Notes under the pieces: generated by a model | Seen by the model: only the letters and a program-made list of their open reading frames with translations | The model's database searches: none | Told to the model about the DNA's origin: nothing | Translations under genes and position numbers: made by a program | Assembly: GCA_022779365.1 (NCBI GenBank) | Contig: JALFSI010000015.1 | Location: forward strand, 13,698-77,697 | DNA: 64,000 nt | Direction of reading: 5' to 3' | DNA from: Clostridiales bacterium | Lineage (GTDB): Bacteria; Bacillota; Clostridia; Oscillospirales; Oscillospiraceae | Part shown: positions 1 to 64,000 of the stretch, one piece after another | How the letters are laid out: every line of letters begins with the position of its first letter | Numbering within the stretch: position 1 is the first letter of the stretch

Positions 1-2
1 AT

Positions 3-659
3 TTGCGGACACCGCTGACCTCTATTTCCGGCAACGCCGATACGCTGCTGCACAGCTATGCCGTGCTGGATGAACAAACGCGGAAACAGATTTTTATGGA
101 CATTTATGACGATGCGCAATGGCTGACCGGACTGGTTGAGAACTTGCTTTCCATTACGAAAATCGCGGACGGCAGCGTAAAACTGCACCTTTCTGATCAG
201 GTCGTGGACGACATCGTATCGGAATCGCTCCGGCATATCGACCGAAAGTCGGCGGAGCATCACATTACAGTAGATTGCGGAGATGAGCCGCTGCTGGTGC
301 GGGTGGATGCAGGACTCATCGTGCAGGTGCTTATCAATCTGGTGAACAATGCAGTCAAATATACTCCGGCTGGCTCGAACATCCGAATCACGGCAATCCA
401 GCGGGGAAATGCAGCAGAAATCTGCGTCAGCGACAACGGTCTCGGTATCCCGGATGAACTGAAGGAACATGTGTTTGAAATGTTCTTTACCGGGGGCAAT
501 CCGATTGGCGACAGCCGCCGAAGTCTTGGACTTGGGCTTACATTCTGTCAAGCCATCATTCATGCCCATAATGGCGAAATGACATTGAAAGATAATTCGC
601 CGCATGGCTGCATCTTTTCCTTTACAGTACCGCTCAGTGAGGTGAACCTAAATGAATAA
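3..659 (+). CDS. sensor histidine kinase, C-terminal fragment (KdpD-like; 5' end outside window)
   Basis: ORF is open at the window edge. H-box RTPLTSISGNADTLL, N-box LINLVNNAVKYTP, G-boxes DNGLGIP and GLGLTFC. Overlaps the downstream response regulator by 8 nt. Confidence 0.85.
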   Translation: MRTPLTSISGNADTLLHSYAVLDEQTRKQIFMDIYDDAQWLTGLVENLLSITKIADGSVKLHLSDQVVDDIVSESLRHIDRKSAEHHITVDCGDEPLLVRVDAGLIVQVLINLVNNAVKYTPAGSNIRITAIQRGNAAEICVSDNGLGIPDELKEHVFEMFFTGGNPIGDSRRSLGLGLTFCQAIIHAHNGEMTLKDNSPHGCIFSFTVPLSEVNLNE

Positions 660-1353
660 GCCGCTTGTCCTCGTTGTAGAAGATGATACGCCGGTGCGCA
701 ATCTGATCACAACGACGCTGAAAACCCATGAATACAGGTATCTTTCGGCGCAAAGCGGCGCAAGCGCCGTGATGGAGGCGCTGTCTCACAACCCGGACAT
801 TGTGCTGCTTGATTTGGGACTTCCCGATATGGACGGCGTGGAGATCATCCGAAAAATCCGTTCGTGGTCGAATATGCCAATCATTGTGATCAGTGCCAGA
901 ACGGAGGATGCTGATAAAATCGGGGCGCTGGATGCCGGGGCAGATGATTATCTAACGAAGCCTTTTTCCGTGGACGAACTGCTGGCGCGGCTGCGGGTGA
1001 CACAGCGGAGACTGTCGCTGATGAAAACAGACGCAGCGCAGGAATCTTCGATTTTTACGAACGGTGCGCTGAAAATCGACTATGCGGCAGGCTGCGCATA
1101 TCTTGGCGGTGCAGAACTGCACTTGACGCCCATCGAATACAAGCTGTTGTGTCTACTCTCAAAAAATGTGGGCAAGGTTCTGACCCACACCTACATCACG
1201 CAGCAGATTTGGGGCAGCAGTTGGGAAAACGATATTGCTTCTCTGCGGGTGTTCATGGCGACCCTGCGCAAAAAGCTGGAACGCGGAAAAGACGGGCAGC
1301 AATACATACAAACGCACATCGGAATCGGCTATCGGATGCTCCGCGTCGAATAG
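652..1353 (+). CDS. OmpR/KdpE-family response regulator
   Basis: Receiver domain (VLVVEDD, LLDLGLPDMDG, TKPF) plus a winged-helix C-terminus (LTPIEYKLL, IGYRM). Translationally coupled to the kinase. Confidence 0.88.
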   Translation: MNKPLVLVVEDDTPVRNLITTTLKTHEYRYLSAQSGASAVMEALSHNPDIVLLDLGLPDMDGVEIIRKIRSWSNMPIIVISARTEDADKIGALDAGADDYLTKPFSVDELLARLRVTQRRLSLMKTDAAQESSIFTNGALKIDYAAGCAYLGGAELHLTPIEYKLLCLLSKNVGKVLTHTYITQQIWGSSWENDIASLRVFMATLRKKLERGKDGQQYIQTHIGIGYRMLRVE

Positions 1354-1456
1354 CAGGGCGGCTTTCAAAAAATCTATGAATCATTAGGCTGTTGAAAACC
1401 TGTTTGGCATAGAAGGGCTGAACATCGCATGGTACGGTATCATCATCACATTCGGC

Positions 1457-2152
1457 ATGATTCTCGGATTTATGCTAGCACTTCGCCGGTGCAAAAAAAC
1501 TGGAGTTGAACCGGATCACTTATATAATCTCGTGCTTTGGCGGATTCCCGTGTGTATTCTCTGTGCCAGAGCATACTATGTGCTTTTTGAGTGGGAGCAG
1601 TACAAGGATAACCTTCTCTCCGTTTTTCAAATCAATAAGGGCGGGCTTGCCATTTATGGAGGCATCCTCGGCGGTGTTGCTGTTGTACTGATTTACTGCA
1701 AGGTCAAAAAGCTTTCCTTCTGGTCGCTTGCAGATACGCTGATTCCCAGCCTTGTTCTTGGACAAGCCATCGGGCGTTGGGGGAATTTTGTGAATCAGGA
1801 GGCTTACGGAAATCTGATCACAAATCCAGATCTCCAGTTCTTTCCGTATGGTGTTTACATAGAGGAACTCGGGCAGTGGCATCAGGCGACGTTCTTCTAC
1901 GAATCTGCACTGAATACACTGCTGCTGATTGTCATGCTGATCTCCTATCTGCATTTCAGAAAAAAGGGATATCTGCTTCCGTTTTACATGATCGGCTATG
2001 GTGTGATACGCTGCTTTGTAGAGGGACTTCGTACTGACAGTCTCTATCTGATGCCAGGTGTCCGCGTGTCGCAGGTGTTGTCTGGCTGCCTGATTCTATT
2101 GGGTGTTTTATTTATAGGTATTATTCGCAGAAGGCAGGATATACAGGCATGA
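1457..2152 (+). CDS. lgt: prolipoprotein diacylglyceryl transferase (start uncertain)
   Basis: Lgt motifs ARAYYV, GGLAIYGGILGG and GRWGNFVNQEAYG. Homology continues upstream of ATG 1457 as far as TAG 1385 (see finding). Confidence 0.8.
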   Translation: MILGFMLALRRCKKTGVEPDHLYNLVLWRIPVCILCARAYYVLFEWEQYKDNLLSVFQINKGGLAIYGGILGGVAVVLIYCKVKKLSFWSLADTLIPSLVLGQAIGRWGNFVNQEAYGNLITNPDLQFFPYGVYIEELGQWHQATFFYESALNTLLLIVMLISYLHFRKKGYLLPFYMIGYGVIRCFVEGLRTDSLYLMPGVRVSQVLSGCLILLGVLFIGIIRRRQDIQA

Positions 2153-2724
2153 AACTAATTTGCTCTTTATTTATCACATTCTTAAAAATCGGTGCGTTCA
2201 CCTTTGGCGGCGGATACGCTATGATTGCGCTGCTTGAAAATGAGTTCGTTGAAAAGAAAAAATGGCTTGAAAAAAGCGAGTTTCTGGACATGGTTGCGGT
2301 AGCCGAATCCACGCCAGGGCCAGTCGCCATCAACAGCGCGACTTACATTGGTTACAAAATTGCAGGATTTGCGGGTGCAGCCATGTCCACACTTGCTGTC
2401 TGCATTCCATCTTTCTTTATAATTTATGGTATCTCGCTGTTCTTTGATCAGTTTCTCAGTTTGCGCTGGGTTTCCTGCGCATTCCGCGGGATTCAGGTAT
2501 GTGTGATCTATCTGATCCTTACCGCAGGGCTGAAAATGCTTAAAAGTATTGACAAAAACACACTAAACTTGACGCTTCTCACGTTGGTCATGGCTTCCAT
2601 GCTCTGCTGCTCGATCACAGCAGTTTCGTTTTCCTCTGTGTTTTACATCCTGATCTGCGGCGCGGTCGGGCTTGTTGTTTTCTTTCTGCGAAAAATCCGG
2701 AAAGGACATGAGAAAACGTCATGA
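2149..2724 (+). CDS. chromate transporter (CHR family, short N-half type)
   Basis: FGGGYAMIALLE and ESTPGPVAIN motifs, multi-TM. ATGA overlaps with neighbouring genes. Confidence 0.82.
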   Translation: MKLICSLFITFLKIGAFTFGGGYAMIALLENEFVEKKKWLEKSEFLDMVAVAESTPGPVAINSATYIGYKIAGFAGAAMSTLAVCIPSFFIIYGISLFFDQFLSLRWVSCAFRGIQVCVIYLILTAGLKMLKSIDKNTLNLTLLTLVMASMLCCSITAVSFSSVFYILICGAVGLVVFFLRKIRKGHEKTS

Positions 2725-3296
2725 TATACCTGCGCCTCTTTCTGAACTTTTTGATGATCGGTGCCTTGTCTTTCGGCGGCGGCTATGGAATGGTTTCGCT
2801 GGTACGCGAAACGGTGCTTTCCAACGGCTGGCTGACAGAGAACGAGTTTCTGAATTTTATTGCCGTATCTGAATCCACACCGGGACCCCTTGCCGTGAAT
2901 ATGGCAACCTTTATCGGCTCAACACAGGGCGGAATCCTCGGTTCATTTGTTGCAACGCTGGGCGTGGTGCTGCCGTCATTTTTGATTATTCTCTTAATTG
3001 CATCCGCACTAAAGAATCTGATGAAATATGCACCCGTCAACGCCTTTTTATCGGGAGTCCGTCCGTGCGTTGTAGCGATGATCCTTGCGACCGCGCTCAG
3101 CATGGCGCTGTCTACGCTGTTTGGCCTCACAGATTTACAGGCCGGATTTGCGCCCGATTTGCGCTCTATCGCAGTATTTGCCATGCTCGGAGCAACGCAT
3201 CTGATTTGTAAAAAAATCAGAAAAACAGCTCCATCGCCAATTCTGATGATCCTGTTTTCAGCATGCCTCGGAATCTTGTTTTGGTGCATATTCTAG
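2721..3296 (+). CDS. chromate transporter (CHR family, second half-size paralog)
   Basis: FGGGYGMVSLV and ESTPGPLAVN motifs. Paired short-CHR arrangement with a 4-nt overlap. Confidence 0.82.
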   Translation: MIYLRLFLNFLMIGALSFGGGYGMVSLVRETVLSNGWLTENEFLNFIAVSESTPGPLAVNMATFIGSTQGGILGSFVATLGVVLPSFLIILLIASALKNLMKYAPVNAFLSGVRPCVVAMILATALSMALSTLFGLTDLQAGFAPDLRSIAVFAMLGATHLICKKIRKTAPSPILMILFSACLGILFWCIF

Positions 3297-3610
3297 CATG
3301 GCGATTGATTTTATTTCCAACTTCAATAGCAATTCCTGCTGAACCGCGCTTATTTCATTGCGTATAATTTCGAGCGACATCGCCCTTCATTCATGATGCC
3401 GCTCCGCGCTTCGGCCATACCATTCTGCCACAAATGAGCTGACCATCGTTGTAATACCACGCTGGATATTTACACGCACGCATTCGATAAGAACAAAAAA
3501 GCGGCAAGTCAGATCATGCAAAGCAGCCTGGAGATCTGAGCTATCCGGTCAAAAGTTCTATCCGGTTGCGCTACGCAGTAAAAACAGATAATTTGAACAA
3601 TTCTATATAA

Positions 3611-3645
3611 AAATGCCGTGAAATCATACGATTTCACGGCATTTT
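3611..3645. terminator. bidirectional intrinsic terminator hairpin
   Basis: Stem gccgtgaaatc / gatttcacggc (11 bp) with loop atac, flanked by an A-run and a T-run. Lies directly 3' of the tRNA on the minus strand. Confidence 0.65.
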
Positions 3646-3721
3646 GGTACGCCCGACACGATTCGAACGTGCGACCTACAGAGTCGGAGTCTGTCACTCT
3701 ATCCAGCTGAGCTACGAGCGC
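3645..3721 (-). tRNA. tRNA-Arg (anticodon CCG), CCA encoded
   Basis: Reverse complement is GCGCTCGTAGCTCAGCTGGATAGAGTGACAGACTCCGACTCTGTAGGTCGCACGTTCGAATCGTGTCGGGCGTACCA. It folds as a cloverleaf with anticodon loop CUCCGAC and T-loop TTCGAAT. Confidence 0.92.
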
Positions 3722-3743
3722 ATACCGCTTTGAAAGCTCCACT

Positions 3744-3772
3744 ATTATATCAGCTCCCGCGGTGAAAGTAAA
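3744..3772 (-). promoter_or_regulatory. putative sigma-70 promoter for tRNA-Arg
   Basis: Minus strand reads TTTACT - 17 nt - TATAAT, ending about 22 nt upstream of the tRNA 5' end. Confidence 0.4.
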
Positions 3773-3792
3773 GCCTAAACTGCGCGACTTTT

Positions 3793-4518
3793 TCAGACAT
3801 GGGCATACAGCGCGTACAGCGGCAGCTCGGGATCGTACTTCTGCGGCGCATAGTGGATCGAGCCGATGCGCGGTCCAGCCACGCCGTATTTGGGATTGAA
3901 GCCAAACAGGTTGCGGTACTGCATCAGATCGTCGTGTTCCTCGCGCATCGCCTCCAGCACCAGCAGAGCCGCCATGGCGTCGTCCACGGCGCGGTGCGAG
4001 TTTTCTGCCGCCACGTTGTAGCTCTCAATGGCATTTTTCAGCTTATGCGGGTACGGGCGGCGATCCTTGTAGACTGTGAGGATGTCCAGCATTCCAAGAT
4101 TTTTAAGGCAGTCCGCCATGCCCAGCCGCGACAGGTAAAAATACAAAAACGTAAAATCAAACTGCGCGTTGAACGCCGCCATCATCGTGCGCGGCGCTTG
4201 CAGCATCTGCGCAAAGCGCTCCGCCGCCTGTGCCTTTTCTACACCCTCGGCGGAAAGCATCTGCTCTGTGATGCCCGTCAGCTCCACGATCATGCCGGGC
4301 AGACGCCTGCCCGGTGTGAGGCGGATGAGGAGGTCCATTTCGTCCTCCACGCCGCCCGGTCCGACCGCCACCGCCGCCAGCTCGATGATCTCGTCGCGGC
4401 GGCAGTCGATGCCCGTTGTCTCCGTATCCAGCACGACCACACGGTCATACTGCGTAAAAATCGAATCCAGCATTTTATTTACCGGCGCAGCACGCGCCCT
4501 GCCCTTTCCTTCGTCCAT
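3793..4518 (-). CDS. DEDDh 3'-5' exonuclease (DNA polymerase III epsilon-like)
   Basis: ExoI VVLDTETTG, ExoII AFNAQFDFTFL, ExoIII HRAVDDAMA. An alternative start at M16 (4473) would remove the 40-nt overlap with the upstream gene. Confidence 0.82.
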   Translation of the reverse strand: MDEGKGRARAAPVNKMLDSIFTQYDRVVVLDTETTGIDCRRDEIIELAAVAVGPGGVEDEMDLLIRLTPGRRLPGMIVELTGITEQMLSAEGVEKAQAAERFAQMLQAPRTMMAAFNAQFDFTFLYFYLSRLGMADCLKNLGMLDILTVYKDRRPYPHKLKNAIESYNVAAENSHRAVDDAMAALLVLEAMREEHDDLMQYRNLFGFNPKYGVAGPRIGSIHYAPQKYDPELPLYALYAHV

Positions 4519-6077
4519 TCTCCACGCGCAATCGCGGGGCGTCCGCCGATGAACACATAGTCCATCCCCGCCGCCTCGCGCGCCGGGTCGGTGTAGGTGC
4601 CGCGCTCGTGCAGCGCCTGCGGGTCAAACACGCAAATATCCGCGTCCGCGCCCGGCTGCAAAATGCCCTTGCCGGTCAGCCGCAGGCGGCTCGCCGGAAG
4701 CGACGTCATTTTCCGCACCGCCTCTTCGAGCGGCAGGAGCTTCTTTTGGTTTACATAAGTCTCGATCATCCGCACGAACGAGCCGTACACGCGCGGGTGC
4801 AGCAGCCCGGTATCGGGATAGGTGCTGTCGGAAATGATGCTGCTGAACGGGCACGCGAGCACCCGCTCCAGATCGTCGTCACTCGCCACAGCGTCGATCA
4901 TCGACGGCGTACAGCCTTCATCCGCCAGCAGATCAAAGACCAGCTCATACGGGTCGCGCCCTGCCCTACTTGCCGCCTGCGCGACGCTCATGCCCAGCAG
5001 CCACGCGTTGCGCTCCTTCGCCGCGCTCGTTACATACACATTCTCCCAGCCGCACAGCAGCGAGATATTCTCAAAATCGCTGTCATGCTCCATCCGGCGG
5101 CGCACCTGCGCACGGTATGCGGGGTCGAGCAGATTCTGCGAAAGCTGCTCCAGCGGCGCGTTCTGGCACTCCGGCGGCAGGATATGGAGGAGCTGTGTCG
5201 AGCCGCGCGTGTAGGGGTACATATCGCACGCGGCGTCCAGACCCGCCTGCCGTGCATTTTCCAGCAGCCGCAGCATCTCCGGCGTGCATCTGCCCCAGTT
5301 GCGCTTGCCGATGCTCTTGAGGTGGCTCACTTCCAGCGGCACACGCAGCGTCTCAGCGACGTGCAGCATTTCGCGCAGCGACTCGACCACGCGGTCGCCC
5401 TCCTGCCGCATATGGACCGTCACAACCACATCGCTGCCCGCCAGCGGGCGCAGCGCCTCAATGAGCTCATCCGTCGTGTAAAAGCATTCCGGCGCGTAGC
5501 CGAGCCCCAGCGACACGCCCAGCGCGCCGTCGGAGAGCGCCTGCTCCAGCCGCAGGTGGAGCGTTTTCATCGCCTCCGGCGTCAGTACGGCGCTGCCAAA
5601 GCCCGCCACGCTCGCACGCAGCGTCCCGCCGCCGACCAGCATTCCCAGATTCAGCGGCAGCGGCTGTTTTTCGAGCGCCGTCAGGTACTCCCCCATGCTC
5701 TGCGCGCCCACCGCCTCCGGCAGCGCGCCGGTCACAGGATCAAGATAGTGCAGGATCTGCGTGCGGTATGCCTCGCCGCACGGCGCGACCGACAGCCCGC
5801 AGTTTCCGTTTACGATCGTCGTCAGTCCCTGCCGCAGCTCCGCGCGCCCAAAGCCCGGGCGAAACGCTGCCGCGTCGGCGTGACGGTGGATGTCAATAAA
5901 GCCCGGCGTGACGGCTTTGCCTGCCGCGTCCACACACACGCGCGCCTGCGCCGCGTCAAATTGCCCGATCCCAGCGATCGTTCCGTCCCGGACGGCAACG
6001 TCGGCGCGGAAGCCCGCGCGCCCCGTACCGTCGATCACCGTGCCGTTTTTCAGTACATAGTCCAGCAAAGCCAGCAC
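4479..6077 (-). CDS. N-acyl-D-amino-acid deacylase (D-aminoacylase, amidohydrolase superfamily)
   Basis: N-terminus YVLKNGTVIDGTG and metal motif GFIDIHRHAD. The ORF runs to 6188, but GTG 6077 has an AGGAAG RBS 8 nt upstream and gives a canonical N-terminus. Confidence 0.75.
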   Translation of the reverse strand: MLALLDYVLKNGTVIDGTGRAGFRADVAVRDGTIAGIGQFDAAQARVCVDAAGKAVTPGFIDIHRHADAAAFRPGFGRAELRQGLTTIVNGNCGLSVAPCGEAYRTQILHYLDPVTGALPEAVGAQSMGEYLTALEKQPLPLNLGMLVGGGTLRASVAGFGSAVLTPEAMKTLHLRLEQALSDGALGVSLGLGYAPECFYTTDELIEALRPLAGSDVVVTVHMRQEGDRVVESLREMLHVAETLRVPLEVSHLKSIGKRNWGRCTPEMLRLLENARQAGLDAACDMYPYTRGSTQLLHILPPECQNAPLEQLSQNLLDPAYRAQVRRRMEHDSDFENISLLCGWENVYVTSAAKERNAWLLGMSVAQAASRAGRDPYELVFDLLADEGCTPSMIDAVASDDDLERVLACPFSSIISDSTYPDTGLLHPRVYGSFVRMIETYVNQKKLLPLEEAVRKMTSLPASRLRLTGKGILQPGADADICVFDPQALHERGTYTDPAREAAGMDYVFIGGRPAIARGEWTKERAGRVLRR

Positions 6078-6235
6078 CCCATTTCTTCCTGATTCTACAC
6101 GCTTTCCCGTCAAAAAGCAACCACCGGGGCGCAAATTTGCGGCTTGCCATCCGATGCGCTTTATGGTATAACGAGTGCAAAGCAGCAACTGAGAATTTAG
6201 TAACCGCAGACGATTTCTTTAAGGGAGCGCGGGAG

Positions 6236-6718
6236 ATGGACATTCGACTTTTATCGCAGCGGTTCACGGTGCGCCGGCTGGACGCACGGGATGTGGACAT
6301 TATTTTTGAATTAAGCCGCAAAAATGAACTATTTTACAAATATCATCCGCCATTTATCACAAAAGAGGCTATTCTGGGCGACATGACGGCGCTTCCGCCG
6401 GATAAGGGGTACGAGGACAAATACTACGTCGGATTTTTCGAGCGGGAAACGCTCATCGCGCTCATGGACCTGATCCTGGCGTATCCAGAGCCGCAAACGG
6501 CCTTCATCGGGCTGTTTATGATGAGCACGGACTACCAGGGACGGGGCATTGCCTCTGAAATGATCGGCGATGTCTGCCGCTGTCTCAAGCAGCTCGGCTA
6601 TCAGAAGATCCGTCTCGGCGTGGACAAGGGCAATCCGCAGAGCTTTGCCTTCTGGTCCAAAAACGGCTTTCAGGTCACGGGCGAAACGGAATACATTCAT
6701 ATGGAACGGGTTTTATAA
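6236..6718 (+). CDS. GNAT family N-acetyltransferase
   Basis: Acetyl-CoA motif YQGRGIASEMI and C-terminal NPQSFAFWSKNGF. GGGAG RBS precedes ATG 6236; the ORF track starts it earlier, at 6137. Confidence 0.8.
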   Translation: MDIRLLSQRFTVRRLDARDVDIIFELSRKNELFYKYHPPFITKEAILGDMTALPPDKGYEDKYYVGFFERETLIALMDLILAYPEPQTAFIGLFMMSTDYQGRGIASEMIGDVCRCLKQLGYQKIRLGVDKGNPQSFAFWSKNGFQVTGETEYIHMERVL

Positions 6719-6730
6719 CGCCCATACAAA

Positions 6731-6762
6731 CGAAAGGCTTCCTCATTCGAGGAAGCCTTTCG
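6731..6762. terminator. bidirectional terminator between GNAT and gltX
   Basis: 14-bp stem cgaaaggcttcctc / gaggaagcctttcg with loop attc, located between convergent genes. Confidence 0.65.
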
Positions 6763-6766
6763 TGGT

Positions 6767-8260
6767 TTATTGTGCCTGCGAAAGCATAGCGATGCCGCGC
6801 TCGATGCGGGCGAGCGCTTCGTCCTTCCCAAGCAGGGCGCACAGCTCCGTCGCGCCGCCGGGGGTGGACGCCTTGCCGGACACGGCAACGCGCAGCGGCC
6901 AGAGGATGATGGAGTTTCTGACCCCCTTCTCCGCCGCCAGCGCGACGAGGCGCTCATACAGCCCCGTGTTGCTCCAATCCTCCTGCTCGCGCAGGACGGG
7001 CAGGAGCGTTTTGAGCGTTTCCAGCGAGTTTTCCAGCGTCGTTTTCGACTTTTTATGCACATACAGCGCCGTGTCGTACTCCGGCAGCTTGTCGAGGAAG
7101 TCCACGCGCTCGGCAAGATCGGTCAGCACCTCGCAGCGGGACTGCACCAGCGCTGCGACCGCCTCGAGGTCGATGGCGGGGTTCTGGATCGCCGCGCGCA
7201 GATACGGCTCTGCCTTCTCAAAAAACGCCTCCGGCGAGAGCTTTTTCATATACTCGGCGTTCATCCAGCGCAGCTTCTGAATGTCAAACACCGCCGGGCT
7301 CTTGGAGATGCCGGAAATGTCGAATGCCTTTACCAGCTCCGGCAGGGTGAAGAACTCCTGCTCGGCAAGCTCCCCCTTCGGACTCCAGCCCAGCAGCGCC
7401 ACATAGTTGAGCACCGCCTCGGTCAGGTAGCCATCGCGGATGAGGTCCTCATAGCTGGGGTCGCCGTGGCGCTTGGACATTTTGTGCTGCGCGTCGCGCA
7501 TGACGGGCGCGCAGTGGACATACGTCGGCACGTCCCAGCCGAACGCCTGATACAGCAGGTTATATTTTGGTGCGGACGAGAGATACTCGCTGCCGCGCAC
7601 GACGTGCGTGATGCCCATCAGGTGGTCGTCCACGACGTTTGCGAAGTTATACGTCGGCAGCCCGTCGGACTTGAGGAGCACCTGATCCTCCAGCTCCTTA
7701 TTTTCGACGGTGATGTCGCCGAACGACGCGTCGTGGAATGTAGTCGTGCCCTCGTGCGGGATCTTCTGGCGGATGACGAACGGCTGCGCCTCGGCGCGCT
7801 TTTTTGCCACCTCCAGCGGCAGGTCACGGCAGGCGCAGACATGCTTTTTGATCTCCTTGCCGTCATCCTCTCCCGCGTCCTCGTCCTCCGACTTCTGGCA
7901 GAAGCAGTAATACGCACCGCCCTTTTCGCACAGCAGCTCGGCGTATTTGCCGAACAGGTCGCGCCGCTCGGACTGGATATACGGACCGACCGGTCCGCCG
8001 ACGTCAGGACCTTCGTCGTGGTCAAGCCCGCACTCCGCCATCGTTTTGTAGATCACATCGGTCGCACCCTCGACGAGGCGTCCCTGATCGGTGTCCTCGA
8101 TGCGCAGAATGAACGTACCGCCGTGGCTGCGGGCGATGAGCCAGGTATACAGCGCCGTGCGGAGGTTGCCGACGTGCATATAGCCCGTGGGGCTGGGGGC
8201 AAAGCGGGTACGCACCTTGCCGTGCGGGATGCGCGCTTCCATCTGCTCAAAAAAATCCAT
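6767..8260 (-). CDS. gltX: glutamate--tRNA ligase
   Basis: HIGH-type motif PSPTGYMHVGNLRTAL and KMSKS motif (KMSKRHG). AGGAGG lies 8 nt upstream of ATG 8260; the ORF track extends to 8428. Confidence 0.92.
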   Translation of the reverse strand: MDFFEQMEARIPHGKVRTRFAPSPTGYMHVGNLRTALYTWLIARSHGGTFILRIEDTDQGRLVEGATDVIYKTMAECGLDHDEGPDVGGPVGPYIQSERRDLFGKYAELLCEKGGAYYCFCQKSEDEDAGEDDGKEIKKHVCACRDLPLEVAKKRAEAQPFVIRQKIPHEGTTTFHDASFGDITVENKELEDQVLLKSDGLPTYNFANVVDDHLMGITHVVRGSEYLSSAPKYNLLYQAFGWDVPTYVHCAPVMRDAQHKMSKRHGDPSYEDLIRDGYLTEAVLNYVALLGWSPKGELAEQEFFTLPELVKAFDISGISKSPAVFDIQKLRWMNAEYMKKLSPEAFFEKAEPYLRAAIQNPAIDLEAVAALVQSRCEVLTDLAERVDFLDKLPEYDTALYVHKKSKTTLENSLETLKTLLPVLREQEDWSNTGLYERLVALAAEKGVRNSIILWPLRVAVSGKASTPGGATELCALLGKDEALARIERGIAMLSQAQ

Positions 8261-8288
8261 AACGTTTTCCTCCTTGTATTCGCCCTTT

Positions 8289-8317
8289 ATCATATATTTT
8301 CTTTTGCCCCGCGTCAA
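8289..8317 (-). promoter_or_regulatory. putative gltX promoter
   Basis: Minus strand reads TTGACG - 17 nt - TATGAT, about 29 nt upstream of the gltX ATG. Confidence 0.45.
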
Positions 8318-8324
8318 TGCTTTG

Positions 8325-8353
8325 TTGCGAAATCCGAGCATATGTGGTAAAAT
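8325..8353 (+). promoter_or_regulatory. putative trpS promoter (extended -10)
   Basis: TTGCGA - 17 nt - TAAAAT, with TG one base upstream of the -10. About 43 nt upstream of the trpS ATG. Confidence 0.45.
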
Positions 8354-8396
8354 ATTTGTACTTATGTGAAAAATACGATAGACAGAGGGTATCACC

Positions 8397-9389
8397 ATGG
8401 ACAATAAAAAGAGAATTTTTTCCGGCATTCAGCCCAGCGGCGACCTGACGCTCGGCTCGTATATGGGCGCGATCAAAAACTGGGTGGGCTTGCAGGAGGA
8501 ATATGACTGCCTGTACTGCATCGTGGATATGCACGCCATCACTGTACGGCAGGTGCCTGCCGATCTGCGCCGCCGCAGCCTGGAACAGCTCGCGCAGTAT
8601 ATCGCCTGCGGGCTTGACCCGGAGAAGAACATCATGTTCATCCAGAGCCATGTCCCGGCGCACGCGGAGCTGAGCTGGGTGCTGGGCTGCTACACGCAGT
8701 TCGGAGAGCTCTCGCGCATGACGCAGTTCAAGATGAAGTCGCAGCAGCACGCCGATAATATCACGGCGGGGCTGTTCACTTACCCGGTGCTGATGGCGGC
8801 GGACATTTTGGTGTATCAGGCGGATCTTGTGCCCGTGGGTGAGGATCAGAAGCAGCACGTCGAGCTCTGCCGCGACATCGCCGCGCGCTTTAACAATTCC
8901 TTCCCCGACACGTTCACGCTGCCCGAGCCGTTCATCCCCAAGATGGGCGCGCGCATCATGAGCCTTGGCAATCCTGAAAACAAGATGTCCAAGTCCGACC
9001 CCGACGGCTGCGTGTATCTGATGGACAAGCCGGAGGATATTATGCGCAAATTTAAGCGCGCCGTCACCGACTGCGAGACCGCCGTCCGCTACGACCGCGA
9101 GAATAAGCCCGGCATCTCGAACCTGCTCACCATCTACTGCGCCGCCACCGGCAAGACGCTGGACGAGGCGCAGGCGGAATTTGCCGATCAGGGCTATGGC
9201 GTGTTTAAGCCCGCCGTGGGCGAGGCGGTCGTGGAGCTTGTCCGCCCCATCCGCGAGGAGACCACCCGCCTGCTCACCGACAAGGCGTATCTCGAAAGCA
9301 TTTACAAGACCGGCGCGGAGCGCGCGTCGTATCTCGCCAACAAAACACTGCGCAAGGTCTATAAAAAGATCGGTTTCGTCGCCCGCTGA
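8397..9389 (+). CDS. trpS: tryptophan--tRNA ligase
   Basis: Class I signature FSGIQPSGDLTLGSYMG and KMSKS present as KMSKSDP. 330 aa. Confidence 0.93.
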   Translation: MDNKKRIFSGIQPSGDLTLGSYMGAIKNWVGLQEEYDCLYCIVDMHAITVRQVPADLRRRSLEQLAQYIACGLDPEKNIMFIQSHVPAHAELSWVLGCYTQFGELSRMTQFKMKSQQHADNITAGLFTYPVLMAADILVYQADLVPVGEDQKQHVELCRDIAARFNNSFPDTFTLPEPFIPKMGARIMSLGNPENKMSKSDPDGCVYLMDKPEDIMRKFKRAVTDCETAVRYDRENKPGISNLLTIYCAATGKTLDEAQAEFADQGYGVFKPAVGEAVVELVRPIREETTRLLTDKAYLESIYKTGAERASYLANKTLRKVYKKIGFVAR

Positions 9390-9399
9390 GGAGGGTTTT

Positions 9400-10560
9400 A
9401 TGACTACCAGACTGGCTCTGCAAATGCTCGCCGCGATGGCGGCAGCCGTTGCGATCTCGTTTTTATCCACCCCGCTCGTCAAAACGCTCGCCTATAAGGT
9501 CGGCGCGATCGACGTGCCGAAGGACAGCCGCCGGATGCACAAGGTCCCCATCCCGCGCCTTGGGGGACTTGCGATTTTTCTGGCGTTCCTGCTTTCGGCG
9601 CTGATCTTTGCCGACATTGACCGCCAGCTTCAGGGCATTCTGCTCGGCGCGGTCATCATCGTGGTGCTCGGTGCGCTGGACGATGTGCTGGCGCTCAAGG
9701 CGCTGCCGAAGCTCATCGTGCAGATTTTGGCTGCGGGCGTTGCCGTGTATCACGGGTGCGTCATCCAGTTTATCTCGAACCCGAATGTGTTCAGCAACGC
9801 AACTTATGTAAACCTCGGTTGGCTGTCCGTGCCCATCACGATCATCTGGATCGTCGCCATCACGAACGCCGTCAACTTCATCGACGGGCTGGACGGGCTG
9901 GCGGTGGGCGTATCGTCCATCTCGGCGGCGGCGCTCATCGTCATCGCGCTCATGGTCGCGGAGACGAACATCGCCATCATCCTCTGCGCGCTGTTCGGCG
10001 CGTGCCTCGGCTTTATCCCGTATAACATGAACCCGGCGAAGATCTTCATGGGCGACTCCGGCTCAACGTTTTTGGGCTACATTCTGGCGACGCTGTCCAT
10101 CACGGGTCTTTTCAAAATGTACGCCATTATCTCCTTTGCCGTGCCGTTCCTCATTCTGGGGCTTCCGATCTTTGACATCTGCTTCGCCTTCCTGCGCCGC
10201 ATCGCGCACGGGCAGAGCCCCATGCAGGCGGACCGCGGGCACGTCCATCACCGGCTCATCGACATGGGCTTTACGCAGAAGCAGGCGGTCGCCATCGCAT
10301 ATATGCTCACGGCGATCCTCGGTCTTGCGGCGGTGGTGCTGACGAGTTCCGGCGAGCTCAAGGCGCTGATTTTGATCGGCGCGGTATTCGTGGTCGGCGC
10401 GATCGGGATGCGCCTGATCTTCTCGTCGCACGAGCCGGAAAAGACGGACGCCGAAGCGTCCGCCGAAAACACCGCGCCCGCGGAAGCGCCCGCCGGATCA
10501 GATGCTGCGCAGGACGCGCAGCCGGAGGATTCGACGGAAAATGAGCCGCCGCAGGCGTAA
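9400..10560 (+). CDS. undecaprenyl-phosphate GlcNAc-1-phosphate transferase (MraY/WecA/TagO glycosyltransferase family 4)
   Basis: IDVPKDSRRMHKVPIPRLGG and NAVNFIDGLDGLAVG motifs, about 10 TM segments. GAGGAGGG RBS precedes ATG 9400. Acidic low-complexity C-terminal tail. Confidence 0.82.
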   Translation: MTTRLALQMLAAMAAAVAISFLSTPLVKTLAYKVGAIDVPKDSRRMHKVPIPRLGGLAIFLAFLLSALIFADIDRQLQGILLGAVIIVVLGALDDVLALKALPKLIVQILAAGVAVYHGCVIQFISNPNVFSNATYVNLGWLSVPITIIWIVAITNAVNFIDGLDGLAVGVSSISAAALIVIALMVAETNIAIILCALFGACLGFIPYNMNPAKIFMGDSGSTFLGYILATLSITGLFKMYAIISFAVPFLILGLPIFDICFAFLRRIAHGQSPMQADRGHVHHRLIDMGFTQKQAVAIAYMLTAILGLAAVVLTSSGELKALILIGAVFVVGAIGMRLIFSSHEPEKTDAEASAENTAPAEAPAGSDAAQDAQPEDSTENEPPQA

Positions 10561-10580
10561 AATAGGAAAGGAGGCCCGCC

Positions 10581-11354
10581 ATGAAATCGCGTTCTCTCAA
10601 ACCGGCGGTCCTCGTGCTTGCCGCCGTGCTCATTCTGGCGCTGCTGGCTGCCATCGTCATCACGCAGACCGCCCGCTCCCGCGCGGAGCAAGCGATCACG
10701 CTGCCCGGCGCGTCCTACGCCCCGGAGGAGCAGCCGCAGACATCTACCGGCGAGAGCCTTGCCGAGATCACCCCGCAGAATGTGCAGGCTGTGTTGGCGC
10801 GGACGCTCGCCCGCCCCACGTTTTATCATCAAATTCTGACCGCCACGCTGCGGGCGGACGATTTTACGCGCACGCAGCAGATCGAGCTGTGGCGGCAGGA
10901 CACCCTTTTGCAGGCGGATATTACGCAGGATGATTCCGTCCGCCATCTGCTGACTGACGGGCAGACGCTCTACGTCTGGTACGACGGCGAGACCACGCCG
11001 TCCGTCATCACGCTGGACGGCTCGGTCAATTCCGATGAGCTGCTGGGTGTGCCGACGTATGAGACGCTGACGGAGCTTCCCCGCACGGCGATCACCGGCG
11101 CGGAGGTCGTCAGCCTGACAGAACCGGACGAGCCGTCGTGCCTGTTCGTTTCGTGCGTGCAGAGCGGTGTCCGGCAGGAATACTGGGTCAGCCTGACGAG
11201 CGGTCTTTTATGCAAACAGATCACCTACAGCGGCGAAGAGCCGATGTACACGGTGGATCAGACGCTTTCTGAGCGGCTGACCGCCGGCGACGAAGCGGCG
11301 CAGGCGCTTTTTGCCCTGCCCGACGGCTCACAGCCGTTTGCTACAGCAGAATAA
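10581..11354 (+). CDS. membrane-anchored hypothetical protein (single N-terminal TM, extracytoplasmic domain)
   Basis: AGGAGG RBS and an N-terminal hydrophobic helix (AVLVLAAVLILALLAAIVI). No family recognised. Confidence 0.55.
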   Translation: MKSRSLKPAVLVLAAVLILALLAAIVITQTARSRAEQAITLPGASYAPEEQPQTSTGESLAEITPQNVQAVLARTLARPTFYHQILTATLRADDFTRTQQIELWRQDTLLQADITQDDSVRHLLTDGQTLYVWYDGETTPSVITLDGSVNSDELLGVPTYETLTELPRTAITGAEVVSLTEPDEPSCLFVSCVQSGVRQEYWVSLTSGLLCKQITYSGEEPMYTVDQTLSERLTAGDEAAQALFALPDGSQPFATAE

Positions 11355-11640
11355 ACGCCGCCAGCGTCAGCAGGACCGGCAGCGGATCGTCCGCATCGCT
11401 GTCAACGAGCAGCAGCAGTAGGATCGCAATCACGAGCAGATCGCCCGTGTCCGTGCCGCGCGGCAGAAGGCGGCTGAAAAACCCGCCGCCCGGCTGTTCG
11501 CACGGCGGTGCGGGCGGTGCGCAGGGAGGCGCTTGTGTGGACTGCTGCGCGGGAGCGTCCTGCGGCGGCTGCACGTCCATACGGAGATACTTACCGTCCG
11601 GCTGCGGAATGTAGCGGTTATACACAAAATCACCTCGCAT
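11341..11640 (-). CDS. small proline-rich protein with C-terminal hydrophobic segment (unknown function)
   Basis: Third gene of a three-ORF minus-strand set. Overlaps the upstream ORF by 11 nt. GC3-rich codons. C-terminus reads DTGDLLVIAILLLLLVDSDADDPLPVLLTLAAFILL. Confidence 0.45.
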   Translation of the reverse strand: MRGDFVYNRYIPQPDGKYLRMDVQPPQDAPAQQSTQAPPCAPPAPPCEQPGGGFFSRLLPRGTDTGDLLVIAILLLLLVDSDADDPLPVLLTLAAFILL

Positions 11641-11986
11641 CGCGCGTCCCTGGTCCTCCCCTGCGCAGCGCGCTGCCCGCGATGCCGCTCAGGCGCGCGA
11701 TCTGGAGCGCGCGTTCGATCTTTTCCCGGCGCGACGGGCGCAAAAACGGTTCGAGTGCGCGCAGCAGCGCCTCCTGCCGCTGCGCCAGTCCGCCCATCGG
11801 CGGCGACTGTACGGGCGGCGGTGCGGGCGGTACATCCGGCGGCGCTTTTTCTTCGGGTGGCGAACCCGCGGGCGCGTCCGGCGGCGGCAGCGTCACGCCG
11901 AGGCTTTTCGCCAGCTCCAGCACCTGCGCCATCTGCGCCGGGTCGTTCAGGACCTCCTGAATTTTCTGCGAAAGCTGTTCTTCCAT
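11630..11986 (-). CDS. small hypothetical protein with central Pro-rich linker
   Basis: 118 aa, second gene of the set. Helical ends flank PPPDAPAGSPPEEKAPPDVPPAPPPVQSPP. Confidence 0.45.
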   Translation of the reverse strand: MEEQLSQKIQEVLNDPAQMAQVLELAKSLGVTLPPPDAPAGSPPEEKAPPDVPPAPPPVQSPPMGGLAQRQEALLRALEPFLRPSRREKIERALQIARLSGIAGSALRRGGPGTRDAR

Positions 11987-11994
11987 CGCGCCGC

Positions 11995-12237
11995 CTACTT
12001 TCGGTTGATGGCGTCCACCAGCCGGGACGCCTCCGGCGTCTGCATGACCGGCTCTAAAATTTTCTGCGCGGCGGCGTAGTCCCCGCTCTTCACGGCGCTT
12101 GCCGCCTGACGCAGCGCCGCGCCGCCGTCCCGGTTGAGTAGTCCCAAAAGCTGCTGCCCCTCTTTTGTGCCGAGCACCCTGCGGATCTGCTCCGGCGTAA
12201 AGGAAAACGACTGCCCCATCGGCTGATTGCTGTCCAT
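11995..12237 (-). CDS. small hypothetical protein (80 aa)
   Basis: GGGAGG RBS 7 nt upstream of the ATG. First gene of the three-ORF set, divergent from the phosphoesterase gene. Confidence 0.45.
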   Translation of the reverse strand: MDSNQPMGQSFSFTPEQIRRVLGTKEGQQLLGLLNRDGGAALRQAASAVKSGDYAAAQKILEPVMQTPEASRLVDAINRK

Positions 12238-12304
12238 AAGCTGCCTCCCTATGCTTCCTGATCTACATCCAGTCTATGCCGACCCTCCGGCGTTGGTGCA
12301 TCGT

Positions 12305-12775
12305 ATGAAAATTCTTGTTTTTTCCGACTCTCACGGCTCGCTTGGGAATATGTATGAAGCGGTGGAGCGCGAATCGCCCGACCGCATTCTCCATCTCGGC
12401 GACCACTTCCGCGACGCGGAGGATCTGGACCTCGCGTTCGGCGGTCTTGATATACTCTATGTGCCGGGCAACTGCGACTATGCCGCACAGATCCCGGCGA
12501 ATCTTGAGATTGAAGTGGACGGCGTGCGCATTTTCCTGACGCACGGGCATCTGTTCAGCGTCAAATCCGGGACGCAGCGTCTTCTTTTGGAGGCGCAGCG
12601 GCGCGGCGTGCAGCTTGCGCTGTTCGGGCACACGCATCAGGCGGTTTGCGAAGAAATAGACGGCGTGACGCTCTTCAATCCCGGCTGCTGCGGGCGCTTT
12701 ACGTCCCGCCCCAGCTACGGCGTGATCGAGACCGATCACGGACAGTTCACCTGCCGCGTCTGCGATTGTGACTGA
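12305..12775 (+). CDS. YfcE/MJ0936-family metallophosphoesterase
   Basis: Motifs ILVFSDSHG, HLGDH, VPGNCD, LTHGH and GHTH. Confidence 0.85.
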   Translation: MKILVFSDSHGSLGNMYEAVERESPDRILHLGDHFRDAEDLDLAFGGLDILYVPGNCDYAAQIPANLEIEVDGVRIFLTHGHLFSVKSGTQRLLLEAQRRGVQLALFGHTHQAVCEEIDGVTLFNPGCCGRFTSRPSYGVIETDHGQFTCRVCDCD

Positions 12776-12794
12776 CGCGGCACAGGAGGTATTT

Positions 12795-13565
12795 ATGATC
12801 CTTGCAATTGACATCGGCAACAGCAACATCGTCATCGGCTGCATCGAAAACGGCGTGATTCAAAACGAGACCCGCATCGCGACGGATCTCGTAAAAACCT
12901 CGGATCAGTATTGCTTTGACCTCAAAAATATGCTCTCGCTGTCCGACGTGCCGGTCGCGCGGCTGGAGGACGTCATCATCTCGTCCGTCGTGCCGCCGGT
13001 ACTCAACTCCATGCGTACCGCTGTTTTGAAGCTCACGGGCAAGAAGCCCTTTGTTGTCGGTCCCGGCATCAAGACGGGGCTGAACATTCTGCTGGACAAT
13101 CCGCAGCAGGTCGGCAGCGACCTTATCGTCGCCGCCGTCGCGGCGCTGCGCGAATATAAGCCGCCGCTCATCCTCATCGACATGGGCACGGCGACGACCA
13201 TCTCGGTCATCAATAAGGACCGTGCGTATCTCGGCGGCTGCATCTGCCCCGGCGTGCGCATCTCCGCCGAGGCGCTCTCGTCGCGCGCGGCGCTGCTGCC
13301 GGGCATCGATCTGGATCAGCCCCGGCGCGCCATCGGCAAAAACACCACCGACTGTATGCGCAGCGGCATCATGCTCGGCGCGGCGTGTATGCTGGACGGC
13401 ATGATCGAGCGCATGGAGCAAGAGCTCGGCGAGCGCGCCACCGTAGTCGCCACCGGCGGCATCGCGCGCTTTGTGCTGCCCATGTGCCGCCGCGAGATCG
13501 CCTATGACCGCAACTTGCTGCTCAAGGGGCTTGCCGTTTTGTATCAGATGAACCGAAAGGGATAA
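12795..13565 (+). CDS. coaX: type III pantothenate kinase
   Basis: N-terminus MILAIDIGNSNIVIG, plus DMGTATT and ATGG motifs. AGGAGG RBS. Confidence 0.9.
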   Translation: MILAIDIGNSNIVIGCIENGVIQNETRIATDLVKTSDQYCFDLKNMLSLSDVPVARLEDVIISSVVPPVLNSMRTAVLKLTGKKPFVVGPGIKTGLNILLDNPQQVGSDLIVAAVAALREYKPPLILIDMGTATTISVINKDRAYLGGCICPGVRISAEALSSRAALLPGIDLDQPRRAIGKNTTDCMRSGIMLGAACMLDGMIERMEQELGERATVVATGGIARFVLPMCRREIAYDRNLLLKGLAVLYQMNRKG

Positions 13566-13637
13566 AAACAGCACCGCACAATTTGCAAACGCAATTGCGC
13601 GATGCTGCCAAATCAAAAGTCAAGGGAGGGATGCACG

Positions 13638-14837
13638 ATGGAAAATTACGCCGCAGACGCGCTGTTCCTCTCGCCGCGCAAGCTCAGCACCTTTGCAAAG
13701 CAGCGCACCGCGCCGTTTTATCTCTACGATGAAGCCGGTATCCGCGCCGCCGCCAAGGCGCTGCTTGAGACCTTCAGCGCGTTTTCCGGCTTTCGGCAGT
13801 ATTTCCCCGCGGCGCTGAATCCCAATCCCACGATCTTGCGCATTTTGCAGGAGGCTGGCTTCGGCGTGCTGTGTGAAAATGAAGCGCAGCTTCGTCTTGC
13901 GGCAGGCTGCGGCTTTGCGGACGAGCGCATCCTCTATGCGCCGATGGTCTTTTTACCGGCGGCGGAAGCGCTGGCGACGGAGCTGGACTGCACGTTCGTG
14001 CTGGACGGTCCGCACGCGCTGCCGCACCGTGCGCCGAAGCGGGCAATTCTGAGCCTGCGCCCCGCGCAGAAGCTGCGCGCCGACGACGGCACACCCATTT
14101 CGTTTGACAATCTCAAGACCGGGATGCCGGAGGCAGACCTCCTTCGTCTGGCAAAGCGCCTGCAATGTGGCGGGACGCAGTCGATCGGGCTGATTTTGCA
14201 CGCCTGCCGCAACGACCTGCGCGAGGCGTATTACCCCGCCATCGCGCGGGAGCTGTTCACCTGCGCGGTGCATCTGAAGGAGCAGACCGGCATCACGCCC
14301 GACTGCTGCAATCTCGCCGACGGCATGGGCATCGCCTATCACCGCAATACCGCCGACCGCGAGCCGTCGCTTTCCGCCATTGCCGCGCGGATCGCGGCGC
14401 TGCGCGAGGAGCTGCTGCTGCCCGCCGGACTGGACTCCATGCGGCTGGAACTGGCAGCCGGTCGCGGCGTGCTGGCAAAGCACGGCATTTTCGTTGCCCG
14501 CGTAATGGCAGTCAAGCCGCTTAAAAATACGCTCATCCTGCTGGATGCCGCGGCGCAGCAGTTCCCGGATGCAAGCCCGCTCACGACGTATCATCACGTC
14601 AGCCTCTGCGGCAAAAATCAGATCCCGGGACGCATTCTCTGCGACGTAGCGGGCTGCCAGATGGACCTGCGCGGTCTGTTTGCCTCGCGCCGCCTGCTGC
14701 CGCCCGCCCAACCGGGCGACCTGCTCATTTTCCACGACGCGGGCGCGGGCGGTCACGCGCAGAGCATCCCCGGCACAGGCTTTGCGCCCTGCGACGAATT
14801 TCTGCTGACCGCAAAAGGCGAAATTATTCAGATTTAG
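13638..14837 (+). CDS. diaminopimelate/ornithine decarboxylase-fold (fold-type III PLP) homolog with degenerate active-site motifs
   Basis: Collinear with LysA (FYLYDEAGIR ... GAGGHAQ), but the PLP-lysine motif reads FPAALNPN, EPGR reads AAGR, and CESGD reads LCGKNQ (see finding). Confidence 0.7.
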   Translation: MENYAADALFLSPRKLSTFAKQRTAPFYLYDEAGIRAAAKALLETFSAFSGFRQYFPAALNPNPTILRILQEAGFGVLCENEAQLRLAAGCGFADERILYAPMVFLPAAEALATELDCTFVLDGPHALPHRAPKRAILSLRPAQKLRADDGTPISFDNLKTGMPEADLLRLAKRLQCGGTQSIGLILHACRNDLREAYYPAIARELFTCAVHLKEQTGITPDCCNLADGMGIAYHRNTADREPSLSAIAARIAALREELLLPAGLDSMRLELAAGRGVLAKHGIFVARVMAVKPLKNTLILLDAAAQQFPDASPLTTYHHVSLCGKNQIPGRILCDVAGCQMDLRGLFASRRLLPPAQPGDLLIFHDAGAGGHAQSIPGTGFAPCDEFLLTAKGEIIQI

Positions 14838-15025
14838 AGCATCGTGAAAAATAAGAGCGTGCACACGATCACGCACAAGCCGATCGCGCCGGTCACAACG
14901 GCTTCGGCGGCAGTGGCAAGCGTCTGCCAGCGCTCCCGTCTCGATGACCGCCGAGCGGGACGTGTAGCGCAAACAGGTGCGGCAGGCTGGTAATATTTCA
15001 GTTCGATCACGTTCGTCCGTTCCAT
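14834..15025 (-). CDS. small tail-anchored membrane protein (63 aa, hypothetical)
   Basis: AGGAGG lies 8 nt upstream of ATG 15025. Basic N-terminal part and a C-terminal TM (AVVTGAIGLCVIVCTLLFF). Convergent 4-nt overlap with the upstream gene. Confidence 0.4.
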   Translation of the reverse strand: MERTNVIELKYYQPAAPVCATRPARRSSRRERWQTLATAAEAVVTGAIGLCVIVCTLLFFTML

Positions 15026-15086
15026 TTGGGATACCTCCTTCGTTTGTAAGCCCATAATACCAGACGACGTGTCCAATAAAACGTAC

Positions 15087-15126
15087 CCAAACGCAACTCC
15101 TGCGCTGGGTTCGCGTTTGAACAGGC
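15087..15126. repeat. REP-like palindromic repeat, copy 1 of module A
   Basis: ccaaacgcaactcctgcgctgggttcgcgtttgaacaggc is about 80% identical to 48097-48136. It forms a hairpin (aaacgc..gcgttt). Confidence 0.55.
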
Positions 15127-15150
15127 AAAATAACATTTGGAGGAGACACT

Positions 15151-16056
15151 ATGGAACAGTACTACCTGCAAGCCGGCAGCAGAAGCATCCATTGCTGCAA
15201 GTGGACGCCGGAGGGCGCGCCGAAGGCGATCGTCCAGATCGTGCACGGTATTGCCGAGCATATCCTGCGCTACGACCATTTTGCGACCTTTCTCACGCAG
15301 CACGGCTATCTCGTCGTGGCGGAGGATCACATGGGACACGGCGGCACGCTCGCACGCGGCGATGTTCGGGGCTATTTTGACGGCGGCTGGCTGTGTGCGG
15401 TGGAAAACGTCAAGCGCCTGCACGACCGCACGGTGGAGGAGCATCCGTGTCTGCCGTATTATTTCCTGGGACACAGCATGGGCTCATTCCTGCTGCGCAC
15501 CTACCTCTACACCTACCCCGATGCTCTGGACGGTGCGATCCTCTCCGGCACGGGCTGGGAGTCCCAGTCCACGCTGCGCGCTGGGCTCGCATTATGTAAA
15601 CTTGAGGAGAAACGTCTCGGCGAAAAGAAGGTCAGCAAGCTCCTCAACAACATCATGTTCGGCACATATAACCGCGCCTTCCAGCCCAACCGCACCACGC
15701 ACGACTGGGTCTGCTCGGTCGATTCCGTGGTGGACGCGTATCTTGCCGACCCGCTGTGCGGCTTTGACGCAACAGTCGGGCTCGCGCGCGATATGCTCAC
15801 CGGCATCCGCATGAACGAGCAGCCTGAAAACCTGAACAAGATGAACAAGGCACTGCCTGTGCTCTTTATCTCCGGCATGGACGACCCCGTCGGGCGCATG
15901 GCAAAGGGCGTGCTGCACTGTATCGACGCCTTCAAGCGCACGGGGCTGCGCAGCATCACCATCCGCCTCTACCCCAAGGCGCGCCACGAGATCCTCAACG
16001 AGTTCAACCGCGACGAGGTCTACGCCGACGTCCTCCTCTGGCTGGAGGAGAGATAA
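15151..16056 (+). CDS. alpha/beta hydrolase (lysophospholipase/monoacylglycerol lipase-like)
   Basis: Oxyanion HG motif VHGIAEH, nucleophile elbow GHSMGS, C-terminal His in ARHEIL. Confidence 0.82.
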   Translation: MEQYYLQAGSRSIHCCKWTPEGAPKAIVQIVHGIAEHILRYDHFATFLTQHGYLVVAEDHMGHGGTLARGDVRGYFDGGWLCAVENVKRLHDRTVEEHPCLPYYFLGHSMGSFLLRTYLYTYPDALDGAILSGTGWESQSTLRAGLALCKLEEKRLGEKKVSKLLNNIMFGTYNRAFQPNRTTHDWVCSVDSVVDAYLADPLCGFDATVGLARDMLTGIRMNEQPENLNKMNKALPVLFISGMDDPVGRMAKGVLHCIDAFKRTGLRSITIRLYPKARHEILNEFNRDEVYADVLLWLEER

Positions 16057-16093
16057 AAAGTGCAAACCCCCGGAAATGAGCGGGCTGCATGAG

Positions 16094-16137
16094 ACAAGAA
16101 CCGGCACAGCGGGATGATCTGCTGTGCCGGTTCTTGT
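16094..16137 (+). terminator. intrinsic terminator hairpin after the hydrolase gene
   Basis: 17-bp stem acaagaaccggcacagc / gctgtgccggttcttgt, followed by tgcatttt. Confidence 0.6.
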
Positions 16138-16159
16138 TGCATTTTGGTGTGCTGCGAGT

Positions 16160-16285
16160 ATCTCTTGCCTCTCCCTTTGGGAGAGGTGTCCGAACGCAGC
16201 GAGGACGGAGAGGGTCATCGCTCAAAAAGGCTGCGCTCCCCTCTCAGTCAGCTTCGCTGACAGCTCTCCCAGAGGGAGAGCCAAG
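16160..16285. repeat. cluster of short GC-rich hairpin (REP-like) units
   Basis: Three hairpins: cctctcc-ctttg-ggagagg (16168-16186), gtcagc-ttc-gctgac (16247-16261) and ctctccc-aga-gggagag (16264-16280). No coding signal. Confidence 0.45.
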
Positions 16286-16287
16286 AA

Positions 16288-16317
16288 ATGGAGCGTATCG
16301 GTATCGATACGCTCCAT
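16288..16317 (-). terminator. palindromic hairpin 3' of glgP
   Basis: 13-bp perfect arms atggagcgtatcg / cgatacgctccat with loop gtat. On the minus strand it is followed by ttcttgg. Confidence 0.5.
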
Positions 16318-16356
16318 GAACTGTTTTGTGAGCACACGTCAAAACCGGGGGCTTTT

Positions 16357-18678
16357 TCAAATTTTCCAAATATCCCTGGCGTATTCGCGGATGGTGCGGT
16401 CGGAGGAGAAGTAGCCGGCGGCGGCGATGTTCTCCAGCGCCTTGCGCCCGAAGGCGAGCCGGTCGCGGTAATCGCGGTTGGCGCGCAGGCGCGCGTCGCA
16501 GTAGCTGTTAAAATCGTACAGGACGAAATACGGGTCGGGGGCGTGCCAGCTCGCGCCGTCAAGCAGTGCGGTGTACAGCTCCTTCTGATCCTCATCCGTT
16601 TCGACCGTACCGTCGATGAGCGTATCGACCGCGCGGCGCAGGCGCGCGTCCGCCTTGTAAAGCGCCCTGGGGTCATACGCCGCGCGCACGGCGTTCAGCT
16701 CTTCGACCGTGCCGCCGAAGATATAATTGTTTTCCCGTCCCGCGCGTTCGACGATCTCCACATTCGCGCCGTCGAGCGTTCCGAGGGTGAGCGCGCCGTT
16801 CAGCATCAGCTTCATGTTGCCCGTGCCGGAGGCTTCCGTGCCCGCAGGCGAGATCTGCTCGGAAATATCCGCAGCGGGGATGATATGCTCGGCATACGAG
16901 CAGTTGTAGTTCTGCACGAACACGACCTTCAGGCGATCGTTCGTCGTGGGATCGGCGTTCACGAGCGCGGCGATACGGTTGATATAGCGGATGATCGCCT
17001 TGGCGCGCGCATAGCCCGGCGCCGCCTTCGCGCCGAAGATGACCGCCGTGGGCGTAAAGTCCGTGAGCGTGCCGTCCTTGAGCGACAGATAGAGATCCAT
17101 CACCGACAGTGCGTTCATAAGCTGCCGCTTATACTCATGCAGGCGCTTGACCTGCACGTCAAAAATGAACGACGGGTCGAGGCGCACGCCCTCCTGCCGC
17201 TCGATGACGGCGCAGAGCTGGCGTTTTTTCTCCTGCTTGACGGCGAGAAATTCCTCAACGGTGAAATCATCCATATGCTCGCGCAGACCTGCCAGCCGGT
17301 CAAGGTCAGTGAGATAGCCCGCGCCGATGCGGTCCTCCAGCAGCCCGCACAGCTCCGGGTCGCACAGACCCAGCCAGCGGCGCGGCGTGATGCCGTTCGT
17401 CTTATTCTGGAAGCGATCGGGATAGACAGCGTACCAGTCGCGGAACAGATCGTCCTTGAGAATTTCGGAGTGGATCTTTGCCACACCGTTGACGGCGTGC
17501 GAGCCGTAGATGCTCAGATCCGCCATGTGCGCCTTGCCGTCTTTGATGACGAACAGTCCGCTGTGCGGCAGCTCGCGCTTGAGCTTGGCATCGATCTTTT
17601 CCAAAACCGTGCACAGCTCCGGCACGACGGACGCGAGCAGCTTCATGTCCCACGCTTCGAGCGCCTCCGCCATGACGGTGTGGTTCGTATAGGAGAACAC
17701 GCGCACGGCGATGTCAAATGCCGTGTCAAAGTTCATCCCCTCGCCCTCCAACAGCCGGATGAGCTCCGGGATGGACATGGCGGGGTGCGTATCGTTGAGC
17801 TGTACAGCGGCAAACTCCGGCAGGCGGTAAAGGTCGCTGCCGTGTACGCGCTTATAGGTGCGCAGAATGTCCTGCAGCGACGCGCTGGAGAGCACATACT
17901 GCTGCCGGATGCGCAGACGCTTGCCGTCGGGCGTGGAATCGTTGGGATAGAGCACGCGCGTAATATCCTCGGCGCGGTTTTTATCCTCCACGGCTGCGTC
18001 GTAATCCTGATCGTTGAACGCCTGGAAGTCAAGCGCGCACGGCGCTTCGCACTGCCACAGGCGGAGCGTGCCGACAGTCTCCGTACCGTAGCCGACGACC
18101 GGCATATCATACGGCACGGCGGTGACGGTCTCGTCCGCGAAGCGCACAGTTACCGCCAGCTCCGGGCGGCGGAAGCTCCACGGATCGCCGAAGCGCGTCC
18201 AGTCGTCCGCCGTCTCCTTCTGCGCGCCGTCCTCAAACGACTGCTTGAACAGCCCGTAGCGGTAGCGCAGACCGTAGCCCATGAGCGGCAGGTCGCAGGT
18301 CGCGGCGCTGTCAAGGAAGCACGCCGCGAGCCGTCCCAGACCGCCGTTTCCGAGCGCGGCGTCCTCGATCTCTTCGAGGCACGCAAGATCGACGCCCCGG
18401 TCGGCGAATGCCTGCTTTGCGGCAGGCAGAATGCCCATGTTCAGAAGATTGCTGTAAATGAGGCGACCGATCAGGTACTCCGCGGAAAAATAGAACGCAC
18501 AGCGGCCTGCCGCCTGCTGCCGCCGGGTATTCGCCCACGGCTGCGCAAGCTGGTCCATGACCGCCTCAGACAGGCACTGATGCAGCGCCTGCGCATCGGC
18601 AGTCTGGAGCGTCAGATCGTGACGCTCCCGCAAAAGACGTTCGGTCTGCTCAACAAGTTTTTTTACATCGTAGCTCAA
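16357..18678 (-). CDS. glgP: alpha-glucan (glycogen/maltodextrin) phosphorylase
   Basis: 773 aa. PLP-site signature EASGTGNMKLMLNGALTLGTLDGANVEI. Confidence 0.94.
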   Translation of the reverse strand: MSYDVKKLVEQTERLLRERHDLTLQTADAQALHQCLSEAVMDQLAQPWANTRRQQAAGRCAFYFSAEYLIGRLIYSNLLNMGILPAAKQAFADRGVDLACLEEIEDAALGNGGLGRLAACFLDSAATCDLPLMGYGLRYRYGLFKQSFEDGAQKETADDWTRFGDPWSFRRPELAVTVRFADETVTAVPYDMPVVGYGTETVGTLRLWQCEAPCALDFQAFNDQDYDAAVEDKNRAEDITRVLYPNDSTPDGKRLRIRQQYVLSSASLQDILRTYKRVHGSDLYRLPEFAAVQLNDTHPAMSIPELIRLLEGEGMNFDTAFDIAVRVFSYTNHTVMAEALEAWDMKLLASVVPELCTVLEKIDAKLKRELPHSGLFVIKDGKAHMADLSIYGSHAVNGVAKIHSEILKDDLFRDWYAVYPDRFQNKTNGITPRRWLGLCDPELCGLLEDRIGAGYLTDLDRLAGLREHMDDFTVEEFLAVKQEKKRQLCAVIERQEGVRLDPSFIFDVQVKRLHEYKRQLMNALSVMDLYLSLKDGTLTDFTPTAVIFGAKAAPGYARAKAIIRYINRIAALVNADPTTNDRLKVVFVQNYNCSYAEHIIPAADISEQISPAGTEASGTGNMKLMLNGALTLGTLDGANVEIVERAGRENNYIFGGTVEELNAVRAAYDPRALYKADARLRRAVDTLIDGTVETDEDQKELYTALLDGASWHAPDPYFVLYDFNSYCDARLRANRDYRDRLAFGRKALENIAAAGYFSSDRTIREYARDIWKI

Positions 18679-18702
18679 AAATGAGTCCTCCTTGAAAGTT
18701 TG

Positions 18703-20184
18703 CTATGCGCGGTCCGCCTGCCCCGTCAGGGCGGCAATGCGGGCGGCAAGCGCCTCATCCGCCGTGCCCGGCAGCATCCGCCAGCGCCAGTTCGACACCA
18801 GCAGCCGCCCCGGCTCGTTCATACGCGCCGACGCGCCCAAGCGCAGGTAGTCCTGCATCTGCGCCACGAACAGCGCCGCCTTGGACTGCATCCCAGCCCG
18901 AATGATCGCGTCCGCCAGATCGTCGCTTTTTTTGATCTTGAGATAGCGGCGGGCGTAGGCGTCCACCTCCGGGCTTGCGCTCTCACACCACTGCGTCAGA
19001 GTTTCGTTGTCGTGCGTGCCGGTGTAGCATATGCAGTTTGTGCCGTATTTGTGCGGCAGGTAGTTGCTCGGCTCACGCGGGTCAAAGGCAAATTCCAGCA
19101 CCTTCATGCCCGGGAAGCCGGATTTTTTCACAAGCGTGCGCACCTCGGGTGTGAGGAAGCCGAGATCCTCGGCGATGAAGTCGGTGTCCGGGCAGCCGTT
19201 TTTAATGGCGCGGACGAGCTTCATGCCCGGTCCTTTGACCCACGCGCCGCGGCGCGCGGTCTTATTCTGCGCAGGGATGGACCAATAGCTCTCCATGCCG
19301 CGGAAATGGTCGATGCGGACCACGTCAAAGCTCTCCCCTGCCGCACGCAGGCGCTCGATCCACCACGCGAAGCCGGTCTTTTCCATGTGATCCCAGTCAT
19401 AGATGGGGTTGCCCCAATACTGCCCATCGGCGTTGAAGCCGTCGGGCGGGCAGCCCGCCACCACGCGCGGGCGGCGCGTGCGTGTGAGCTGGAAATTCTC
19501 CGGGTGCGCCCACACGTCCGCCGAGTCCAGCGGGACGTAGATGGGAATATCGCCGATGATGCGGATGCCCTGCTTGCGCGCGTAGGCGCGCAGGCTCTGC
19601 CACTGCGTAAAGAAGCAGTACTGCAAAAACTGCTGGAACTCGATCTCGTCCGCCAGCGCCTCGCGCCAGCGGGCGATCGCCTGCGGCTGATGCAGGCGGA
19701 TGTCGGCGGGCCAGTCCGTCCATGGACCGTCGCCGAAGTGTGCCTTCACCGCCATGAACAGCGCGTATTCGTCCAGCCACGCCGCCTTTTGCCGCACAAA
19801 TTCGGCAAAACCCGCCGGCGGCTGAAGCCGGAACGCCGCCCACGCCTGCCGCAGCACGCGCAGCCGGTTTTGGTACATCGCCTGGAAATCGACCTCGTCC
19901 GCGCGCGTGCCCCACTGCACGGCGTCCAGCGCCGCGCGGTCAAGCCAGCCGCGCTCCATGAGCTGCTCCGGGTCGATCAGGTACGGGTTGCCCGCGAAGG
20001 CGGAAAACGCCTGATAGGGCGAGTCGCCGTAGCCGGGCGGATTGATGGGCAGGATCTGCCAATAGGTCTGCTTTGCTGCCTTGAGAAAATCCACAAAACG
20101 GTACGCCTCGCGCCCCATGTTGCCGATCCCGTACTCGGACGGCAGCGAGGTCAGGTGCATCAGGATGCCGCTGCTTCGATCCAT
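18703..20184 (-). CDS. malQ: 4-alpha-glucanotransferase (amylomaltase)
   Basis: N-terminus MDRSSGILMHLTSLPSEYGIGNMG, plus RIDHFRG and GTHDN motifs. The ATG lies 1 nt after the LacI stop. Confidence 0.92.
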   Translation of the reverse strand: MDRSSGILMHLTSLPSEYGIGNMGREAYRFVDFLKAAKQTYWQILPINPPGYGDSPYQAFSAFAGNPYLIDPEQLMERGWLDRAALDAVQWGTRADEVDFQAMYQNRLRVLRQAWAAFRLQPPAGFAEFVRQKAAWLDEYALFMAVKAHFGDGPWTDWPADIRLHQPQAIARWREALADEIEFQQFLQYCFFTQWQSLRAYARKQGIRIIGDIPIYVPLDSADVWAHPENFQLTRTRRPRVVAGCPPDGFNADGQYWGNPIYDWDHMEKTGFAWWIERLRAAGESFDVVRIDHFRGMESYWSIPAQNKTARRGAWVKGPGMKLVRAIKNGCPDTDFIAEDLGFLTPEVRTLVKKSGFPGMKVLEFAFDPREPSNYLPHKYGTNCICYTGTHDNETLTQWCESASPEVDAYARRYLKIKKSDDLADAIIRAGMQSKAALFVAQMQDYLRLGASARMNEPGRLLVSNWRWRMLPGTADEALAARIAALTGQADRA

Positions 20185-20185
20185 G

Positions 20186-21223
20186 TTAGTCATCCTCTTT
20201 TGCTGAGTTAGTGGCGTCCGCGTGGCGGCAGACGCTCTCACGATTTTGAAATGCGAACGGCACGGTCATGTGCCGCGCAGGCGCGCCATGCTCACAGCAC
20301 GCCATCAGAACGGAAAAGCTGCGTTTTGCCAGCAGCTCCGTTGACTGCGCAATGGTGGAGAGCTGCGGGGTATAAAACCCGCCGATCTTCAGCCCGTCGT
20401 AGCCGATAATGGAAATGTCTTCGGGCACGCGCAGGTGCGCGTCCGCCAGCGCGCGCATCGCCCCGATGGCGATGACGTCTGCCATGGCGAACACGGCGCT
20501 GACCTTGGGGGCGCGGCGCAGGACCGCCTGCATCCCCTTGTAGCCCTCTTCATAGCTGTAACGCCCGGTGTGGTAGTAAATTCCGTCGTCAAATTCCAGC
20601 CCGTGCCGGTGGAATGCCGCCAGGCAGCCGGCATAGCGCTGCGCCGACGTATCGGACAGCGTTCGGTCGCCGCCCAGCACCGCGATCTTGCGATGCCCGC
20701 AGTGGATGAGATAATCCACTGCGCAGGCTGCGCCCTGTAAGTCATTTGTGGTCACACTGGACAGGTTGTCAAAAGGCAGCGTGCTCGCGTCGTTCGTCAC
20801 CACGACTGCCGGGACGGTGATCTTGTCAAAATCCGCCTCAAAATTGCAGTTCGTGCCGCCGAGGAACATCAAGCCCATGGGCTTGCGCTCCCGGCAGAGC
20901 CTGACCGCGCGCAGCACCTCGTTGTCATCTTCATCAATGAAATCGACGATCAGCGGGTGCGTTGTGCGCGAAAACAGAGACTGCAGCTGTTCGACCATGG
21001 TGGCGAACATCTCGTTCGCCGTGCCCTTGACGATGATGAGCACTGCGTTCGAGCGCTGCTGCTTGAGCGACTGCGCGCTCTGATTGAGCTCAAAGCCATG
21101 CCGTTTGGCGATCGCCAGGATCGCCGTGCGCGCCTTTTCGGACACGTTCGGCTGGTTATTGAGTACGCGCGAGACCGTGCCGAGCGAATAGCCGCTCTCG
21201 CGCGCGAGATCCTTGATCGTCAT
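20186..21223 (-). CDS. LacI-family transcriptional regulator
   Basis: N-terminal HTH MTIKDLARESGYSLGTVSRVLNN plus a periplasmic-binding-fold C-terminal domain. Confidence 0.9.
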   Translation of the reverse strand: MTIKDLARESGYSLGTVSRVLNNQPNVSEKARTAILAIAKRHGFELNQSAQSLKQQRSNAVLIIVKGTANEMFATMVEQLQSLFSRTTHPLIVDFIDEDDNEVLRAVRLCRERKPMGLMFLGGTNCNFEADFDKITVPAVVVTNDASTLPFDNLSSVTTNDLQGAACAVDYLIHCGHRKIAVLGGDRTLSDTSAQRYAGCLAAFHRHGLEFDDGIYYHTGRYSYEEGYKGMQAVLRRAPKVSAVFAMADVIAIGAMRALADAHLRVPEDISIIGYDGLKIGGFYTPQLSTIAQSTELLAKRSFSVLMACCEHGAPARHMTVPFAFQNRESVCRHADATNSAKEDD

Positions 21224-21227
21224 GCCA

Positions 21228-22079
21228 TCAGCCCTTGACCGCGCCTGCGGCGACGCCCTTGATGATATACTTCTGGCACGTCAGGTAGAACACGACCACC
21301 GGGATGATCGACAGCAGGATCAGCGCCATCGTCGCGCCCAGATCGACCGTGCCGTAGCTGCCGCGCAGATACTGGATGTGAATGGGGATGGTCATATATT
21401 TCGTGCGGTCGAGCACGAGATACGGCAGCAGATAGTCGTTCCAGATCCACATGATCTCCAGCACGCCCACGGAGATGAACGTCGGCTTCATCATCGGCAG
21501 CACCACGCGGAAGAACGTCTGCGGCGCGCTGCACCCGTCAATGACCGCCGCCTCCTCAATGGAGCGCGGGATGGACTTGACAAAGCCCGCGAACATGAAT
21601 ACCGCCAGCCCCGCGCCAAAGCCGAGGTAGATGACCGGAATGGTCCACGGGGTGTTGAGCTTGAGCGTATCGGCAGTTTTCGACAGCGTGAACATCACCA
21701 TCTGGAACGGCACGATCATGGAAAACACGCACAGATAGTACACAAAGCGGCAGAACACGCTGCCCACGCGGGAGATATACCACGCCGCCATCGACGTGCA
21801 GATAAGGATGAGCGCCGACGAAAGCACCGTGATGATAAAGCTGTATGCAACAGACTTTAAGAACGGATAATCGCCGAAGGTCATGCCCTTGATATAGTTC
21901 TGCCAGTGCATGAAGGTCTGGCTGTTCGGGAAGGCGAAGGTATCGGTGTTGATGGAGGCGTTGCTCTTGAACGAGTTCAGCAGCACCAGAAAGATCGGAT
22001 AGAGGTAGATGACGGTGATGACAACGAACACCGCCGTCAGGATGGCGTTGGAGAGCCGTTTGCGCTGACCCATTCCCAT
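21228..22079 (-). CDS. carbohydrate ABC transporter permease (MalG-like)
   Basis: Six TM segments and an EAA loop IEEAAVIDGCSAPQTFFRVVLP. Confidence 0.9.
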   Translation of the reverse strand: MGMGQRKRLSNAILTAVFVVITVIYLYPIFLVLLNSFKSNASINTDTFAFPNSQTFMHWQNYIKGMTFGDYPFLKSVAYSFIITVLSSALILICTSMAAWYISRVGSVFCRFVYYLCVFSMIVPFQMVMFTLSKTADTLKLNTPWTIPVIYLGFGAGLAVFMFAGFVKSIPRSIEEAAVIDGCSAPQTFFRVVLPMMKPTFISVGVLEIMWIWNDYLLPYLVLDRTKYMTIPIHIQYLRGSYGTVDLGATMALILLSIIPVVVFYLTCQKYIIKGVAAGAVKG

Positions 22080-22990
22080 TACTGATCGACCTCCTTCTTC
22101 CGCGTTGCCGCAAGCTGCAAAAGCCCGATGATCGCGACAAGAATGAAGAAAACGACCGCCTTTGCCTGCCCAGGACCCTTGGAGTTGCTGGTGTTGGACG
22201 AGACGATATTCAGCGCCAGCATTTCCGTCGTTTTGATGACGTTGCCGTCCGCCAGCGTTTTAAACGGCGAGCCGGCAGTGAGCGCAAGGTTCTGATCGTA
22301 CAGCTTAAAGCCGTTCGTCAGGCTGAGGAACGTGCAGATGGTGATGGACGGCATAACGTTGGGGATGGTAATATACCAGAGCGTTTTCCAGCTCGACGCG
22401 CCGTCGATACGCGCCGCCTCGAGCATATCCTCCGGCACGGCCTGCAGCCCCGCGATGTATATGATCATCATATATCCGATCTGCTGCCAGCTCATTAGTA
22501 TGATGAGGCCCCAGAAGCCGTATTTCGTTTCCAGTACGACAGCGGTGTCAAAATGACCGAGGATGCCGTCAAAGATCATCAGCCAGATGTAGCCCAGCAC
22601 AATGCCGCCGATCAGGTTCGGCATGAAGAACACCGTGCGGAAAAAGTTCGAGCCCTTGATACCCTTGGTCAGCGCGTAGGCGACGGCAAAGGCAAGGATG
22701 TTGATGATGAGCATGGACACGAGCGTATACAGCGCCGTATACCAGAACGCGTGCAAAAAGCCCTCGTCCTGGAAGATGGTGATGTAGTTTTTCAGCCCCA
22801 CCCACGTCCACTTGCTGGTGGTCTTGAATTTGCAGAAGGACAGGAACAGTCCCTTTGCGAACGGATACAAAAATCCGACACAGAACGCGGCGAACGTCGG
22901 CAGCATAAACAGCCACCCCCATCGCCGGATCGGATTGGTGATCAATCGGCACGAATGCGCCGACGCGTCACGCTTTCTCACAGTTTTCAT
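22079..22990 (-). CDS. carbohydrate ABC transporter permease (MalF-like)
   Basis: EAA loop LEAARIDGASSWKTLWYITIP. GAGGAGG lies 8 nt upstream of ATG 22990; the ORF track starts at 23005. Confidence 0.87.
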   Translation of the reverse strand: MKTVRKRDASAHSCRLITNPIRRWGWLFMLPTFAAFCVGFLYPFAKGLFLSFCKFKTTSKWTWVGLKNYITIFQDEGFLHAFWYTALYTLVSMLIINILAFAVAYALTKGIKGSNFFRTVFFMPNLIGGIVLGYIWLMIFDGILGHFDTAVVLETKYGFWGLIILMSWQQIGYMMIIYIAGLQAVPEDMLEAARIDGASSWKTLWYITIPNVMPSITICTFLSLTNGFKLYDQNLALTAGSPFKTLADGNVIKTTEMLALNIVSSNTSNSKGPGQAKAVVFFILVAIIGLLQLAATRKKEVDQ

Positions 22991-23174
22991 CGCGCGCCTC
23001 CTCATTCTCGTCTGTTTCTCCGTTTATAAAACGCCGAAGCTGTACTGTAATATAGTATATCACAAAACCGGCGTTTTCTGTACAAAAGCATTCAGACCGC
23101 GCGCCGCGCACGGCGCGTCGTCTGAGGGCTTTTCTGCAATGCCCAATTATGCCCAATTTGTCGTTTTACCACAC

Positions 23175-23198
23175 GGGAGGGAGCTTGCGCTCCCTCCC
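23175..23198 (-). other. intercistronic stem-loop after the SBP gene
   Basis: Stem gggagggagc / gctccctccc (10 bp) with loop ttgc and no U-run. Probably an mRNA-stabilising or partial-termination element. Confidence 0.4.
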
Positions 23199-23245
23199 GC
23201 CTGTCACACTACATCAGATCATGTGAATTGTGAAATTGGGAACGA

Positions 23246-24634
23246 TCAGGCGTTCTCCTTGGCGTACTGCGTCGCCCAGCCCTGCACAAAGGCAGTCTTG
23301 ACAGCTTCCCAGTCGCCCGTGCCTGCGGTGTACTGCGTCAGAGCGTCCACCACAGCGGCGCGCCAGTCGTCCACTGCCGGCGTCCAGTTGAACGCCCAGG
23401 TCACGACGTAGTTGCCCTCGGCAATGTAGCGGTCAGCATCCTGGAAGAACACATTCTCCGGCTCCTTCGCGTCCTTGAACGGGCAGGGACCAAACTGCTC
23501 AGCCAGCATGGTGGTGCCTTCGTCGGAGGTCACGACCCAGACGAGGAAGTCGATGGTCGCCTGAATGTCCTCCTCGGAGGACTCATTGTTGATCGCCCAG
23601 CAGTTCTCGGTGCCTGCGCACAGGCCGGCCTTCTCTTCGCCGTCCACGCCGCAGTAGATCGGGATCATTGCCAGATCGTCGGGGTTCAGGGAGAACTTCT
23701 CCTGGGTCAGCGCGGAGTACTCCCAGCTGCCGTTCTGGTAGAACACAGCCTTGCCCTCGCCAAATTCCGCCTCGGACTCATCGCCGGTGGCAGTCGCCAG
23801 AGCAGCGCCGGTGGTAGCGGAGTCGGTGATGTACAGATCCCAGATGTTCTTGAAGTTGTCCAGATAGGCGTCGGTGATGGTGGCGGGCTGAGAGGTCACG
23901 CCGTCGTCACGGAACTGATAGTACAGCGGCATATTGGCGAGGTGACCGGAGAAGCGCCAGCTCGACGAGCCGTCCAAACCGGCGGAGGAGAAGGCGTCAA
24001 AGCCCAGCTCGGCAGCGCGGGCGTGGATGTCGTCAGCGACCTTCTTCAGGGACTCAAAGTTGGTGATGTCGTCCAGCGAGTAGCCCGCCTTTTCCAGAAG
24101 AGCCTTGTTGACGATGATGCCGAACGCCTCGTAGCAGTAGCCGATGGACAGAGTGTTGCCGTCCTCGTCCTTGAGGTTGAAGGAGTCGGTGGTCATCTGG
24201 TCCATGATGGCGGTGCCGTCCAGCGGCAGGCAGTAGTCGCCGTAGGAGTTGATAGCGCCCTGGTTGCCGCACTGGAACAGGGTCGGCGCGGAGCTCTTGT
24301 CGAGCTCGGCGGCGAGGGTGGTGTCGTAAGTGCCGGAAGCGGCGGTGACGACCTTGACGGGCACACCGGTCAGCGCGGTGTAGTCCTCAGCGAGCTTCTG
24401 CCAGGCGTCGTTCGCCTCGGGCTTAAAGTTCAGGTAGTACACAGAGCCGGTGGCAGCGGGAGTCTCCTCCGCAGCCGGGGTCTCTTCCGCGGCAGGGGTC
24501 TCTTCAGCAGCGGGCGTGTCCGTCGCAGCGGGCGTGTCCGTCGCGGCGGGGGTTTCATTGGCATTGGAAGATGCACAGGCGACAAGACCCAGCACCATCA
24601 CAACTGCCAGCAGCAATGCGATCAGCTTTTTCAT
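23246..24634 (-). CDS. maltodextrin/sugar ABC transporter substrate-binding lipoprotein (family 1 SBP)
   Basis: Signal peptide with lipobox MKKLIALLLAVVMVLGLVAC, a TPAA-repeat linker and an SBP_bac_1-like body. AGGAGG RBS before ATG 24634. Confidence 0.9.
   Translation of the reverse strand: MKKLIALLLAVVMVLGLVACASSNANETPAATDTPAATDTPAAEETPAAEETPAAEETPAATGSVYYLNFKPEANDAWQKLAEDYTALTGVPVKVVTAASGTYDTTLAAELDKSSAPTLFQCGNQGAINSYGDYCLPLDGTAIMDQMTTDSFNLKDEDGNTLSIGYCYEAFGIIVNKALLEKAGYSLDDITNFESLKKVADDIHARAAELGFDAFSSAGLDGSSSWRFSGHLANMPLYYQFRDDGVTSQPATITDAYLDNFKNIWDLYITDSATTGAALATATGDESEAEFGEGKAVFYQNGSWEYSALTQEKFSLNPDDLAMIPIYCGVDGEEKAGLCAGTENCWAINNESSEEDIQATIDFLVWVVTSDEGTTMLAEQFGPCPFKDAKEPENVFFQDADRYIAEGNYVVTWAFNWTPAVDDWRAAVVDALTQYTAGTGDWEAVKTAFVQGWATQYAKENA
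24453..24560 (-). repeat. six tandem 18-nt coding repeats (hexapeptide TPAA-E/T-E/D linker)
   Basis: Units begin at 24453, 24471, 24489, 24507, 24525 and 24543. They encode ETPAATDTPAATDTPAAEETPAAEETPAAEETPAA. Confidence 0.85.
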
Positions 24635-24670
24635 GGTATTTCCTCCTATTTTGATTTCGTGATCTAGTTT

Positions 24671-24684
24671 TGGAAACGTTTCCA
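24671..24684. promoter_or_regulatory. perfect 14-bp palindrome, candidate LacI-family/cre-like operator
   Basis: TGGAAACGTTTCCA lies between the putative -10 and the RBS of the SBP gene and fits the TGNAANCGNTTNCA operator class. Confidence 0.55.
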
Positions 24685-24698
24685 TTTCCGACGCCCAT

Positions 24699-24727
24699 AT
24701 TGTACACCATTTTTCTCATTTTGGAAA
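24699..24727 (-). promoter_or_regulatory. putative promoter of the maltodextrin operon
   Basis: Minus strand reads TTTCCA - 17 nt - TACAAT, about 15 nt upstream of the palindrome. Confidence 0.4.
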
Positions 24728-24948
24728 TTAAAAAAATGCGGTTTTTTGATTTTCAGCGTTTCGTCCAATTTTAGATGCGCGTTTTTGTGCACATTTTCGG
24801 GTATTGCGCGGTTTCGTCACAACGTGCGGGCAGGGCTTTCTCCGTCCGCCATTCTTTTGGGGCAGCCGCGATCTCCAGAAGCCCCTCCCCTTCGTTACGA
24901 CGAAGAACGTCAAACGCCCAAGCGGGATGTCCGCTTGGGCGTTTCTCA

Positions 24949-25743
24949 TTATTTCGCGTAGATCAGTCCGACCAGCCAGTTGAGGGCGGGCTTGGGCAGC
25001 AGCTTTGCGAGCATACAGAAGAACTTATACTTTCCGCCGATGGTGTAGATGGGCTTTCTGCCCGTTTTCATCGCCACGCGGCGGATGAAGCGTCCGGCTG
25101 CCTCCGGCTGCATCCCTGTCTGTTCGTCGCGCTCCATACCGGCGACGCTGCGGCTGATGCGCCCGCCGTACACATCATCGCCCGCCTGCGTTTTCTGCCG
25201 CGCGGCGGTGAAGCCGGTCTTTATATCGCCGGGCTGCACGGCGCAGACCGTGATGCCGAACGGTCGCACCTCGTTTGCCAGCGCCATGGTGTAGGAATTG
25301 ATCGCCGCCTTGGAGGCGGAGTAATACGTCTGGAACGGGATGGGGATCGCCCCGGCAACGGAGCTGAGATTCACGATGCGCCCGCTCCCCTGCTTCCGCA
25401 GCACGGGCAGCACGGCGTGATTGACGCGCACCATGCCGAAAAAGTTCACGTCGAGCTGACGGATGGCATCCTTCGTGTCGGTAAACTCCACCGCGCCGGA
25501 GATGCCGAAGCCGGCGTTGTTGATGACGACATCGATGCCGCCCTCCTTCTGCACGACTTCGTCCACCGCGCGCTGCACCGCTTCTTCGTCGGTCACGTCG
25601 GTCGGGATGTGGTGCAGACCCTCAACGCCGGTCTCACGGCGGCTGAGCTCATAGACCGTATAGCCCGCGGCGCGCATTTCCAGCGCCGTGCAGCGCCCGA
25701 TGCCGGACGTGCCGCCTGTGATCAGGCAGACCGGGCGGCTCAC
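24949..25743 (-). CDS. classical short-chain dehydrogenase/reductase (SDR)
   Basis: TGGTSGIG cofactor motif, NNAG, and catalytic YSASKAA. The GTG start overlaps the TGA of the upstream gene (GTGA). Confidence 0.82.
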   Translation of the reverse strand: MSRPVCLITGGTSGIGRCTALEMRAAGYTVYELSRRETGVEGLHHIPTDVTDEEAVQRAVDEVVQKEGGIDVVINNAGFGISGAVEFTDTKDAIRQLDVNFFGMVRVNHAVLPVLRKQGSGRIVNLSSVAGAIPIPFQTYYSASKAAINSYTMALANEVRPFGITVCAVQPGDIKTGFTAARQKTQAGDDVYGGRISRSVAGMERDEQTGMQPEAAGRFIRRVAMKTGRKPIYTIGGKYKFFCMLAKLLPKPALNWLVGLIYAK

Positions 25744-26930
25744 AGCTCGTACCTCGCCAGCACATCCGCGATCACGCCGACGGCTTCGTCGATCAGCTCG
25801 TGCGTGTGGCTCGCCATCAGGCTCGTGCGAAGCAAACACTCATGCGGGGGCGCTGCGGGCGGCAGGGAGCTGTTGACATACACGCCGTTTTCGTAAAGCT
25901 CCTTGGCGATGGTGAGCGTGGGGATCTCCTCGTAGGTGTAGATGGGAATGATGGGGATGATGTCGCCGTTCGACGGGCGCATTTTGATGTTCTTTTCCGC
26001 GAGGCGGCGGCGCATATACAGCGCGTTTTCCTGTAATTTCGTCACCAGCTCCGGGTGCGCCTCGAGCTTGCGCAGCGCGGCGAGCGCGGCGGCGCAGTTT
26101 GCGGGCGGGATGGACGCGGAGAAGATGAACGGGCGGGAGGTATGGCGCACAAAATCCGTCACCTGCGCGCTTGCCGCCATGTAGCCGCCGAGCGACGCGA
26201 GTGACTTGGAGAACGTGCCCATGTAAATATCGACCTCGTCCTCCAGCCCGTAATAGCTCGCTGTGCCGCGCCCGCCGTCGCCGAGGACGCCGAGCCCGTG
26301 CGCATCGTCCACCATCACGCGCGCGCCGTACTGCTTGGCAAGGCGGCAAATTTCAGGCAGATTTGCGATGTCGCCGCCCATGGAGAACACGCCGTCGGTC
26401 ACGATCAGGCAGCCGCAGCCCTCCGGCACTTTTTGCAGCTTCTTTTCCAGGTCCGCCATATCGCTGTGGCGGAAGCGCAGCATCTGCCCGTAAGACAGGC
26501 GGCAGCCGTCGTAGAGGCTGGCGTGGTTCTCGCGGTCCATGATGACGTAGTCCTTCGGACCGACGATGGCGCTGATGATGCCGAGGTTCGACTGGAAGCC
26601 CGTGGAGAACGTCATCACGGCGTCCTTATGCAGAAACCTTGCCAGCTCCTCCTCCAGCTCCAGATGGAGCTTCAGCGTGCCGTTGAGAAAGCGCGAGCCG
26701 GAGCAGCCCGAGCCGAGCTCCATATATGCCTGCACGCCCGCCTCGATGACCTCCGGGTCGGTCGTGAGACCCAGATAGTTATTCGAGCCCAGCATGATGC
26801 GGCGCTTGCCCTCCATGATGACCTCGGTATCCTGCTTGGACTCGAGGGCGTGGAAATACGGATAGATGCCCAGCTCCTTGATCTGATCGGAGAGCTTGGG
26901 CTTGCTGCATTTTTCAAACAGGTCGATCAT
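25740..26930 (-). CDS. alpha-oxoamine synthase, serine palmitoyltransferase-like (PLP-dependent acyltransferase)
   Basis: Motifs MLGSNNYLGL, GSRFLNGT, NHASLYDG, DDAHGLG, PLP-lysine GTFSKSLASLGG, and YVNSSLPPAAP...LLRTSLMASHT. GAGGAGG RBS. Confidence 0.85.
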   Translation of the reverse strand: MIDLFEKCSKPKLSDQIKELGIYPYFHALESKQDTEVIMEGKRRIMLGSNNYLGLTTDPEVIEAGVQAYMELGSGCSGSRFLNGTLKLHLELEEELARFLHKDAVMTFSTGFQSNLGIISAIVGPKDYVIMDRENHASLYDGCRLSYGQMLRFRHSDMADLEKKLQKVPEGCGCLIVTDGVFSMGGDIANLPEICRLAKQYGARVMVDDAHGLGVLGDGGRGTASYYGLEDEVDIYMGTFSKSLASLGGYMAASAQVTDFVRHTSRPFIFSASIPPANCAAALAALRKLEAHPELVTKLQENALYMRRRLAEKNIKMRPSNGDIIPIIPIYTYEEIPTLTIAKELYENGVYVNSSLPPAAPPHECLLRTSLMASHTHELIDEAVGVIADVLARYEL

Positions 26931-27369
26931 TCGTTTGCTCCTCCTCTTCCATGTACCGCAGCAGCGAGTTGATCACACGCCCCGCCGCCGCGATCTCCTG
27001 TTCCGAATACTCCGTGCGCAGCGCGTCGATCGCCCGCCGGAGCGCCTGAGAGTCGCGCTGGAAATATCGGTCGTACTTCTCCCCCGTTTCCAGCCGGACC
27101 TCCCGCCGGTCACTTTCGGACACGCACTTGTGGACGTAGCCCTTCTGGACCAGACTGTTGACCTTGTAGGTCGCGTTTGGCTGTGAAATGCCGATGCACT
27201 CGGCAAATTGCGACAGCGTCGGCGCGCCGAGCAGATGGATCACATCCACCGAAAACGCCTCCGTTGCGCTCAGGCTGCCGCTTCGCTCGTGCACCGAGCC
27301 GAAAATGCGCCGGTAGCTGTCCAGCCGCAGCCAGCGGTACAGCCGCATGACCGTATCCTGAAATGCCAT
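26914..27369 (-). CDS. MarR-family transcriptional regulator
   Basis: Winged HTH (LSQFAECIGISQPNATYKVNSLVQKGYV...DRREVRL). GGAGGG lies 9 nt upstream of ATG 27369. Overlaps the spt-like start by 17 nt. Confidence 0.82.
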   Translation of the reverse strand: MAFQDTVMRLYRWLRLDSYRRIFGSVHERSGSLSATEAFSVDVIHLLGAPTLSQFAECIGISQPNATYKVNSLVQKGYVHKCVSESDRREVRLETGEKYDRYFQRDSQALRRAIDALRTEYSEQEIAAAGRVINSLLRYMEEEEQTNDRPV

Positions 27370-27429
27370 GTGGCGTTTCCCTCCATTCATTCAGAAATTT
27401 TATATAAAATTCTTTATGAACTTTTCACC

Positions 27430-27458
27430 AGTATAGTTCAGCGCTCCCGACTTGTCAA
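27430..27458 (-). promoter_or_regulatory. putative promoter of the MarR/spt-like/SDR operon
   Basis: Minus strand reads TTGACA - 17 nt - TATACT. An AT-rich imperfect inverted repeat (27393-27413) lies between the -10 and the RBS. Confidence 0.5.
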
Positions 27459-27522
27459 GAAAAATGTGCCGAACGCGAAAAAATGTGATATGATAGGGGC
27501 ACAACGAACTTGGAGGTTTATT

Positions 27523-28035
27523 ATGAAGGTCCTGGCGGTCATTGATATGCAGAATGATTTTATCTCCGGCGCGCTCGGCACGTTTGCCGCGCAGACGATC
27601 GTCCCGGTGGTGCGCCGCCGCATTGCCGAGGCGCGCGCGGCAGGCGACGCCGTTGTGTTTACGCTCGACACGCACACGAGCGCTTATCCGCAGACACAGG
27701 AGGGGCGCAAGCTCCCCGTGCCGCACTGCATCCGCGGGACGGACGGCTGGAAGCTGGAGAGCTCGCTGGACGCGACCGGCTGCCCGGTGTTTGAAAAGCC
27801 CGGCTTCGGCAGCCCGGCGCTCATCGAGTACCTCGAATCGCTGCCAGACCTGACGGAGGTGGAATTTGTCGGGCTGTGCACCGACATCTGTGTCATCACG
27901 AACGCGATGATGCTCAAGGGCGCGCTGCCCGAGGTCGCCATCAGCGTGCGGGCAAATGCCTGCGCGGGCGTCACGCCGGAGAGTCACGAAACAGCGCTCG
28001 CCGCCATGAAAATGTGCCAGATCGAGATCTTATGA
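27523..28035 (+). CDS. cysteine hydrolase (isochorismatase/nicotinamidase family)
   Basis: VIDMQNDF motif and catalytic Cys in GLCTDICV. GGAGG RBS. 170 aa. Confidence 0.84.
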   Translation: MKVLAVIDMQNDFISGALGTFAAQTIVPVVRRRIAEARAAGDAVVFTLDTHTSAYPQTQEGRKLPVPHCIRGTDGWKLESSLDATGCPVFEKPGFGSPALIEYLESLPDLTEVEFVGLCTDICVITNAMMLKGALPEVAISVRANACAGVTPESHETALAAMKMCQIEIL

Positions 28036-28036
28036 G

Positions 28037-28070
28037 AAAAGCCGCCCGTTTTCGGGCGGCTTTCGTCTTT
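28037..28070. terminator. bidirectional intrinsic terminator
   Basis: Stem gccgcccg / cgggcggc with loop tttt, flanked by A- and T-runs, between convergent genes. Confidence 0.65.
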
Positions 28071-29086
28071 TAGAGATACGGTTTGAGCTTTTCGATCAGT
28101 GCGGCGCGGGCCGCCTCATCCAGAAACGCCGCTTCAGCGGCGTAAATGTTCATCTGCACGAGATCGCGGCGGGTAAAGCCCATCTCGTTCAGGCAGTGGC
28201 AGTATTCCTCATCCAGCGTCGTGGCGGCGAGGGTCATGTTGTCGGTGCTGATCGTCACGCGCAGCCCGGCATCCAGCAGCCTTTTTGCCGGATGCCCGGC
28301 GTAGGACGGCTGCGTCTTGCACTGGATGTTGCTCGTAGGGCAGACCTCCAGCGTCACGCCCGCGTCGATCGCGCGCTGCCAGAGAGACGGGTCGTCATAG
28401 ATGTGATGTCCGTGCCCGAGGCGCTTTGCGCCGAAGTCCAGCGCGTCGCGCACGGTGTCAGGTCCTTGCGAGTCGCCGGCGTGGCAGGTGAACGGCACGT
28501 CCAGCTCGCGCGCAAGATCGAACACGGGGTGGAAATTGTGCAGCGGCACGATCCCCTCCGCACCCGCAAGGTCGAGTCCGGCGACGCCTTTTCCGAGATA
28601 TTCCTTCACGAGCCGCACGGTTTCGAGATTTTCCGCCATGTTGACGGTTTCAGGGCCGACGGACATCGCGCACAGCAGAATGCCGCAGCCGTAGCCCGGA
28701 TGGCGCGCAAGCGCCATCCGCCGCCCTTCCAGCACCGCCTCCACGGCGTCCCGCTGGGTCATCCCGGCGCGCTTGTGGAGCTGCGGCGCGAAGCGCACCT
28801 CGTCATACGCGTGCCCCTGCGCGGCGAGGGTATCCAGTACGGCGGCTGTGATGCGCGTCAGGCTCGCGGCGTCCTGCATAATTTGCAGCGGCAGCTCAAA
28901 GCGCTCCAGATAGGTGTTCACATCGCGGCAGTCCGCCGTTTTTTGAAGCCAGACGCGAAAGTCCTCCAAAGACTCCGTCGGCAGCGCCACGCCCTGCTCC
29001 TTTGCCATGCTCCACATCAGCTCCGGCGGCACTGCGCCGTCCAGATGCAGGTGCAGCTCGATTTTCGGAAAGTCAAATTTGTCCAT
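28070..29086 (-). CDS. add: adenosine deaminase
   Basis: IELHLHLDGA, HAGD/HAGE-type site and STDN motifs. AAGGAG lies 8 nt upstream of ATG 29086. Confidence 0.9.
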   Translation of the reverse strand: MDKFDFPKIELHLHLDGAVPPELMWSMAKEQGVALPTESLEDFRVWLQKTADCRDVNTYLERFELPLQIMQDAASLTRITAAVLDTLAAQGHAYDEVRFAPQLHKRAGMTQRDAVEAVLEGRRMALARHPGYGCGILLCAMSVGPETVNMAENLETVRLVKEYLGKGVAGLDLAGAEGIVPLHNFHPVFDLARELDVPFTCHAGDSQGPDTVRDALDFGAKRLGHGHHIYDDPSLWQRAIDAGVTLEVCPTSNIQCKTQPSYAGHPAKRLLDAGLRVTISTDNMTLAATTLDEEYCHCLNEMGFTRRDLVQMNIYAAEAAFLDEAARAALIEKLKPYL

Positions 29087-29114
29087 CCCGCACGCTCCTT
29101 TTGTCGTTTTTGTT

Positions 29115-29144
29115 ATTATAGTGTCCGCGAGCAAAAAACGTCAA
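29115..29144 (-). promoter_or_regulatory. putative add promoter
   Basis: Minus strand reads TTGACG - 18 nt - TATAAT. Confidence 0.5.
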
Positions 29145-29202
29145 GTCCCCGCTTCCGGGCGCACGTTTTTTTTGCTGTCAACAAAAAAATTTTGCAATTG
29201 TG

Positions 29203-29231
29203 TTGACAAAAATGCGTGCAAAGCGTAAAAT
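29203..29231 (+). promoter_or_regulatory. putative promoter of the nucleoside ABC operon
   Basis: Consensus TTGACA - 17 nt - TAAAAT, 57 nt upstream of the ATG. Confidence 0.6.
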
Positions 29232-29287
29232 TAGACCATGCCAAATGGCATAAAAATCTGTGAGAAATCACAAATGGAGGAACAAAA

Positions 29288-30505
29288 ATGAAAAAGTTCA
29301 TCGCTCTCCTTCTTGCAGTCGTGATGGTCCTCGGTCTGGTCGCCTGTGCGTCCGGCACCAAGGATACTGCAGAAAAGGACACCGCCGCTCCGGCTACCGA
29401 CGCTCCGGCTACCGACGCTCCCGCTGCCGACGATGCTCCCGCGACCGACGCTCCCGCTGCTGAGACCCCCGCTGCCGAGGGCACGAAGGTCTACAACGTT
29501 GCCTACCTCGTCAACGGCAACCTGGGCGACAAGTCCTTCTTCGACTCCGCCGAGGCTGGTCTGGAGACTCTGAGAGACGACGGCCGCATCACCCTGCGCA
29601 CCATCGAGATGGGCGGCACGGAGGAAGATCAGGCTTCCTGGCAGTCCAACCTGGACGAGGTCGCCGCTTCCGAAGAGTATGACATCATCATCTGCGGTAC
29701 TTATCAGATGCCCGACTACCTGCAGGCAGTCGCCACCAAGTACCCGGATCAGAAGTTCATCATTTTCGACGACAACACCCATGTCGGCGAGAACAGCAAC
29801 GTTCTGAACATCACCTACAAGCAGAATGACCTCGGCTTCATCGTCGGCGTTTTCGCTGCCAACATGACTGTTGACACCAACGTCGCCAACATGAACTCCG
29901 ACGCCGTCCTCGGCTTTGTCGGCGGCATCGATTCCCCGGTCATCAACGACTTCCTGCTCGGCTACATCGAGGGCGCGCAGTATGTCAACCCCGACATCAA
30001 GATCGACACCCGTTACACCGGCAACTATATCGACACTGCCATCGCCAAGGAATACGCGCTGTCCATGATCAACGACAACAAGTGCGACATCATCTGGGGC
30101 GTGGCTGGCAACTCCGGCAACGGCGCGGCGGAAGCTGCTCTGGAAACCGGCAAGGCATGGTTCATCGGCGTTGACTCCGATCAGGAGCTGACCTTCTCCC
30201 CGGATCTGGCTGCTCTGACGCTGACCTCGGGTCTGAAGAACATCGGCAACTCCCTCATCTGGGTCTTTGACCAGCTTGATGCGGGCAAGGAATACTGGGG
30301 CACTGAGATCTCCCTCGGCGTTGCAGAGGGCGGCGTCGGTGTTGTGACCGACAAGAACTACAACACCTACGCTTCTGCGGATGTCAAGGCTGCTGTTGAC
30401 GCTGCGATCGCCGGCATTCTCGACGGCTCCATCGTTGTTGACTCCGCTCTGACCGAGGCTGGCGCTGCGAAGGTCGCCGAGCTGAGAGAGGCTGTCCGTC
30501 CGTAA
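29288..30505 (+). CDS. BMP-family (PnrA/Med/TmpC-like) nucleoside-binding ABC substrate-binding lipoprotein
   Basis: Signal peptide with lipobox MKKFIALLLAVVMVLGLVAC, a PA(T/A)D repeat linker and a Bmp-type body (FVGGIDSPVINDF, GVDSDQ). Confidence 0.9.
   Translation: MKKFIALLLAVVMVLGLVACASGTKDTAEKDTAAPATDAPATDAPAADDAPATDAPAAETPAAEGTKVYNVAYLVNGNLGDKSFFDSAEAGLETLRDDGRITLRTIEMGGTEEDQASWQSNLDEVAASEEYDIIICGTYQMPDYLQAVATKYPDQKFIIFDDNTHVGENSNVLNITYKQNDLGFIVGVFAANMTVDTNVANMNSDAVLGFVGGIDSPVINDFLLGYIEGAQYVNPDIKIDTRYTGNYIDTAIAKEYALSMINDNKCDIIWGVAGNSGNGAAEAALETGKAWFIGVDSDQELTFSPDLAALTLTSGLKNIGNSLIWVFDQLDAGKEYWGTEISLGVAEGGVGVVTDKNYNTYASADVKAAVDAAIAGILDGSIVVDSALTEAGAAKVAELREAVRP
29387..29479 (+). repeat. 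tandem about 15-nt coding repeats (APATD pentapeptide linker)
   Basis: gctccggctaccgac occurs twice, followed by diverged units. They encode APATDAPATDAPAADDAPATDAPAAETPAAE. Confidence 0.8.
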
Positions 30506-30542
30506 GTGAAAACCAAAGCGAAGAGTATATTCTGAGCTTAAC

Positions 30543-30573
30543 CAACGAGGGGGCTCTTGCAGCCCCCTCGTTG
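30543..30573 (+). other. intercistronic stem-loop after the SBP gene
   Basis: 13-bp stem caacgagggggct / agccccctcgttg with loop cttgc and no clear U-tract. Confidence 0.5.
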
Positions 30574-30585
30574 CCTATTTAAATG

Positions 30586-30620
30586 ACCTCGTAGAGTTTT
30601 GCGCCCGCAGGCGCAAAATA
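30586..30620. repeat. REP-like repeat, copy 1 of module B
   Basis: acctcgtagagttttgcgcccgcaggcgcaaaata matches the reverse complement of 48155-48188. Confidence 0.5.
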
Positions 30621-30741
30621 AAATTTTGGGCGGCAGGCGCTTCTGCCTGTGGAGCACACAAGCTGCACAGCTTGTATCCCCCGCAGACAGAATTGACGCT
30701 GTTGTTAGAACGAGAGAAACTGATCACAGGAGGTTTGGAAA

Positions 30742-32322
30742 ATGCCAAACGAACAAACGGCGCGTCCGGGCGAAGAATATGTCGTCCAGATGAAGGGGAT
30801 CACCAAGGTGTATCCCAACGGCGTCGCCGCCAACCAGAACGTGGACCTGTTCGTCCGTAAGGGCGAGATCCACGCGCTGATGGGCGAAAACGGCGCCGGC
30901 AAGTCCACACTGATGAAAATGCTGTTCGGATTGGAGCAGCCCACCAGCGGTGAGATCGTCATTGGCGGCGAGCCGCTGAGCCTGTCGTCCCCGTCAGTCG
31001 CCATCGCGCACGGCATCGGCATGGTGCACCAGCACTTCATGCTCGTGCCCAGCCTGACGGTCGCGGAAAACATGGTGCTCGGCATGGTCCCGAAAAAAGC
31101 CATGTTCATCGACCAGGCAAAGGCGATCGAGATCACCCGCGAATACGCCGAGCGCTTCAACCTCCATGTTGAGCCGGAGGCAAAGGTCGCGGACATCCCC
31201 GTCGGCATGAAGCAGAAGGTCGAAATTCTCAAGGCGCTCGTGCGCGGCGCAAAGATCCTCATCCTCGACGAGCCGACCGCCGTTCTGACCACGCAGGAAA
31301 CGCGCGAGCTCTTTAAGGAGCTTATCAGCCTTAAGGATCAGGGCTACACCATCATCTTTATCTCCCACAAGCTCAACGAGATCATGGAGATCACCGACCG
31401 CCTGACCATCCTGCGCGGCGGTCGCAGCATGGGCGTTTACAACACCAAGGACGTCACGAAAGAAGAAATTTCCCGCCTGATGGTCGGGCGCGACGTCGTG
31501 CTGAGTCTCCAGAAGGATAGGGCACAGCCTACCGACACGGTGCTGCGCGTGCGCGATCTGGAATACGTCAACGAGTGGGGCAAGAAAATGCTCGACAAGG
31601 TCTCGTTCGACGTGCGCCGCGGTGAAATTCTCGGTATCGCGGGCGTGGAGGGCAACGGTCAGAAAGAGCTGGTCGATATGCTCTTCCACTTTAACGAGCC
31701 GGACTCCGGCAGCATGAGCGTATGCGGCAAGTCGATCAATGGCTGCTCGCAGCGTGCGCTGCGTGAAATGGGCGTTGCGCTCGTTCCGGAAGATCGTATG
31801 CTCTTCGGCATCGCCTCAACAGCGTCGATTGAGGAAAACATCATCTCTGACCGCTCCGGCGCAAAGCGTCTGAATAACGGACCTCTGTTTAACATGAAGG
31901 CGATCCACGCCGAGTCCGAGCAGCTCGTCAAGGAATTTACCGTGCTCTGCAAATCCCCGCAGCAGCAGGTCGGGATGCTCTCCGGCGGCAACATCCAGAA
32001 GGTCGTCGTCGCCCGTGAGTTCTCCAGCGACCCGGTGCTCATCCTTGCCGACCAGCCCACACGCGGCATCGACGTCGGCGCGACGGAGTTCATCCGCAAA
32101 AAGCTGGTGGATCTGTCCCGCTCGGGCATCGCCGTGCTGCTCGTCTCCGCCGACCTCAACGAGGTCATGGAGCTTTCCGACAGCCTGATCGTCATGCATA
32201 ACGGTCATATCGCCGCCTACTTTGAAGATACCTCTGACCTGTCCGATGAATTTATGGGTGAGTATATGCTGGGTCTCAAGCAGCAGGACGAGGCGGAGAT
32301 CAGGAGGGTTTGCCATGACTAA
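30742..32322 (+). CDS. ABC transporter ATP-binding protein, duplicated ATPase (nucleoside/sugar CUT2 type)
   Basis: Two NBDs: Walker A GENGAGKST, signatures such as LSGGNIQKV, and Walker B ILILDEPT / LILADQPT. AGGAGG RBS. Confidence 0.92.
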   Translation: MPNEQTARPGEEYVVQMKGITKVYPNGVAANQNVDLFVRKGEIHALMGENGAGKSTLMKMLFGLEQPTSGEIVIGGEPLSLSSPSVAIAHGIGMVHQHFMLVPSLTVAENMVLGMVPKKAMFIDQAKAIEITREYAERFNLHVEPEAKVADIPVGMKQKVEILKALVRGAKILILDEPTAVLTTQETRELFKELISLKDQGYTIIFISHKLNEIMEITDRLTILRGGRSMGVYNTKDVTKEEISRLMVGRDVVLSLQKDRAQPTDTVLRVRDLEYVNEWGKKMLDKVSFDVRRGEILGIAGVEGNGQKELVDMLFHFNEPDSGSMSVCGKSINGCSQRALREMGVALVPEDRMLFGIASTASIEENIISDRSGAKRLNNGPLFNMKAIHAESEQLVKEFTVLCKSPQQQVGMLSGGNIQKVVVAREFSSDPVLILADQPTRGIDVGATEFIRKKLVDLSRSGIAVLLVSADLNEVMELSDSLIVMHNGHIAAYFEDTSDLSDEFMGEYMLGLKQQDEAEIRRVCHD

Positions 32323-33478
32323 GAAACGCCAATTTGTATTTTCGCTCGTCCGCGGCGCGCTGGCGGTCTTCATCGCGCTGCTGGTCGCAGCCGTGCTGAT
32401 CTTCATCAGCGCCGACGGGGAAACGCTGGCAGATAAATTTGCCCTCACCGGCAACGCGCTCAAGCAGCTCCTGATCGGTCCGCTGTTCAAAACGAACTCC
32501 GCCGGTGAGATCGGCGCATTCCAGTTCAAGCGTCTGACCGACGTGCTCGCTTCTATGATCCCCACGATCTTCACGGCGCTGTCCGTGTGCGTGATGTTCT
32601 CCGCCAACCAGTTCAACCTTGGCGCGGAGGGCGGCTGTATGCTCGGCGGCTTTGCCGGCGGCATGATCGCCGTGTATGTGCCGATGGCAGCGGGGCTGCA
32701 CCCCCTCGTCTGCATCCTCTGCGGCGGCATCACCTGTGCGCTCATCATGCTCATTCCGGCGGTCCTCAAGGCGCGGCTGGACGTGAGCGAAATGGTTTGC
32801 TCGCTGATGCTCAACTACATCATCATGTATGTCATCAAGTTCCTGATGAATACGTTCATCGCCGACAAATCCAAGGGGCAGGTGCAGTCGAGCGCCTTCT
32901 TCGAGACGGCAAAGCTCCCCCAGCTCGTTGACAACGGCTCGATGCTCTCCGTCGGCTTCCTCATCGCGATCGTTATGGTCGTGCTGATAGGGCTGTTCAT
33001 GTACCGCACCCGCTGGGGCTATGCCATCCGCATGATCGGCATCAACCAGGACTTTGCGATGTATTCCGGCATGGATGTCGCCGGCATCATCGTCCTCAGC
33101 CAGGTCATCGGCGGCTTCCTCGCCGGTATGGGCGGCTCGATCGAGGTGCTCGGGCGCTTCTCCTACTACAACTGGACGTCCCTCCCCGGTTACGGCTGGA
33201 CGGGCGTGACCATCGCCATTCTGGCGGGCAACAACCCGCTGTATGTGCCGCTGGCATCGTTCTTTATGGCATACCTCACCAAGGGCTGCGCGCTGATGTC
33301 CACCTACGCCGAGGTCCCGGCGCAGCTCATCGACATCGTGCAGGGCGTCATCTTCCTGTTCTTCGCCGCCGAGCAGTTCCTGGCAAAGTACCGCCAGAAG
33401 CTCGTGGTGCGCACCGCGCAGGAGGAGCTCGCCAAGAAAGCCGCTGCCAGTCAGGAAGGAGGCGCTGTAAATGCTTAA
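32315..33478 (+). CDS. ABC transporter permease (BMP/nucleoside system, first permease)
   Basis: Polytopic membrane protein. CAGGAGGG RBS. Overlaps the ATPase stop by 8 nt. Confidence 0.86.
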   Translation: MTKKRQFVFSLVRGALAVFIALLVAAVLIFISADGETLADKFALTGNALKQLLIGPLFKTNSAGEIGAFQFKRLTDVLASMIPTIFTALSVCVMFSANQFNLGAEGGCMLGGFAGGMIAVYVPMAAGLHPLVCILCGGITCALIMLIPAVLKARLDVSEMVCSLMLNYIIMYVIKFLMNTFIADKSKGQVQSSAFFETAKLPQLVDNGSMLSVGFLIAIVMVVLIGLFMYRTRWGYAIRMIGINQDFAMYSGMDVAGIIVLSQVIGGFLAGMGGSIEVLGRFSYYNWTSLPGYGWTGVTIAILAGNNPLYVPLASFFMAYLTKGCALMSTYAEVPAQLIDIVQGVIFLFFAAEQFLAKYRQKLVVRTAQEELAKKAAASQEGGAVNA

Positions 33479-34451
33479 TTTTCTGAAAATGCTTGCAACG
33501 CCGGAGTTCTTCTTCTCGATCATCCGCATTTCCGCGCCGATCTTGTTTGCAACGCTCGGCGCGATCGTGGTCGAAAAGGCGGGCTTCTGCAACCTGGGTC
33601 TCGAAGGTCTGATGATGTTCTCGGCGCTTGCCGGCTCGCTCGTCAGCTACTACGCCAGCAGTTGGCTCTGGGGTCTGCTCGCCGCGCTCATCGTGGGCAC
33701 AGGTCTGGCGCTGATGATGGGCTTCTTCGCCTTTAAGCTCCGCACGAACATCACCATGGTCGGCATCGCCGTCAATATGATGGGCTCGGGCGGTACGCTC
33801 TTCCTCTGCAAGGTCATCACCAACCTCACCGAGGGCAAGGCGATGGCGTCCTCGACGGGTCTGATCACCAAGGCGCTGTGCATCCCCGACATCCAGATCC
33901 CGCTGCTGAACAAAATTCCGTTCCTCGGGGGGATCATCTCCGGGCACAGCCTGCTGACGTATCTGGCGTTCATCCTGTGCTACGTCACGTTTGTCATCCT
34001 GTATAAGACGAGCCTTGGTCTCAACATCCGCGCGGTCGGCGAGAACCCCAACGCGGCATCCTCCGTCGGCGTGTCGGTGCTGAAGATCAAATACATCGCC
34101 ATCGCCTACTCGGGTCTTATGGCAGGCTTCGGCGGCGCGTTCATGTCGATGTCCTACGCCCAGGGCTGGAGTCTTGACATGGTCGCCGGACGCGGCTTCA
34201 TCGCGCTGGCGGCGCAGGCAATGGGCAGCGGCGAATGTCTGGGCGGTATGCTCTCGTCGCTGATCTTCGGCTTCGCGCAGGCGCTCGGCATCAAGTTCTC
34301 GGCGATCGGTCTGGATTCCAACCTTGCCTCGCCGATCCCCTACGCCGTGACCATCATCGGTCTGCTGATCTTCGCGCTTGCGCAGCGCAGGGGCGGCAAG
34401 CGGCGCAATACCGCCAGCCTCAAAAAGGCTGCGGCAAAGGCAGCAAAATAA
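33471..34451 (+). CDS. ABC transporter permease (BMP/nucleoside system, second permease)
   Basis: Polytopic membrane protein. Overlaps the upstream permease by 8 nt. Confidence 0.86.
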   Translation: MLNFLKMLATPEFFFSIIRISAPILFATLGAIVVEKAGFCNLGLEGLMMFSALAGSLVSYYASSWLWGLLAALIVGTGLALMMGFFAFKLRTNITMVGIAVNMMGSGGTLFLCKVITNLTEGKAMASSTGLITKALCIPDIQIPLLNKIPFLGGIISGHSLLTYLAFILCYVTFVILYKTSLGLNIRAVGENPNAASSVGVSVLKIKYIAIAYSGLMAGFGGAFMSMSYAQGWSLDMVAGRGFIALAAQAMGSGECLGGMLSSLIFGFAQALGIKFSAIGLDSNLASPIPYAVTIIGLLIFALAQRRGGKRRNTASLKKAAAKAAK

Positions 34452-34551
34452 ACGTATTCACAAGGGCTGCCTGCAATTGCAGGCAGCCTTTGGCGTTTCA
34501 AAGCACGAGCTTGAAGCGCCTTTATAAAAGCCTGAGATTCTGGAGGTACAC

Positions 34552-35502
34552 ATGAACGAACAAACCCGGATCCCTGTGATCCTTGACGGCGACCCCGGTC
34601 ATGACGATGCCATCGCCTGGACGCTGGCAAAGGCGTCGGGGCGCATGGACATCCTTGCCGTGACGTCGGTCGCGGGCAATCAGACCATTCAGAAAACGAC
34701 CTACAACACGCAGCGTATCTGCACACTGCTCGGCATTGACGCGCCGATCGCACAGGGGCGTCCGCGCCCGCTCATCGAGCCGCCCATGAACGCGCCGTCG
34801 GTGCACGGCGAGTCAGGGCTGGACGGTCCTCCCCTGCCCGAGCCTGCGATGGGGCTGTCGGAGCTGTCGGCGTGCGAGTTGATGGCAAAGACCCTGCGCG
34901 AGAGTCTCACACCTGTTACCATCATCTCCACAGGTCCGCTCACGAACACCGCGGCGCTGCTGCTGGCGCACCCGGAGCTGAAAGAAAAGATCGCGCGCAT
35001 CTCGCTCATGGGCGGCGGCATCGCCTACGGCAACTGGACGCCCGCGGCGGAGTTCAACATCCTCGTCGATCCCGAAGCGGCAAAGATCGTCTTCCGCTCC
35101 GGCGTGCCGATCTTAATGGCGGGGCTGGATGTGACGGAAAAGGCGCTCATTTTGCCGGAGGACTTCCGGCGCATCGCCGCCATCGGAAACCCTGTCGCGG
35201 ACATCGTAGCGCAGTGGCTGGAGTTCTTCTACATTTTCCACAAAAACCTCGGCTATGACGGCGCGCCGATGCACGACCCGTGCGCGGTCATGGCGCTGCT
35301 GCACCCGGAGGTGTTCACGATGAAGCCGCTGTATGTGCAGATCGAGACCGCCGGCAAATACTGCCGCGGCGCGACCGTGGGCGACCTGCTGGGCGTCACC
35401 GGGCACGCGCCCAACGCCACCTGCATTCTGAACGTGGACCGCAAACGGTTCGCCGACCTGCTGGTGGACGCCATGCGCTTTTATGGGGAGGGTCAGAAAT
35501 GA
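34552..35502 (+). CDS. nucleoside hydrolase (IUNH family)
   Basis: N-terminal fingerprint VILDGDPGHDDAIA, plus AEFNILVDPEAA and HDP motifs. Confidence 0.9.
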   Translation: MNEQTRIPVILDGDPGHDDAIAWTLAKASGRMDILAVTSVAGNQTIQKTTYNTQRICTLLGIDAPIAQGRPRPLIEPPMNAPSVHGESGLDGPPLPEPAMGLSELSACELMAKTLRESLTPVTIISTGPLTNTAALLLAHPELKEKIARISLMGGGIAYGNWTPAAEFNILVDPEAAKIVFRSGVPILMAGLDVTEKALILPEDFRRIAAIGNPVADIVAQWLEFFYIFHKNLGYDGAPMHDPCAVMALLHPEVFTMKPLYVQIETAGKYCRGATVGDLLGVTGHAPNATCILNVDRKRFADLLVDAMRFYGEGQK

Positions 35503-36431
35503 ATACATATCCCGTCTGGATCGACTGTGACATCGGCGTGGATGATGCCATCGCGATCATGGCGGCGCACGCGCTGCCGCAGATCGACCTGCTCGGCATC
35601 TCCACTACCTGCGGCAATGCCTCGCAGGAGAACACCTACCGCAACGCACACCGGCTGAACGGGCTGCTGGGCACGGATTACCCGGTCTATCGCGGCGCTG
35701 CTTCGCCGCTGTGCCGCGAGCTGCTCACCGCCTCCCATTTCCATGGAAACGACGGTCTGGGCGATGTGGACCTGCCTGTGCCGCCGGACGCGGTGTACCG
35801 CGTGGAAGCGGCGTGGGACGCGCTGTATGAGGCGGCGGTCAAATACCCGCACACACTGCGCCTGATCGCGCTCGGACCGCTCACGAATGTCGCCACCGCC
35901 TTTTCCAAGTACCCCGACCTGCCGGGGCTGCTGCACTCCATGCTCATCATGGGCGGTGCGGCGGTCGGCGGCAACGTCACCCCGGCGGCAGAGTTCAACA
36001 TCTACTGCGACCCCGAGGCGGCGGAGCTGGTGTTCGATTCCGGCGTGCACATCGTCATGTGCGGGCTGGACGTCACGCTCAAGGCGCTGCTGCGTCCCGC
36101 CGACTGGGACGAGCTGGCGGCGACCGGCACGCGGGCTGGCAAATTCGTGCGCGACTGCGTACAGTGCGCGTGGCAGTTCTCGCAGAAATTTGGGCTGGAG
36201 GGCGTTGCGATGCACGACTCCTGCCCCGTCCTCTACCTTGCGCACCCGGAGCTGTTCCGCGCGGAAGAGGCGGGCGTAAAGATTGAGACCCGCAGCACGC
36301 TCACGCTCGGCAAAACCGTCACCGACCTCTACAGCGACAAGCAGTTCGACGAAAAGAACGCCACCGTTGTTCTGGACGTAGACCGCGACCGCTTCATCGA
36401 AATTTTGAAGGATTGCATCAAAGCCATCTGA
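35499..36431 (+). CDS. nucleoside hydrolase (IUNH family, second paralog)
   Basis: WIDCDIGVDDAIA, AEFNIYCDPEAA and HDS motifs. ATGA overlap with the first paralog. Confidence 0.9.
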   Translation: MNTYPVWIDCDIGVDDAIAIMAAHALPQIDLLGISTTCGNASQENTYRNAHRLNGLLGTDYPVYRGAASPLCRELLTASHFHGNDGLGDVDLPVPPDAVYRVEAAWDALYEAAVKYPHTLRLIALGPLTNVATAFSKYPDLPGLLHSMLIMGGAAVGGNVTPAAEFNIYCDPEAAELVFDSGVHIVMCGLDVTLKALLRPADWDELAATGTRAGKFVRDCVQCAWQFSQKFGLEGVAMHDSCPVLYLAHPELFRAEEAGVKIETRSTLTLGKTVTDLYSDKQFDEKNATVVLDVDRDRFIEILKDCIKAI

Positions 36432-36442
36432 AAAACATAACA

Positions 36443-36476
36443 AAACCGCCGGAATGCAGATGCATTCCGGCGGTTT
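36443..36476 (+). terminator. intrinsic terminator of the nucleoside operon
   Basis: 16-bp stem aaaccgccggaatgca / tgcattccggcggttt, followed by ttgc. Confidence 0.7.
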
Positions 36477-36501
36477 TTGCGGTCATCTTATACTGTTTTC
36501 T

Positions 36502-36646
36502 GATTAAATTCTTTAATCAGAAAGGTTTCGCCTTTGGCGTAACCAATTTCGTGATTTTGAAAAAATCACGAAATCTCGTCTCATAATGATCTTCATATGA
36601 AAAACTTCAATTCTATGAATTAAAGTTTTTCATTGAATATCAGTAT
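36502..36646. repeat. AT-rich island of four consecutive hairpins
   Basis: Hairpins: ctgattaaa-ttc-tttaatcag; aaagg-tttcg-ccttt; atttcgtgatttt-gaa-aaaatcacgaaat; atgaaaaactt...aaagtttttcat. Confidence 0.45.
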
Positions 36647-36684
36647 TAAAAATCGAGGGGCGGATCATCCGCCCCTCGATTTTT
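36647..36684 (-). terminator. intrinsic terminator of the giant surface-protein gene (bidirectional form)
   Basis: 13-bp stem atcgaggggcgga / tccgcccctcgat with loop tca, flanked by A- and T-runs. Located 5 nt after the stop. Confidence 0.7.
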
Positions 36685-36688
36685 CGGT

Positions 36689-39600
36689 TTATTTTGCGAT
36701 CTTCTGCGCGTAGCGGGTCAGGATGGCGGCGACCTGCGCGCGGGAGGCGTTCTCCTGCGGCGCGAGGCGACCGCTGCTGCCCTGGATGAGACCGCTTTCC
36801 ACGCACCATGCCATCGCTTCACGAGCGTAGGCGGAGACGCTGTCGTAATCCGCGAACGTCTGGATGCTCGCAGGCTCTGCCGTCACGTCGTAGCCGCAGA
36901 GCTTTGCGTAGCGGTGGAGCATCGCCGCGAGCTGCTCGCGGGTGATGCTGCGCTCCATGCCCGTGCCGTCAGACACGCCGTTTGCCATCGCCCAGGTCTG
37001 CCCCGCCGCGTACCACGGCGTGCCGGAGGTGTTTTCGCCCTCCAGACGGGCGAGGATCGTGACGATCATGCCGCGCGTCGTATCAGTGCTCGGGCTGAAC
37101 ATCGTGCGCGACGTGCCGGTCATCAAGCCGTTTTCATAGGCGTATTCCACGCCACCATAGTACCAGCTGCCTGCCGGAACATCGGTGAACGGCAGACCGT
37201 TATCATCTGCGGCAGAATCCTTCGCCGCGTCGTTCACGGAGGGCTTTGCCACCGTGCCGGTGCTGCTGCGGATGGTGTCGTATGCCTCGATGGCGTCAAA
37301 GAGCTTGTCGCGGTTCTTCACCTGCTCCTTGTGTGCGTCGTCCAGCGCTTCATACGCGCGGCGTGCGTCGCTGATGGCGCTGCCGCTGTTCTTCGTCACG
37401 TCGCCGATGGCGTCGATGAGTTCTTCGGTCCGGCGCGCTGCGAGCGTCGCTTCCGCCTCCGTCAGGCGGTCGAGGTTATTGACCTGCGACTGTTCAGCAT
37501 CCGTCAGCGCGTCATACGCCGCGCGCGCGGCTTCGATCTGTGCCGCGTCCGCCGTGGTGATGTCGCCCGTGTCCGGGAGCTGGTCGATGGTCGCCTCCAC
37601 GTCCGACACGGCGTCGCCCGTCACGGTGATGACGCACACGCCCGGACCGCTGACGCTGCTGCCCGCAGCCGCCACATAGTAAGTACCCGGCTTGCGGAAG
37701 CTGACTGCCAGCTCCGCGCTGCCGTTCGTCGTGCCAAGCTCCGTCCACCTTGTCACATCGGTGTCAGCCTCAGAAAGGTCGCTCGTGACGTAGACCTTGG
37801 TGTTTTTCAGTGTCGCATCCTGCGGCGTGCCGTTCCGCATATCCGCCCCGGCGCGGTGCAGAACGAGCGTCTGCGCCTCGCGTGCCGTCAGCCCCAGACG
37901 ATCGACCGCCGTGCCGTCCGGCTTTGCAAGGTAGGCATAGCCCGCCGCAGACGACGTCCAGTAGTCCTGCTTGCTGTACAGACCGACCTCAACGAAGTCG
38001 CCGTTTTCCAGCGTCATGTAGTCCGCCGTCGCGCCGATGCCCGGCTTCATGAGCGGGTATGTGTGATTCAGGAAATAGGTCAGGTTGGACTTGACGTCCC
38101 AGAATTTTGCGAGAGTCATCGAGCCGAATGTGCCACTGACCGTCAGCGCGTCCGTGCCGTTTGCCGCCTTCCCGCCGTTCAGCTTGTACTGCTCCACCAT
38201 ACGGATGAGCAGATGCAGCATCGTCGGCTGCTCAACGACCTTGCCGTTCGACTTCACGCTGAACTCTTCCAGACCGTAGTCTGCAAGGTCGAACCAGGTG
38301 ATCTTCACCGGCACGGCCGCCAGCATCGTCTGGTCGGCGTCATTGCCGGTCAGATACTCGCCGTCGCGCGAGAGGGAGAAGTAAACGGTCTTGGTGCGCC
38401 CCACCGTTGTCTCGCGGGTGCGCGTCCAGTGCGCGTAGATGGTGGTGGCTTCGGTAAAGACGGTATCCGCCGTCACGGCGCTGCCGCCGTCCTTTGCGGT
38501 GAACCAGCCGTCAAAGCGGTAGTTCCAGCGGTAGCCGTCCGCAGGCAGCGTGCCGAGCGCGCCGGTCGAGGTCGTGCGGACGTCCGCCGTGTCGCAGTAG
38601 CCGCCGTTCGGGTCGAGCGTGATGAGATAGCTGCCGTTTGCCTCCCACGTCAGGATGGGATAGCCGTCGTTGAGCTGGGCGCTCACGCCGTCGCGCTCAT
38701 AGCAGGTGACGTAGGCTTCAGAGTTCAGCGCCGTCACGAACGACGCCGCCTTCATCTCGGCTGCCGTGCGCGCCCTTGCGCCGTTTGGCTGGAACGCCGC
38801 GAGGAGCGGCGCTTTATAGAAGCTGCCCTGCTTGATGGGGATATAGTCGTCGCCGCCAAAGCTGCCGAACGCGCCGCCGCAGTGAACGGCAGCATCGACC
38901 GTGCCCACGTTGTAGCAGCCGAGCGGTGCGGACGCAACATACACATTGCCCGCAACACCGCCCAGATAATCTTTGCCGGTCACGCTGCCGGTATTATAGC
39001 AGCCAAGGACCTCGGCGTAGTTCTGCACCTCGCCGATCACGCCGCCCACAGACTTGGCGTCCGTTCCGCCAACGCTGCCCTTGTTGCGGCTGTAACGCAC
39101 CACGCCGTAGGAGTTCGCGCCCGCGATGCCGCCGACCTGCTGCGCGCCGGTGACGGCAGCGTCGTTGCCGCAGCGCTCCACCACGTTATTAAGCCCCACG
39201 CAGCCGACGATGCCGCCGACCTGAATGTTGCCGCTGACGCTGCCGGTAAAGAAGCAGTCGGTGATGCGCGCATTGCGCGCCTCGCCGCCTCCCGCATCCG
39301 CCATCGCGCCCGCGATGCCGCCGGTCTGGCTGACGTCGCCCGTGGCGGCGACCGTGCCGCTCACGCTCAGGTCTTTGACGAGACCGCCCTTGCCGATGAG
39401 CCCGCTCTTGCCGATGAGCCCGAAGAAGCCGACTTCATCCTCCGCACGGCTGACCTTCAGCCCCGTGATGCGCTTGCCATTGCCGTCAAACGTGCCCGTA
39501 AACGGATGCCCGGACTTGCCGATGGGATACCAGTTGGCAGTCGTGAGCGCGATGTCATTCAGCAGCTTCGCGGAAATACTGCCGTTGCCGCCGTTGACTT

Positions 39601-42600
39601 CGCTTGCAAACCAGTGAAGCTCTTTTTCAGTTGTGATCTGATACACGCCGCTGACATTGACAGGCTCATCGCAGTCCGCAAGCTCCCAAAGTCCGGCAGC
39701 GTCTGCCGTTTTGATCTCCTGCGTGGTCGCCTGCTTCACGCCGGGCTTTGTGCCGCTCGTGACCTTGACGGTCAGCGTCTTGCCCACGTCGTCCGCCGTA
39801 ACGGTGTACGCTTCGCCCGTGTCGACCTGCTTCGCGCCGCGATACCATGTATACGTCAGCGTGCCCTGATCGGTCTCGGAGGAGGCAAAGCTCGCGGTGA
39901 GCGTGCGCCCGACGACTGCCGCGCCGCGGATGCTGACAACGCCTTCCAGACCCTCGACCTTGCCGCTCGCATCTGCCTTCAAAACGCCGGAGGCATCGGC
40001 GCACAGCGCCTTGACGCGCAGCGTTCTGCCGGTGAGCGTATCGGGGATGGTGTATTCCGCCGCGTCAGTGATGGCGACGACCGCGTCGTCATTGTCATCG
40101 TAGCTGTAGTACCAGACGTAGAGCAGCCCGTTCGCGTCGCCGGTGTAATTTGCCGTCAGCTTGCCGTTGACCTCTACCTTGCCGGTAAGGGTCAGCTCGC
40201 CGCCGATGGCGGTCTTTTCAGCGAGGAGCTTCATTGCCTTCGCCAGCGCCTGCGGCATGGCGTCCAGCTCGTCCTGCGAGCTGATCTTATTGTTCGTGGG
40301 ATAGCCGTCGTCCTCGTAATCACCGCCGGTCACATCGCCGACGTTATAGAGGTTCTCGAAAACCACCTTGCTGAGATTCAAGCCCACCGCGCCGCCGACT
40401 GCGCCGCCGAGGGCTTCGACGTTACCCGCATTGTATGCGCCCTTGACCGTGCCGTTGTTCCTGCCGACCACGCCGCCGACATAGCCGTGCAGGGTGCTCA
40501 CCGTGCTGACGATCGCGCCGTTGTTGGCGCAGCTCGTGACCGTGCCGCCGTCATTGTCAGCCGCAACACCTGCCGCCATCATCCCTTTGGCGCGGATGAT
40601 GCCGCTGTTGGCACAGCCCGTGATCGTACCCTTTGTGTTGCTTGCCGCGATACCGCCGACGTACCTGTCGCCGGTGACCGCCGCATTGTTCACGCAGGTT
40701 TCGACCGTTCCGCTGTTCACCGCCGTGATACCGGCAGCGCAGTTGCCGCCCTTGAGCGTACCGTGCGTGGTGCAGCTCGTGATCGTGCCGGTATTGCTTG
40801 CCGCCAGAATGGCGCTGTTGTCGCCGCCGACAACAATGCCGGTCACGTTAAGATTCTTGAGCTTACCGCCGTTCGCGGCAAACAGTGCCGCGCTGCCGCG
40901 CTCATTTTTGCAGTAGAGATTCGTGATGGCAAAGTCCGCGCCGTCCAGCTCGCCCGTGAAGCCGCCGTCCACCGGCGTCCAGTCGCGGTTGTTGAGGTCG
41001 ATGTTCGCCGTCAGAACGCCCCGGATGGCGGGCGTCGCCGCCGCGTGGTCCGCGAACCACTTGAGGTCCGCCGCGCTTGCGATCTGGTACACGCCGCCAT
41101 CAGTCTTAGGCTCAGCCGCGGAGGCTTTGCCGTCCCAGCCGTCAGGTTCGATGGCGGGATGGTCGGGATCGACCGGCTCACCCGAGCCGCTGTTCTGCCA
41201 CGCGAGGATGGGATAGCCGCGGTTGATGTTCTCGCTGTCCGCCGTGAACTTGTCGCTGAGGTCGGCGCTCGTCAGGGCCTTCAGCTCGTCCTCCGTTTTG
41301 AGGGTCGCCGTGCCGTTCTGGATGGCGTAGCCATTGAGGTTGCCGACGGTCTCCGTGACCGCCTCGTTGCTCAGCCCATAGACCTTTTCAAGCGTTCTTT
41401 GCTGTGGGTCTTCCAGTCTCCCGAGGATGCTGCCTGCTTTTACGGCGGTCGGCACGGTGCTGCTGTACGAATTTTTCAGCGTGCCATAACGGAAATTGCC
41501 GAGCAGTCCGCCCGCTGCGCCAGAGGGCGATGTAGCAGTCACAGAGCCGGTATTGTAGCAGTCCGTGATCGTGCCGCCGTTATACAGATCACCTACCAAA
41601 CCGCCGACCAGACTTGCTCCCTTCACCTTGCCGGTGTAGAAGCACTCTGTCATGGCAGTGGAGCTTTTTGACTGCACGCAGCCGACAACGCCGCCTATGC
41701 GAGTGCCCTCGCCGGTGACGGTCGCTGCGCTGGAGGATCTTGTGATCGAGCCGTCCACATAACCGGCAACACCGCCGACATAACTCGATATGCCGTAAAC
41801 TGTTACCGAGCTTGTAACATGGCAGTTTTCCACATTATACGCATCGCCAGCGACCGCGCCAACACTTTTGCCACGGTTTGCAGCGGTGCTTCTGTTTTCG
41901 ATCAAACTGTCCGAAATGGTCAGGTTGCAGATCATGCTGCCCTCATCCGCATATCCGATCAGTCCCGTATAACTGGCACGCTTATCCGCGCTGGTGGACT
42001 TTGCAAGAATGTATAGCCCGCTGATCGTGTGACCATCGCCGTCAAAAGTACCCTTGTACTTATCGGAGGTGTTATAGTCCTTATACCAGCCGATCGGCGT
42101 CCACTTATGGAGCTTGCTCGTGTCCTCGATCGTAACATCCTCGTTGATGCAAATATCCGCCGTGAGCTTTACAGAATCGGAGGTTTTGCCGTTTTCATTG
42201 AACCACATCAGTTCATCCGGCGAGCCGATCTGATATACGCCGTTTTCATCCTTCTGCGGCTCGGTATAGGTCTTGCCGTCCCACGCGGTCTGGACCTCCA
42301 GCACCGCGCCGGGGATGCTCGCCGCGCCGTTTTCAACGGTGAAGTCGCCGCTGACCGACTTGTAGCCGGAGCAGGAGATGGTATAGTGATAGCTGCCGTT
42401 CGGCAGGCGGTAGCTTCCGTCAGCCTCCGCCGTCAGCGTTTTCTGCCACACAGGGCAGGTAACGGTGACGGTCGGGTCGATCGCCGCGCCGTCCGCCGCC
42501 GTGATCGCGCCGACGCTCACGGGGTAGGTATCCAGCGCCGTAAGCGTGACGCTCTGCGTGTCCGCCGTCTCGTTGCCGGTCACGGTAAACGTGCCCGTCG

Positions 42601-44263
42601 CGTCCTGATAGCCGAACGCCTTGATGGTATAGCTGTACTGGCTGTCAGACTTCGGCAGGCGGTAGGTGCGCCCGCCGGTGACCTCCGGGGTCTGCCCATC
42701 CACGACCAGCTCCGCGCCCTCGTCCGGGTCGATCTCAAATTTTACGGTGTAGAGCTTGATATTCAGGCTGACGTTGATGGTCTGCCCGCCGTAGGCGACG
42801 GTGAACGTGCCCGCCGCGTCGTCGTGCTCGTCCGCTGTGACCTTGTAGTCATAGTCGCCGTTCGTCAGTTCGTAGGTGTGCACGCTCACCGGGTCGATCG
42901 GCACGCCGTCCTGCGAGACGGTCAGCGCCGCGTCCTCCGGCGAGAGGGTAAACGTGACGGTATATTTCGCCGTCGGGTCTTGCCAGCCGAGGATGGGATA
43001 GCCGCCATTTGCATCCGCCACATAGCTGCCGCCGAGCAGACCGGGCATATCGGGTGCTTTCAGCTCGCTCTCCGTCTTAGCCGTGATCGTACCGCTGCCA
43101 TTCGCCCCGTCGCCAGTCGCCGCAGTGCCAGACAGGTAATAGCAGTTGGTGGCGGTGATGAGACCCGGCGTCACCGCACCGCTGTAACTTTTCCCCGCAC
43201 TACTGCCAACGATACCGCCAACGGTAATGCCAGCGGTCGTGCTGTCATTGTTCGTGATCGTACCGGCGTTGTAGCAGTTCGCAACCGTTGCCGTATTGCT
43301 CGTGCTGGTCGGGTCGCCGACAATACCGCCAACACCCTTGGCATATTTTTCCGAAAATTTCGGACTCGGGGTATTGCACGTCACGCTGCCTAGATTGTAG
43401 CAGCTTTCGATTTTCGTGTTCGCGCCGCTGACGCCACCCACGATGCCGCCGATCTCATACGCGCCCGTGATCGCGCCGCTGTTGACGCACAGCGTAATGC
43501 TGCCGTTGCCTCCATAGTTGCCGGCAATGCCAGCCGTGCGCTTGAGTGCGCTGGTGACTGCACCAAAGTTGGCGCAGCGTTCGATTGTTGTGCCAGTGGC
43601 GGTCGCTACAACGCCGCCGACGTAGTACTCATATACGCCGGACTTACCTTCTGAGGTAATGCTGCCGAAATTCATGCAGCCGGTCAGGCTGCTGCCGGTG
43701 TATGTGTAGGCTACAACACCCGCAACATAGCCCTTTTTAACGCCTGTCACGTTCACCTTATTTGTGCAGTTTTCCATCGTGACCGGCGAGCCATACGCGA
43801 CGATGCCTGCCGCATACGCGGACGAAGTCGCGGAAGTCTTTACGCTGCCATCCACAGTCAGATTCTTGATCGTGCCGTTTTTGACATAGCCAAACAGCCC
43901 TTGATACCCCGTGCTGGCATTGTCGATATGCAGCCCGGAGATCGTGTGCCCCGCGCCGTCAAACGTACCGCCATAGTAGGTATAGTCGCTGTAGCTGTTA
44001 TACTTGCCGATCGGCGTCCAATCCCCGCTCAGGCTGCTCAAGTCGATATTCGCCGTGAGCTTGCCGCAGAGCGTGGATGTGCCTTTCTTGGTCGCATTGA
44101 CCTTGTCGCGGAACGTCACAAGATCGTCCGCCGTGGCGATGAGGTACGGGTCATCCTTCGTACCGCTGCCGCTGAGGTCTGCCGCAAAGGCGACGGTGGG
44201 CAGCAGCCCCACGATCATCACCAGCGCCAGAACCCAAGCCAGAATGCGTTTTTTCATCTGCAT
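36689..44263 (-). CDS. giant (2524 aa) secreted cell-surface protein: four GLUG-repeat beta-helix-like modules, Ig-like/PEGA-like domains, a Listeria-Bacteroides repeat, a DUF4430-like segment and three C-terminal SLH domains
   Basis: Signal peptide MQMKKRILAWVLALVMIVGLLPTVAFA. Recurrent Y(G/K)GTFDG.GHTISGL and GG(I/V/L)(V/A)G repeats. Modules end in GYPIL(G/A/T)W. YRFDGWF repeat. C-terminal FTDVP...SLH repeats. AGGAGG RBS. Confidence 0.88.
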   Translation of the reverse strand: MQMKKRILAWVLALVMIVGLLPTVAFAADLSGSGTKDDPYLIATADDLVTFRDKVNATKKGTSTLCGKLTANIDLSSLSGDWTPIGKYNSYSDYTYYGGTFDGAGHTISGLHIDNASTGYQGLFGYVKNGTIKNLTVDGSVKTSATSSAYAAGIVAYGSPVTMENCTNKVNVTGVKKGYVAGVVAYTYTGSSLTGCMNFGSITSEGKSGVYEYYVGGVVATATGTTIERCANFGAVTSALKRTAGIAGNYGGNGSITLCVNSGAITGAYEIGGIVGGVSGANTKIESCYNLGSVTCNTPSPKFSEKYAKGVGGIVGDPTSTSNTATVANCYNAGTITNNDSTTAGITVGGIVGSSAGKSYSGAVTPGLITATNCYYLSGTAATGDGANGSGTITAKTESELKAPDMPGLLGGSYVADANGGYPILGWQDPTAKYTVTFTLSPEDAALTVSQDGVPIDPVSVHTYELTNGDYDYKVTADEHDDAAGTFTVAYGGQTINVSLNIKLYTVKFEIDPDEGAELVVDGQTPEVTGGRTYRLPKSDSQYSYTIKAFGYQDATGTFTVTGNETADTQSVTLTALDTYPVSVGAITAADGAAIDPTVTVTCPVWQKTLTAEADGSYRLPNGSYHYTISCSGYKSVSGDFTVENGAASIPGAVLEVQTAWDGKTYTEPQKDENGVYQIGSPDELMWFNENGKTSDSVKLTADICINEDVTIEDTSKLHKWTPIGWYKDYNTSDKYKGTFDGDGHTISGLYILAKSTSADKRASYTGLIGYADEGSMICNLTISDSLIENRSTAANRGKSVGAVAGDAYNVENCHVTSSVTVYGISSYVGGVAGYVDGSITRSSSAATVTGEGTRIGGVVGCVQSKSSTAMTECFYTGKVKGASLVGGLVGDLYNGGTITDCYNTGSVTATSPSGAAGGLLGNFRYGTLKNSYSSTVPTAVKAGSILGRLEDPQQRTLEKVYGLSNEAVTETVGNLNGYAIQNGTATLKTEDELKALTSADLSDKFTADSENINRGYPILAWQNSGSGEPVDPDHPAIEPDGWDGKASAAEPKTDGGVYQIASAADLKWFADHAAATPAIRGVLTANIDLNNRDWTPVDGGFTGELDGADFAITNLYCKNERGSAALFAANGGKLKNLNVTGIVVGGDNSAILAASNTGTITSCTTHGTLKGGNCAAGITAVNSGTVETCVNNAAVTGDRYVGGIAASNTKGTITGCANSGIIRAKGMMAAGVAADNDGGTVTSCANNGAIVSTVSTLHGYVGGVVGRNNGTVKGAYNAGNVEALGGAVGGAVGLNLSKVVFENLYNVGDVTGGDYEDDGYPTNNKISSQDELDAMPQALAKAMKLLAEKTAIGGELTLTGKVEVNGKLTANYTGDANGLLYVWYYSYDDNDDAVVAITDAAEYTIPDTLTGRTLRVKALCADASGVLKADASGKVEGLEGVVSIRGAAVVGRTLTASFASSETDQGTLTYTWYRGAKQVDTGEAYTVTADDVGKTLTVKVTSGTKPGVKQATTQEIKTADAAGLWELADCDEPVNVSGVYQITTEKELHWFASEVNGGNGSISAKLLNDIALTTANWYPIGKSGHPFTGTFDGNGKRITGLKVSRAEDEVGFFGLIGKSGLIGKGGLVKDLSVSGTVAATGDVSQTGGIAGAMADAGGGEARNARITDCFFTGSVSGNIQVGGIVGCVGLNNVVERCGNDAAVTGAQQVGGIAGANSYGVVRYSRNKGSVGGTDAKSVGGVIGEVQNYAEVLGCYNTGSVTGKDYLGGVAGNVYVASAPLGCYNVGTVDAAVHCGGAFGSFGGDDYIPIKQGSFYKAPLLAAFQPNGARARTAAEMKAASFVTALNSEAYVTCYERDGVSAQLNDGYPILTWEANGSYLITLDPNGGYCDTADVRTTSTGALGTLPADGYRWNYRFDGWFTAKDGGSAVTADTVFTEATTIYAHWTRTRETTVGRTKTVYFSLSRDGEYLTGNDADQTMLAAVPVKITWFDLADYGLEEFSVKSNGKVVEQPTMLHLLIRMVEQYKLNGGKAANGTDALTVSGTFGSMTLAKFWDVKSNLTYFLNHTYPLMKPGIGATADYMTLENGDFVEVGLYSKQDYWTSSAAGYAYLAKPDGTAVDRLGLTAREAQTLVLHRAGADMRNGTPQDATLKNTKVYVTSDLSEADTDVTRWTELGTTNGSAELAVSFRKPGTYYVAAAGSSVSGPGVCVITVTGDAVSDVEATIDQLPDTGDITTADAAQIEAARAAYDALTDAEQSQVNNLDRLTEAEATLAARRTEELIDAIGDVTKNSGSAISDARRAYEALDDAHKEQVKNRDKLFDAIEAYDTIRSSTGTVAKPSVNDAAKDSAADDNGLPFTDVPAGSWYYGGVEYAYENGLMTGTSRTMFSPSTDTTRGMIVTILARLEGENTSGTPWYAAGQTWAMANGVSDGTGMERSITREQLAAMLHRYAKLCGYDVTAEPASIQTFADYDSVSAYAREAMAWCVESGLIQGSSGRLAPQENASRAQVAAILTRYAQKIAK

Positions 44264-44356
44264 TTCCTCCTGCTTCTTTGGAGCGATGCTCCATTTTTAA
44301 CAAAATCTCATTGTCTTTGGGAGACCCAAAGACACGCAAGGCGCGCGCCTTGCGAC

Positions 44357-44389
44357 AAAAAAATCTGTGCAGCCATACCGCTGCACAGA
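44357..44389 (-). terminator. leader intrinsic terminator (candidate riboswitch expression platform)
   Basis: Minus strand reads tctgtgcagc-ggtatg-gctgcacaga followed by TTTTTTT. It lies about 95 nt upstream of the giant gene ATG. Confidence 0.6.
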
Positions 44390-44433
44390 CTGATCCCGTT
44401 TGGGCGGTCCGCTGCGGATGTGGCGCAGAGACT

Positions 44434-44544
44434 GGCGCGGTCCAACGTATCTGACTTATCCCAAACGGGCTTCACAGTGACCTTCTCGCGGGGCTTTGCA
44501 CCCCATTCCGCCGCCGGTGGCTCCCGCCCCGGCAGGATCGCGCC
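44434..44544 (-). promoter_or_regulatory. candidate cobalamin (B12) riboswitch aptamer
   Basis: The minus-strand RNA has a closing helix GGCGCGAUCC/GGACCGCGCC. Core strings GGAAUGGGGUGCAAAGCCCC, GGUCACUGUGAAG and AUAAGUCAGAUAC resemble the conserved cobalamin core and B12 box. Not verified by a covariance model. Confidence 0.5.
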
Positions 44545-44565
44545 GATATGAAATTTTCCGTGGTT

Positions 44566-44594
44566 ATTCTAGCGCGCGCCGCTGCAAAAAGCAA
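44566..44594 (-). promoter_or_regulatory. putative promoter of the leader/giant gene
   Basis: Minus strand reads TTGCTT - 17 nt - TAGAAT, about 20 nt upstream of the aptamer closing helix. Confidence 0.5.
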
Positions 44595-44622
44595 GCCCTG
44601 CGCCGCCTTTATTTGCAGAAAA

Positions 44623-44648
44623 CCCGCCCCGGACGCTGCCGGGGCGGG
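44623..44648 (-). terminator. intrinsic terminator after the azoreductase-like gene
   Basis: 10-bp GC stem cccgccccgg / ccggggcggg. On the minus strand it is followed by ttttctgc. Confidence 0.6.
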
Positions 44649-44657
44649 GTCAAAGAC

Positions 44658-45242
44658 TTAAAATGTTCTGGCAAGCTCTGCCGCCTTGTCCATCGCGGCT
44701 TTGAGCGACCCTTCGCCGTCAAATCCGGCGACATCCATGCCGTCGGCGGCAACGCAGTCGTAGCGGTCGATGCCGAAAAATTTGCACAGTGCCTGCATAT
44801 AGCGGCTGCCCATTTCCAGCTCGTCACCCGTGTAAAAGCCGCCGCGCGTGGTAAGATAGACCATGCGCTCCGCGCGGCAACGCCCCACAAGCCCCGCCTC
44901 GGTCGAAGCGAAGGTGATGCCGTCGAGCGAGACCTGCTCGATGTAGACCTTCAGGAGCGCCGGGAAGCTCAAGTCCCAGAACGGTGCGGAGACCACGATC
45001 TCGTCCGCCGCTGCGAACTGGTGCGCCAGATCAAAGCGCGGGTGCGACAGGTTGCCCTGTTCGAGCAGCTTCTGCCGCTCCTCCAGATAGTCGCCGAAGA
45101 AATAGCGCGGCTGGAGCTGCATGAGGTCCAGATGCGTCACCGCGCAGTCCTGCGGCAGCGCGTCTAAAAACGCGCGGCTCAGCCGCAGCGTGCGTGATTC
45201 CTCGCCCCGGATGCAGCAATCGACCCACAGAACGTTTTTCAT
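44658..45242 (-). CDS. FMN-dependent NAD(P)H oxidoreductase (azoreductase/quinone reductase, flavodoxin-like fold)
   Basis: 194 aa. Flavodoxin_2-type layout (VLWVDCC, IVVSAPFWDLSFPALLKVYIE). Confidence 0.78.
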   Translation of the reverse strand: MKNVLWVDCCIRGEESRTLRLSRAFLDALPQDCAVTHLDLMQLQPRYFFGDYLEERQKLLEQGNLSHPRFDLAHQFAAADEIVVSAPFWDLSFPALLKVYIEQVSLDGITFASTEAGLVGRCRAERMVYLTTRGGFYTGDELEMGSRYMQALCKFFGIDRYDCVAADGMDVAGFDGEGSLKAAMDKAAELARTF

Positions 45243-45985
45243 TTTGCGCCCTCCATCTTATCAAGGCGATACAGTGCTTCGAGTGCCACGCGAATTTCAT
45301 CGCGCTCACCGCGCGCGCACGCGTCCGCGCCGTCTACATACCCGCCGATGGCGTCCGCCGTGTCCTCGCCCCAGACGACCACGTTATTGAGGATGGACGC
45401 GGTCCTGACGCCGCGCAGACGCCCGATAGTAAACAGCGCCGCCGTTTCCATATCCGCGCCCAGAACGCCCTTGGACGACCAATAGGCGCTCTCCTGCTCG
45501 TTTTCCTCGTGGTAGAAGCTCTCGTGGCTGTGCGCAAGCCCCACATGGCTGCGGCAGCCGAGCGCCTTCGCGCTCTCCATGCAGCAGTTCAGCAGCACCG
45601 CGTCGGCGACCGCCGGATAGCGCACATCCACATACGCCTTGGACGCGCCATCGTCACGCACCGCGCCGCACACCAGAATGAGGTCGCCCAGCGCGATGCC
45701 CTTTTGCAGCGCACCGCACGAGCCGATGCGCACCATCGCCTTCACGCCGATGTTGTGCAGCTCCTCAATTGCGATCCCGGCGGAGCAGCCGCCGATGCCG
45801 GTGGACAGCGCCAGCACGCGCACGCCGCGGTACTCCCCGCACAGGCTGCGAAATTCGCGATTATACGCAAGCTCGCGCACGTTTTCAAGCTGCGCGGCAA
45901 TGCGGTCGAGCCGTGCCGGATCGCCCGGCAGGATGGCATAGTCGATCCCCAGCGTTTCATCCAGGCAGATATGCGGCTGTTTCAT
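45239..45985 (-). CDS. uridine/purine nucleoside phosphorylase (PNP_UDP_1 family)
   Basis: STGIGGCSAGIAIEEL, RIGSCGAL and GADMETAALF motifs. 4-nt overlap with the downstream gene. Confidence 0.86.
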   Translation of the reverse strand: MKQPHICLDETLGIDYAILPGDPARLDRIAAQLENVRELAYNREFRSLCGEYRGVRVLALSTGIGGCSAGIAIEELHNIGVKAMVRIGSCGALQKGIALGDLILVCGAVRDDGASKAYVDVRYPAVADAVLLNCCMESAKALGCRSHVGLAHSHESFYHEENEQESAYWSSKGVLGADMETAALFTIGRLRGVRTASILNNVVVWGEDTADAIGGYVDGADACARGERDEIRVALEALYRLDKMEGAK

Positions 45986-46005
45986 GGTAGTTCCCTCCTG
46001 TAATA

Positions 46006-46437
46006 TTACGGCGCGGGATTTTTCCGCACCTCAATGTGATAGCTCAGCGTGCCGCAGTCGGTATGCTCGATCTCCAGCGCATATTCCAGATCGAGAATGC
46101 CGCCGCGTTCGTTCAGAAGCACCGTGATGTGCCGCGCGCACACGCGCGTGAGCAGCGCGGTAATGCCCGCGTCATACAGGCTGTCATAGGGCTTGCCGAC
46201 CTCAAAGCGCATCTGCGAGCGAAGCCTGCCCGTCCGCGTCAGCGTGACCACGTCGCCATCGACGGTAAAGGTGGTCACCACACCCTGCTGCCCGGTCATC
46301 TCCGTTTCCTCGTAGGAAAACACGATGTGCCCCGGCTCGTAGGTGTAGCAGCCCTGCGTGACCATCTCGATCGTCTCCGGCGCGTCGGGCACGACCTGCT
46401 GCGTGCCGGAGATGGTGATAACGGCGTTCGGCTTCAT
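46006..46437 (-). CDS. DUF1934 (YwiB-like beta-barrel) protein
   Basis: 143 aa, all-beta pattern (G.Y..EPGHIVFSYEE...VTLTRTG...MRFEVG). The ATG lies 1 nt after the ddl stop. The longer track ORF to 46902 is an out-of-frame overlap with ddl. Confidence 0.65.
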   Translation of the reverse strand: MKPNAVITISGTQQVVPDAPETIEMVTQGCYTYEPGHIVFSYEETEMTGQQGVVTTFTVDGDVVTLTRTGRLRSQMRFEVGKPYDSLYDAGITALLTRVCARHITVLLNERGGILDLEYALEIEHTDCGTLSYHIEVRKNPAP

Positions 46438-46438
46438 C

Positions 46439-47500
46439 TCAGCCCTCCAGCGCCAGCGCAATGAGCTGGTCAAGCAGCTCGCTGTACGGGATGCCGCTCG
46501 CCTCAAAGAGCTTGGGATACATGGAGATGGACGTAAAGCCCGGGAGGGTGTTGATCTCGTTAAAGACGACCTCGCCGTCACGCGTGACAAAAAAGTCCAC
46601 GCGCGAAAGCCCGCGGCAGCCCATCGCCTGATAGACGCGGATCGCCTGCTCGCGCACGCGCTCGGCGGCGTCCTCGCTGATGCGGGCGGGGATATAGAGC
46701 TTGGCGCAGTCGAGGATATACTTGGCGTCGTAGTCGTAGAACTCCGCGCCAGAGTCGATCTCGCCGCAGACGGACGCCATGGGCGTATCGTTGCCGAGCA
46801 CGGCGACCTCGACCTCCTGCCCGTCGATAAATTCCTCCACGAGCACCTTGCTGTCATAGCCCAGCGCCGCCTCCAGCGCCGCCAGCAGCGCCGCGCGGTC
46901 ACGCGCCTTGGCGACGCCCACCGACGAGCCTGTGCCCGCGGGCTTTACAAACACGGGATACTCCAGCGCGCGCTCGATCTTCTCCACGACGCGCTCCGCG
47001 CCGCAGCGCATATCCTGCGCCGTCACGAGCTGCCACGCCGCCTGCCGGATGCCGGCGTGCCCGGCGATGAGCTTGGTGATGGTCTTATCCATGCACGCGG
47101 CGGATGCGGCGACACGCGGACCGACATACGGGATGCCCGCGATCTGCAAAAGCCCCTGCATCGAGCCGTCCTCTCCGTTTTCACCGTGCAGCACGGGGAA
47201 CACCACGTCGATGCGCTCGCGCACGACGCAGTCGTTTTCAAAGCTCAGCAGCCCCTGACCGCGCACGGGCGAGATCGCCGCGCGGCGGTTTTCCGGGCAG
47301 TCCTGCCAAGTGCCCGCGGGCAGCATCCCGTAATCGCTGCCGCCGAAGAGCACCCAGTCTCCGTCCTGCGTGATGCCGACGGGGAAGATATTATATTTTT
47401 CGGTGTCCAGATGGCTCAGCACCGACTGCGCCGAGCGCAGTGACACGGCGTGCTCCGGCGATACGCCGCCAAACAGGACGCAAACGCTTAATTTTTTCAT
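46439..47500 (-). CDS. ddl: D-alanine--D-alanine ligase
   Basis: MKKLSVCVLFGGVSPEHAVSLRSA, HGENGEDGSMQGLL, and ATP-grasp C-terminus EINTLPGFTSISMYPKL. Confidence 0.92.
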   Translation of the reverse strand: MKKLSVCVLFGGVSPEHAVSLRSAQSVLSHLDTEKYNIFPVGITQDGDWVLFGGSDYGMLPAGTWQDCPENRRAAISPVRGQGLLSFENDCVVRERIDVVFPVLHGENGEDGSMQGLLQIAGIPYVGPRVAASAACMDKTITKLIAGHAGIRQAAWQLVTAQDMRCGAERVVEKIERALEYPVFVKPAGTGSSVGVAKARDRAALLAALEAALGYDSKVLVEEFIDGQEVEVAVLGNDTPMASVCGEIDSGAEFYDYDAKYILDCAKLYIPARISEDAAERVREQAIRVYQAMGCRGLSRVDFFVTRDGEVVFNEINTLPGFTSISMYPKLFEASGIPYSELLDQLIALALEG

Positions 47501-47656
47501 CGTGAACCAGCCTCTTTTCGCTACACAATACGTTCTTATACTATATGTCAAAACTTCAAAGAACACAAGCACATTTTTCTTGAATACCGTGATTTTAACA
47601 GTGGAAAAATCCTGCCGGGGTGTATATAATGTTGTGTATGAGAGGAGGCTTGCGAG

Positions 47657-48076
47657 ATGCAGATCGACCTGACTAAAAAAGAGTTCCGGCGGCTGCTGGA
47701 TATGGTCTACATCGGCAACTGGATCTTGAACTCCACGCGCGGCGACGACCGCTTTGCCGATTACGATGATGTGGAATCCAAGCTCTTTGCCCTCTGCCGG
47801 GAGGCGGGAATGCCCGCGCTGGTGGAAAAATGGGAGGGCGCGGACGTACCCTCGCGCGCCTTTGCCGACGGCGGCATCCACGAGGCCATCGTGGATTATG
47901 AGGACACCGTATTCTACGAGATCCTTGCCGAGGAGCTGGCGCGGCGCGATATGGACTATCAGCCCGTCTCCAAGGACAATTACGACGAGCTGGTCTCCCG
48001 CATGGACGATTACATTGCGGAATTTGAAGCCCACGGCACGGACAACATTCTCATTTCGACCATGGATGACCCCTGA
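47657..48076 (+). CDS. hypothetical cytoplasmic acidic protein (139 aa)
   Basis: GAGGAGG RBS and good codon bias. No family recognised. Confidence 0.55.
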   Translation: MQIDLTKKEFRRLLDMVYIGNWILNSTRGDDRFADYDDVESKLFALCREAGMPALVEKWEGADVPSRAFADGGIHEAIVDYEDTVFYEILAEELARRDMDYQPVSKDNYDELVSRMDDYIAEFEAHGTDNILISTMDDP

Positions 48077-48095
48077 GCGTTTCTTCGAAACGCTC
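48075..48095 (+). terminator. small hairpin overlapping the stop codon
   Basis: gagcgtttc-ttc-gaaacgctc. No strong U-run. Confidence 0.35.
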
Positions 48096-48096
48096 T

Positions 48097-48136
48097 CAAA
48101 CGAGAACCGCTTCGCTGGGTTCTCGTTTGAACAGGC
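48097..48136. repeat. REP-like palindromic repeat, copy 2 of module A
   Basis: tcaaacgagaaccgcttcgctgggttctcgtttgaacaggc matches 15087-15126. Hairpin aaacgagaacc/ggttctcgttt. Confidence 0.55.
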
Positions 48137-48154
48137 TTGCACTGCGCTGTGCGC

Positions 48155-48188
48155 ATAATTTTTGCGCAGGCGCAAAGCTCTACGAGGT
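48155..48188. repeat. REP-like repeat, copy 2 of module B (inverted)
   Basis: The reverse complement, acctcgtagagctttgcgcctgcgcaaaaattat, matches 30586-30620. Confidence 0.5.
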
Positions 48189-48195
48189 TTTAGCA

Positions 48196-48229
48196 AAAGG
48201 CGGCGCAGGCTTTCGCCTGCGCCGCCTTT
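48196..48229 (-). terminator. intrinsic terminator after the AEC transporter gene
   Basis: 15-bp stem aaaggcggcgcaggc / gcctgcgccgccttt with loop tttc. On the minus strand it is followed by tgctaaaa. Confidence 0.6.
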
Positions 48230-48234
48230 CTATG

Positions 48235-49188
48235 TTATGCAAAAACCGAGAACAGGGTATACATGACCAGCGGGATGGTCGCAACGGACAGCAGCGTCGT
48301 CACGAACACGCCCGCGGAGGCGAGCTTTTCGTCGCCGCCGAACTGGTAGCTCATAATGGTCGCGTTCGTCGCCGACGGCATGGCAAGCATCACGATGAGC
48401 GACGCAAAGAGCCGCCCGTCGCGCATCACGCCGCGCAGCAGCAGCCATGTGAGCACCGGCAGCACGATCATCTTAAAAGCCGCCAGCACATACACACGCC
48501 ACTTGTTAAAGACCTCGCGCAGCGGCATCTCCGCCAGCGACGCGCCGATGATGAGCATGGCGATGGGCGAGGTCAGGTCGCCGATCGAATCGGTAACGCG
48601 GTAGAGAATGCTCATCGCCGCCGGGCACGCCGCCCACAGTGGGCGGATGTCCGCGAAGTAGAGGATAAACGCCAGCAGCGCGGTAATAATAGTCGGGCGG
48701 CGCAGAATGTCGCGCGACAGCTTCATCCTCTGCCCCGAGATGAGCGTCACGCCATACGACCAGCAGATGAGCTGGAACACCATCACAAAAACCGTGGCGT
48801 AAAACACATACGCAGGTCCAAGCAGCGCCTCAATGACGGGGTAGCCCATGAATCCGAGGTTGGAAAACACGAGCAGGTAGCGGTACACGCCCGCGTCCGA
48901 CGCGCTTTGGATGCGCAGCGCACGCGGCACGAGGAACGAGATCAAGATCAGCACCACGAACATCGCCAGCGCCACGCCCGTCATGCCGAGCACCTGCGCA
49001 TTTTCCATCGGGTGCTCGCCGGACAGCGCCGACGCAAGCACCTGCAGGGGGTTCGTGAGCATACACACGAGTGTGGACAGGTGCTTGTTCATGTCCCGCG
49101 TCAGCACACCGCGCTTCGCCGTGTAATAGCCGATCAGCAGAATGCCGAACAGCACGAGCATCTGGGTAAATAATGCGGAAAAATTCAT
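48235..49188 (-). CDS. AEC (auxin efflux carrier) family transporter
   Basis: 317 aa, 10 predicted TM segments in a 5+5 arrangement typical of the Mem_trans family. Confidence 0.84.
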   Translation of the reverse strand: MNFSALFTQMLVLFGILLIGYYTAKRGVLTRDMNKHLSTLVCMLTNPLQVLASALSGEHPMENAQVLGMTGVALAMFVVLILISFLVPRALRIQSASDAGVYRYLLVFSNLGFMGYPVIEALLGPAYVFYATVFVMVFQLICWSYGVTLISGQRMKLSRDILRRPTIITALLAFILYFADIRPLWAACPAAMSILYRVTDSIGDLTSPIAMLIIGASLAEMPLREVFNKWRVYVLAAFKMIVLPVLTWLLLRGVMRDGRLFASLIVMLAMPSATNATIMSYQFGGDEKLASAGVFVTTLLSVATIPLVMYTLFSVFA

Positions 49189-49225
49189 GGTGGTTCTCTT
49201 TTCTCTCTATAAAGTCCCGAAAATA

Positions 49226-49249
49226 CCCGGCGCTGCGTGCAGCGCCGGG
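49226..49249 (-). terminator. terminator hairpin after rbsK
   Basis: 10-bp stem cccggcgctg / cagcgccggg. On the minus strand it is followed by tattttcggg. Confidence 0.5.
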
Positions 49250-49266
49250 CGGTTTTGCTGCAAAGC

Positions 49267-50172
49267 TTATTTTGCCTGCGCGGTCTTGGCGAAGGCTTCC
49301 ATCTCCGCCCAGGTGGGGATGCTGTCGCACGCGCCGGCGCGGCTGACCGCCAGAGCGCTGGCAAGGCTGGAATTTTCCAGCGCCTGCGGCACAGAAAGTC
49401 CCTTGGCGAGGCTCGACAGGAAGAAGCCGCAGAACGTATCGCCCGCACCCGTGGTGTCCACCGCCTGCACGCGGTAAATACCGTGCGCATAGCGCTCGTC
49501 GCCGCACTGATAGAGCACGCCGTCCGAGCCGACGGTCAGCACGATCGCCGCAGCGGGGAATTTTTCGTGCAGCGTCGCAAGGATGGTCTCATAATCCGTC
49601 GCGTCACAGCCCGACAGCGTGCGCCCCTCCGTCTCGTTGACCAGATAATAGTCCACAAGCTCCAGCGGGTAGCTCAGGATCGACGCCGTGATGGGAGAGG
49701 CGTTGAACGCGACCTTGAGCCCCCTCGCCTTCGCCTGTCGGATGATATAGGGAACGTTATTGACCTCATTTTGCACCAGCATCATGTCGCCCGCGCCGAA
49801 ATGCGCCAGTACGGAGTCGATGTAGTCCTCCGTCAAGCGCGCGTTCGAGCCCGCGCAGACGATGATGCAGTTCTGCCCGTCGGGTGTGACCTGCAAGGCA
49901 GTGTGCCCGCTGGGCATATCCAGCGTCTGCAAATAGTCCAGATGCGCGCCGGAGGCTGCAAGCTGCTCGCGCAGCATCTCCCCGTCCGTCCCGATCGCGC
50001 CCGCATGATAGACCTCCGCGCCCGCGCGCGCAAGCGCCACGGACTGGTTCAGCCCCTTGCCGCCGCAGAAAATATTCATATCCGTGCAGAGGATGGTCTC
50101 CCCCGCGCGCACAAAATGATCCACGCTGTAAACCTTGTCAATATTGAGTGAGCCGAAATTCAGAATGCGCAT
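49267..50172 (-). CDS. rbsK: ribokinase (PfkB family)
   Basis: MRILNFGSLNIDKVY, GGKGLNQSVA and DTTGAGDTFCG motifs. Confidence 0.88.
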   Translation of the reverse strand: MRILNFGSLNIDKVYSVDHFVRAGETILCTDMNIFCGGKGLNQSVALARAGAEVYHAGAIGTDGEMLREQLAASGAHLDYLQTLDMPSGHTALQVTPDGQNCIIVCAGSNARLTEDYIDSVLAHFGAGDMMLVQNEVNNVPYIIRQAKARGLKVAFNASPITASILSYPLELVDYYLVNETEGRTLSGCDATDYETILATLHEKFPAAAIVLTVGSDGVLYQCGDERYAHGIYRVQAVDTTGAGDTFCGFFLSSLAKGLSVPQALENSSLASALAVSRAGACDSIPTWAEMEAFAKTAQAK

Positions 50173-50260
50173 GGCTGCCCCTCCTTTTCGTTATAGGGGT
50201 ATCATATCACGCGCACGGCGTTTTGTCGAGGAGGATTTGTGAGCCCGCAGACACAGCGCA

Positions 50261-50704
50261 CTACAACTGCGTCGCAAGATAATACACGATGCCGTAGAGG
50301 ATGCTCGCGACTGTGCCGTAGACGATGACCGGTCCGGCGATAACAAACATTTTTGCCGCCATGCCGGTCACGAGCCCCTCGGTGCGGAACTCCATCGCGG
50401 GCGAGACGACGGCGTTGGCAAAGCCCGTGATCGGCACGAGCGTACCCGCGCCGGCGTGCTTGGCGATGTCGTCGTACACGCTCAGCGCCGTGAGCAGCGC
50501 GCTGAGAAAGATCAGCGACGCGGACGCCGCCGTCGCTGCAAGATCCTTTTCCAGCCCCAGCGCCTTGAAGCCCGCAAGCAGAAGCTGTCCGAGCGTGCAG
50601 ATCAGCCCGCCCACGCAAAACGCCCACGCCAGATTTTTGAGGCACGGCGACTTCGGCGCAAGCCCCGCGACATATTCGTTATATTCCTTCTTGCTCATTT
50701 GCAA
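50261..50704 (-). CDS. spoVAC: stage V sporulation protein AC
   Basis: Collinear with B. subtilis SpoVAC as remembered: AFCVGGLICTLGQ, GAGTLVPITGFANAVVSPAMEFRTEGLV. Confidence 0.85.
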   Translation of the reverse strand: MQMSKKEYNEYVAGLAPKSPCLKNLAWAFCVGGLICTLGQLLLAGFKALGLEKDLAATAASASLIFLSALLTALSVYDDIAKHAGAGTLVPITGFANAVVSPAMEFRTEGLVTGMAAKMFVIAGPVIVYGTVASILYGIVYYLATQL

Positions 50705-50707
50705 TGT

Positions 50708-50751
50708 AAAAACCCCCTTTTTGGCATAGCTTCTGCCAAAAAGGGGGTTTT
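50708..50751 (-). terminator. strong intrinsic terminator after rplQ (bidirectional form)
   Basis: Stem of about 18 bp, aaaaccccctttttggca / tgccaaaaagggggtttt, with loop tagcttc. Confidence 0.8.
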
Positions 50752-50779
50752 ATACGCAATCGAGTGAGACTAACTAGTA

Positions 50780-51121
50780 TTACACCAGCTCGATGACCGC
50801 CATCTCAGCGGCGTCGCCGCGGCGCGGTCCGATGCGGGTCACGCGGGTGTAGCCGCCGTTACGGTCGGCATACTTCGGCGCGATCTCGCTGAACAGCTTC
50901 TTGGCAACATCTTCCTTGGTGATGTAGCTCAGAGCCTTGCGGTAGGAAGCAAGGGTGTTCTTCTTGCCCAGAGTCACCATCTTTTCGGCGACGGGCTGGA
51001 CTTCCTTGGCTCTGTAAAACGTGGTCTCGATCTTCCCGTTTTCAAACAGGTAAGTGGTCATAGCTCGCAGCATCGCCTTGCGCTGGTCGCTGGTCCTGCC
51101 GAGCTTTCTCGTACCAAACAT
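50780..51121 (-). CDS. rplQ: 50S ribosomal protein L17
   Basis: Sequence recognised ([15 protein letters not shown]...GGYTRV). Position after rpoA. Confidence 0.95.
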
Positions 51122-51156
51122 GGGGTTTCTCCTCCTTCTTAAAAGGTAATTGCAGA

Positions 51157-52119
51157 TTAGTTGTTGGAATTACCGGAATCGTCGCTCGCAAGGGAAAGCC
51201 CCATCATGGCGAGCTTGTTCTGCACTTCCTCCAGAGACTTTCTGCCCATATTGCGGACCTTCATCATATCCTCGCCGGTTCTGGAAATCAGATCCTCGAC
51301 GTTGTTGATGTTGGCGCGCTTGAGGCAGTTGAAGCTCCGAACCGACAGATCCAGTTCTTCAATGGTCAGTTCAAGCACCTTGTCACGATGCGTTTCGGGC
51401 TTTTCGGACATGGTGGGCTTGCTGGCAACCGTTTCGCTCAGTGCGGTGAACAAGCTCAGATGATCAGACAGGATCTTCGCGCCCAGGCTGACCGCGTCAC
51501 GCGCGGAGATGGTCTGATCCGTCCAGACCTCGAGCGTCAGCTTGTCGTAGTCGGTCATGTTGCCCACACGCGTGTTTTCCACGGTGTAGTTGACTTTGTA
51601 GACAGGCGTATAGATCGAATCGACCGCGATCGTTCCGATCGGCATGGTAGCGCTCTTGTTCTTGTCCGAGGACACATAGCCGCGCCCGTGGCTGAGCGTG
51701 ATCTCCATATTGAAGCTCGCGTCAGGACCAAGCGTGCAGATATGCTGCTCGGGGTTGAGGATCTCGACCTCGCCGTCGGCTTTAATATCGCCGGCAGTGA
51801 CCTCGCGCTCGCCGGTGGCGTCAATGAACACAGTCTTGACGCCCTGGCAATGCAGTCTTGCGATGATCTTTTTCACGTTCAGGACGATCTCGGTGACGTC
51901 TTCCTTGACGCCCGGGATCGTAGAGAACTCATGCTGAACACCGGCGATCTTGATGCTGGTCGCTGCCGTACCCGGAAGCGACGAGAGCAGAACCCTTCTG
52001 AGGCTGTTGCCCAAAGTCGTGCCGTAACCTCTTTCCAGAGGCTCGATGACATACTTGCCGTAGGACGCATCCTCGGCAGAATCCATACATTCGATGCGCG
52101 GCTTTTCAATTTCTACCAT
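51157..52119 (-). CDS. rpoA: DNA-directed RNA polymerase subunit alpha
   Basis: [31 protein letters not shown] and C-terminal domain [14 protein letters not shown]. Confidence 0.96.
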
Positions 52120-52197
52120 TTAATAAATACCCTCCTTGTAACTGCGAAACACCGTTTCGCTGCCGAATTCAGCTTACCAATAAACGAGGGTGATACG

Positions 52198-52794
52198 TTA
52201 CTTGGAGTACAATTCGACGATCAGATTTTCTGCGATCTCAAAGTCAATATCGTCTCTGGCGGGCAGTGCAATTACCTTGCCGGAAAGGGTATTCTTGTCA
52301 CGCTCGAGCCACTTCGGGGCTGCGACGAAGGTGTTGTCCTCCTTCATAGCCTTAAAGCGGGTCGTGGCGCAGCTCTTCTCGCTCACAGCGATCACATCGC
52401 CAACGACGGTCTGGTAGGAAGGGATGTTGACGCGCTTGCCGTTAACGGTGAAGTGACCGTGGTTGACAAGCTGACGCGCCTCACGGCGGGTACGGGCGAA
52501 GCCCAGACGGTACACGACGTTGTCGAGGCGGCGCTCAACAAGGCTCAGCAGCAGCTCGCCGGTATTGCCGTTCATACGCTCTGCCTTTTCGTAGAGCATA
52601 TGGAACTGCTTTTCCAGAATACCATAGACGAACTTGACCTTCTGCTTTTCGGTCAGCTGCATGGCATACTCGGACTTTTTCGTTCTTCTCTTGCCGCCGG
52701 GATTGCGGTTGGAATTTTTGCTGTAACCCATCGCAGCAGGAGAGACGCCAAGCGTTCTGCAACGCTTGAGAACAGGCTGTGTATTCTTTGCCAT
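52198..52794 (-). CDS. rpsD: 30S ribosomal protein S4
   Basis: RLDNVVYRLGFARTRREARQLVNHGH motif. Operon context. Confidence 0.95.
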   Translation of the reverse strand: MAKNTQPVLKRCRTLGVSPAAMGYSKNSNRNPGGKRRTKKSEYAMQLTEKQKVKFVYGILEKQFHMLYEKAERMNGNTGELLLSLVERRLDNVVYRLGFARTRREARQLVNHGHFTVNGKRVNIPSYQTVVGDVIAVSEKSCATTRFKAMKEDNTFVAAPKWLERDKNTLSGKVIALPARDDIDFEIAENLIVELYSK

Positions 52795-52818
52795 AGTACT
52801 AATTCTCCTCCTTCCAGA

Positions 52819-53217
52819 TTAAACGCGACGGCGCTTGGGAGGACGGCAGCCATTGTGAGGAATGGGCGTAACGTCCTTGATCATCGTGACCTCGAGGCCA
52901 GCGGACTGAAGCGCGCGGATGGCGGATTCACGACCCTGACCGGGACCCTTGACATACACTTCAACGCTCTTGAGCCCGCAGGCGTCCACAGCCGCCTTCG
53001 CAGCGGTCTCAGCGACCATCTGCGCAGCGTACGGAGTGGACTTTCTGCTGCCGCGGAAGCCGAGTCCGCCGGACGAAGCCCAGGAGATCGCGTTGCCGTT
53101 GGTGTCGGTCACCGTGACCATGGTGTTGTTGAAGGACGAGCGGATATGCACGGCGCCCTTTTCGATCACTTTCCGCTCACGGCGGCGCTTGATAGTTTTC
53201 TTGACAGCTTTAGCCAT
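52819..53217 (-). CDS. rpsK: 30S ribosomal protein S11
   Basis: [16 protein letters not shown]...[14 protein letters not shown]. Confidence 0.95.
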
Positions 53218-53232
53218 TGTACATATCCCTCC

Positions 53233-53601
53233 TTACTTCTTCTTATTCGCAATGGTCTTCTTGGGACCCTTGCGGGTGCGTGCATTGGTCTTGGTGCGCT
53301 GACCGTGGACGGGCAGACCACGGCGATGACGCACGCCGCGATAGCAGCCGATCTCAGTCAGGCGCTTGATGTTCAAAGCCACTTCACGGCGGAGGTCGCC
53401 CTCGATCCGATAGTGCTTGTCGATCACTTCACGCAGCGCGGATTCCTGATCCTCGGTCAGATCCTTGACGCGGATGTCGGGATCAACGTTGGCGAGCTTC
53501 AGAATTTCCTGTGCGCTTTTTCTGCCGATGCCGTAGATGTAAGTCAAACCGATCTCGATTCGCTTTTCACGGGGCAGGTCAATACCAGCAATACGTGCCA
53601 T
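53233..53601 (-). CDS. rpsM: 30S ribosomal protein S13
   Basis: [26 protein letters not shown]. Confidence 0.95.
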
Positions 53602-53621
53602 ACTATTCAGAGCACCTCCTA

Positions 53622-53735
53622 TTAACCTTGTCTCTGCTTATGCTTCGGGTTTTCACAAATTACCATTACGCGGCCCTTGCGCTTAATGATCTTGCACTTC
53701 TCGCACATGGGCTTTACGGACGGTCTTACCTTCAT
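53622..53735 (-). CDS. rpmJ: 50S ribosomal protein L36 (not in the ORF track, 37 aa)
   Basis: The reverse complement translates to [37 protein letters not shown] followed by a stop. GGAGG RBS upstream. Confidence 0.93.
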
Positions 53736-53766
53736 GTTGTTTAACCTCCATATGAGAATTGAATCT

Positions 53767-53985
53767 CTACTTGCTTCTCCATGTGATTCTGCCTCTGGTC
53801 AGATCATACGGGGACATTTGAACCGTCACCTTGTCACCGGGCAGGATCTTGATAAAGTTCATCCGGAGCTTGCCGGAAATGTGTGCCAGAATGGTGTGTC
53901 CACCGCCAATATCGACCGAGAACATGGCATTCGGCAGTGCATCGGTTACGATGCCCTCAAGTTCGATTACGTCGTCTTTTGCCAA
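53767..53985 (-). CDS. infA: translation initiation factor IF-1 (TTG start)
   Basis: A TTG start at 53985 gives the canonical [11 protein letters not shown] and 72 aa. The track ORF starts two codons earlier, at another TTG (53991). Confidence 0.9.
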
Positions 53986-53991
53986 GATCAA

Positions 53992-54279
53992 TTAACCCCC
54001 TTGGTTTTGACTGTTGAATTTTTGGCTGAATACAGCCAATTCCCTTCGTAATTCGCTATTGAGAACCTTGTCGCCGTTGCGAATCTTCTCGGCGACGCGT
54101 GTATCGGCTTGCAGAACCTTCTGAATATGTTTGCGTTTTTTGCGTTTGGGCGTTTCGAGCTTCCTGCCCTTGCCGTCGGCGATCAGGACGAAGTCCCCAT
54201 CCGTGTCCACCACGAAAAAGAACTGACCCTTATCGCGTCCCGCCAACGAAACAATCATGTCCGATTTGCCAATATCCAT
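53992..54279 (-). CDS. KOW-domain RNA-binding protein (clostridial map-infA spacer gene)
   Basis: 95 aa. Has IVSLAGRDKGQFFFVV (KOW-like) and a basic patch KRKKRKH. Confidence 0.7.
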   Translation of the reverse strand: MDIGKSDMIVSLAGRDKGQFFFVVDTDGDFVLIADGKGRKLETPKRKKRKHIQKVLQADTRVAEKIRNGDKVLNSELRRELAVFSQKFNSQNQGG

Positions 54280-54281
54280 AC

Positions 54282-55037
54282 TCAGCGGTCCTCGCAGACG
54301 GTGAGAATTTCCGGCTCTCCGTCGGTGATGAGTATCGAGTTTTCATAGTGTGCCGCGAGCTTGCCATCGGCAGTTACGGTCGTCCAACGGTCTTTCAGGA
54401 CCTTCACCTCGTAAGTGCCCTGTGTAACCATCGGCTCGATCGCCAGGGTCATGCCTTTGACCATGCGCGGTCCTCTGCCAGGAGAGCCGAAGTTCGGGAC
54501 TTCGGGCTCTTCGTGCATCTGCTCGCCTACGCCGTGACCTACGAAGGCGCGCACCACACCAAAGCCGTGCTGCTCGACATACGTCTGAACAGCGTGACCA
54601 ATATCCGAGATCCGGCAGCCCTGCCGGGCAAAGCGAATCCCCTCGTAAAAACTCTGCTCCGTCACCGAAATGAGCTTTTGTGCCTCGGGAGAAATTCTCC
54701 CACAGGCAAAGGTTGCGGCGCAGTCACCCGTAAAACCTCCCCAGCTCGCGCCCACGTCCACCGAGACGATGTCGCCCTCACGCAGCACCCGGTCGCCCGG
54801 AATGCCGTGGATCACGACCTCGTTGATGGAGATGCAGGTGCTGGCGGGAAAACCTCCATAACCAAGGAACGTCGGTTTCGCGCCCTGTGACACGATATAA
54901 TCATGCACAGCTTTGTCGATCTGTCTGGTCGTAACGCCCGGTCTTACCATTTCGCCTGCCAAAGCACGCGCTGCCGCGGTAATTTTACAGGCCTTGCGCA
55001 TGACCATCAGTTCGCGCTCGTTTTTGACTGGGATCAT
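54282..55037 (-). CDS. map: type I methionine aminopeptidase
   Basis: Metal ligands in VVIHGIP, DVGA, GHGVG and EPMV motifs. Confidence 0.94.
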   Translation of the reverse strand: MIPVKNERELMVMRKACKITAAARALAGEMVRPGVTTRQIDKAVHDYIVSQGAKPTFLGYGGFPASTCISINEVVIHGIPGDRVLREGDIVSVDVGASWGGFTGDCAATFACGRISPEAQKLISVTEQSFYEGIRFARQGCRISDIGHAVQTYVEQHGFGVVRAFVGHGVGEQMHEEPEVPNFGSPGRGPRMVKGMTLAIEPMVTQGTYEVKVLKDRWTTVTADGKLAAHYENSILITDGEPEILTVCEDR

Positions 55038-55038
55038 A

Positions 55039-55671
55039 TTACACTCCCAGCGCCCGCAGGATCTCCGCCGTCGCCGCCTCGATGGGCTGGTCGCCTTCGA
55101 CCAGCTTGAGGATGCCGAGCTTGCGGTAGAAGTCCTTGAGTGCTTCCGTTTCCGTGTGGAACACCTTCAGACGGTTCTTGACCGTTTCGGGTGCGTCATC
55201 CTTGCGGATGACCAGCTCACCGCCGCACAGATCACAGACGCCCTCTTTTTTGGGCGGATTTGCAGCAATGTGGAAGCTCGCGCCGCAGCTGCCGCAGACG
55301 CGGCGGCCGGTCATACGCGCTTCGATCACACTGTCGGCGATCTCGATGGACACAACACAGTCGAAGTGGATACCGGCGTCCTCCAGAGCCTGTGCCTGCG
55401 GGATCGTGCGGGGCACACCGTCCAGGATGTAGCCGTTCGCGCAATCCTCACGGGCTACCCGCTCCCGAACGATGCCAATGATGACATCGTCGGGAACGAG
55501 CTTGCCGTTATCCATAAATTCTTTTGCCTTCAGACCGGTCGGCGTGCCGTTTTTGATCGCCTCGCGGAGAATGTTGCCGGTCGAGATGGTGGGGATGTTC
55601 AGCCTTTTGCTGATGATCTCCGCCTGTGTTCCTTTGCCTGCGCCCGGAGCGCCCAAAAGAATCAGTTTCAT
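55039..55671 (-). CDS. adk: adenylate kinase (zinc-lid type)
   Basis: P-loop GAPGAGKGTQ. Lid contains CGSCG...CDLCGG. Confidence 0.95.
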   Translation of the reverse strand: MKLILLGAPGAGKGTQAEIISKRLNIPTISTGNILREAIKNGTPTGLKAKEFMDNGKLVPDDVIIGIVRERVAREDCANGYILDGVPRTIPQAQALEDAGIHFDCVVSIEIADSVIEARMTGRRVCGSCGASFHIAANPPKKEGVCDLCGGELVIRKDDAPETVKNRLKVFHTETEALKDFYRKLGILKLVEGDQPIEAATAEILRALGV

Positions 55672-55687
55672 GCCAACCCCTCCCGGA

Positions 55688-56962
55688 TTATTCGAGGAAT
55701 CCCTTGTAGTGGCGCATCAGCATCTGCGCTTCCATCGCCTTAACGGTCTCCAGTGCAACACCGACCACGATGATAACGGACGTGCCGCCGATGCCGAGGC
55801 TGTTGTTGCCCAGGATCGTACCCACAATGATCGGGAGCAGCGCAACGATCGCAAGATACAGCGCACCGAAGAGCGTGATTTTGTTGATGACCTTCAGAAT
55901 GAAGTCGGAGGTCGGCTTGCCCGGGCGGAAGCCGGGGATGAAGCCGCCGTTCTTCTTGAGGTTATTGGCGATCTCGATGGGGTTGAACTGGATCGTCGCG
56001 TAGAAGTAGCTGAACGCGATGATCAGCAGGAAGTAGCAGACCATGTATACGACGCTCTTCGTGTCGAACACATAGGTGTTCATCCAGTTCCAGAAGCCAC
56101 TCGAGCCGGTGCCCGTGAAGGCAACGATCGTGGCCGGCAGAGAGGCGATGGACTGTGCAAAGATGATCGGCAGCACGCCGGACATATTGACCTTGATCGG
56201 CAGGTGTGTGTTCTGCCCACCGTACATCTTACGACCGACCACACGCTTTGCATACTGCACGGGGATGCGGCGCTCGGAATCGGTGATGAACACGATGAAC
56301 ACAACGATCGCCAGGATGCCGACGACCAGCAGGACCGACACATACCACTTCATGGAGAACAGGTTGGTCACCAGAGACGGGATGCGGGAGACGATGCCGG
56401 CGAACAGGATCATGGAAATGCCGTTGCCGATGCCGAACTCGTCGATCTGCTCACCCATCCACATCAGGAAGGATGCACCGGCCGTAAACGTCAGGACGAT
56501 GACCAGACCATAGAGGAAGCCGGTCTGCCCTTCATTGAGCAGGTTGTAGTTCTTGAGCATGATGAAGTAGGCAAAGCCCATCAGCAGCCCAAGACCGATC
56601 GTGGAGTAGCGGGTGATGTTTTTGATCTTCTTGCGGCCCTCTTCGCCGCCCTCCTTCGCCAGGCGCTCCAGAGCGGGGATGGCGATGGTCAGCAGCTCAA
56701 TGATGATGGACGCGTTGATGTACGGCTGGATACCGAGGGCGAACACGGTCGCCTGCGAGAATGCCGAGCCGGACATTGCATTGTACAGTCCGAGGACCGT
56801 ATCTGCGAATCTAAGACGGAATGTTTCAGCGAGGAGGTCGATGTTCACATACGGAACCGGAACGCAGCTGCCAAGTCTGTAGATCAGCAGCACGATCAGT
56901 GTGAAGATGAGCTTCTTGCGCAGCTCGGGGATCTTCCATGCGTTACGGAGTGTGGAAAACAC
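55688..56962 (-). CDS. secY: preprotein translocase subunit SecY
   Basis: 424 aa, 10 TM segments. Has GIQPYINASIIIELL and a C-terminal RHYKGFLE-type end. Confidence 0.95.
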   Translation of the reverse strand: MFSTLRNAWKIPELRKKLIFTLIVLLIYRLGSCVPVPYVNIDLLAETFRLRFADTVLGLYNAMSGSAFSQATVFALGIQPYINASIIIELLTIAIPALERLAKEGGEEGRKKIKNITRYSTIGLGLLMGFAYFIMLKNYNLLNEGQTGFLYGLVIVLTFTAGASFLMWMGEQIDEFGIGNGISMILFAGIVSRIPSLVTNLFSMKWYVSVLLVVGILAIVVFIVFITDSERRIPVQYAKRVVGRKMYGGQNTHLPIKVNMSGVLPIIFAQSIASLPATIVAFTGTGSSGFWNWMNTYVFDTKSVVYMVCYFLLIIAFSYFYATIQFNPIEIANNLKKNGGFIPGFRPGKPTSDFILKVINKITLFGALYLAIVALLPIIVGTILGNNSLGIGGTSVIIVVGVALETVKAMEAQMLMRHYKGFLE

Positions 56963-57403
56963 TTACACCACCTCTGCCTTTCCGCCTGCCTTTTCGATCT
57001 TTTCCTTGGCAGACTCGGAGAAGGCGGCCGCCTTCACAGTCACGTTCACGGTAACGCTGCCGTTACCGAGAACCTTCAGACCGTACTTGCAATCATGCAG
57101 GATGCCTTTTTCGATCAGCGCAGCCGCATCGACGACAGCGCCGCTCTCAAAGCGGTTGAGGACGGCAACGTTGATCGCCGTCAGGGGCTTTGCAAAGATG
57201 TTGTTGAAGCCGCGCTTCGGGATGCGGCGAGCCAGAGGCATCTGACCGCCTTCAAAACCGATGCGGAGTTTGCCGCCGGAGCGCGCCTTCTGACCCTTGT
57301 GCCCGCGGCCGCCGGTCTTGCCGTTGCCGGAGCCCGTGCCGCGACCCTTGCGCTTGTCAACGTGGGTAGAACCCATAACCGGAGCAAGTTCATGCAGATT
57401 CAT
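56963..57403 (-). CDS. rplO: 50S ribosomal protein L15
   Basis: RKGRGTGSGNGKTGGRGHKGQKARSG. Confidence 0.95.
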   Translation of the reverse strand: MNLHELAPVMGSTHVDKRKGRGTGSGNGKTGGRGHKGQKARSGGKLRIGFEGGQMPLARRIPKRGFNNIFAKPLTAINVAVLNRFESGAVVDAAALIEKGILHDCKYGLKVLGNGSVTVNVTVKAAAFSESAKEKIEKAGGKAEVV

Positions 57404-57416
57404 CTACTTGTCCTCC

Positions 57417-57599
57417 TTACTGTTCTTCCGTAACCTGCAGCAGGTAGCCGATCTTTGCGATCTTGCCGCGGGTCTGGGTGTTGTCAGGCTGAATGGTCTC
57501 CTGACCGATCTTGCGCAGACCCAGGGAATGCGCAGTGGCAATGTGCTTCTCAAGACGGCCGTTGAGGCTCTTGACAAGCTTAATTCTCAGATTAGCCAT
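57417..57599 (-). CDS. rpmD: 50S ribosomal protein L30
   Basis: MANLRIKLVKSLNGR. ATG 57599 lies 10 nt after AAGGAGG; the track ORF begins at an upstream TTG. Confidence 0.92.
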   Translation of the reverse strand: MANLRIKLVKSLNGRLEKHIATAHSLGLRKIGQETIQPDNTQTRGKIAKIGYLLQVTEEQ

Positions 57600-57614
57600 G
57601 TTCAAAAGTCCTCC

Positions 57615-58133
57615 TTAACCGACGATCTCTTCCACGCTCTTGCCGCGGATGCGCGCCACCTGAGCGGCATCACGCAGGCTCATCAGACCCTGCATCGTCG
57701 CCTTGACGACGTTCTGCGGGTTGTTCGAGCGCAGGCACTTTGCACGAATGTTGGAAATACCGACAGCCTCCATCACCGCACGGACCGCGCCGCCGGCGAT
57801 GATGCCGGTGCCTTCGGGGGCGGGCTTGAGCATCACGCGGCCGGCGCCGAACACACCGATGACGTCATGCGGGATTGTCGTTCCTTCGAGGGTGATCTTG
57901 ACCATGTTCTTCTTCGCGTCGGCGATGCCCTTGAGGATCGCTTCGGAAACTTCGGCAGCCTTGCCCAGACCGTAGCCGACAGTACCCTTGCCGTCACCAA
58001 CGACGACCAGCGCGGAGAACTTCATGACACGACCGCCTTTGACGGTCTTAGAAACACGGTTGAGGTAGACGACCTTCTCGATAAACTCGGGAGCGTTGTC
58101 TTCCTTCGGTGCTCTATCTCTATTGTAAGCCAT
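57615..58133 (-). CDS. rpsE: 30S ribosomal protein S5
   Basis: [25 protein letters not shown]. Confidence 0.95.
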
Positions 58134-58150
58134 TGTTTATCCTCCTCCGA

Positions 58151-58510
58151 TCAGAATTCCAGGCCGCCTTCACGGGCGCCCTCAGCAAGCTCTGCCACAC
58201 GACCGTGATAGATATAACCGCCACGATCGAACACGACAGTGTCGATGCCCTTTGCCTTGGCGCGCTCGGCGACGAGCTTGCCGACCTTGCGGGCGGCTTC
58301 CTTGTTGCCGGTAGCACCTTCAAATTCCTTGTCGAGAGTGGATGCGGAAACCAGAGTCACGCCGTTTACATCGTCGATGACCTGAGCATAGATGTTCGCA
58401 TTGCTGCGATAGACGTTGAGGCGAGGTCTTTCGGGCGTGCCGGAGATCTTGCCGCGCACTCTGGTATGACGCTTCATACGCTGTGCGTTCTTGTCAAAAG
58501 TTTTTACCAT
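58151..58510 (-). CDS. rplR: 50S ribosomal protein L18
   Basis: [24 protein letters not shown]...[12 protein letters not shown]. Confidence 0.95.
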
Positions 58511-58527
58511 GATGGCACACCTCCTAA

Positions 58528-59073
58528 TTATTTCTTACCGCCGGCCTTGCCTTCTTTATGGCGAACGACCTCGGTGGTATATTTGATACCCTTGCCCTTA
58601 TAGGGTTCAGGCGGTCTCTTGGCTCTCACGTTCGCGGCATACTGACCGACCTTCTGCTTGTCGATGCCGTGGATGATGACCTTGTTGGGCGCGGGGACTT
58701 CAACGGTGATGCCGTCGATCTCTTCCATCGTGACCAGATGGGAGTAGCCGAGGTTCATCACGAGCTTGTTGCCCTCTTTGCTTGCCTTGTAGCCGACGCC
58801 GTTGATGTCCAGCTCCTTCTTGAAGCCTTCCGTCACACCGACGACCATGTCATGCACCAGCGAGCGAGTCAGACCGTGGAGGCTCTTGTGCAGCTTGTCT
58901 TCCGAGGGACGCTCGACCGTGATGACGGCACCCTCGTGCTTGATGATCATTTCAGGACGCATCGCCTGCGTCAGCGTGCCCTTCGGACCCTTGACGGTAA
59001 CGACATTGCCCTCGGCAATGGTGACCTCAACGCCCGCGGGAACGGTAATGGGCATTCTACCAATTCTAGACAT
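58528..59073 (-). CDS. rplF: 50S ribosomal protein L6
   Basis: [15 protein letters not shown]...GYKASKEGN. Confidence 0.95.
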
Positions 59074-59088
59074 TGTTCAATACCCTCC

Positions 59089-59487
59089 TTACCATACAAA
59101 CGCCAGGACTTCGCCGCCGACATGGTTCGCACGCGCAGCCTTGTCGGTCATAACGCCCTTGGAAGTGGAAATGATGGCGATACCGAGACCCTTGAGGACC
59201 TTCGGCAGCTCGTCAGCACCGGCGTACACACGCAGACCGGGCTTGGACACGCGGCGCAGACCGCTGATGACCTTCTCCTTGCCTGCCAGGTACTTAAGCT
59301 GAATGCGGATGATACCCTGCGTGCCGTCCTCGACGATCTCATAGGACTTGATGTAGCCCTCGTCGAGCAGGATCTGTGCGATGGACTTCTTCAGATTGGA
59401 AGCCGGCACATCGACTTTCTCGTGCTTTGCTGTGTTTGCGTTCCGAATACGGGTCAGCATATCAGCAACGGGATCGGTGATTTGCAT
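59089..59487 (-). CDS. rpsH: 30S ribosomal protein S8
   Basis: [13 protein letters not shown]...GGEVLAFVW. Confidence 0.95.
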
Positions 59488-59831
59488 TTGTGTTTCCTCC
59501 TAGTTTGAAGTTACCGCAGAAAGCGGTTCCGGTGGCGAGGTATCACGACTAATTTATACGCTGCGTCCAAAGTAACCAAGGAACACCCAATTAACCGTGA
59601 CCTTTCGTCATCCGTATTTTTATCGTTGGAGGGCGGCGTGTCCGCCGCCCTGGCGATAACAGAATTTCATGGGAGATCGACGTCTCCCCTCACCTTTCGG
59701 CGAGGTTTTTCTACCCTCTCAATGCTCTTGAGGGCAGATTGGCAAAGATTTTTTCGCTAGGCAAGGTTTTACGGTGAAGGCGTATATGCTATACGCCGAA
59801 CCGCAAATAACGCAGCATAGCCGAAAAAGAT
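59488..59831 (-). other. 344-nt hairpin-dense non-coding spacer inside the spc operon (REP/MITE-like insertion or structured RNA)
   Basis: No ORF. At least 7 stable hairpins are present, for example ggcgtata-gca-tatacgcc, cctcgcc-gaaa-ggtgagg and gggcggcg-gaca-cgccgccc. A 17-nt imperfect inverted repeat lies at 59739-59756 / 59822-59838. Confidence 0.6.
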
Positions 59832-60017
59832 TTACCAAGATGCCTTTCTAACTCCGGGGATCTGACCCTTGTAAGCCAGCTCGCGGAAGCAGATACGGCA
59901 CACGCCGTAGTCACGCAGGTACGCATGGGGACGACCGCAGATCTTGCAGCGGTTGTAGTAGCGGGTGGAGAACTTGGGTTCTTCCTTCTGCTTGAGAATC
60001 ATTGCTTTTCTAGCCAT
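59832..60017 (-). CDS. rpsN: 30S ribosomal protein S14 type Z (zinc-binding)
   Basis: 61 aa with CKICG...CRICF and C-terminus KASW. Confidence 0.95.
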
Positions 60018-60035
60018 TCGTCAAATCCTCCCAAA

Positions 60036-60575
60036 TTACGCGTAGAACGGAGCGCCGACCATGGTCAGCAGTTCCTTGGCTTCTTCGTCGGTGGTGGCGG
60101 TGGTGCAGATGCAGATGTCCATGCCACGGATCTTATCGACCTTGTCGTACTCGATTTCCGGGAAGATGAGCTGTTCCTTCAGACCGAAGGCGTAGTTGCC
60201 GCGGCCGTCGAAGGAGTTGGGGTTGATGCCGCGGAAGTCGCGGACACGGGGCAGCGCCACGTTGAACAGACGATCGAGGAACTCCCACATACGCTCGCCG
60301 CGGAGGGTGACCTTGACGCCGACAGTCTCGCCTTCACGGACCTTGAAGTTCGCAACGGACTTGCGGGCCTTGGTGGTGATGGGCTTCTGACCGGTGATGG
60401 TAGCGATGTCCTTGCAGATCGCCTCGATCTCTTTTGCGTTGTTCTTGGACTCACCGCAGCCAACGTTGACGATGACCTTGCTGAGCTTCGGGATCTGCAT
60501 GACGCTCTTATACTGGAACTTGGACATGAGAGCGGGTGCGATCTCTTCGGTATACTTAACTTTCAGTCTAGCCAT
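60036..60575 (-). CDS. rplE: 50S ribosomal protein L5
   Basis: [12 protein letters not shown]...[15 protein letters not shown]. Confidence 0.95.
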
Positions 60576-60592
60576 TTATGAACGCCTCCCTC

Positions 60593-60898
60593 TCAAATTT
60601 CCTGTCCGCACTTCTTGCAGACGCGGACCTTCTTGTCGCCTTCCAGCTTGACAGCGTGGCGAGTCGCCTTGCCGCACTTCGGGCAGACAAGCATCGTTTT
60701 GCAGGCGTACAGCGGGGTCTCCTTGCGGATGATGCCGCCCTGTTCGCCCTCCTTCTTGGGCTTGACGTGGCAGGAAGCCATGTTGATGCCTTCGACAACG
60801 ATCTTGCCGGCAGCGGGCATAGCCACGAGGACCTTGCCCTTCTTGCCCTTGTCCTTGCCGGACAGGACGATCACGGTATCGTTTTTCTTAATGTTCAT
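60593..60898 (-). CDS. rplX: 50S ribosomal protein L24 (with C-terminal CxxC...CxxC motif)
   Basis: KOW motif VIVLSGKDKGKKGKV. C-terminus has CPKCG...CKKCG. Confidence 0.94.
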   Translation of the reverse strand: MNIKKNDTVIVLSGKDKGKKGKVLVAMPAAGKIVVEGINMASCHVKPKKEGEQGGIIRKETPLYACKTMLVCPKCGKATRHAVKLEGDKKVRVCKKCGQEI

Positions 60899-60913
60899 CT
60901 CATGGTCCCCCTA

Positions 60914-61282
60914 TTAAACGGTTTCGGGTGCCAGGGAGCAGATCTTCATGAAACCAGCGTCACGAAGTTCTCTCGCCACCGGCCCAAAAATACGGGTGCC
61001 GCGAGGGCTGTTGTCGTCCTTGATGAGAACAGCGGCGTTCTCGTCAAAGCGGACGTAGGTACCGTCGGCGCGGCGAGCGCCCTTGACAGAGCGGACGATG
61101 ACAGCCTTGACGACCTCGCCCTTCTTGACCGTGCCGTTCGGAGCTGCCTTGCGCACGGAGCAGACGCACACGTCGCCGATGCTGCCGAATTTGCGCTTTG
61201 CGCCGCCGAGTACACGGATGCACTTGATTTCCTTGGCGCCGGTGTTGTCGGCAACCTTCAGATAGCTTTCACTTTGGATCAT
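60914..61282 (-). CDS. rplN: 50S ribosomal protein L14
   Basis: [19 protein letters not shown]. Confidence 0.96.
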
Positions 61283-61297
61283 GTGTTGTCGACCTCC

Positions 61298-61561
61298 TTA
61301 CTTAGCCTTTTCGATGATCTCTACAAGACGCCATCTCTTGTCCTTGGACAGCGGGCGGCACTCCATGACCTTGACGGTATCGCCGATACCGCACTCGTTC
61401 TTTTCGTCGTGTGCCTTCAGCTTGTAGGTTCTCTTGATGATCTTGTGGTACAGCTTGTGCTGTACGCTCGTTTCAATCGCAACCACGATTGTTTTGTCCA
61501 TCTTATCGGAGACGACGGTACCAACCCTGGTTTTGCGGAAAGCTCTGGTATTTTCACTCAT
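61298..61561 (-). CDS. rpsQ: 30S ribosomal protein S17
   Basis: [17 protein letters not shown]...YKLKAHDE. Confidence 0.95.
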
Positions 61562-61575
61562 TTGCTGTTTCCTCC

Positions 61576-61773
61576 TCAGTTCTTGGTCGCGTTCTCACGA
61601 ATAATAGTTTTGATGCGGGCAATGTCTTTCTTAACAGCCGCGATGCGCAGCGGGTTATCGAGCTGGTTGGTCGCGTGCTGCATGCGCAGCATGAACAGAT
61701 CCTTTTTCAGCTCAGCCAGCTTGCCTTCCAGCTCAGCGGCAGACAGTTTACGGATTTCGTTTGCCTTCATCAT
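61576..61773 (-). CDS. rpmC: 50S ribosomal protein L29
   Basis: [25 protein letters not shown]. Confidence 0.94.
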
Positions 61774-62207
61774 TATTCACCACCATTCTCGGATTCCGGG
61801 GCTTCTCTGGCGATGATCTTTGTCTTGATGGGCAGCTTGTGCTGCGCCAGACGCAGAGCCTCGCGTGCTTCCGCTTCGGGAACACCGCCAATTTCGAACA
61901 TGACTTTCTGATTCTTGACGACCGCGACCCAGTATTCGGGCGCGCCCTTACCAGAGCCCATACGGACGCCAAGTGCCTTCTTGGAAACAGGCTTGTCGGG
62001 GAAGATCTTGATCCAGACCTGACCGCCACGCTTGGTGTAACGGGTCATGGCGACACGGGCCGCCTCGATCTGGTTGCCGGTGATCCAGCCGGGTTCACAC
62101 GCCTGGATACCAAATTCGCCGTAAGCGATCTTGTTGCCGCGGGAAGCAGTGCCCTTCATGCGGCCTCTCTGAACGCGGCGATATTTTGTTCTTTTGGGCA
62201 TCAGCAT
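61773..62207 (-). CDS. rplP: 50S ribosomal protein L16
   Basis: [19 protein letters not shown]. Confidence 0.96.
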
Positions 62208-63019
62208 TAGCGGTTGCCTCCTTCCCTGCGGTCATTGTAGCTGCGGCGCTCGCCGTTATTGTTGTTGTACGGACGGCGCTCGCCATCATTGCGGCGGTCA
62301 CCGTAGCGGCGATCACCCTGGCGGCGATCACCCTGACGGCGGTCGCGGCGCTCACGGCGTGCGGGCTCCGGGTTCTCGGAACGCAGCGTGGAGTTGAGCA
62401 CCTCGCCCTTGTAGATCCAGACCTTGCAGCCGACCTTGCCATAGGTGGTGTTCGCCTCGGCGAAGCCGTAGTCGATGTCGGCACGGATGGTCTGAAGGGG
62501 GATGGTGCCTTCGTGATAGGACTCGGTGCGTGCGATCTCAGCGCCGCCCAGACGGCCGCCGCAGGTGCACTTGATGCCCTTCACACCCAGACGCGTGGCG
62601 CGCTGGATCGCCTGCTTCATCGCGCGGCGGAAGGAAATACGCTTTTCGAGCTGCGCGGCGATGTTCTCCGCGACGAGCTGCGCGTTCATGTCGGGGCTGC
62701 GGATCTCAACGATGTTGAGCGCCACGGTCTTGCCGAGCTTCTTCTCGATGGACAGGCGCAGCTTTTCGATGTCCTGACCGCCCTTGCCGATGATGACACC
62801 GGGACGGGAGCAGTGAATGTTGATCTTGACCTTTGCGTTATCTCTTTCGATCTCGATCTTGGCGATACCGGCGGAGTAAAGGGTGCTCTTGAGCTGCTTG
62901 CGGATGTTGTAGTCCTCAACGATCAGATCACCGACTTTATCCTCACGGGCATACCAGCGAGAGTCCCAATCCTTAATTACGCCAACGCGCAATCCATGGG
63001 GATTAACTTTCTGTCCCAT
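62207..63019 (-). CDS. rpsC: 30S ribosomal protein S3 with an Arg-rich C-terminal extension of about 50 aa
   Basis: [13 protein letters not shown] and KH domain. The tail reads [51 protein letters not shown]. Confidence 0.94.
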
Positions 63020-63032
63020 AGTAACCTCCTGC

Positions 63033-63368
63033 TTAAGCCTTCTCGCTCACACCAAGGGTGATGTGAGTGGTTCTCTTCAGAATACGGTTGTATCTGCCCT
63101 GTGCCCGCGGCATACCACGCTTAAGCGTGGGACCGGGATCGGCGAGCGCCGTGGAAACGTAGAGCTTTTCAGCATCCATCTGGTGGTTGTTCTCTGCGTT
63201 GGCGATGGCGCTCTTGAGCAGCTTGAGCATCGGTTCGGAGGCAGCCTTGGGAGTCTGCATCAGATAAGCCGCTGCGGTCTTGACGTCCTTGCCGCGGATG
63301 AGGTCGCAAACGATGCCGACCTTACGCGGGGAGATACGCAGGTATCTCAGATATGCTTTTGCTTCCAT
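63033..63368 (-). CDS. rplV: 50S ribosomal protein L22
   Basis: [27 protein letters not shown] matches the canonical N-terminus. AGGAGG lies 11 nt upstream. The track ORF starts at ATG 63389, overlapping the rpsS stop. Confidence 0.92.
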
Positions 63369-63388
63369 ACTCTTTGCGTCCTCCTTCA

Positions 63389-63664
63389 TTACGAATTGGT
63401 GGTCTTGCTGCCGGAGTGACCACGGAACGTTCTGGTGGGAACGAACTCACCCAGCTTATGACCGACCATGTCTTCCGTGATATACACCGGCACATGACGG
63501 CGGCCGTCGTGCACAGCGATGGTGTGACCCACGAAGGAGGGGAAGATCGTCGAAGCTCTGGACCAGGTCTTGAGAACCTTCTTCTCGCCCGCCTTGTTCA
63601 GTTCTTCCACGCGTTTGAAGAGTTCAGGCGCTACAAACGGGCCTTTTTTAATACTTCTGCTCAT
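63389..63664 (-). CDS. rpsS: 30S ribosomal protein S19
   Basis: [15 protein letters not shown]...GHKLGEF. Confidence 0.96.
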
Positions 63665-63676
63665 TTTATATCCCCC

Positions 63677-64000
63677 TTACTTCGCGTTTCTGCGCTTAAA
63701 GATATACTTGTTGGTGCGGTTCTTCGCCTTGCGGGTCTTGAGGCCCATAGCCGGCTTGCCCCACGGGGTCATAGGACCGGGATGACCAACAGGAGATTTG
63801 CCTTCGCCGCCGCCGTGCGGGTGGTCGTTCGGGTTCATGACAGAACCGCGGACGGTCGGGCGGATGCCCATGTGACGGGTACGACCGGCCTTGCCGATGT
63901 GCACGTTCTCATGGTCGATGTTGCCGACCTGACCGATGACTGCGGTGCAGTTCATGCGGACGAGGCGGACTTCGCCGGAGGGCAGACGGACCTGCGCCAT
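63677..64000 (-). CDS. rplB: 50S ribosomal protein L2, C-terminal part (5' end outside window)
   Basis: [19 protein letters not shown] motif. The ORF runs off the window edge. Confidence 0.95.

Follow-up and report, generated by a model that had tools for sequence, protein, structure and literature searches.

A candidate sphingoid long-chain-base operon in a gut bacterium of the genus CAG-170

We analysed a 64,000-nucleotide stretch of DNA (the window) and found a three-gene operon that encodes a MarR-family regulator, an alpha-oxoamine synthase (AOS) and an SDR. On the balance of the evidence, we favour reading this operon as a self-contained, autoregulated module for sphingoid long-chain bases in a Gram-positive gut anaerobe of the genus CAG-170, with the substrates, product, cofactor, catalysis and repression all being inferred. 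The resemblance of the two enzymes to the first two enzymes of Bacteroides sphingolipid synthesis suggests sphingosine-like lipids in Gram-positive gut bacteria, an inference made from sequence alone and without any chemistry. In the literature that we searched, there was neither a published description of such a Clostridial operon nor a published lipid analysis with sphingoid bases in Clostridia.

Structure of the operon

The host genome is 2.1 Mb in size and 97.6% complete, and belongs to the genus CAG-170 of the family Oscillospiraceae. Read 5′ to 3′ on the minus strand, the sequence gives a promoter, an AT palindrome, the MarR gene, the AOS gene, the SDR gene and a strong hairpin (Table 1). 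The operon promoter was the only promoter-like site found by a consensus scan of 24700–27700, where shuffled sequences averaged 0.7, and the same TTGACA...TATACT layout lies 5′ of the MarR gene in nearly all same-genus loci. The MarR reading frame is open from 27390 (26914–27390), the likelier start being the ATG at 27369, 9 nt 3′ of GGAGGG. The MarR stop and AOS start overlap by 17 nt (26914–26930), and the AOS stop and SDR start overlap as GTGA (25743–25740). A terminator role for the hairpin on the operon strand is merely inferred, because the scan scores it for the plus strand only and the minus-strand tail is T-poor.

Table 1. Features of the operon, in the order in which they are read on the minus strand
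Feature	Position in window	Strand	Basis
Sigma-70-type promoter: −35 TTGACA (27458–27453), 17-nt spacer, −10 TATACT (27435–27430)	27430..27458	-	Consensus scan, 11/12 matches
Putative MarR operator: perfect 16-bp palindrome AATTTTATATAAAATT between −10 box and RBS	27396..27411	.	Direct string check
MarR-family regulator, 151 aa from ATG 27369	26914..27369	-	Pfam MarR match
PLP-dependent AOS, 396 aa, Spt-like, candidate serine:long-chain-acyl transferase, PLP lysine K242	25740..26930	-	HMM, residues, trees
Classical SDR, GTG start, 264 aa, KdsR-like, candidate 3-ketosphinganine reductase	24949..25743	-	HMM, motifs, linkage
GC-rich hairpin directly 3′ of SDR stop, likely transcript end	24912..24944	-	14–15-pair stem

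The operon is flanked by a maltodextrin ABC operon, a cysteine-hydrolase-like gene and an adenosine deaminase gene; among the open reading frames of the window, none for an ACP, ligase or acyltransferase adjoins it. An earlier, sequence-only reading had described three coupled genes with the same 17-nt and GTGA overlaps in a Firmicute, behind a consensus promoter (TTGACA-17-TATACT) and an AT-rich inverted repeat at 27393–27413, with no ACP, acyl-CoA ligase or ceramide synthase gene alongside. All of these points held: the genes are read on the minus strand, the promoter is the single site in the scanned region, the core of the repeat is the perfect 16-bp palindrome, and none of the three absent genes was found beside the operon.

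The AOS is most similar to serine palmitoyltransferases

The best NCBIfam family for the AOS was the CFB-type serine palmitoyltransferase (Spt) model NF047600, with 499.7 bits; this does not meet the curated cut-off of 640, which the B. finegoldii Spt, used as a positive control, passed with 700.5 bits. The beta-type and alpha-type Spt models gave 404 and 342 bits. The AOS also failed the cut-offs of the Kbl models (NF005394, 375.6 bits against 460; TIGR01822, 304 bits against 493) and of the BioF model TIGR00858 (363.1 bits against 426), and scored 245 bits with the HemA model and 199 bits with the CqsA model. The best match among solved structures was the S. multivorum SPT (SmSPT) with 411.7 bits, followed by Sphingomonas SPT (∼292), Kbl (241–255), CFAT (218–233) and BioF (182). 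The AOS shares 48.5% identity with a Bacteroides Spt that clears the NF047600 cut-off (700 bits), as against 34% with E. coli Kbl and 30% with BioF.

The residues that surround PLP-serine in SmSPT have been listed (PMC10196870), and 15 of these 16 active-site residues are identical in the AOS: Asn52, Gly80, Ser81, Phe114, Asn117, His138, Ser185, Asp210, Ala212, His213, Thr241, Ser243, Lys244, Ser273 and Ala274. The only change is Met271 to Ile, at a residue that makes its contact through the main chain (PMC10196870). The SmSPT residues His138, Ser185, Asp210, His213, Thr241, Ser243 and Lys244 correspond to H136, S183, D208, H211, T239, S241 and K242 of the AOS. A match at the PLP and catalytic residues is necessary but not specific for Spt, because these residues are common to the whole AOS family. 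The serine-side pocket and its loops (in SmSPT numbering Asn52, Gly80-Ser81 in GSRFLNGT, Asn117, Ser273-Ala274 and the PPA loop) are the same as in Bacteroides Spt and SmSPT. The discriminating motifs of the AOS are of the Spt type, namely GSRFLNGT, S-A (271–272) and N-x-x-L-P-P-A, and differ from those of Kbl (SVRFICGT and S-N), BioF (GSGHVSGY and S-T) and HemA (GTRNISGT and T-T).

Two other products of AOS-type enzymes could be considered at this point. First, the pair might make a sulfonolipid base, condensing cysteate with an acyl thioester to 3-ketocapnine and reducing this to capnine, in the manner of CFAT/SulA and a reductase in Bacteroidota. That route follows the same two-step logic, and CFATs are members of the Spt-related superfamily (PMC13692747). 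However, the solved CFATs score below Kbl as well as below SPT. In the pocket of the operon AOS, moreover, Spt-type residues (Gly78-Ser79, Phe112-Gln-Ser-Asn115 and Ala272) occupy the positions that are remodelled in CFAT (Gly81-Ala82, the Phe113-Gly114-Tyr115 region and Lys280; PMC13692747). We consider this alternative very unlikely, and reject a CFAT identity on pocket residues and scores, the trees described below being without any CFAT sequences.

Second, the pair might make a diffusible alpha-hydroxyketone or amino-ketone signal like the CqsA/LqsA autoinducers, with MarR acting in a signalling loop. Signal synthesis is indeed known for AOS enzymes of this type, and the operon has a dedicated regulator gene. 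Against this, the CqsA model reaches less than half of the Spt score, no sensor kinase gene was linked to the AOS in 84 loci, and the phylogeny places the AOS with Spts. This explanation also has very little in its favour, and a CqsA-type identity is rejected by the score.

Phylogeny excludes a Kbl grouping

The Clostridial AOS sequences form one clade (support 99) that is sister to the clade containing the Bacteroides (CFB-type) Spt, with a support of 86 in IQ-TREE under a mixture model and 92 in FastTree. Together they lie inside a group with a support of 96–99, with Kbl, BioF and HemA outside. Forcing the Clostridial AOS sequences to group with Kbl cost 95.7 lnL and was rejected by the AU test (p-AU 0.00027). 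One Bacteroidota MAG falls among the outgroup taxa of the Clostridial clade, and a true Spt was absent from a 1.8-Mb MAG labelled ‘Bacteroidaceae’.

These data bear on an alternative in which the AOS would be a housekeeping enzyme, either Kbl (glycine C-acetyltransferase) or BioF (KAPA synthase), with an SDR that is unrelated or threonine-dehydrogenase-like. In its favour, JGI and older GenBank records name the orthologues ‘8-amino-7-oxononanoate synthase’ or ‘BioF/Kbl’, and the operon AOS is the only AOS in the host genome. Against it are the scores, which are below the Kbl and BioF cut-offs and below those of the Spt model, the AU test and the different substrate-loop motifs. Furthermore, tblastn at E 1e-4 found no BioA, BioB or BioD in the 97.6%-complete genome, nor was a clear Tdh found there, and sister species have a separate genuine Kbl (638–644 bits) besides the operon-type AOS. 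With these partner genes missing and no second AOS, a housekeeping role is probably not the right one, and the phylogeny, motifs and missing partners lead us to reject a Kbl or BioF identity, which is all but excluded.

The sequence-only reading had placed the AOS nearer to bacterial SPT than to BioF or Kbl. This is upheld by HMM scores, active-site residues and phylogeny, and extends to HemA on the same grounds, to CFAT by scores and residues, and to CqsA by score and tree placement. A position inside a Kbl or BioF clade would have refuted that reading; since the AU test rejects the Kbl grouping, and the trees agree, this refutation did not occur. All six protein motifs that it quoted are present in the AOS. 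Of the Sphingomonas motifs that it gave for comparison, GSRMLNGT and YVNMARPPATPAGTFLLRCSICAEHT match PDB 2JG2/2JGT, but MLGTNNYLGM was inexact, the sequence there being LLGTYNYMGM.

The SDR is KdsR-like

The best family for the SDR was KdsR (3-ketodihydrosphingosine, or 3-ketosphinganine, reductase; NF049977) with 251.4 bits against a curated cut-off of 400, and the next was PRK06179 with 217 bits, a margin of ∼34 bits over generic SDR subfamilies. It is the only strong match to the KdsR model in the genome, all others scoring 102 bits or less. The cofactor and catalytic motifs are present (TGGTSGIG at 9–16, NNAG at 75–78, Ser127/128 and Tyr141-x3-Lys145). The LSRR sequence after beta-2 supplies a basic residue that could fit the use of NADPH, the cofactor being inferred, and the conserved hydrophobic C-terminal segment might suit a lipid substrate, which is again only an inference.

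KdsR was the best family for 10/10 SDRs that are linked to, or co-occur with, an AOS in diverse Clostridia, with margins of only 6–49 bits. Searches of a plasmid collection by tblastn found SDRs that are ∼40% identical, generic oxidoreductases only, on replicons from lactic acid bacteria and from Ralstonia, Rhizobium and Pantoea; none of these carriers is known to make sphingolipids. The earlier suggestion of a 3-ketosphinganine reductase-like enzyme is supported by the best family, but with a score below the cut-off and with equally similar SDRs in non-producers.

Distribution and linkage of the pair

The AOS and SDR occur as a pair in 54 of 399 sampled Clostridia genomes, and the cultured carriers include POC01 (CAG-170) and Thermoclostridium stercorarium. 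The SDR gene adjoins the AOS gene in 69 of 84 loci; in distant taxa the linked SDR may be downstream of the AOS, upstream of it or divergent from it. Two genomes without an adjacent SDR have an orthologue elsewhere, and two same-genus genomes without the AOS lack the SDR as well. Only the AOS, SDR and MarR families recur in the 84 loci. We found no recurring ACP, ligase, acyltransferase or kinase gene, and no ceramide synthase, head-group enzyme or exporter linked to the pair.

The regulator and its putative operator

The regulator passes the Pfam MarR model (PF01047; 36.2 bits against a cut-off of 24.6). Its only NCBIfam match is FabT (NF050133), with 38.7 bits, far below the cut-off of 200, and in the PDB it comes closest to S. 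pneumoniae FabT (6JBX, E 3e-8). It is thus a member of the MarR family for which FabT is merely the nearest named relative, the resemblance being weak (37–39 bits). The MarR gene is kept 5′ of the AOS gene in 12/12 same-genus loci, and another family has a MarR-DegV-AOS variant of the operon.

The operon's own copy of AATTTTATATAAAATT is the only perfect one in the genome. Most MarR-bearing loci have a palindrome of like type (AAAATTTTATATAAAATTTT, AATTTTAATTAAAATT or ATAAAATATTTTAT) in the corresponding position, with diverging flanks. We saw no evidence of a wider regulon, the genome-wide palindrome search giving only the operon's own perfect site and one palindrome with two mismatches, near unrelated small genes. 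The MarR protein is probably an autorepressor of the operon, with repression and ligand inferred in the absence of binding data. The MarR switch that had been proposed at the outset is supported to this extent, by a promoter-proximal palindrome kept in most MarR-bearing same-genus loci.

Proposed pathway and acyl supply

In the proposed pathway, the AOS would act like serine palmitoyltransferase, with PLP on Lys242, and convert L-serine and a long-chain acyl thioester to 3-ketosphinganine and CO2. The coupled SDR would act like KdsR and reduce the 3-keto group with NADPH, giving sphinganine (dihydrosphingosine) or a chain-length variant. MarR would bind the AT palindrome just 3′ of the −10 box and repress its own operon until released by a lipid-type ligand. 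For the acyl chain, the likeliest source would be fatty acids that the cell scavenges from the host or the diet and activates to acyl-CoA or acyl-ACP. A genome search recovered PlsX, five DegV genes and one FadD-like ligase but no FabF, FabH or FabD. The genus appears to lack type II fatty-acid synthesis (FASII), and with FakB/DegV, PlsX and the ligase available, the acyl chain is probably derived from scavenged fatty acids.

The gene structure, family relationships, conserved catalytic residues, gene linkage and operator conservation are shown here. The functions of the two enzymes are inferred because both fall below curated equivalog cut-offs, and by rule neither would be named Spt or KdsR; the substrates, product, cofactor, MarR repression and MarR ligand are inferred too. 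The base might stay free or be N-acylated or head-grouped. Because free sphingoid bases are membrane-active, the proposal calls for a further, unidentified step, unless the product is a different one. The sequence does not reveal the chain length, and Spt-family enzymes can accept glycine or alanine.

The pair may instead carry out the same two-step chemistry on other substrates, taking a different amino acid (glycine, alanine and threonine among the candidates) and/or an acyl chain of short or medium length. In that case the product would not be sphinganine but a non-canonical amino alcohol, for example a small signalling amino alcohol or a lipid resembling 1-deoxy-sphinganine. The AOS misses the Spt cut-off by 140 bits and lies in a clade of its own, apart from the characterised Spts, SmSPT itself turns over glycine and alanine, if poorly (PMC10196870), and no ceramide-forming enzyme is linked to the pair. 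On the other hand, all SmSPT residues that position the serine carboxylate and hydroxyl are conserved, the nearest characterised relatives all use serine with C14–C18 acyl donors, and the C-terminal segment of the SDR would suit a lipid. We regard this alternative as unlikely. The long-chain-base module that the sequence-only reading had put forward is supported as a candidate without lipid chemistry; given the sub-cut-off scores, the equally similar SDRs in non-producers and the lack of a measured lipid, it stays a well-supported candidate.

Significance

Bacteroidota and some Proteobacteria are regarded as the sphingolipid producers of the gut, and those of Bacteroides pass into host tissues and modulate both immunity and lipid metabolism. 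Should the pair have the predicted activity, about one in seven of the sampled Clostridia genomes, CAG-170 included, could make sphingoid bases. This would raise the question of what role a sphingoid lipid has in a single-membrane cell without fatty-acid synthesis of its own. CAG-170 was picked out as a keystone, health-associated genus by a 2025 meta-analysis of 11,115 metagenomes, and a recent proposal makes it the strongest uncultured marker of gut health. New here are the weakly FabT-like MarR, with an operator palindrome kept at most MarR-bearing same-genus loci, and its occurrence in a genus apparently without FASII.

A bolder reading, which we think unlikely, is that many gut and rumen Clostridia make sphingoid bases, or undescribed Gram-positive sphingolipids, from fatty acids of the host or the diet, with the pair in CAG-170, in this view a fatty-acid auxotroph, being switched by a FabT-like MarR that senses fatty acids or acyl carriers. 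Were this true, Bacteroidota would not be the sole gut source of sphingolipid-type signals, and the health association of CAG-170 could run partly through such lipids.

There is also an annotation gap, with the Clostridial genes labelled as generic aminotransferases or BioF. In a community-lipidomics preprint (10.1101/2025.09.11.675017), labelled sphingolipids were left unexplained, since B. thetaiotaomicron and E. coli alone carried an Spt annotation. The prediction for the operon can be tested with the cultured carriers and an E. coli co-expression assay, which has been published for Bacteroides BT_0870 and BT_0972 and worked (PMC9278070).

Comparison with known systems

The FabT of streptococci (PDB 6JBX; NF050133) shares the MarR fold with the operon regulator, of which it is the best structural and NCBIfam match, and has an AT-rich palindrome overlapping the promoter as its target in a context of lipid metabolism. 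The similarity is nevertheless very weak. FabT represses fatty-acid synthesis (fab genes), whereas the operon MarR would control an Spt/KdsR-like operon in a genus seemingly without fab genes.

The Alphaproteobacterial ceramide pathway (in Caulobacter: ACP, ACP-synthetase, Spt, bCerS and CerR) also begins with an Spt-family condensation and includes a reductase. It differs in that acylation precedes reduction, a dedicated ACP lies by spt (Roseomonas locus L100) and the ceramide synthase is clustered. Its ACP and ceramide synthase genes are not linked to the operon, and the beta- and alpha-type Spt models score lower than the CFB-type model.

Bacteroides KdsR BT_0972 (PMC9278070; NF049977) is a classical SDR of ∼265 aa whose catalytic Ser/Tyr/Lys are found in the operon SDR, which matches the KdsR model from end to end (3–260 against 3–265 of 267). 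The operon SDR differs in its sub-cut-off score and in having similar SDRs in non-producers. Its KdsR role is inferred, without a tree, mainly from the conserved linkage to an Spt-like gene.

The closest parallel to the AOS is the Bacteroidota Spt (B. thetaiotaomicron BT_0870; S. multivorum SPT, PDB 3A2B/8GUH; NF047600). Both are AOS enzymes of the soluble homodimer type with ∼395 aa, are 48–50% identical, and have in common the PLP lysine, the His/Asp/His triad, the serine-binding residues and the GSRFLNGT loop. The operon AOS, however, falls below the family cut-off (500 against 640 bits), and its host is a Gram-positive Clostridium without an outer membrane. A lipid kinase gene adjoins spt at Bacteroides locus L099 and none adjoins the operon AOS. 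Finally, spt and kdsR are unlinked in Bacteroides, whereas the operon AOS is translationally coupled to its reductase and placed under a MarR regulator.

Operon layout and host organism

Three genes, encoding a MarR-family regulator, an alpha-oxoamine synthase (AOS, a PLP enzyme) and a short-chain-dehydrogenase-type reductase (SDR), were read from the sequence as a compact transcription unit on the minus strand (27458 to 24912). A consensus scan of the region 24700–27700 found the TTGACA/TATACT site to be the only sigma-70-type promoter. The operon described in the sequence-only reading was confirmed, and the motifs quoted there were all found in the sequence. None of the neighbouring genes has a link to lipids; they comprise a maltodextrin ABC operon, genes for a cysteine-hydrolase-like protein and for adenosine deaminase, and a nucleoside ABC system.

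Features of the MarR–AOS–SDR operon
Feature	Position	Strand	Details
Sigma-70-type promoter	TTGACA 27458–27453; TATACT 27435–27430	minus	17-nt spacer; 11/12 positions match (consensus scan)
Perfect 16-bp palindrome AATTTTATATAAAATT	27411–27396		read from sequence
MarR-family gene	probable start ATG 27369; ORF end 26914	minus	GGAGGG ribosome-binding site ahead of gene
AOS, 396 aa	26930–25740	minus	start 17 nt ahead of MarR stop
SDR, 264 aa	25743–24949	minus	GTG start; GTGA overlap with AOS stop
GC-rich hairpin, 14–15 pairs	24944–24912	minus	directly 3′ of SDR

The host assembly (G000) is 2.11 Mb and 97.6% complete. Genomes of the same genus include ‘Firmicutes bacterium CAG:170’ (G003) and the isolate POC01 (G010), which its authors placed in Oscillospiraceae CAG-170 sp900549635 (PMC8772595), which makes the host a species of CAG-170. 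This genus is described in a 2025 preprint as the strongest uncultured health marker and a candidate keystone genus; the preprint makes no mention of lipids.

The synthase groups with serine palmitoyltransferases

Pfam assigns the AOS merely to the general class I/II aminotransferase fold. The NCBIfam models were headed by the CFB-type serine palmitoyltransferase (Spt) family. Against solved structures, the best score was obtained with the S. multivorum enzyme (SmSPT, 411.7 bits), followed by the Sphingomonas SPTs (∼292 bits), Thermus BioF/Kbl (259 bits), Kbl (241–255 bits), cysteate fatty acyltransferases (CFATs, 218–233 bits) and E. coli BioF (182 bits).

NCBIfam scores of the window AOS
Family	Score (bits)	Cut-off (bits)
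CFB-type Spt (NF047600)	499.7	640
Beta-type Spt	404	500
Kbl	375.6	460
BioF	363	426
Alpha-type Spt	342	670
HemA	245	338.55
CqsA	199	428

Reference sequences were drawn from annotated records and each was verified with NCBIfam. The Spt references came from Bacteroides finegoldii (700 bits, above the cut-off) and Roseomonas (ACP-linked; 626 bits with the Beta-type model). The others were Kbl and BioF of E. coli, BioF of Azospirillum, HemA of Rhizobium, a Bacillus Kbl/BioF and the second AOS that some CAG-170 species carry, a true Kbl (638–644 bits). Trees were built without CFAT sequences, using FastTree (165 sequences) and IQ-TREE with LG+C20 (65 sequences). The Clostridial sequences formed a single clade in the FastTree analysis (support 99), with which the IQ-TREE analysis was concordant, and the sister of this clade was the one containing Bacteroides Spt. 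Both lie in a group with support of 96–99 to which Beta-type Spt also belongs but Kbl, BioF and HemA do not. Constraining the Clostridial AOS and Kbl to one clade cost 95.7 log-likelihood units (p-AU 0.00027). Placement inside the Kbl or BioF clades, which would have refuted the sequence-only reading, thus fails, because the trees exclude both and the AU test rejects a clade with Kbl.

The residues surrounding the PLP-serine aldimine of SmSPT have been listed (PMC10196870), and 15 of the 16 are identical in the window AOS, whose numbering is that of SmSPT minus 2. The only difference is SmSPT Met271, which is replaced by isoleucine and makes its contact through the main chain. The GSRFLNGT loop, S271-A272 and the N-x-x-L-P-P-A segment are those of Bacteroides Spt and differ from Kbl, BioF and HemA. 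At the positions reported to be remodelled in cysteate acyltransferases (PMC13692747), the window AOS is of the Spt type.

A role for the AOS in biotin synthesis or threonine catabolism was also considered and is unsupported: tblastn with E. coli queries found no homologues of BioA, BioB or BioD in the host genome, and for Tdh there was only a weak, partial match. The operon gene is the single AOS of this genome. With BioA, BioB and BioD not found, the organism is likely to be a biotin auxotroph.

Two further observations concern Bacteroidales records. Locus L099 (NZ_OY725929.1, ‘Bacteroides finegoldii plasmid 27’ in PLSDB) carries aspS, lon, tgt and lptF/G, and is evidently a chromosome fragment misfiled as a plasmid; its true Bacteroides Spt (700 bits) adjoins a diacylglycerol-kinase-family gene. 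Orphan AOS genes of unknown role are found on conjugative plasmids of B. fragilis (NZ_CP054001.1, L106:3911-5146) and P. dorei (NZ_CP072249.1). The L106 protein is 34% identical to the window AOS, reaches only 394 bits with its best family, CFB-type Spt, and has an altered substrate loop, AAQVIGGY.

The reductase

The SDR carries the motifs of a classical SDR, and its hydrophobic C-terminal segment is kept among orthologues. A basic pair after beta-2 is, judged from sequence alone, compatible with the use of NADPH. The best NCBIfam family was 3-ketosphinganine reductase (KdsR; 251 bits, cut-off 400), with the runner-up at 217 bits. No other gene in the host genome was strongly KdsR-like, the remainder scoring at most 102 bits. 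Ten SDRs linked to or co-occurring with an AOS in other Clostridia are 33–51% identical to the window SDR, and KdsR was the best family for all ten (193–290 bits). The evidence that the SDR is KdsR-like is nevertheless weaker than that for the AOS as Spt-like, since SDRs of ∼40% identity are present in Ralstonia, Rhizobium, Pantoea and lactic acid bacteria, and no verified KdsR sequence could be placed in a tree.

Linkage and distribution

The MarR–AOS–SDR trio was present in all 12 same-genus loci, and the AOS in 22 of 24 same-genus genomes; in the other two (84% and 72% complete) neither AOS nor SDR was found. A scan taking one genome per species yielded over 573 related loci. The top 80 all had at least 69% identity and came almost entirely from uncultured gut or rumen Clostridia. 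Across 84 fetched loci, no family other than those of the AOS, the SDR and MarR recurred near the AOS. An SDR orthologue lay within the locus in 69 of these, almost always immediately downstream of the AOS. In more distant Clostridia the SDR still adjoins the AOS, but may be downstream, upstream or divergent, which points to selection for keeping the two genes together and not to a gene order passed down by descent. In two genomes where no SDR adjoins the AOS, an orthologue (49% identity) lies at another site.

When the class Clostridia was sampled evenly (threshold E 1e-125 or better), AOS orthologues were present in 54 of the 399 genomes and in 25 of the 213 genera, with families mostly having the gene in nearly all members or in none. 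Two named carriers are in culture: the isolate POC01 and Thermoclostridium stercorarium, whose orthologue is annotated ‘BioF/Kbl’ (AGC69315.1). Clostridial-type AOS genes (71–76% identity) were also seen in MAGs labelled Bacteroidaceae (L067), Sutterella (L046) and Coriobacteriaceae (L044), the first two with the SDR. The ‘Bacteroidaceae’ MAG measures 1.8 Mb and lacks any Spt above the cut-off; the labels or binning of all three are likely to be wrong.

MarR and a putative operator

For the MarR protein, FabT, the streptococcal repressor of fatty-acid synthesis, was the sole NCBIfam match (38.7 bits) and the best PDB match (37.1 bits), both of them weak. A strong promoter followed by an AT palindrome is kept upstream of MarR in nearly all same-genus loci and in several loci of other genera. 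These palindromes share one type (AAAATTTTATATAAAATTTT, AATTTTAATTAAAATT, ATAAAATATTTTAT), while the flanking sequence has diverged. Lying immediately 3′ of the −10 box, the palindrome is placed as a repressor operator would be. Because the perfect site occurs only once in the host genome, the MarR is inferred to be probably dedicated to its own operon. The genome has only one further palindrome of this type, TATTTTATATAAAATA, with two mismatches; it is flanked by two small, divergent genes whose function is unknown (G000:C12:49328-49343).

Acyl supply

FabF (HMM and tblastn), FabH and FabD (both tblastn) were not found in the 97.6% complete host genome. FabF was likewise not found in 28 of 31 CAG-170 genomes (G000, G001–G024 and G444–G449), and was absent from all 11 of high quality, including POC01. 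The host does carry genes for PlsX and an ACP, five genes of the DegV/FakB type and a single long-chain acyl-CoA ligase resembling FadD. Given these genes, and with no condensing enzyme of type II fatty-acid synthesis found, CAG-170 probably resembles a fatty-acid scavenger or auxotroph, a trait that may be relevant to the difficulty of culturing it. The only clear ACP gene (G000:C44:21092-21301; L129:1492-1710) encodes 72 aa with a GIDSLD motif and scores 55.5 bits, below the cut-off; it adjoins rpoD and is solitary, outside any fab or pls cluster.

In a genome from another family of the same order (G040), a variant operon (L016:5746-8309) has the order MarR, DegV, AOS and then an EamA transporter, and the KdsR-like SDR is located apart from it (G040:C20:71303-72082). 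The DegV protein is of the FakB fatty-acid-binding type (PF02645, 169.8 bits), and the MarR–DegV–AOS order is therefore a further tie between the module and fatty-acid uptake. Whether the acyl donor is acyl-CoA or acyl-ACP cannot be discriminated from the sequence.

Proposed function

The sequence-only reading, an Spt-like AOS with a reductase under MarR control, is supported, with the function inferred and not proven. In the proposed mechanism, the AOS and SDR would convert serine and a long-chain fatty acid obtained by scavenging into a base of the sphinganine type, and the MarR would repress its own operon; this is judged the most likely scheme, with moderate confidence. For the Bacteroides counterparts of the two enzymes, BT_0870 and BT_0972, co-expression in E. 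coli has been published (PMC9278070). Our search of the open full-text literature found no paper on an Spt/KdsR pair or on sphingoid bases in Clostridia; one preprint describes gut-community sphingolipids that are unexplained by annotated Spt genes. Neither the AOS nor the SDR reaches the curated NCBIfam cut-off for membership of Spt or KdsR, catalysis is unproven and the fate of the product is unknown. Our inference is thus not one of proven membership, but that the two enzymes work like Spt plus KdsR.

Follow-up and report, generated by a model that had tools for sequence, protein, structure and literature searches.

A probable, previously uncatalogued cobalamin riboswitch variant in front of a giant GLUG/SLH surface-protein gene

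Introduction

Cobalamin riboswitches are the main tool by which B12-responsive genes are predicted in microbiomes, and a subclass missed by Rfam 15 leaves B12-regulated genes of gut Clostridia unannotated. In the 64-kb stretch of Clostridiales DNA analyzed here (the window), the minus-strand leader of a gene for a giant secreted protein was described by an initial annotation, made from the letters alone, as cobalamin-riboswitch-like and as either a variant class or a false positive. The locus therefore raises the question of whether the leader belongs to a riboswitch family that standard models overlook and, if so, what it would sense and how it would act on the gene. The leader probably works as a cobalamin (corrinoid) riboswitch of a subclass not catalogued before, one that would turn off transcription of the giant GLUG/SLH gene.

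Results

Architecture of the leader

The features of the leader and its gene are collected in Table 1. The proposed promoter (TTGCTT-17-TAGAAT) was present where it had been placed on the minus strand, with 3 of 6 consensus matches at the -35 element and 5 of 6 at the -10 element; a consensus scanner left it unlisted because the -35 element matches at just three positions. The corresponding locus of a sister species (L017) keeps the promoter as TTGCCT-17-TAGAAT. The aptamer spans 44544-44434 (-) and comprises, in order, P1, an arm (P2) capped by a GNRA loop, P3, the T-loop hairpin of L4, L5 (purine-rich, GAGAAGG), ACUGUGA, a minimal P6 and AAGUCAGAUA. The closing helix named by the initial annotation (44535-44544 with 44434-44443) was recovered in minimum-free-energy folds, with 9 of the 10 positions of GGCGCGAUCC/GGACCGCGCC paired and one A.C mismatch. 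The four core elements on which the initial annotation had relied (GGAAUGGGGUGCAAAGCCCC, GGUCACUGUGAAG, the hairpin CCCGUUUGGG and AUAAGUCAGAUAC) were all found on the minus strand, and the deviations it had conceded are genuine, since L5 lacks its consensus UCCCG and the B12 box its tail CCUGCC. The consensus of the B12 box is AGYCMGG-AGACCKGCC, as in the RF00174 alignment; in the leader its first half is there as AAGUCAGAUAC (44457-44447) and the CCUGCC tail is replaced by the variable 3' strand of P3.

Table 1. Features of the leader and the downstream gene, in window coordinates.
Feature	Position	Strand	Remarks
Promoter-like site	44566..44594	-	-35 TTGCTT 44594-44589, 17-nt spacer, -10 TAGAAT 44571-44566; putative function
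P1 5' strand GGCGCGAUCC	44535..44544	-	Partner 44443-44434
P2 arm GCCGG-GGC-GGGA-GCC-A-CCGGC	44513..44533	-	GNRA tetraloop; from folds
P3 5' strand and J3/4	44505..44512	-	GGCG 44512-44509; GAAU 44508-44505
P4/L4 GGGG-UGCAAAG-CCCC	44490..44504	-	T-loop-type GGUG-N-AA-NN-CC hairpin
P5/L5 equivalent GCGAGAAGGUC	44479..44489	-	Loop GAG-AA-GG where the canonical loop is UCCCG
Junction ACUGUGAAG	44470..44478	-	Invariant across the family; aligns with ACUGU of RF01482 and RF00174
P6 minimal hairpin CCC-GUUU-GGG (CCCGUUUGGG)	44460..44469	-	
J6/3 and P3 3' strand	44444..44459	-	J6/3 AUAAGUCAGAUA 44459-44448 (first half of B12 box); CGUU 44447-44444
P1 3' strand GGACCGCGCC	44434..44443	-	From sequence and folds
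Match to model R1	44389..44518	-	P3 through P13 and flank; 98.3 bits, E = 1.9e-28
P13 hairpin CUGCG-CCACAUC-CGCAG	44412..44428	-	L13 44423-44417, presumed kissing partner of L5
Antiterminator (predicted)	44374..44420	-	44417-44414 with 44381-44378; 44412-44407 with 44390-44385; apical hairpin CCC-AAAC-GGG 44404-44395
Intrinsic terminator	44357..44391	-	12-pair stem 44391-44380 / 44373-44362, loop GGUAUG, U7 44363-44357
Second G+C-rich hairpin CGCAAGGCGCGCGCCUUGCG	44335..44354	-	Weak U tail UGUCUUU
Ribosome-binding site GGAGGA of the giant gene	44272-44267	-	
Regulated gene (presumed)	36689..44263	-	Secreted protein, 2,524 residues: signal peptide, GLUG repeats, Flg_new domain, C-terminal SLH domains

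The 302-nt leader folded better than shuffled sequences (z = -4.7), and the 126-nt aptamer alone folded no better than its shuffles (z = -0.6). Polymorphisms among strains and in the sister species preserve the structure. In P2, strain variants change GGGA to GAGA, which is again a GNRA loop, and one G-C pair to G.U; in P3, a G.U pair becomes A-U in L017 and G-C in some strains; one A.C mismatch is repaired.

A widespread family that Rfam models overlook

Searches of the 64-kb window with the models of Rfam clan CL00101 (RF00174, RF01482 and RF01689) gave nothing at the gathering cut-off, and with the Rfam cobalamin models nothing emerged at E <= 10 when stretches of 601 nt and 156 nt were searched. 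The best Rfam match, to RF01482 at 16.4 bits (cut-off 50), was obtained only in a 131-nt search; the marginal alignment covered GGAA, L4, ACUGUGA, P6 and AAGUCAG, which follow one another as in RF01482, and depended on the search filters. L020, L032 and another 20 loci likewise fell below the gathering cut-off, so that all 23 variant sites searched in this way, including the window, failed it.

A search pattern derived from the core was applied to metagenomic DNA and yielded more than 120 copies among the matches listed, with several copies per locus being common. One carrier (L019) is a cultured strain, Hominifimenecus microfluidus CLA-AA-H215, and in one further locus (L099) a canonical and a variant element adjoin. 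A covariance model (R1) was then built from 54 other loci, the window sequence being left out. Within the 64-kb window its sole match was the leader, aligned over the full length of the model (positions 1-134; Table 1). On 100 loci R1 gave 106 matches, mostly at 90-115 bits, so that the window copy falls within the main range; the canonical RF00174 site of L018 was matched at 21.7 bits.

To assess covariation, 56 non-redundant members were aligned with MAFFT; 500 shuffles and alignments in which the 3' partners were slid by 1-3 columns served as controls. Paired cells amounted to 85.7%, compared with 69.1% in shuffles, and the observed value was reached by none of the 500. The covariation score was 0.479, compared with 0.176 for shuffles, none of which attained it, and 0.09-0.13 for slid partners. 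Two-sided changes were found at 5 of 5 pairs in P3, 2 of 4 in P4, 5 of 5 in P6 and 6 of 7 in P13. P4 was paired in 99% of cells, and its closing pair covaries among GC, AU, CG, GU and UA; P5 was uninformative because it has at most two pairs, both invariant. P1 lies at the same position with unrelated sequences, at least 7 pairs forming in 51 of 54 members (a family-level count that leaves out the window's own row), and a stable hairpin occupies the P2 position in 42 of 54. The length of P6 ranges from 14 to 108 nt among family members. The signature GCGAG-NNN-GGUCAC occurs in all members, an invariance (GCGAG...GGUCACUGUGA) that is partly due to the construction of the search pattern. L5 is GAG-NN-GG family-wide.

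Chance resemblance was rejected on the model score and the covariation. The family of the leader is a widespread, structurally conserved cobalamin riboswitch variant overlooked by standard Rfam models, and no published description of this variant was found in a literature search. The initial annotation had been prepared to withdraw its proposal if the Rfam models found no significant hit and the leader was not conserved in relatives. The first of these came about, but the proposal stands because the second did not: the leader has numerous relatives whose helices covary. Between the two options it had left, the R1 score, the covariation and the gene context (below) speak for a variant class and against a false positive.

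Relation to described cobalamin riboswitch classes

The variant resembles RF00174 (Cbl-I) in the sequence of its elements, from P1 through the P2 arm, P3, GGAA, the GGUG-N-AA-NN-CC L4, P5/L5, ACUGU, P6 and the AGUCAG-type J6/3 to a P13 hairpin within the expression platform, and in its B12-related gene context, canonical copies preceding homologues of the same giant protein. It keeps the canonical L4 T-loop, ACUGUGA and AAGUCAGAUA; the T-loop follows the GGAA junction as elsewhere in the clan (GGAAU GGGG-UGCAAAG-CCCC, 44509-44490). Cbl-I is defined by a P2 module together with a large P6 extension (P7-P11), whereas the window copy has the P2 arm and a P6 reduced to a 10-nt hairpin. The canonical L5 consensus is UCCCG (PMC10327014), whereas L5 reads GAG-NN-GG in the variant and GAGAAGG in the window, and the variant is without the CCUGCC tail. 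The L13 of the variant starts with CC, whereas a canonical L13 complementary to UCCCG would be G-rich, which is our own inference and not a measured consensus.

A short P6 is shared with RF01482 and with Cbl-IIa/IIb (including RF01689). Class II riboswitches, however, have a mere J1/3 bulge or mismatch and no P2 arm between P1 and P3 (PMC7367189), whereas the window copy carries a 21-nt P2 hairpin there (44533-44513); L5 also differs. By its described architecture, which was the sole basis of comparison, the "atypical" Bacillus subtilis yvrC riboswitch shares the hybrid form, with a sizeable GNRA-capped P2 arm and a diminutive P6; in the window copy the P2 tetraloop is GGGA and P6 is minimal. 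The yvrC aptamer is of ~120 nt and has the usual L5-L13 kissing loop, and the combination of a P2 arm with a small P6 has been suggested as a possible further subclass (PMC7367189).

Gene context and the nature of the ligand

Of 39 genes that come first after a variant copy, 6 encode DUF4430 proteins, 3 corrin methylases (TP_methylase), 2 CbiK and 1 ribonucleotide reductase. In other Clostridia, genes homologous to the giant one were found behind both kinds of element. Canonical elements preceded non-conspecific homologues and were represented by L013, with an upstream element scoring 34.8 bits to RF00174, by L018, L023, L025, L026 and L031 (35-88.5 bits), by L016, in which canonical cobalamin riboswitch motifs were recognized by eye, and by L012 and L014, which begin with the 3' part of a canonical riboswitch. 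The short variant preceded homologues in L017, L019, L020 and L032 (79-108 bits to R1). The association with B12-related genes that marks the clan is thus present both downstream of the variant and through giant-gene homologues behind RF00174; together with the family it upholds the reading of the leader as cobalamin-riboswitch-like, and we infer that the ligand is a corrinoid.

The altered core could instead have changed the specificity, the RNA sensing not complete cobalamin but, for instance, a particular cobamide, cobinamide or a different corrin precursor, or even a metabolite of some unrelated kind. Variant subtypes of other riboswitch classes do show altered specificity; here L5 and the B12-box tail deviate systematically from the canonical consensus, the Rfam gathering cut-off failed at every variant site examined, and many of the regulated genes encode giant surface proteins without a known B12 role. 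Such a change is nonetheless unlikely, given that the downstream DUF4430, CbiK, corrin methylase and ribonucleotide reductase genes are a classical B12 regulon, that canonical RF00174 elements control the same gene family in other taxa, and that canonical and variant elements stand side by side in L099.

The giant protein was also searched for a domain that binds B12, and none received support. Pfam gave no DUF4430 in the whole protein or in residues 1946-2232, and BLASTP of the giant protein against the DUF4430 protein of L013 gave no match. A homologue search with residues 1946-2232 returned 13 matches, none annotated as B12-binding. Residues 1929-2215 were modelled confidently by AlphaFold2 (pLDDT 86), and a Foldseek search of the PDB with this model gave nothing at E <= 1e-3, just generic beta-sandwiches.

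P13, antiterminator and terminator

The intrinsic terminator with its U7 tract is present as the initial annotation had described it, except that its stem was counted at 12 pairs where a 10-bp stem had been given; the G+C-rich stem-loop has a fold energy of -21.0 kcal/mol and is followed directly by the U tract. A terminator lies directly after P13 in 38 of 51 family members. The initial annotation was right that the leader has its own terminator and overlooked the conserved P13, whose 3' side competes with the 5' half of the terminator. Across the family P13 carries a 7-nt CC-NNN-AC loop and lies at a fixed distance of 24-30 nt past AGUCAG.

Before the 3' half of the terminator exists, the antiterminator is the minimum-free-energy fold (-19.1 kcal/mol vs -6.2 kcal/mol for P13 alone). 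Its pairing survives polymorphism, an A-U pair becoming G.U in strains and a G.U pair becoming A-U in L017, and the same competition between P13 and antiterminator was found in 21 of 27 family members. In the Priestia megaterium metE corrinoid riboswitch, the P13/antiterminator/terminator logic was shown by compensatory mutagenesis (PMC10327014). There the antiterminator exceeds P13 alone in stability, as folding reproduced here; the metE logic was shown genetically, whereas that of the window copy is predicted, and the L5 and L13 sequences differ. Folding thus indicates that the leader would follow the published logic, as an OFF switch with transcripts ending at 44363-44357.

The presumed contact between L5 and L13 was examined in the window copy and across the family. 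In the window copy the two loops pair poorly, with GG/CC and GA/UC flanking a 3x3 mismatch. Across the family, column 37 was paired with column 125 in 62.5% of members, compared with 41.7% in shuffles; p was ~0.04 over 29 unique L5/L13 combinations. The three variable bases of L5 are associated with the L13 loop, but a sizeable subgroup that combines UGG with CCGUCAC departs from the register. Family-wide covariation of the kissing loop is no more than suggestive.

A lineage-specific helix between P6 and the terminator flank

The initial annotation had placed the switch elsewhere, in a helix between P6 (44469-44460) and 44404-44395. The 10-nt complementarity is exact; when the 193-nt leader was dinucleotide-shuffled 500 times, 2.2% of the shuffles held a long-range inverted repeat of at least 10 nt. 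L017 retains the complement, as do most conspecific contigs with one G.U pair in it. The unconstrained minimum-free-energy fold of the 197-nt leader contains the helix, at -86.3 kcal/mol vs -83.5 kcal/mol for the fold with aptamer, P13 and full terminator, and in it the terminator stem is reduced from 12 to 8 pairs.

On these grounds the P6 helix might be the main switch: without ligand the aptamer would unfold, the base of the terminator would be invaded and read-through would be governed by this long-range helix and not by P13. This is quite unlikely. An equivalent complement at p <= 0.05 was found in 4 of 51 family members, about the chance rate (in this count the downstream region began 3 nt late for the window copy, which hence scored 7 and not 10), and none was present in the close relative L019. 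Eight G+C-rich terminator pairs survive in the competing fold, and in the antiterminator derived from P13 the segment 44404-44395 simply serves as apical hairpin; the two switches can, moreover, coexist. As a family feature the complement was rejected. The proposed helix is therefore real and thermodynamically competitive but specific to this lineage, and on the predicted folds the P13/antiterminator competition is the better-supported switch.

The leader could also be what decay has left of a cobalamin riboswitch, or a structured RNA to which a protein binds, serving as a constitutive attenuator that senses no small molecule. The lack of a significant Rfam match, the weak kissing-loop complementarity of the window copy and a regulated protein without a detectable B12-binding domain would fit this reading. 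It is made very improbable by a score in the main range of the family, by covarying helices in more than 50 diverged copies, by within-species polymorphisms that keep the structure and by a terminator/antiterminator competition that is intact.

Discussion

The reading of the leader as a functional corrinoid riboswitch with a P13-based platform accounts for a transcriptional switch as follows. When a corrinoid is bound, L5 would touch the CC-initiated L13 of P13 (44428-44412) and stabilize the hairpin. The 3' side of P13 would then be tied up in the hairpin itself, so that the terminator (44391-44362) would form and RNA polymerase would stop at the U7 tract. Without ligand, P13 is predicted to be weak (-6 kcal/mol), and 44420-44407 would pair with the 5' half and loop of the terminator (44390-44374), forming the antiterminator and allowing the giant gene to be transcribed. 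The leader thus most likely halts transcription of the giant gene when B12-type cofactors are plentiful.

More tentatively, and with considerable doubt, the variant may be a distinct and abundant corrinoid riboswitch subclass, unseen by current annotation pipelines, in which the L5-L13 contact has been re-wired (GAG-NN-GG facing a CC-initiated L13, where the canonical UCCCG presumably faces a G-rich L13) and whose regulon includes arrays of giant GLUG, Flg_new and DUF4430 proteins. By their changed sequences, L5 and L13 form a natural experiment for the coupling of ligand binding to termination through a kissing loop, and the cultured carrier H. microfluidus makes the prediction directly testable.

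Many of the regulated genes encode giant cell-surface proteins, suggesting that Gram-positive gut bacteria capture corrinoids or remodel their cell surface in dependence on B12. If the re-wired subclass is as proposed, its regulon would include S-layer-anchored or secreted giant proteins in gut Clostridia, and these proteins would be a Gram-positive counterpart of the corrinoid-capturing surface proteins BtuG and BtuH of Bacteroides.

Leader layout and Rfam searches

The promoter, closing helix, core strings and terminator that the initial annotation had read in the leader are all present in the sequence on the minus strand. The promoter is a moderate consensus match only and is absent from the list returned by a consensus scanner.

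Features of the leader and other elements of the window
Feature	Position	Strand	Remarks
tRNA gene	3648-3721	minus	60.2 bits
Gene cluster	29288-36431	plus	apparently a BMP/Med-type lipoprotein, ABC ATPase, two permeases, two inosine-uridine-type nucleoside hydrolases (translations read by eye); would suggest nucleoside uptake and salvage
Giant-protein ORF	36689-44263	minus	2,524 residues; signal peptide; GLUG, Flg_new and SLH domains
Conserved module of giant protein	37619-38479	minus	residues 1929-2215
Hairpin UGGAGCAUCGCUCCA	44279-44293		between leader terminator and ribosome-binding site; terminator-like when read on the plus strand, yet no gene ends there
Hairpin GUCUUUGGG-UCU-CCCAAAGAC	44311-44331	minus	5' UTR, downstream of leader terminator
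Hairpin CGCAAGGCGCGCGCCUUGCG	44335-44354		between leader terminator and ribosome-binding site; weak U tail
Leader terminator	44391-44357	minus	12 pairs + U7
Core strings GGAAUGGGGUGCAAAGCCCC, GGUCACUGUGAAG, CCCGUUUGGG, AUAAGUCAGAUAC		minus	in that order after helix 5' strand
Helix GGCGCGAUCC / GGACCGCGCC	44544-44535 with 44443-44434	minus	9/10 pairs
Promoter-like site TTGCTT-17-TAGAAT	44594-44566	minus	read from sequence
Own terminator of flavodoxin-like gene	44648-44623	minus
Flavodoxin-like gene	44658-45242	minus	directly upstream of leader

The same leader is found in conspecific contigs at ~99% identity. Its few aptamer polymorphisms there (P2 tetraloop GGGA to GAGA, one G-C pair to G.U, and one P3 G.U pair to G-C) are structure-neutral. 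The loop of hairpin 44311-44331 reads TCT, AGA, AGG or AGT among the otherwise 99%-identical contigs (window and conspecific loci L001-L009); TCT and AGA are reverse complements of each other, which suggests that the loop is either inverted in some contigs or hypervariable.

The whole window was searched with Rfam 15 at the gathering cut-off; the tRNA gene was the sole match, and no cobalamin model was matched. Searches of 601 nt and 156 nt around the leader returned no cobalamin-clan match at E <= 10. A 131-nt search placed RF01482 (AdoCbl) on top with 16.4 bits (cut-off 50), aligned across GGAA, L4, ACUGUGA, P6 and AAGUCAG. The Rfam search proposed in the initial annotation thus gave no significant cobalamin match, and the element would be dismissed if judged by Rfam alone.

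A variant family and its covariation

A search pattern was derived from the shared core (GGTGNAANNCCNNGCGAGNNNGNCACTGTGA) and matched >120 metagenomic stretches, the majority of gut origin, with 89 distinct cores. Among 20 metagenomic loci tested, no Rfam model reached its gathering score at the variant site, and a separate canonical RF00174 lay elsewhere in two. The common architecture comprises P1, a P2 hairpin whose loop is often of GNRA type, P3 and GAAU; P4/L4 (GGGG-UG-N-AA-NN-CCCC), GCGAG-NNN-GGUC, ACUGUGA and a short P6 of variable length; and AUAAGUCAGAUA followed by the P3 and P1 3' strands. A further hairpin with a 7-nt loop (CC-NNN-AC) lies 24-30 nt after AGUCAG and, by position and analogy, is taken as P13/L13. 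Several loci (L121, L173, L182, L185 and L193, listed with L099) contain a pair of variant copies separated by 1.3-1.5 kb, and L099 has a canonical RF00174 beside its two copies (sites 8273-8512(-), 8551-8685(-) and 8847-8976(+)); such pairs suggest arrays of surface-protein genes under separate B12 control.

Covariation was tested on a MAFFT alignment of 56 non-redundant members that was not fitted to any structure, and P3, P4, P6, P13 and a tentative L5-L13 helix were scored together. Paired cells amounted to 85.7% compared with 69.1% in shuffles (0/500 as high). The covariation score was 0.479 compared with 0.176 in shuffles, and fell to 0.09-0.13 with the 3' partners slid by 1-3 columns. 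Both partners vary in every pair of P3 (5/5) and P6 (5/5), in most of P13 (6/7) and in half of P4 (2/4).

A covariance model (R1) was built from 54 members, with the window and the sister species (L017) left out. R1 gave a single match in the 64-kb window (44389-44518(-), 98.3 bits, E = 1.9e-28), within the main range of the family (90-115 bits). The proposal of a cobalamin-riboswitch-like leader, perhaps of a variant class, is supported by this score, the conserved family and its covarying helices. R1 also detected the element at 79.2 bits in L019, the cultured strain Hominifimenecus microfluidus CLA-AA-H215, where its sequence lies outside the search pattern; this organism is usable for experiments. 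In this Lachnospiraceae isolate (NZ_JAJEQR010000035.1) the element occupies 3774-3905, with two terminator-like hairpins after it, in front of a giant-gene homologue. R1 also gave a weak match (21.7 bits) to the canonical riboswitch in L018, a homologue locus, and so connects the variant with the canonical class.

Cbl-I riboswitches combine a P2 module with a large P6 extension; in Cbl-IIa and IIb the P6 is small and the P2 arm is lacking; and B. subtilis yvrC is a hybrid, its P2 arm capped by a GNRA loop and its P6 a small hairpin (PMC7367189). By these descriptions the variant family is of the yvrC architecture type. It differs from the cobalamin clan in that L5 is off consensus, the B12 box lacks the CCUGCC tail and every Rfam model failed. 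No description of such a variant was found in the literature searched, whose coverage is incomplete, and an earlier one may exist elsewhere. The family is read as a new variant of cobalamin riboswitch.

Predicted switch mechanism

An intrinsic terminator directly follows P13 in 38/51 members. When the window leader was folded before the terminator 3' half exists, the P13 3' side and its flank paired with the terminator 5' half and loop (44417-14 with 44381-78; 44412-07 with 44390-85), with a small hairpin (44404-44395) at the apex. This antiterminator fold was predicted at -19.1 kcal/mol compared with -6.2 for P13 alone; once the terminator 3' half was included, the fold switched to P13 plus the terminator (-21.0). 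The antiterminator pairs survive in natural variants (A-U to G.U in strains, G.U to A-U in the sister species), and the same competition was predicted in 21/27 members with a detectable P13 and terminator.

In the P. megaterium metE corrinoid riboswitch, P13 is stabilised by an L5-L13 kissing loop, failing which its 3' side forms the antiterminator, a mechanism demonstrated by compensatory mutagenesis (PMC10327014). Predicted folds give the leader the same P13/antiterminator competition. On the strength of this competition and the metE precedent, the leader is proposed to be an OFF switch with termination at 44363-44357. The P13 3' side would enter the antiterminator when P13 lacks kissing-loop stabilisation, and otherwise the terminator would form. 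The element is a genuine conserved riboswitch-type leader, a cobalamin riboswitch variant, and is predicted most likely to act as a corrinoid-responsive transcription terminator.

The kissing loop is the weakest link of this prediction. The unvarying GG of L5 (GAG-NN-GG) and CC of L13 (CC-NNN-AC) could allow the two loops to pair. At one variable pair of positions, standard pairing is seen in 62.5% of the sequences compared with 41.7% in shuffles, and the best contiguous helix measures 3.59 compared with 3.33 nt (p about 0.04; 29 unique L5/L13 combinations). A large subgroup is out of register, and the window copy has GG/CC plus GA/UC only. The L018 canonical copy has an unusual L5 (GAAAC) with matching CUUUCC in its L13, which suggests that this contact drifts in the gene neighbourhood.

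A different switching helix, formed by P6, had been proposed in the initial annotation. Its strands (44469-44460 and 44404-44395) are exact 10-nt complements, and a long-range inverted repeat of that length arose in 2.2% of dinucleotide shuffles. The helix is kept in the sister species and is energetically competitive: it forms when the 197-nt leader is folded without constraints (-86.3 compared with -83.5 kcal/mol), with the terminator reduced from 12 to 8 pairs. However, the helix is not family-wide (4/51 members have the complement), and L019 lacks it. It might serve as an auxiliary helix of this lineage, or simply arise from the presence of two CCC/GGG hairpins.

Downstream genes and giant-protein homologues

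First large ORFs after 39 variant copies included many giant secreted Flg_new, SLH or GLUG proteins, as well as DUF4430 proteins (6), corrin methylases (3), CbiK (2) and a ribonucleotide reductase (1). Small cysteine-rich FPCH-motif proteins (e.g. ...CEYFPCHKGADPEN...) lie downstream of some copies (L142, L190, L134). A B12-binding domain was looked for in the giant protein, including in an AlphaFold2 model of residues 1929-2215, and was not found. Other proteins, with dockerin, SLH or fn3 domains, also contain this module of ~260 residues. Its model is confident (pLDDT 86, pTM 0.85), yet no PDB entry matched at E <= 1e-3 and no Pfam family covers it; it is apparently a beta-rich domain that has yet to be described.

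For more distant giant-protein homologues, 52-67% identical across the 453 N-terminal residues, the contigs of origin were examined. RF00174 (34.8 bits) precedes a FecR/DUF4430 gene and then the GLUG gene in L013, canonical cobalamin motifs are present in L016, and the contig edges of L012 and L014 open with the 3' part of a canonical cobalamin riboswitch. A protein-based scan of GTDB genomes placed RF00174 directly or closely upstream in L018, L023, L025, L026 and L031. The short element of the window also occurs in the sister species (83% protein identity), L020 (Oscillospiraceae MAG) and L032 (UBA11467), the latter two copies being missed by Rfam. The canonical class-I riboswitches before the homologues in L018 (484-692) and L012 (1-140) have CAGAAACGG as L5 in place of UCCCG and a downstream hairpin loop CUUUCCC, and GAAA can pair with UUUC, which suggests one more kissing loop that has drifted.

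The downstream genes, together with RF00174 before giant-gene homologues, point to a B12 regulon and make a corrinoid the most likely ligand of the variant element. The canonical riboswitches upstream of the homologues indicate that the giant-gene family is B12-regulated in several Clostridia.
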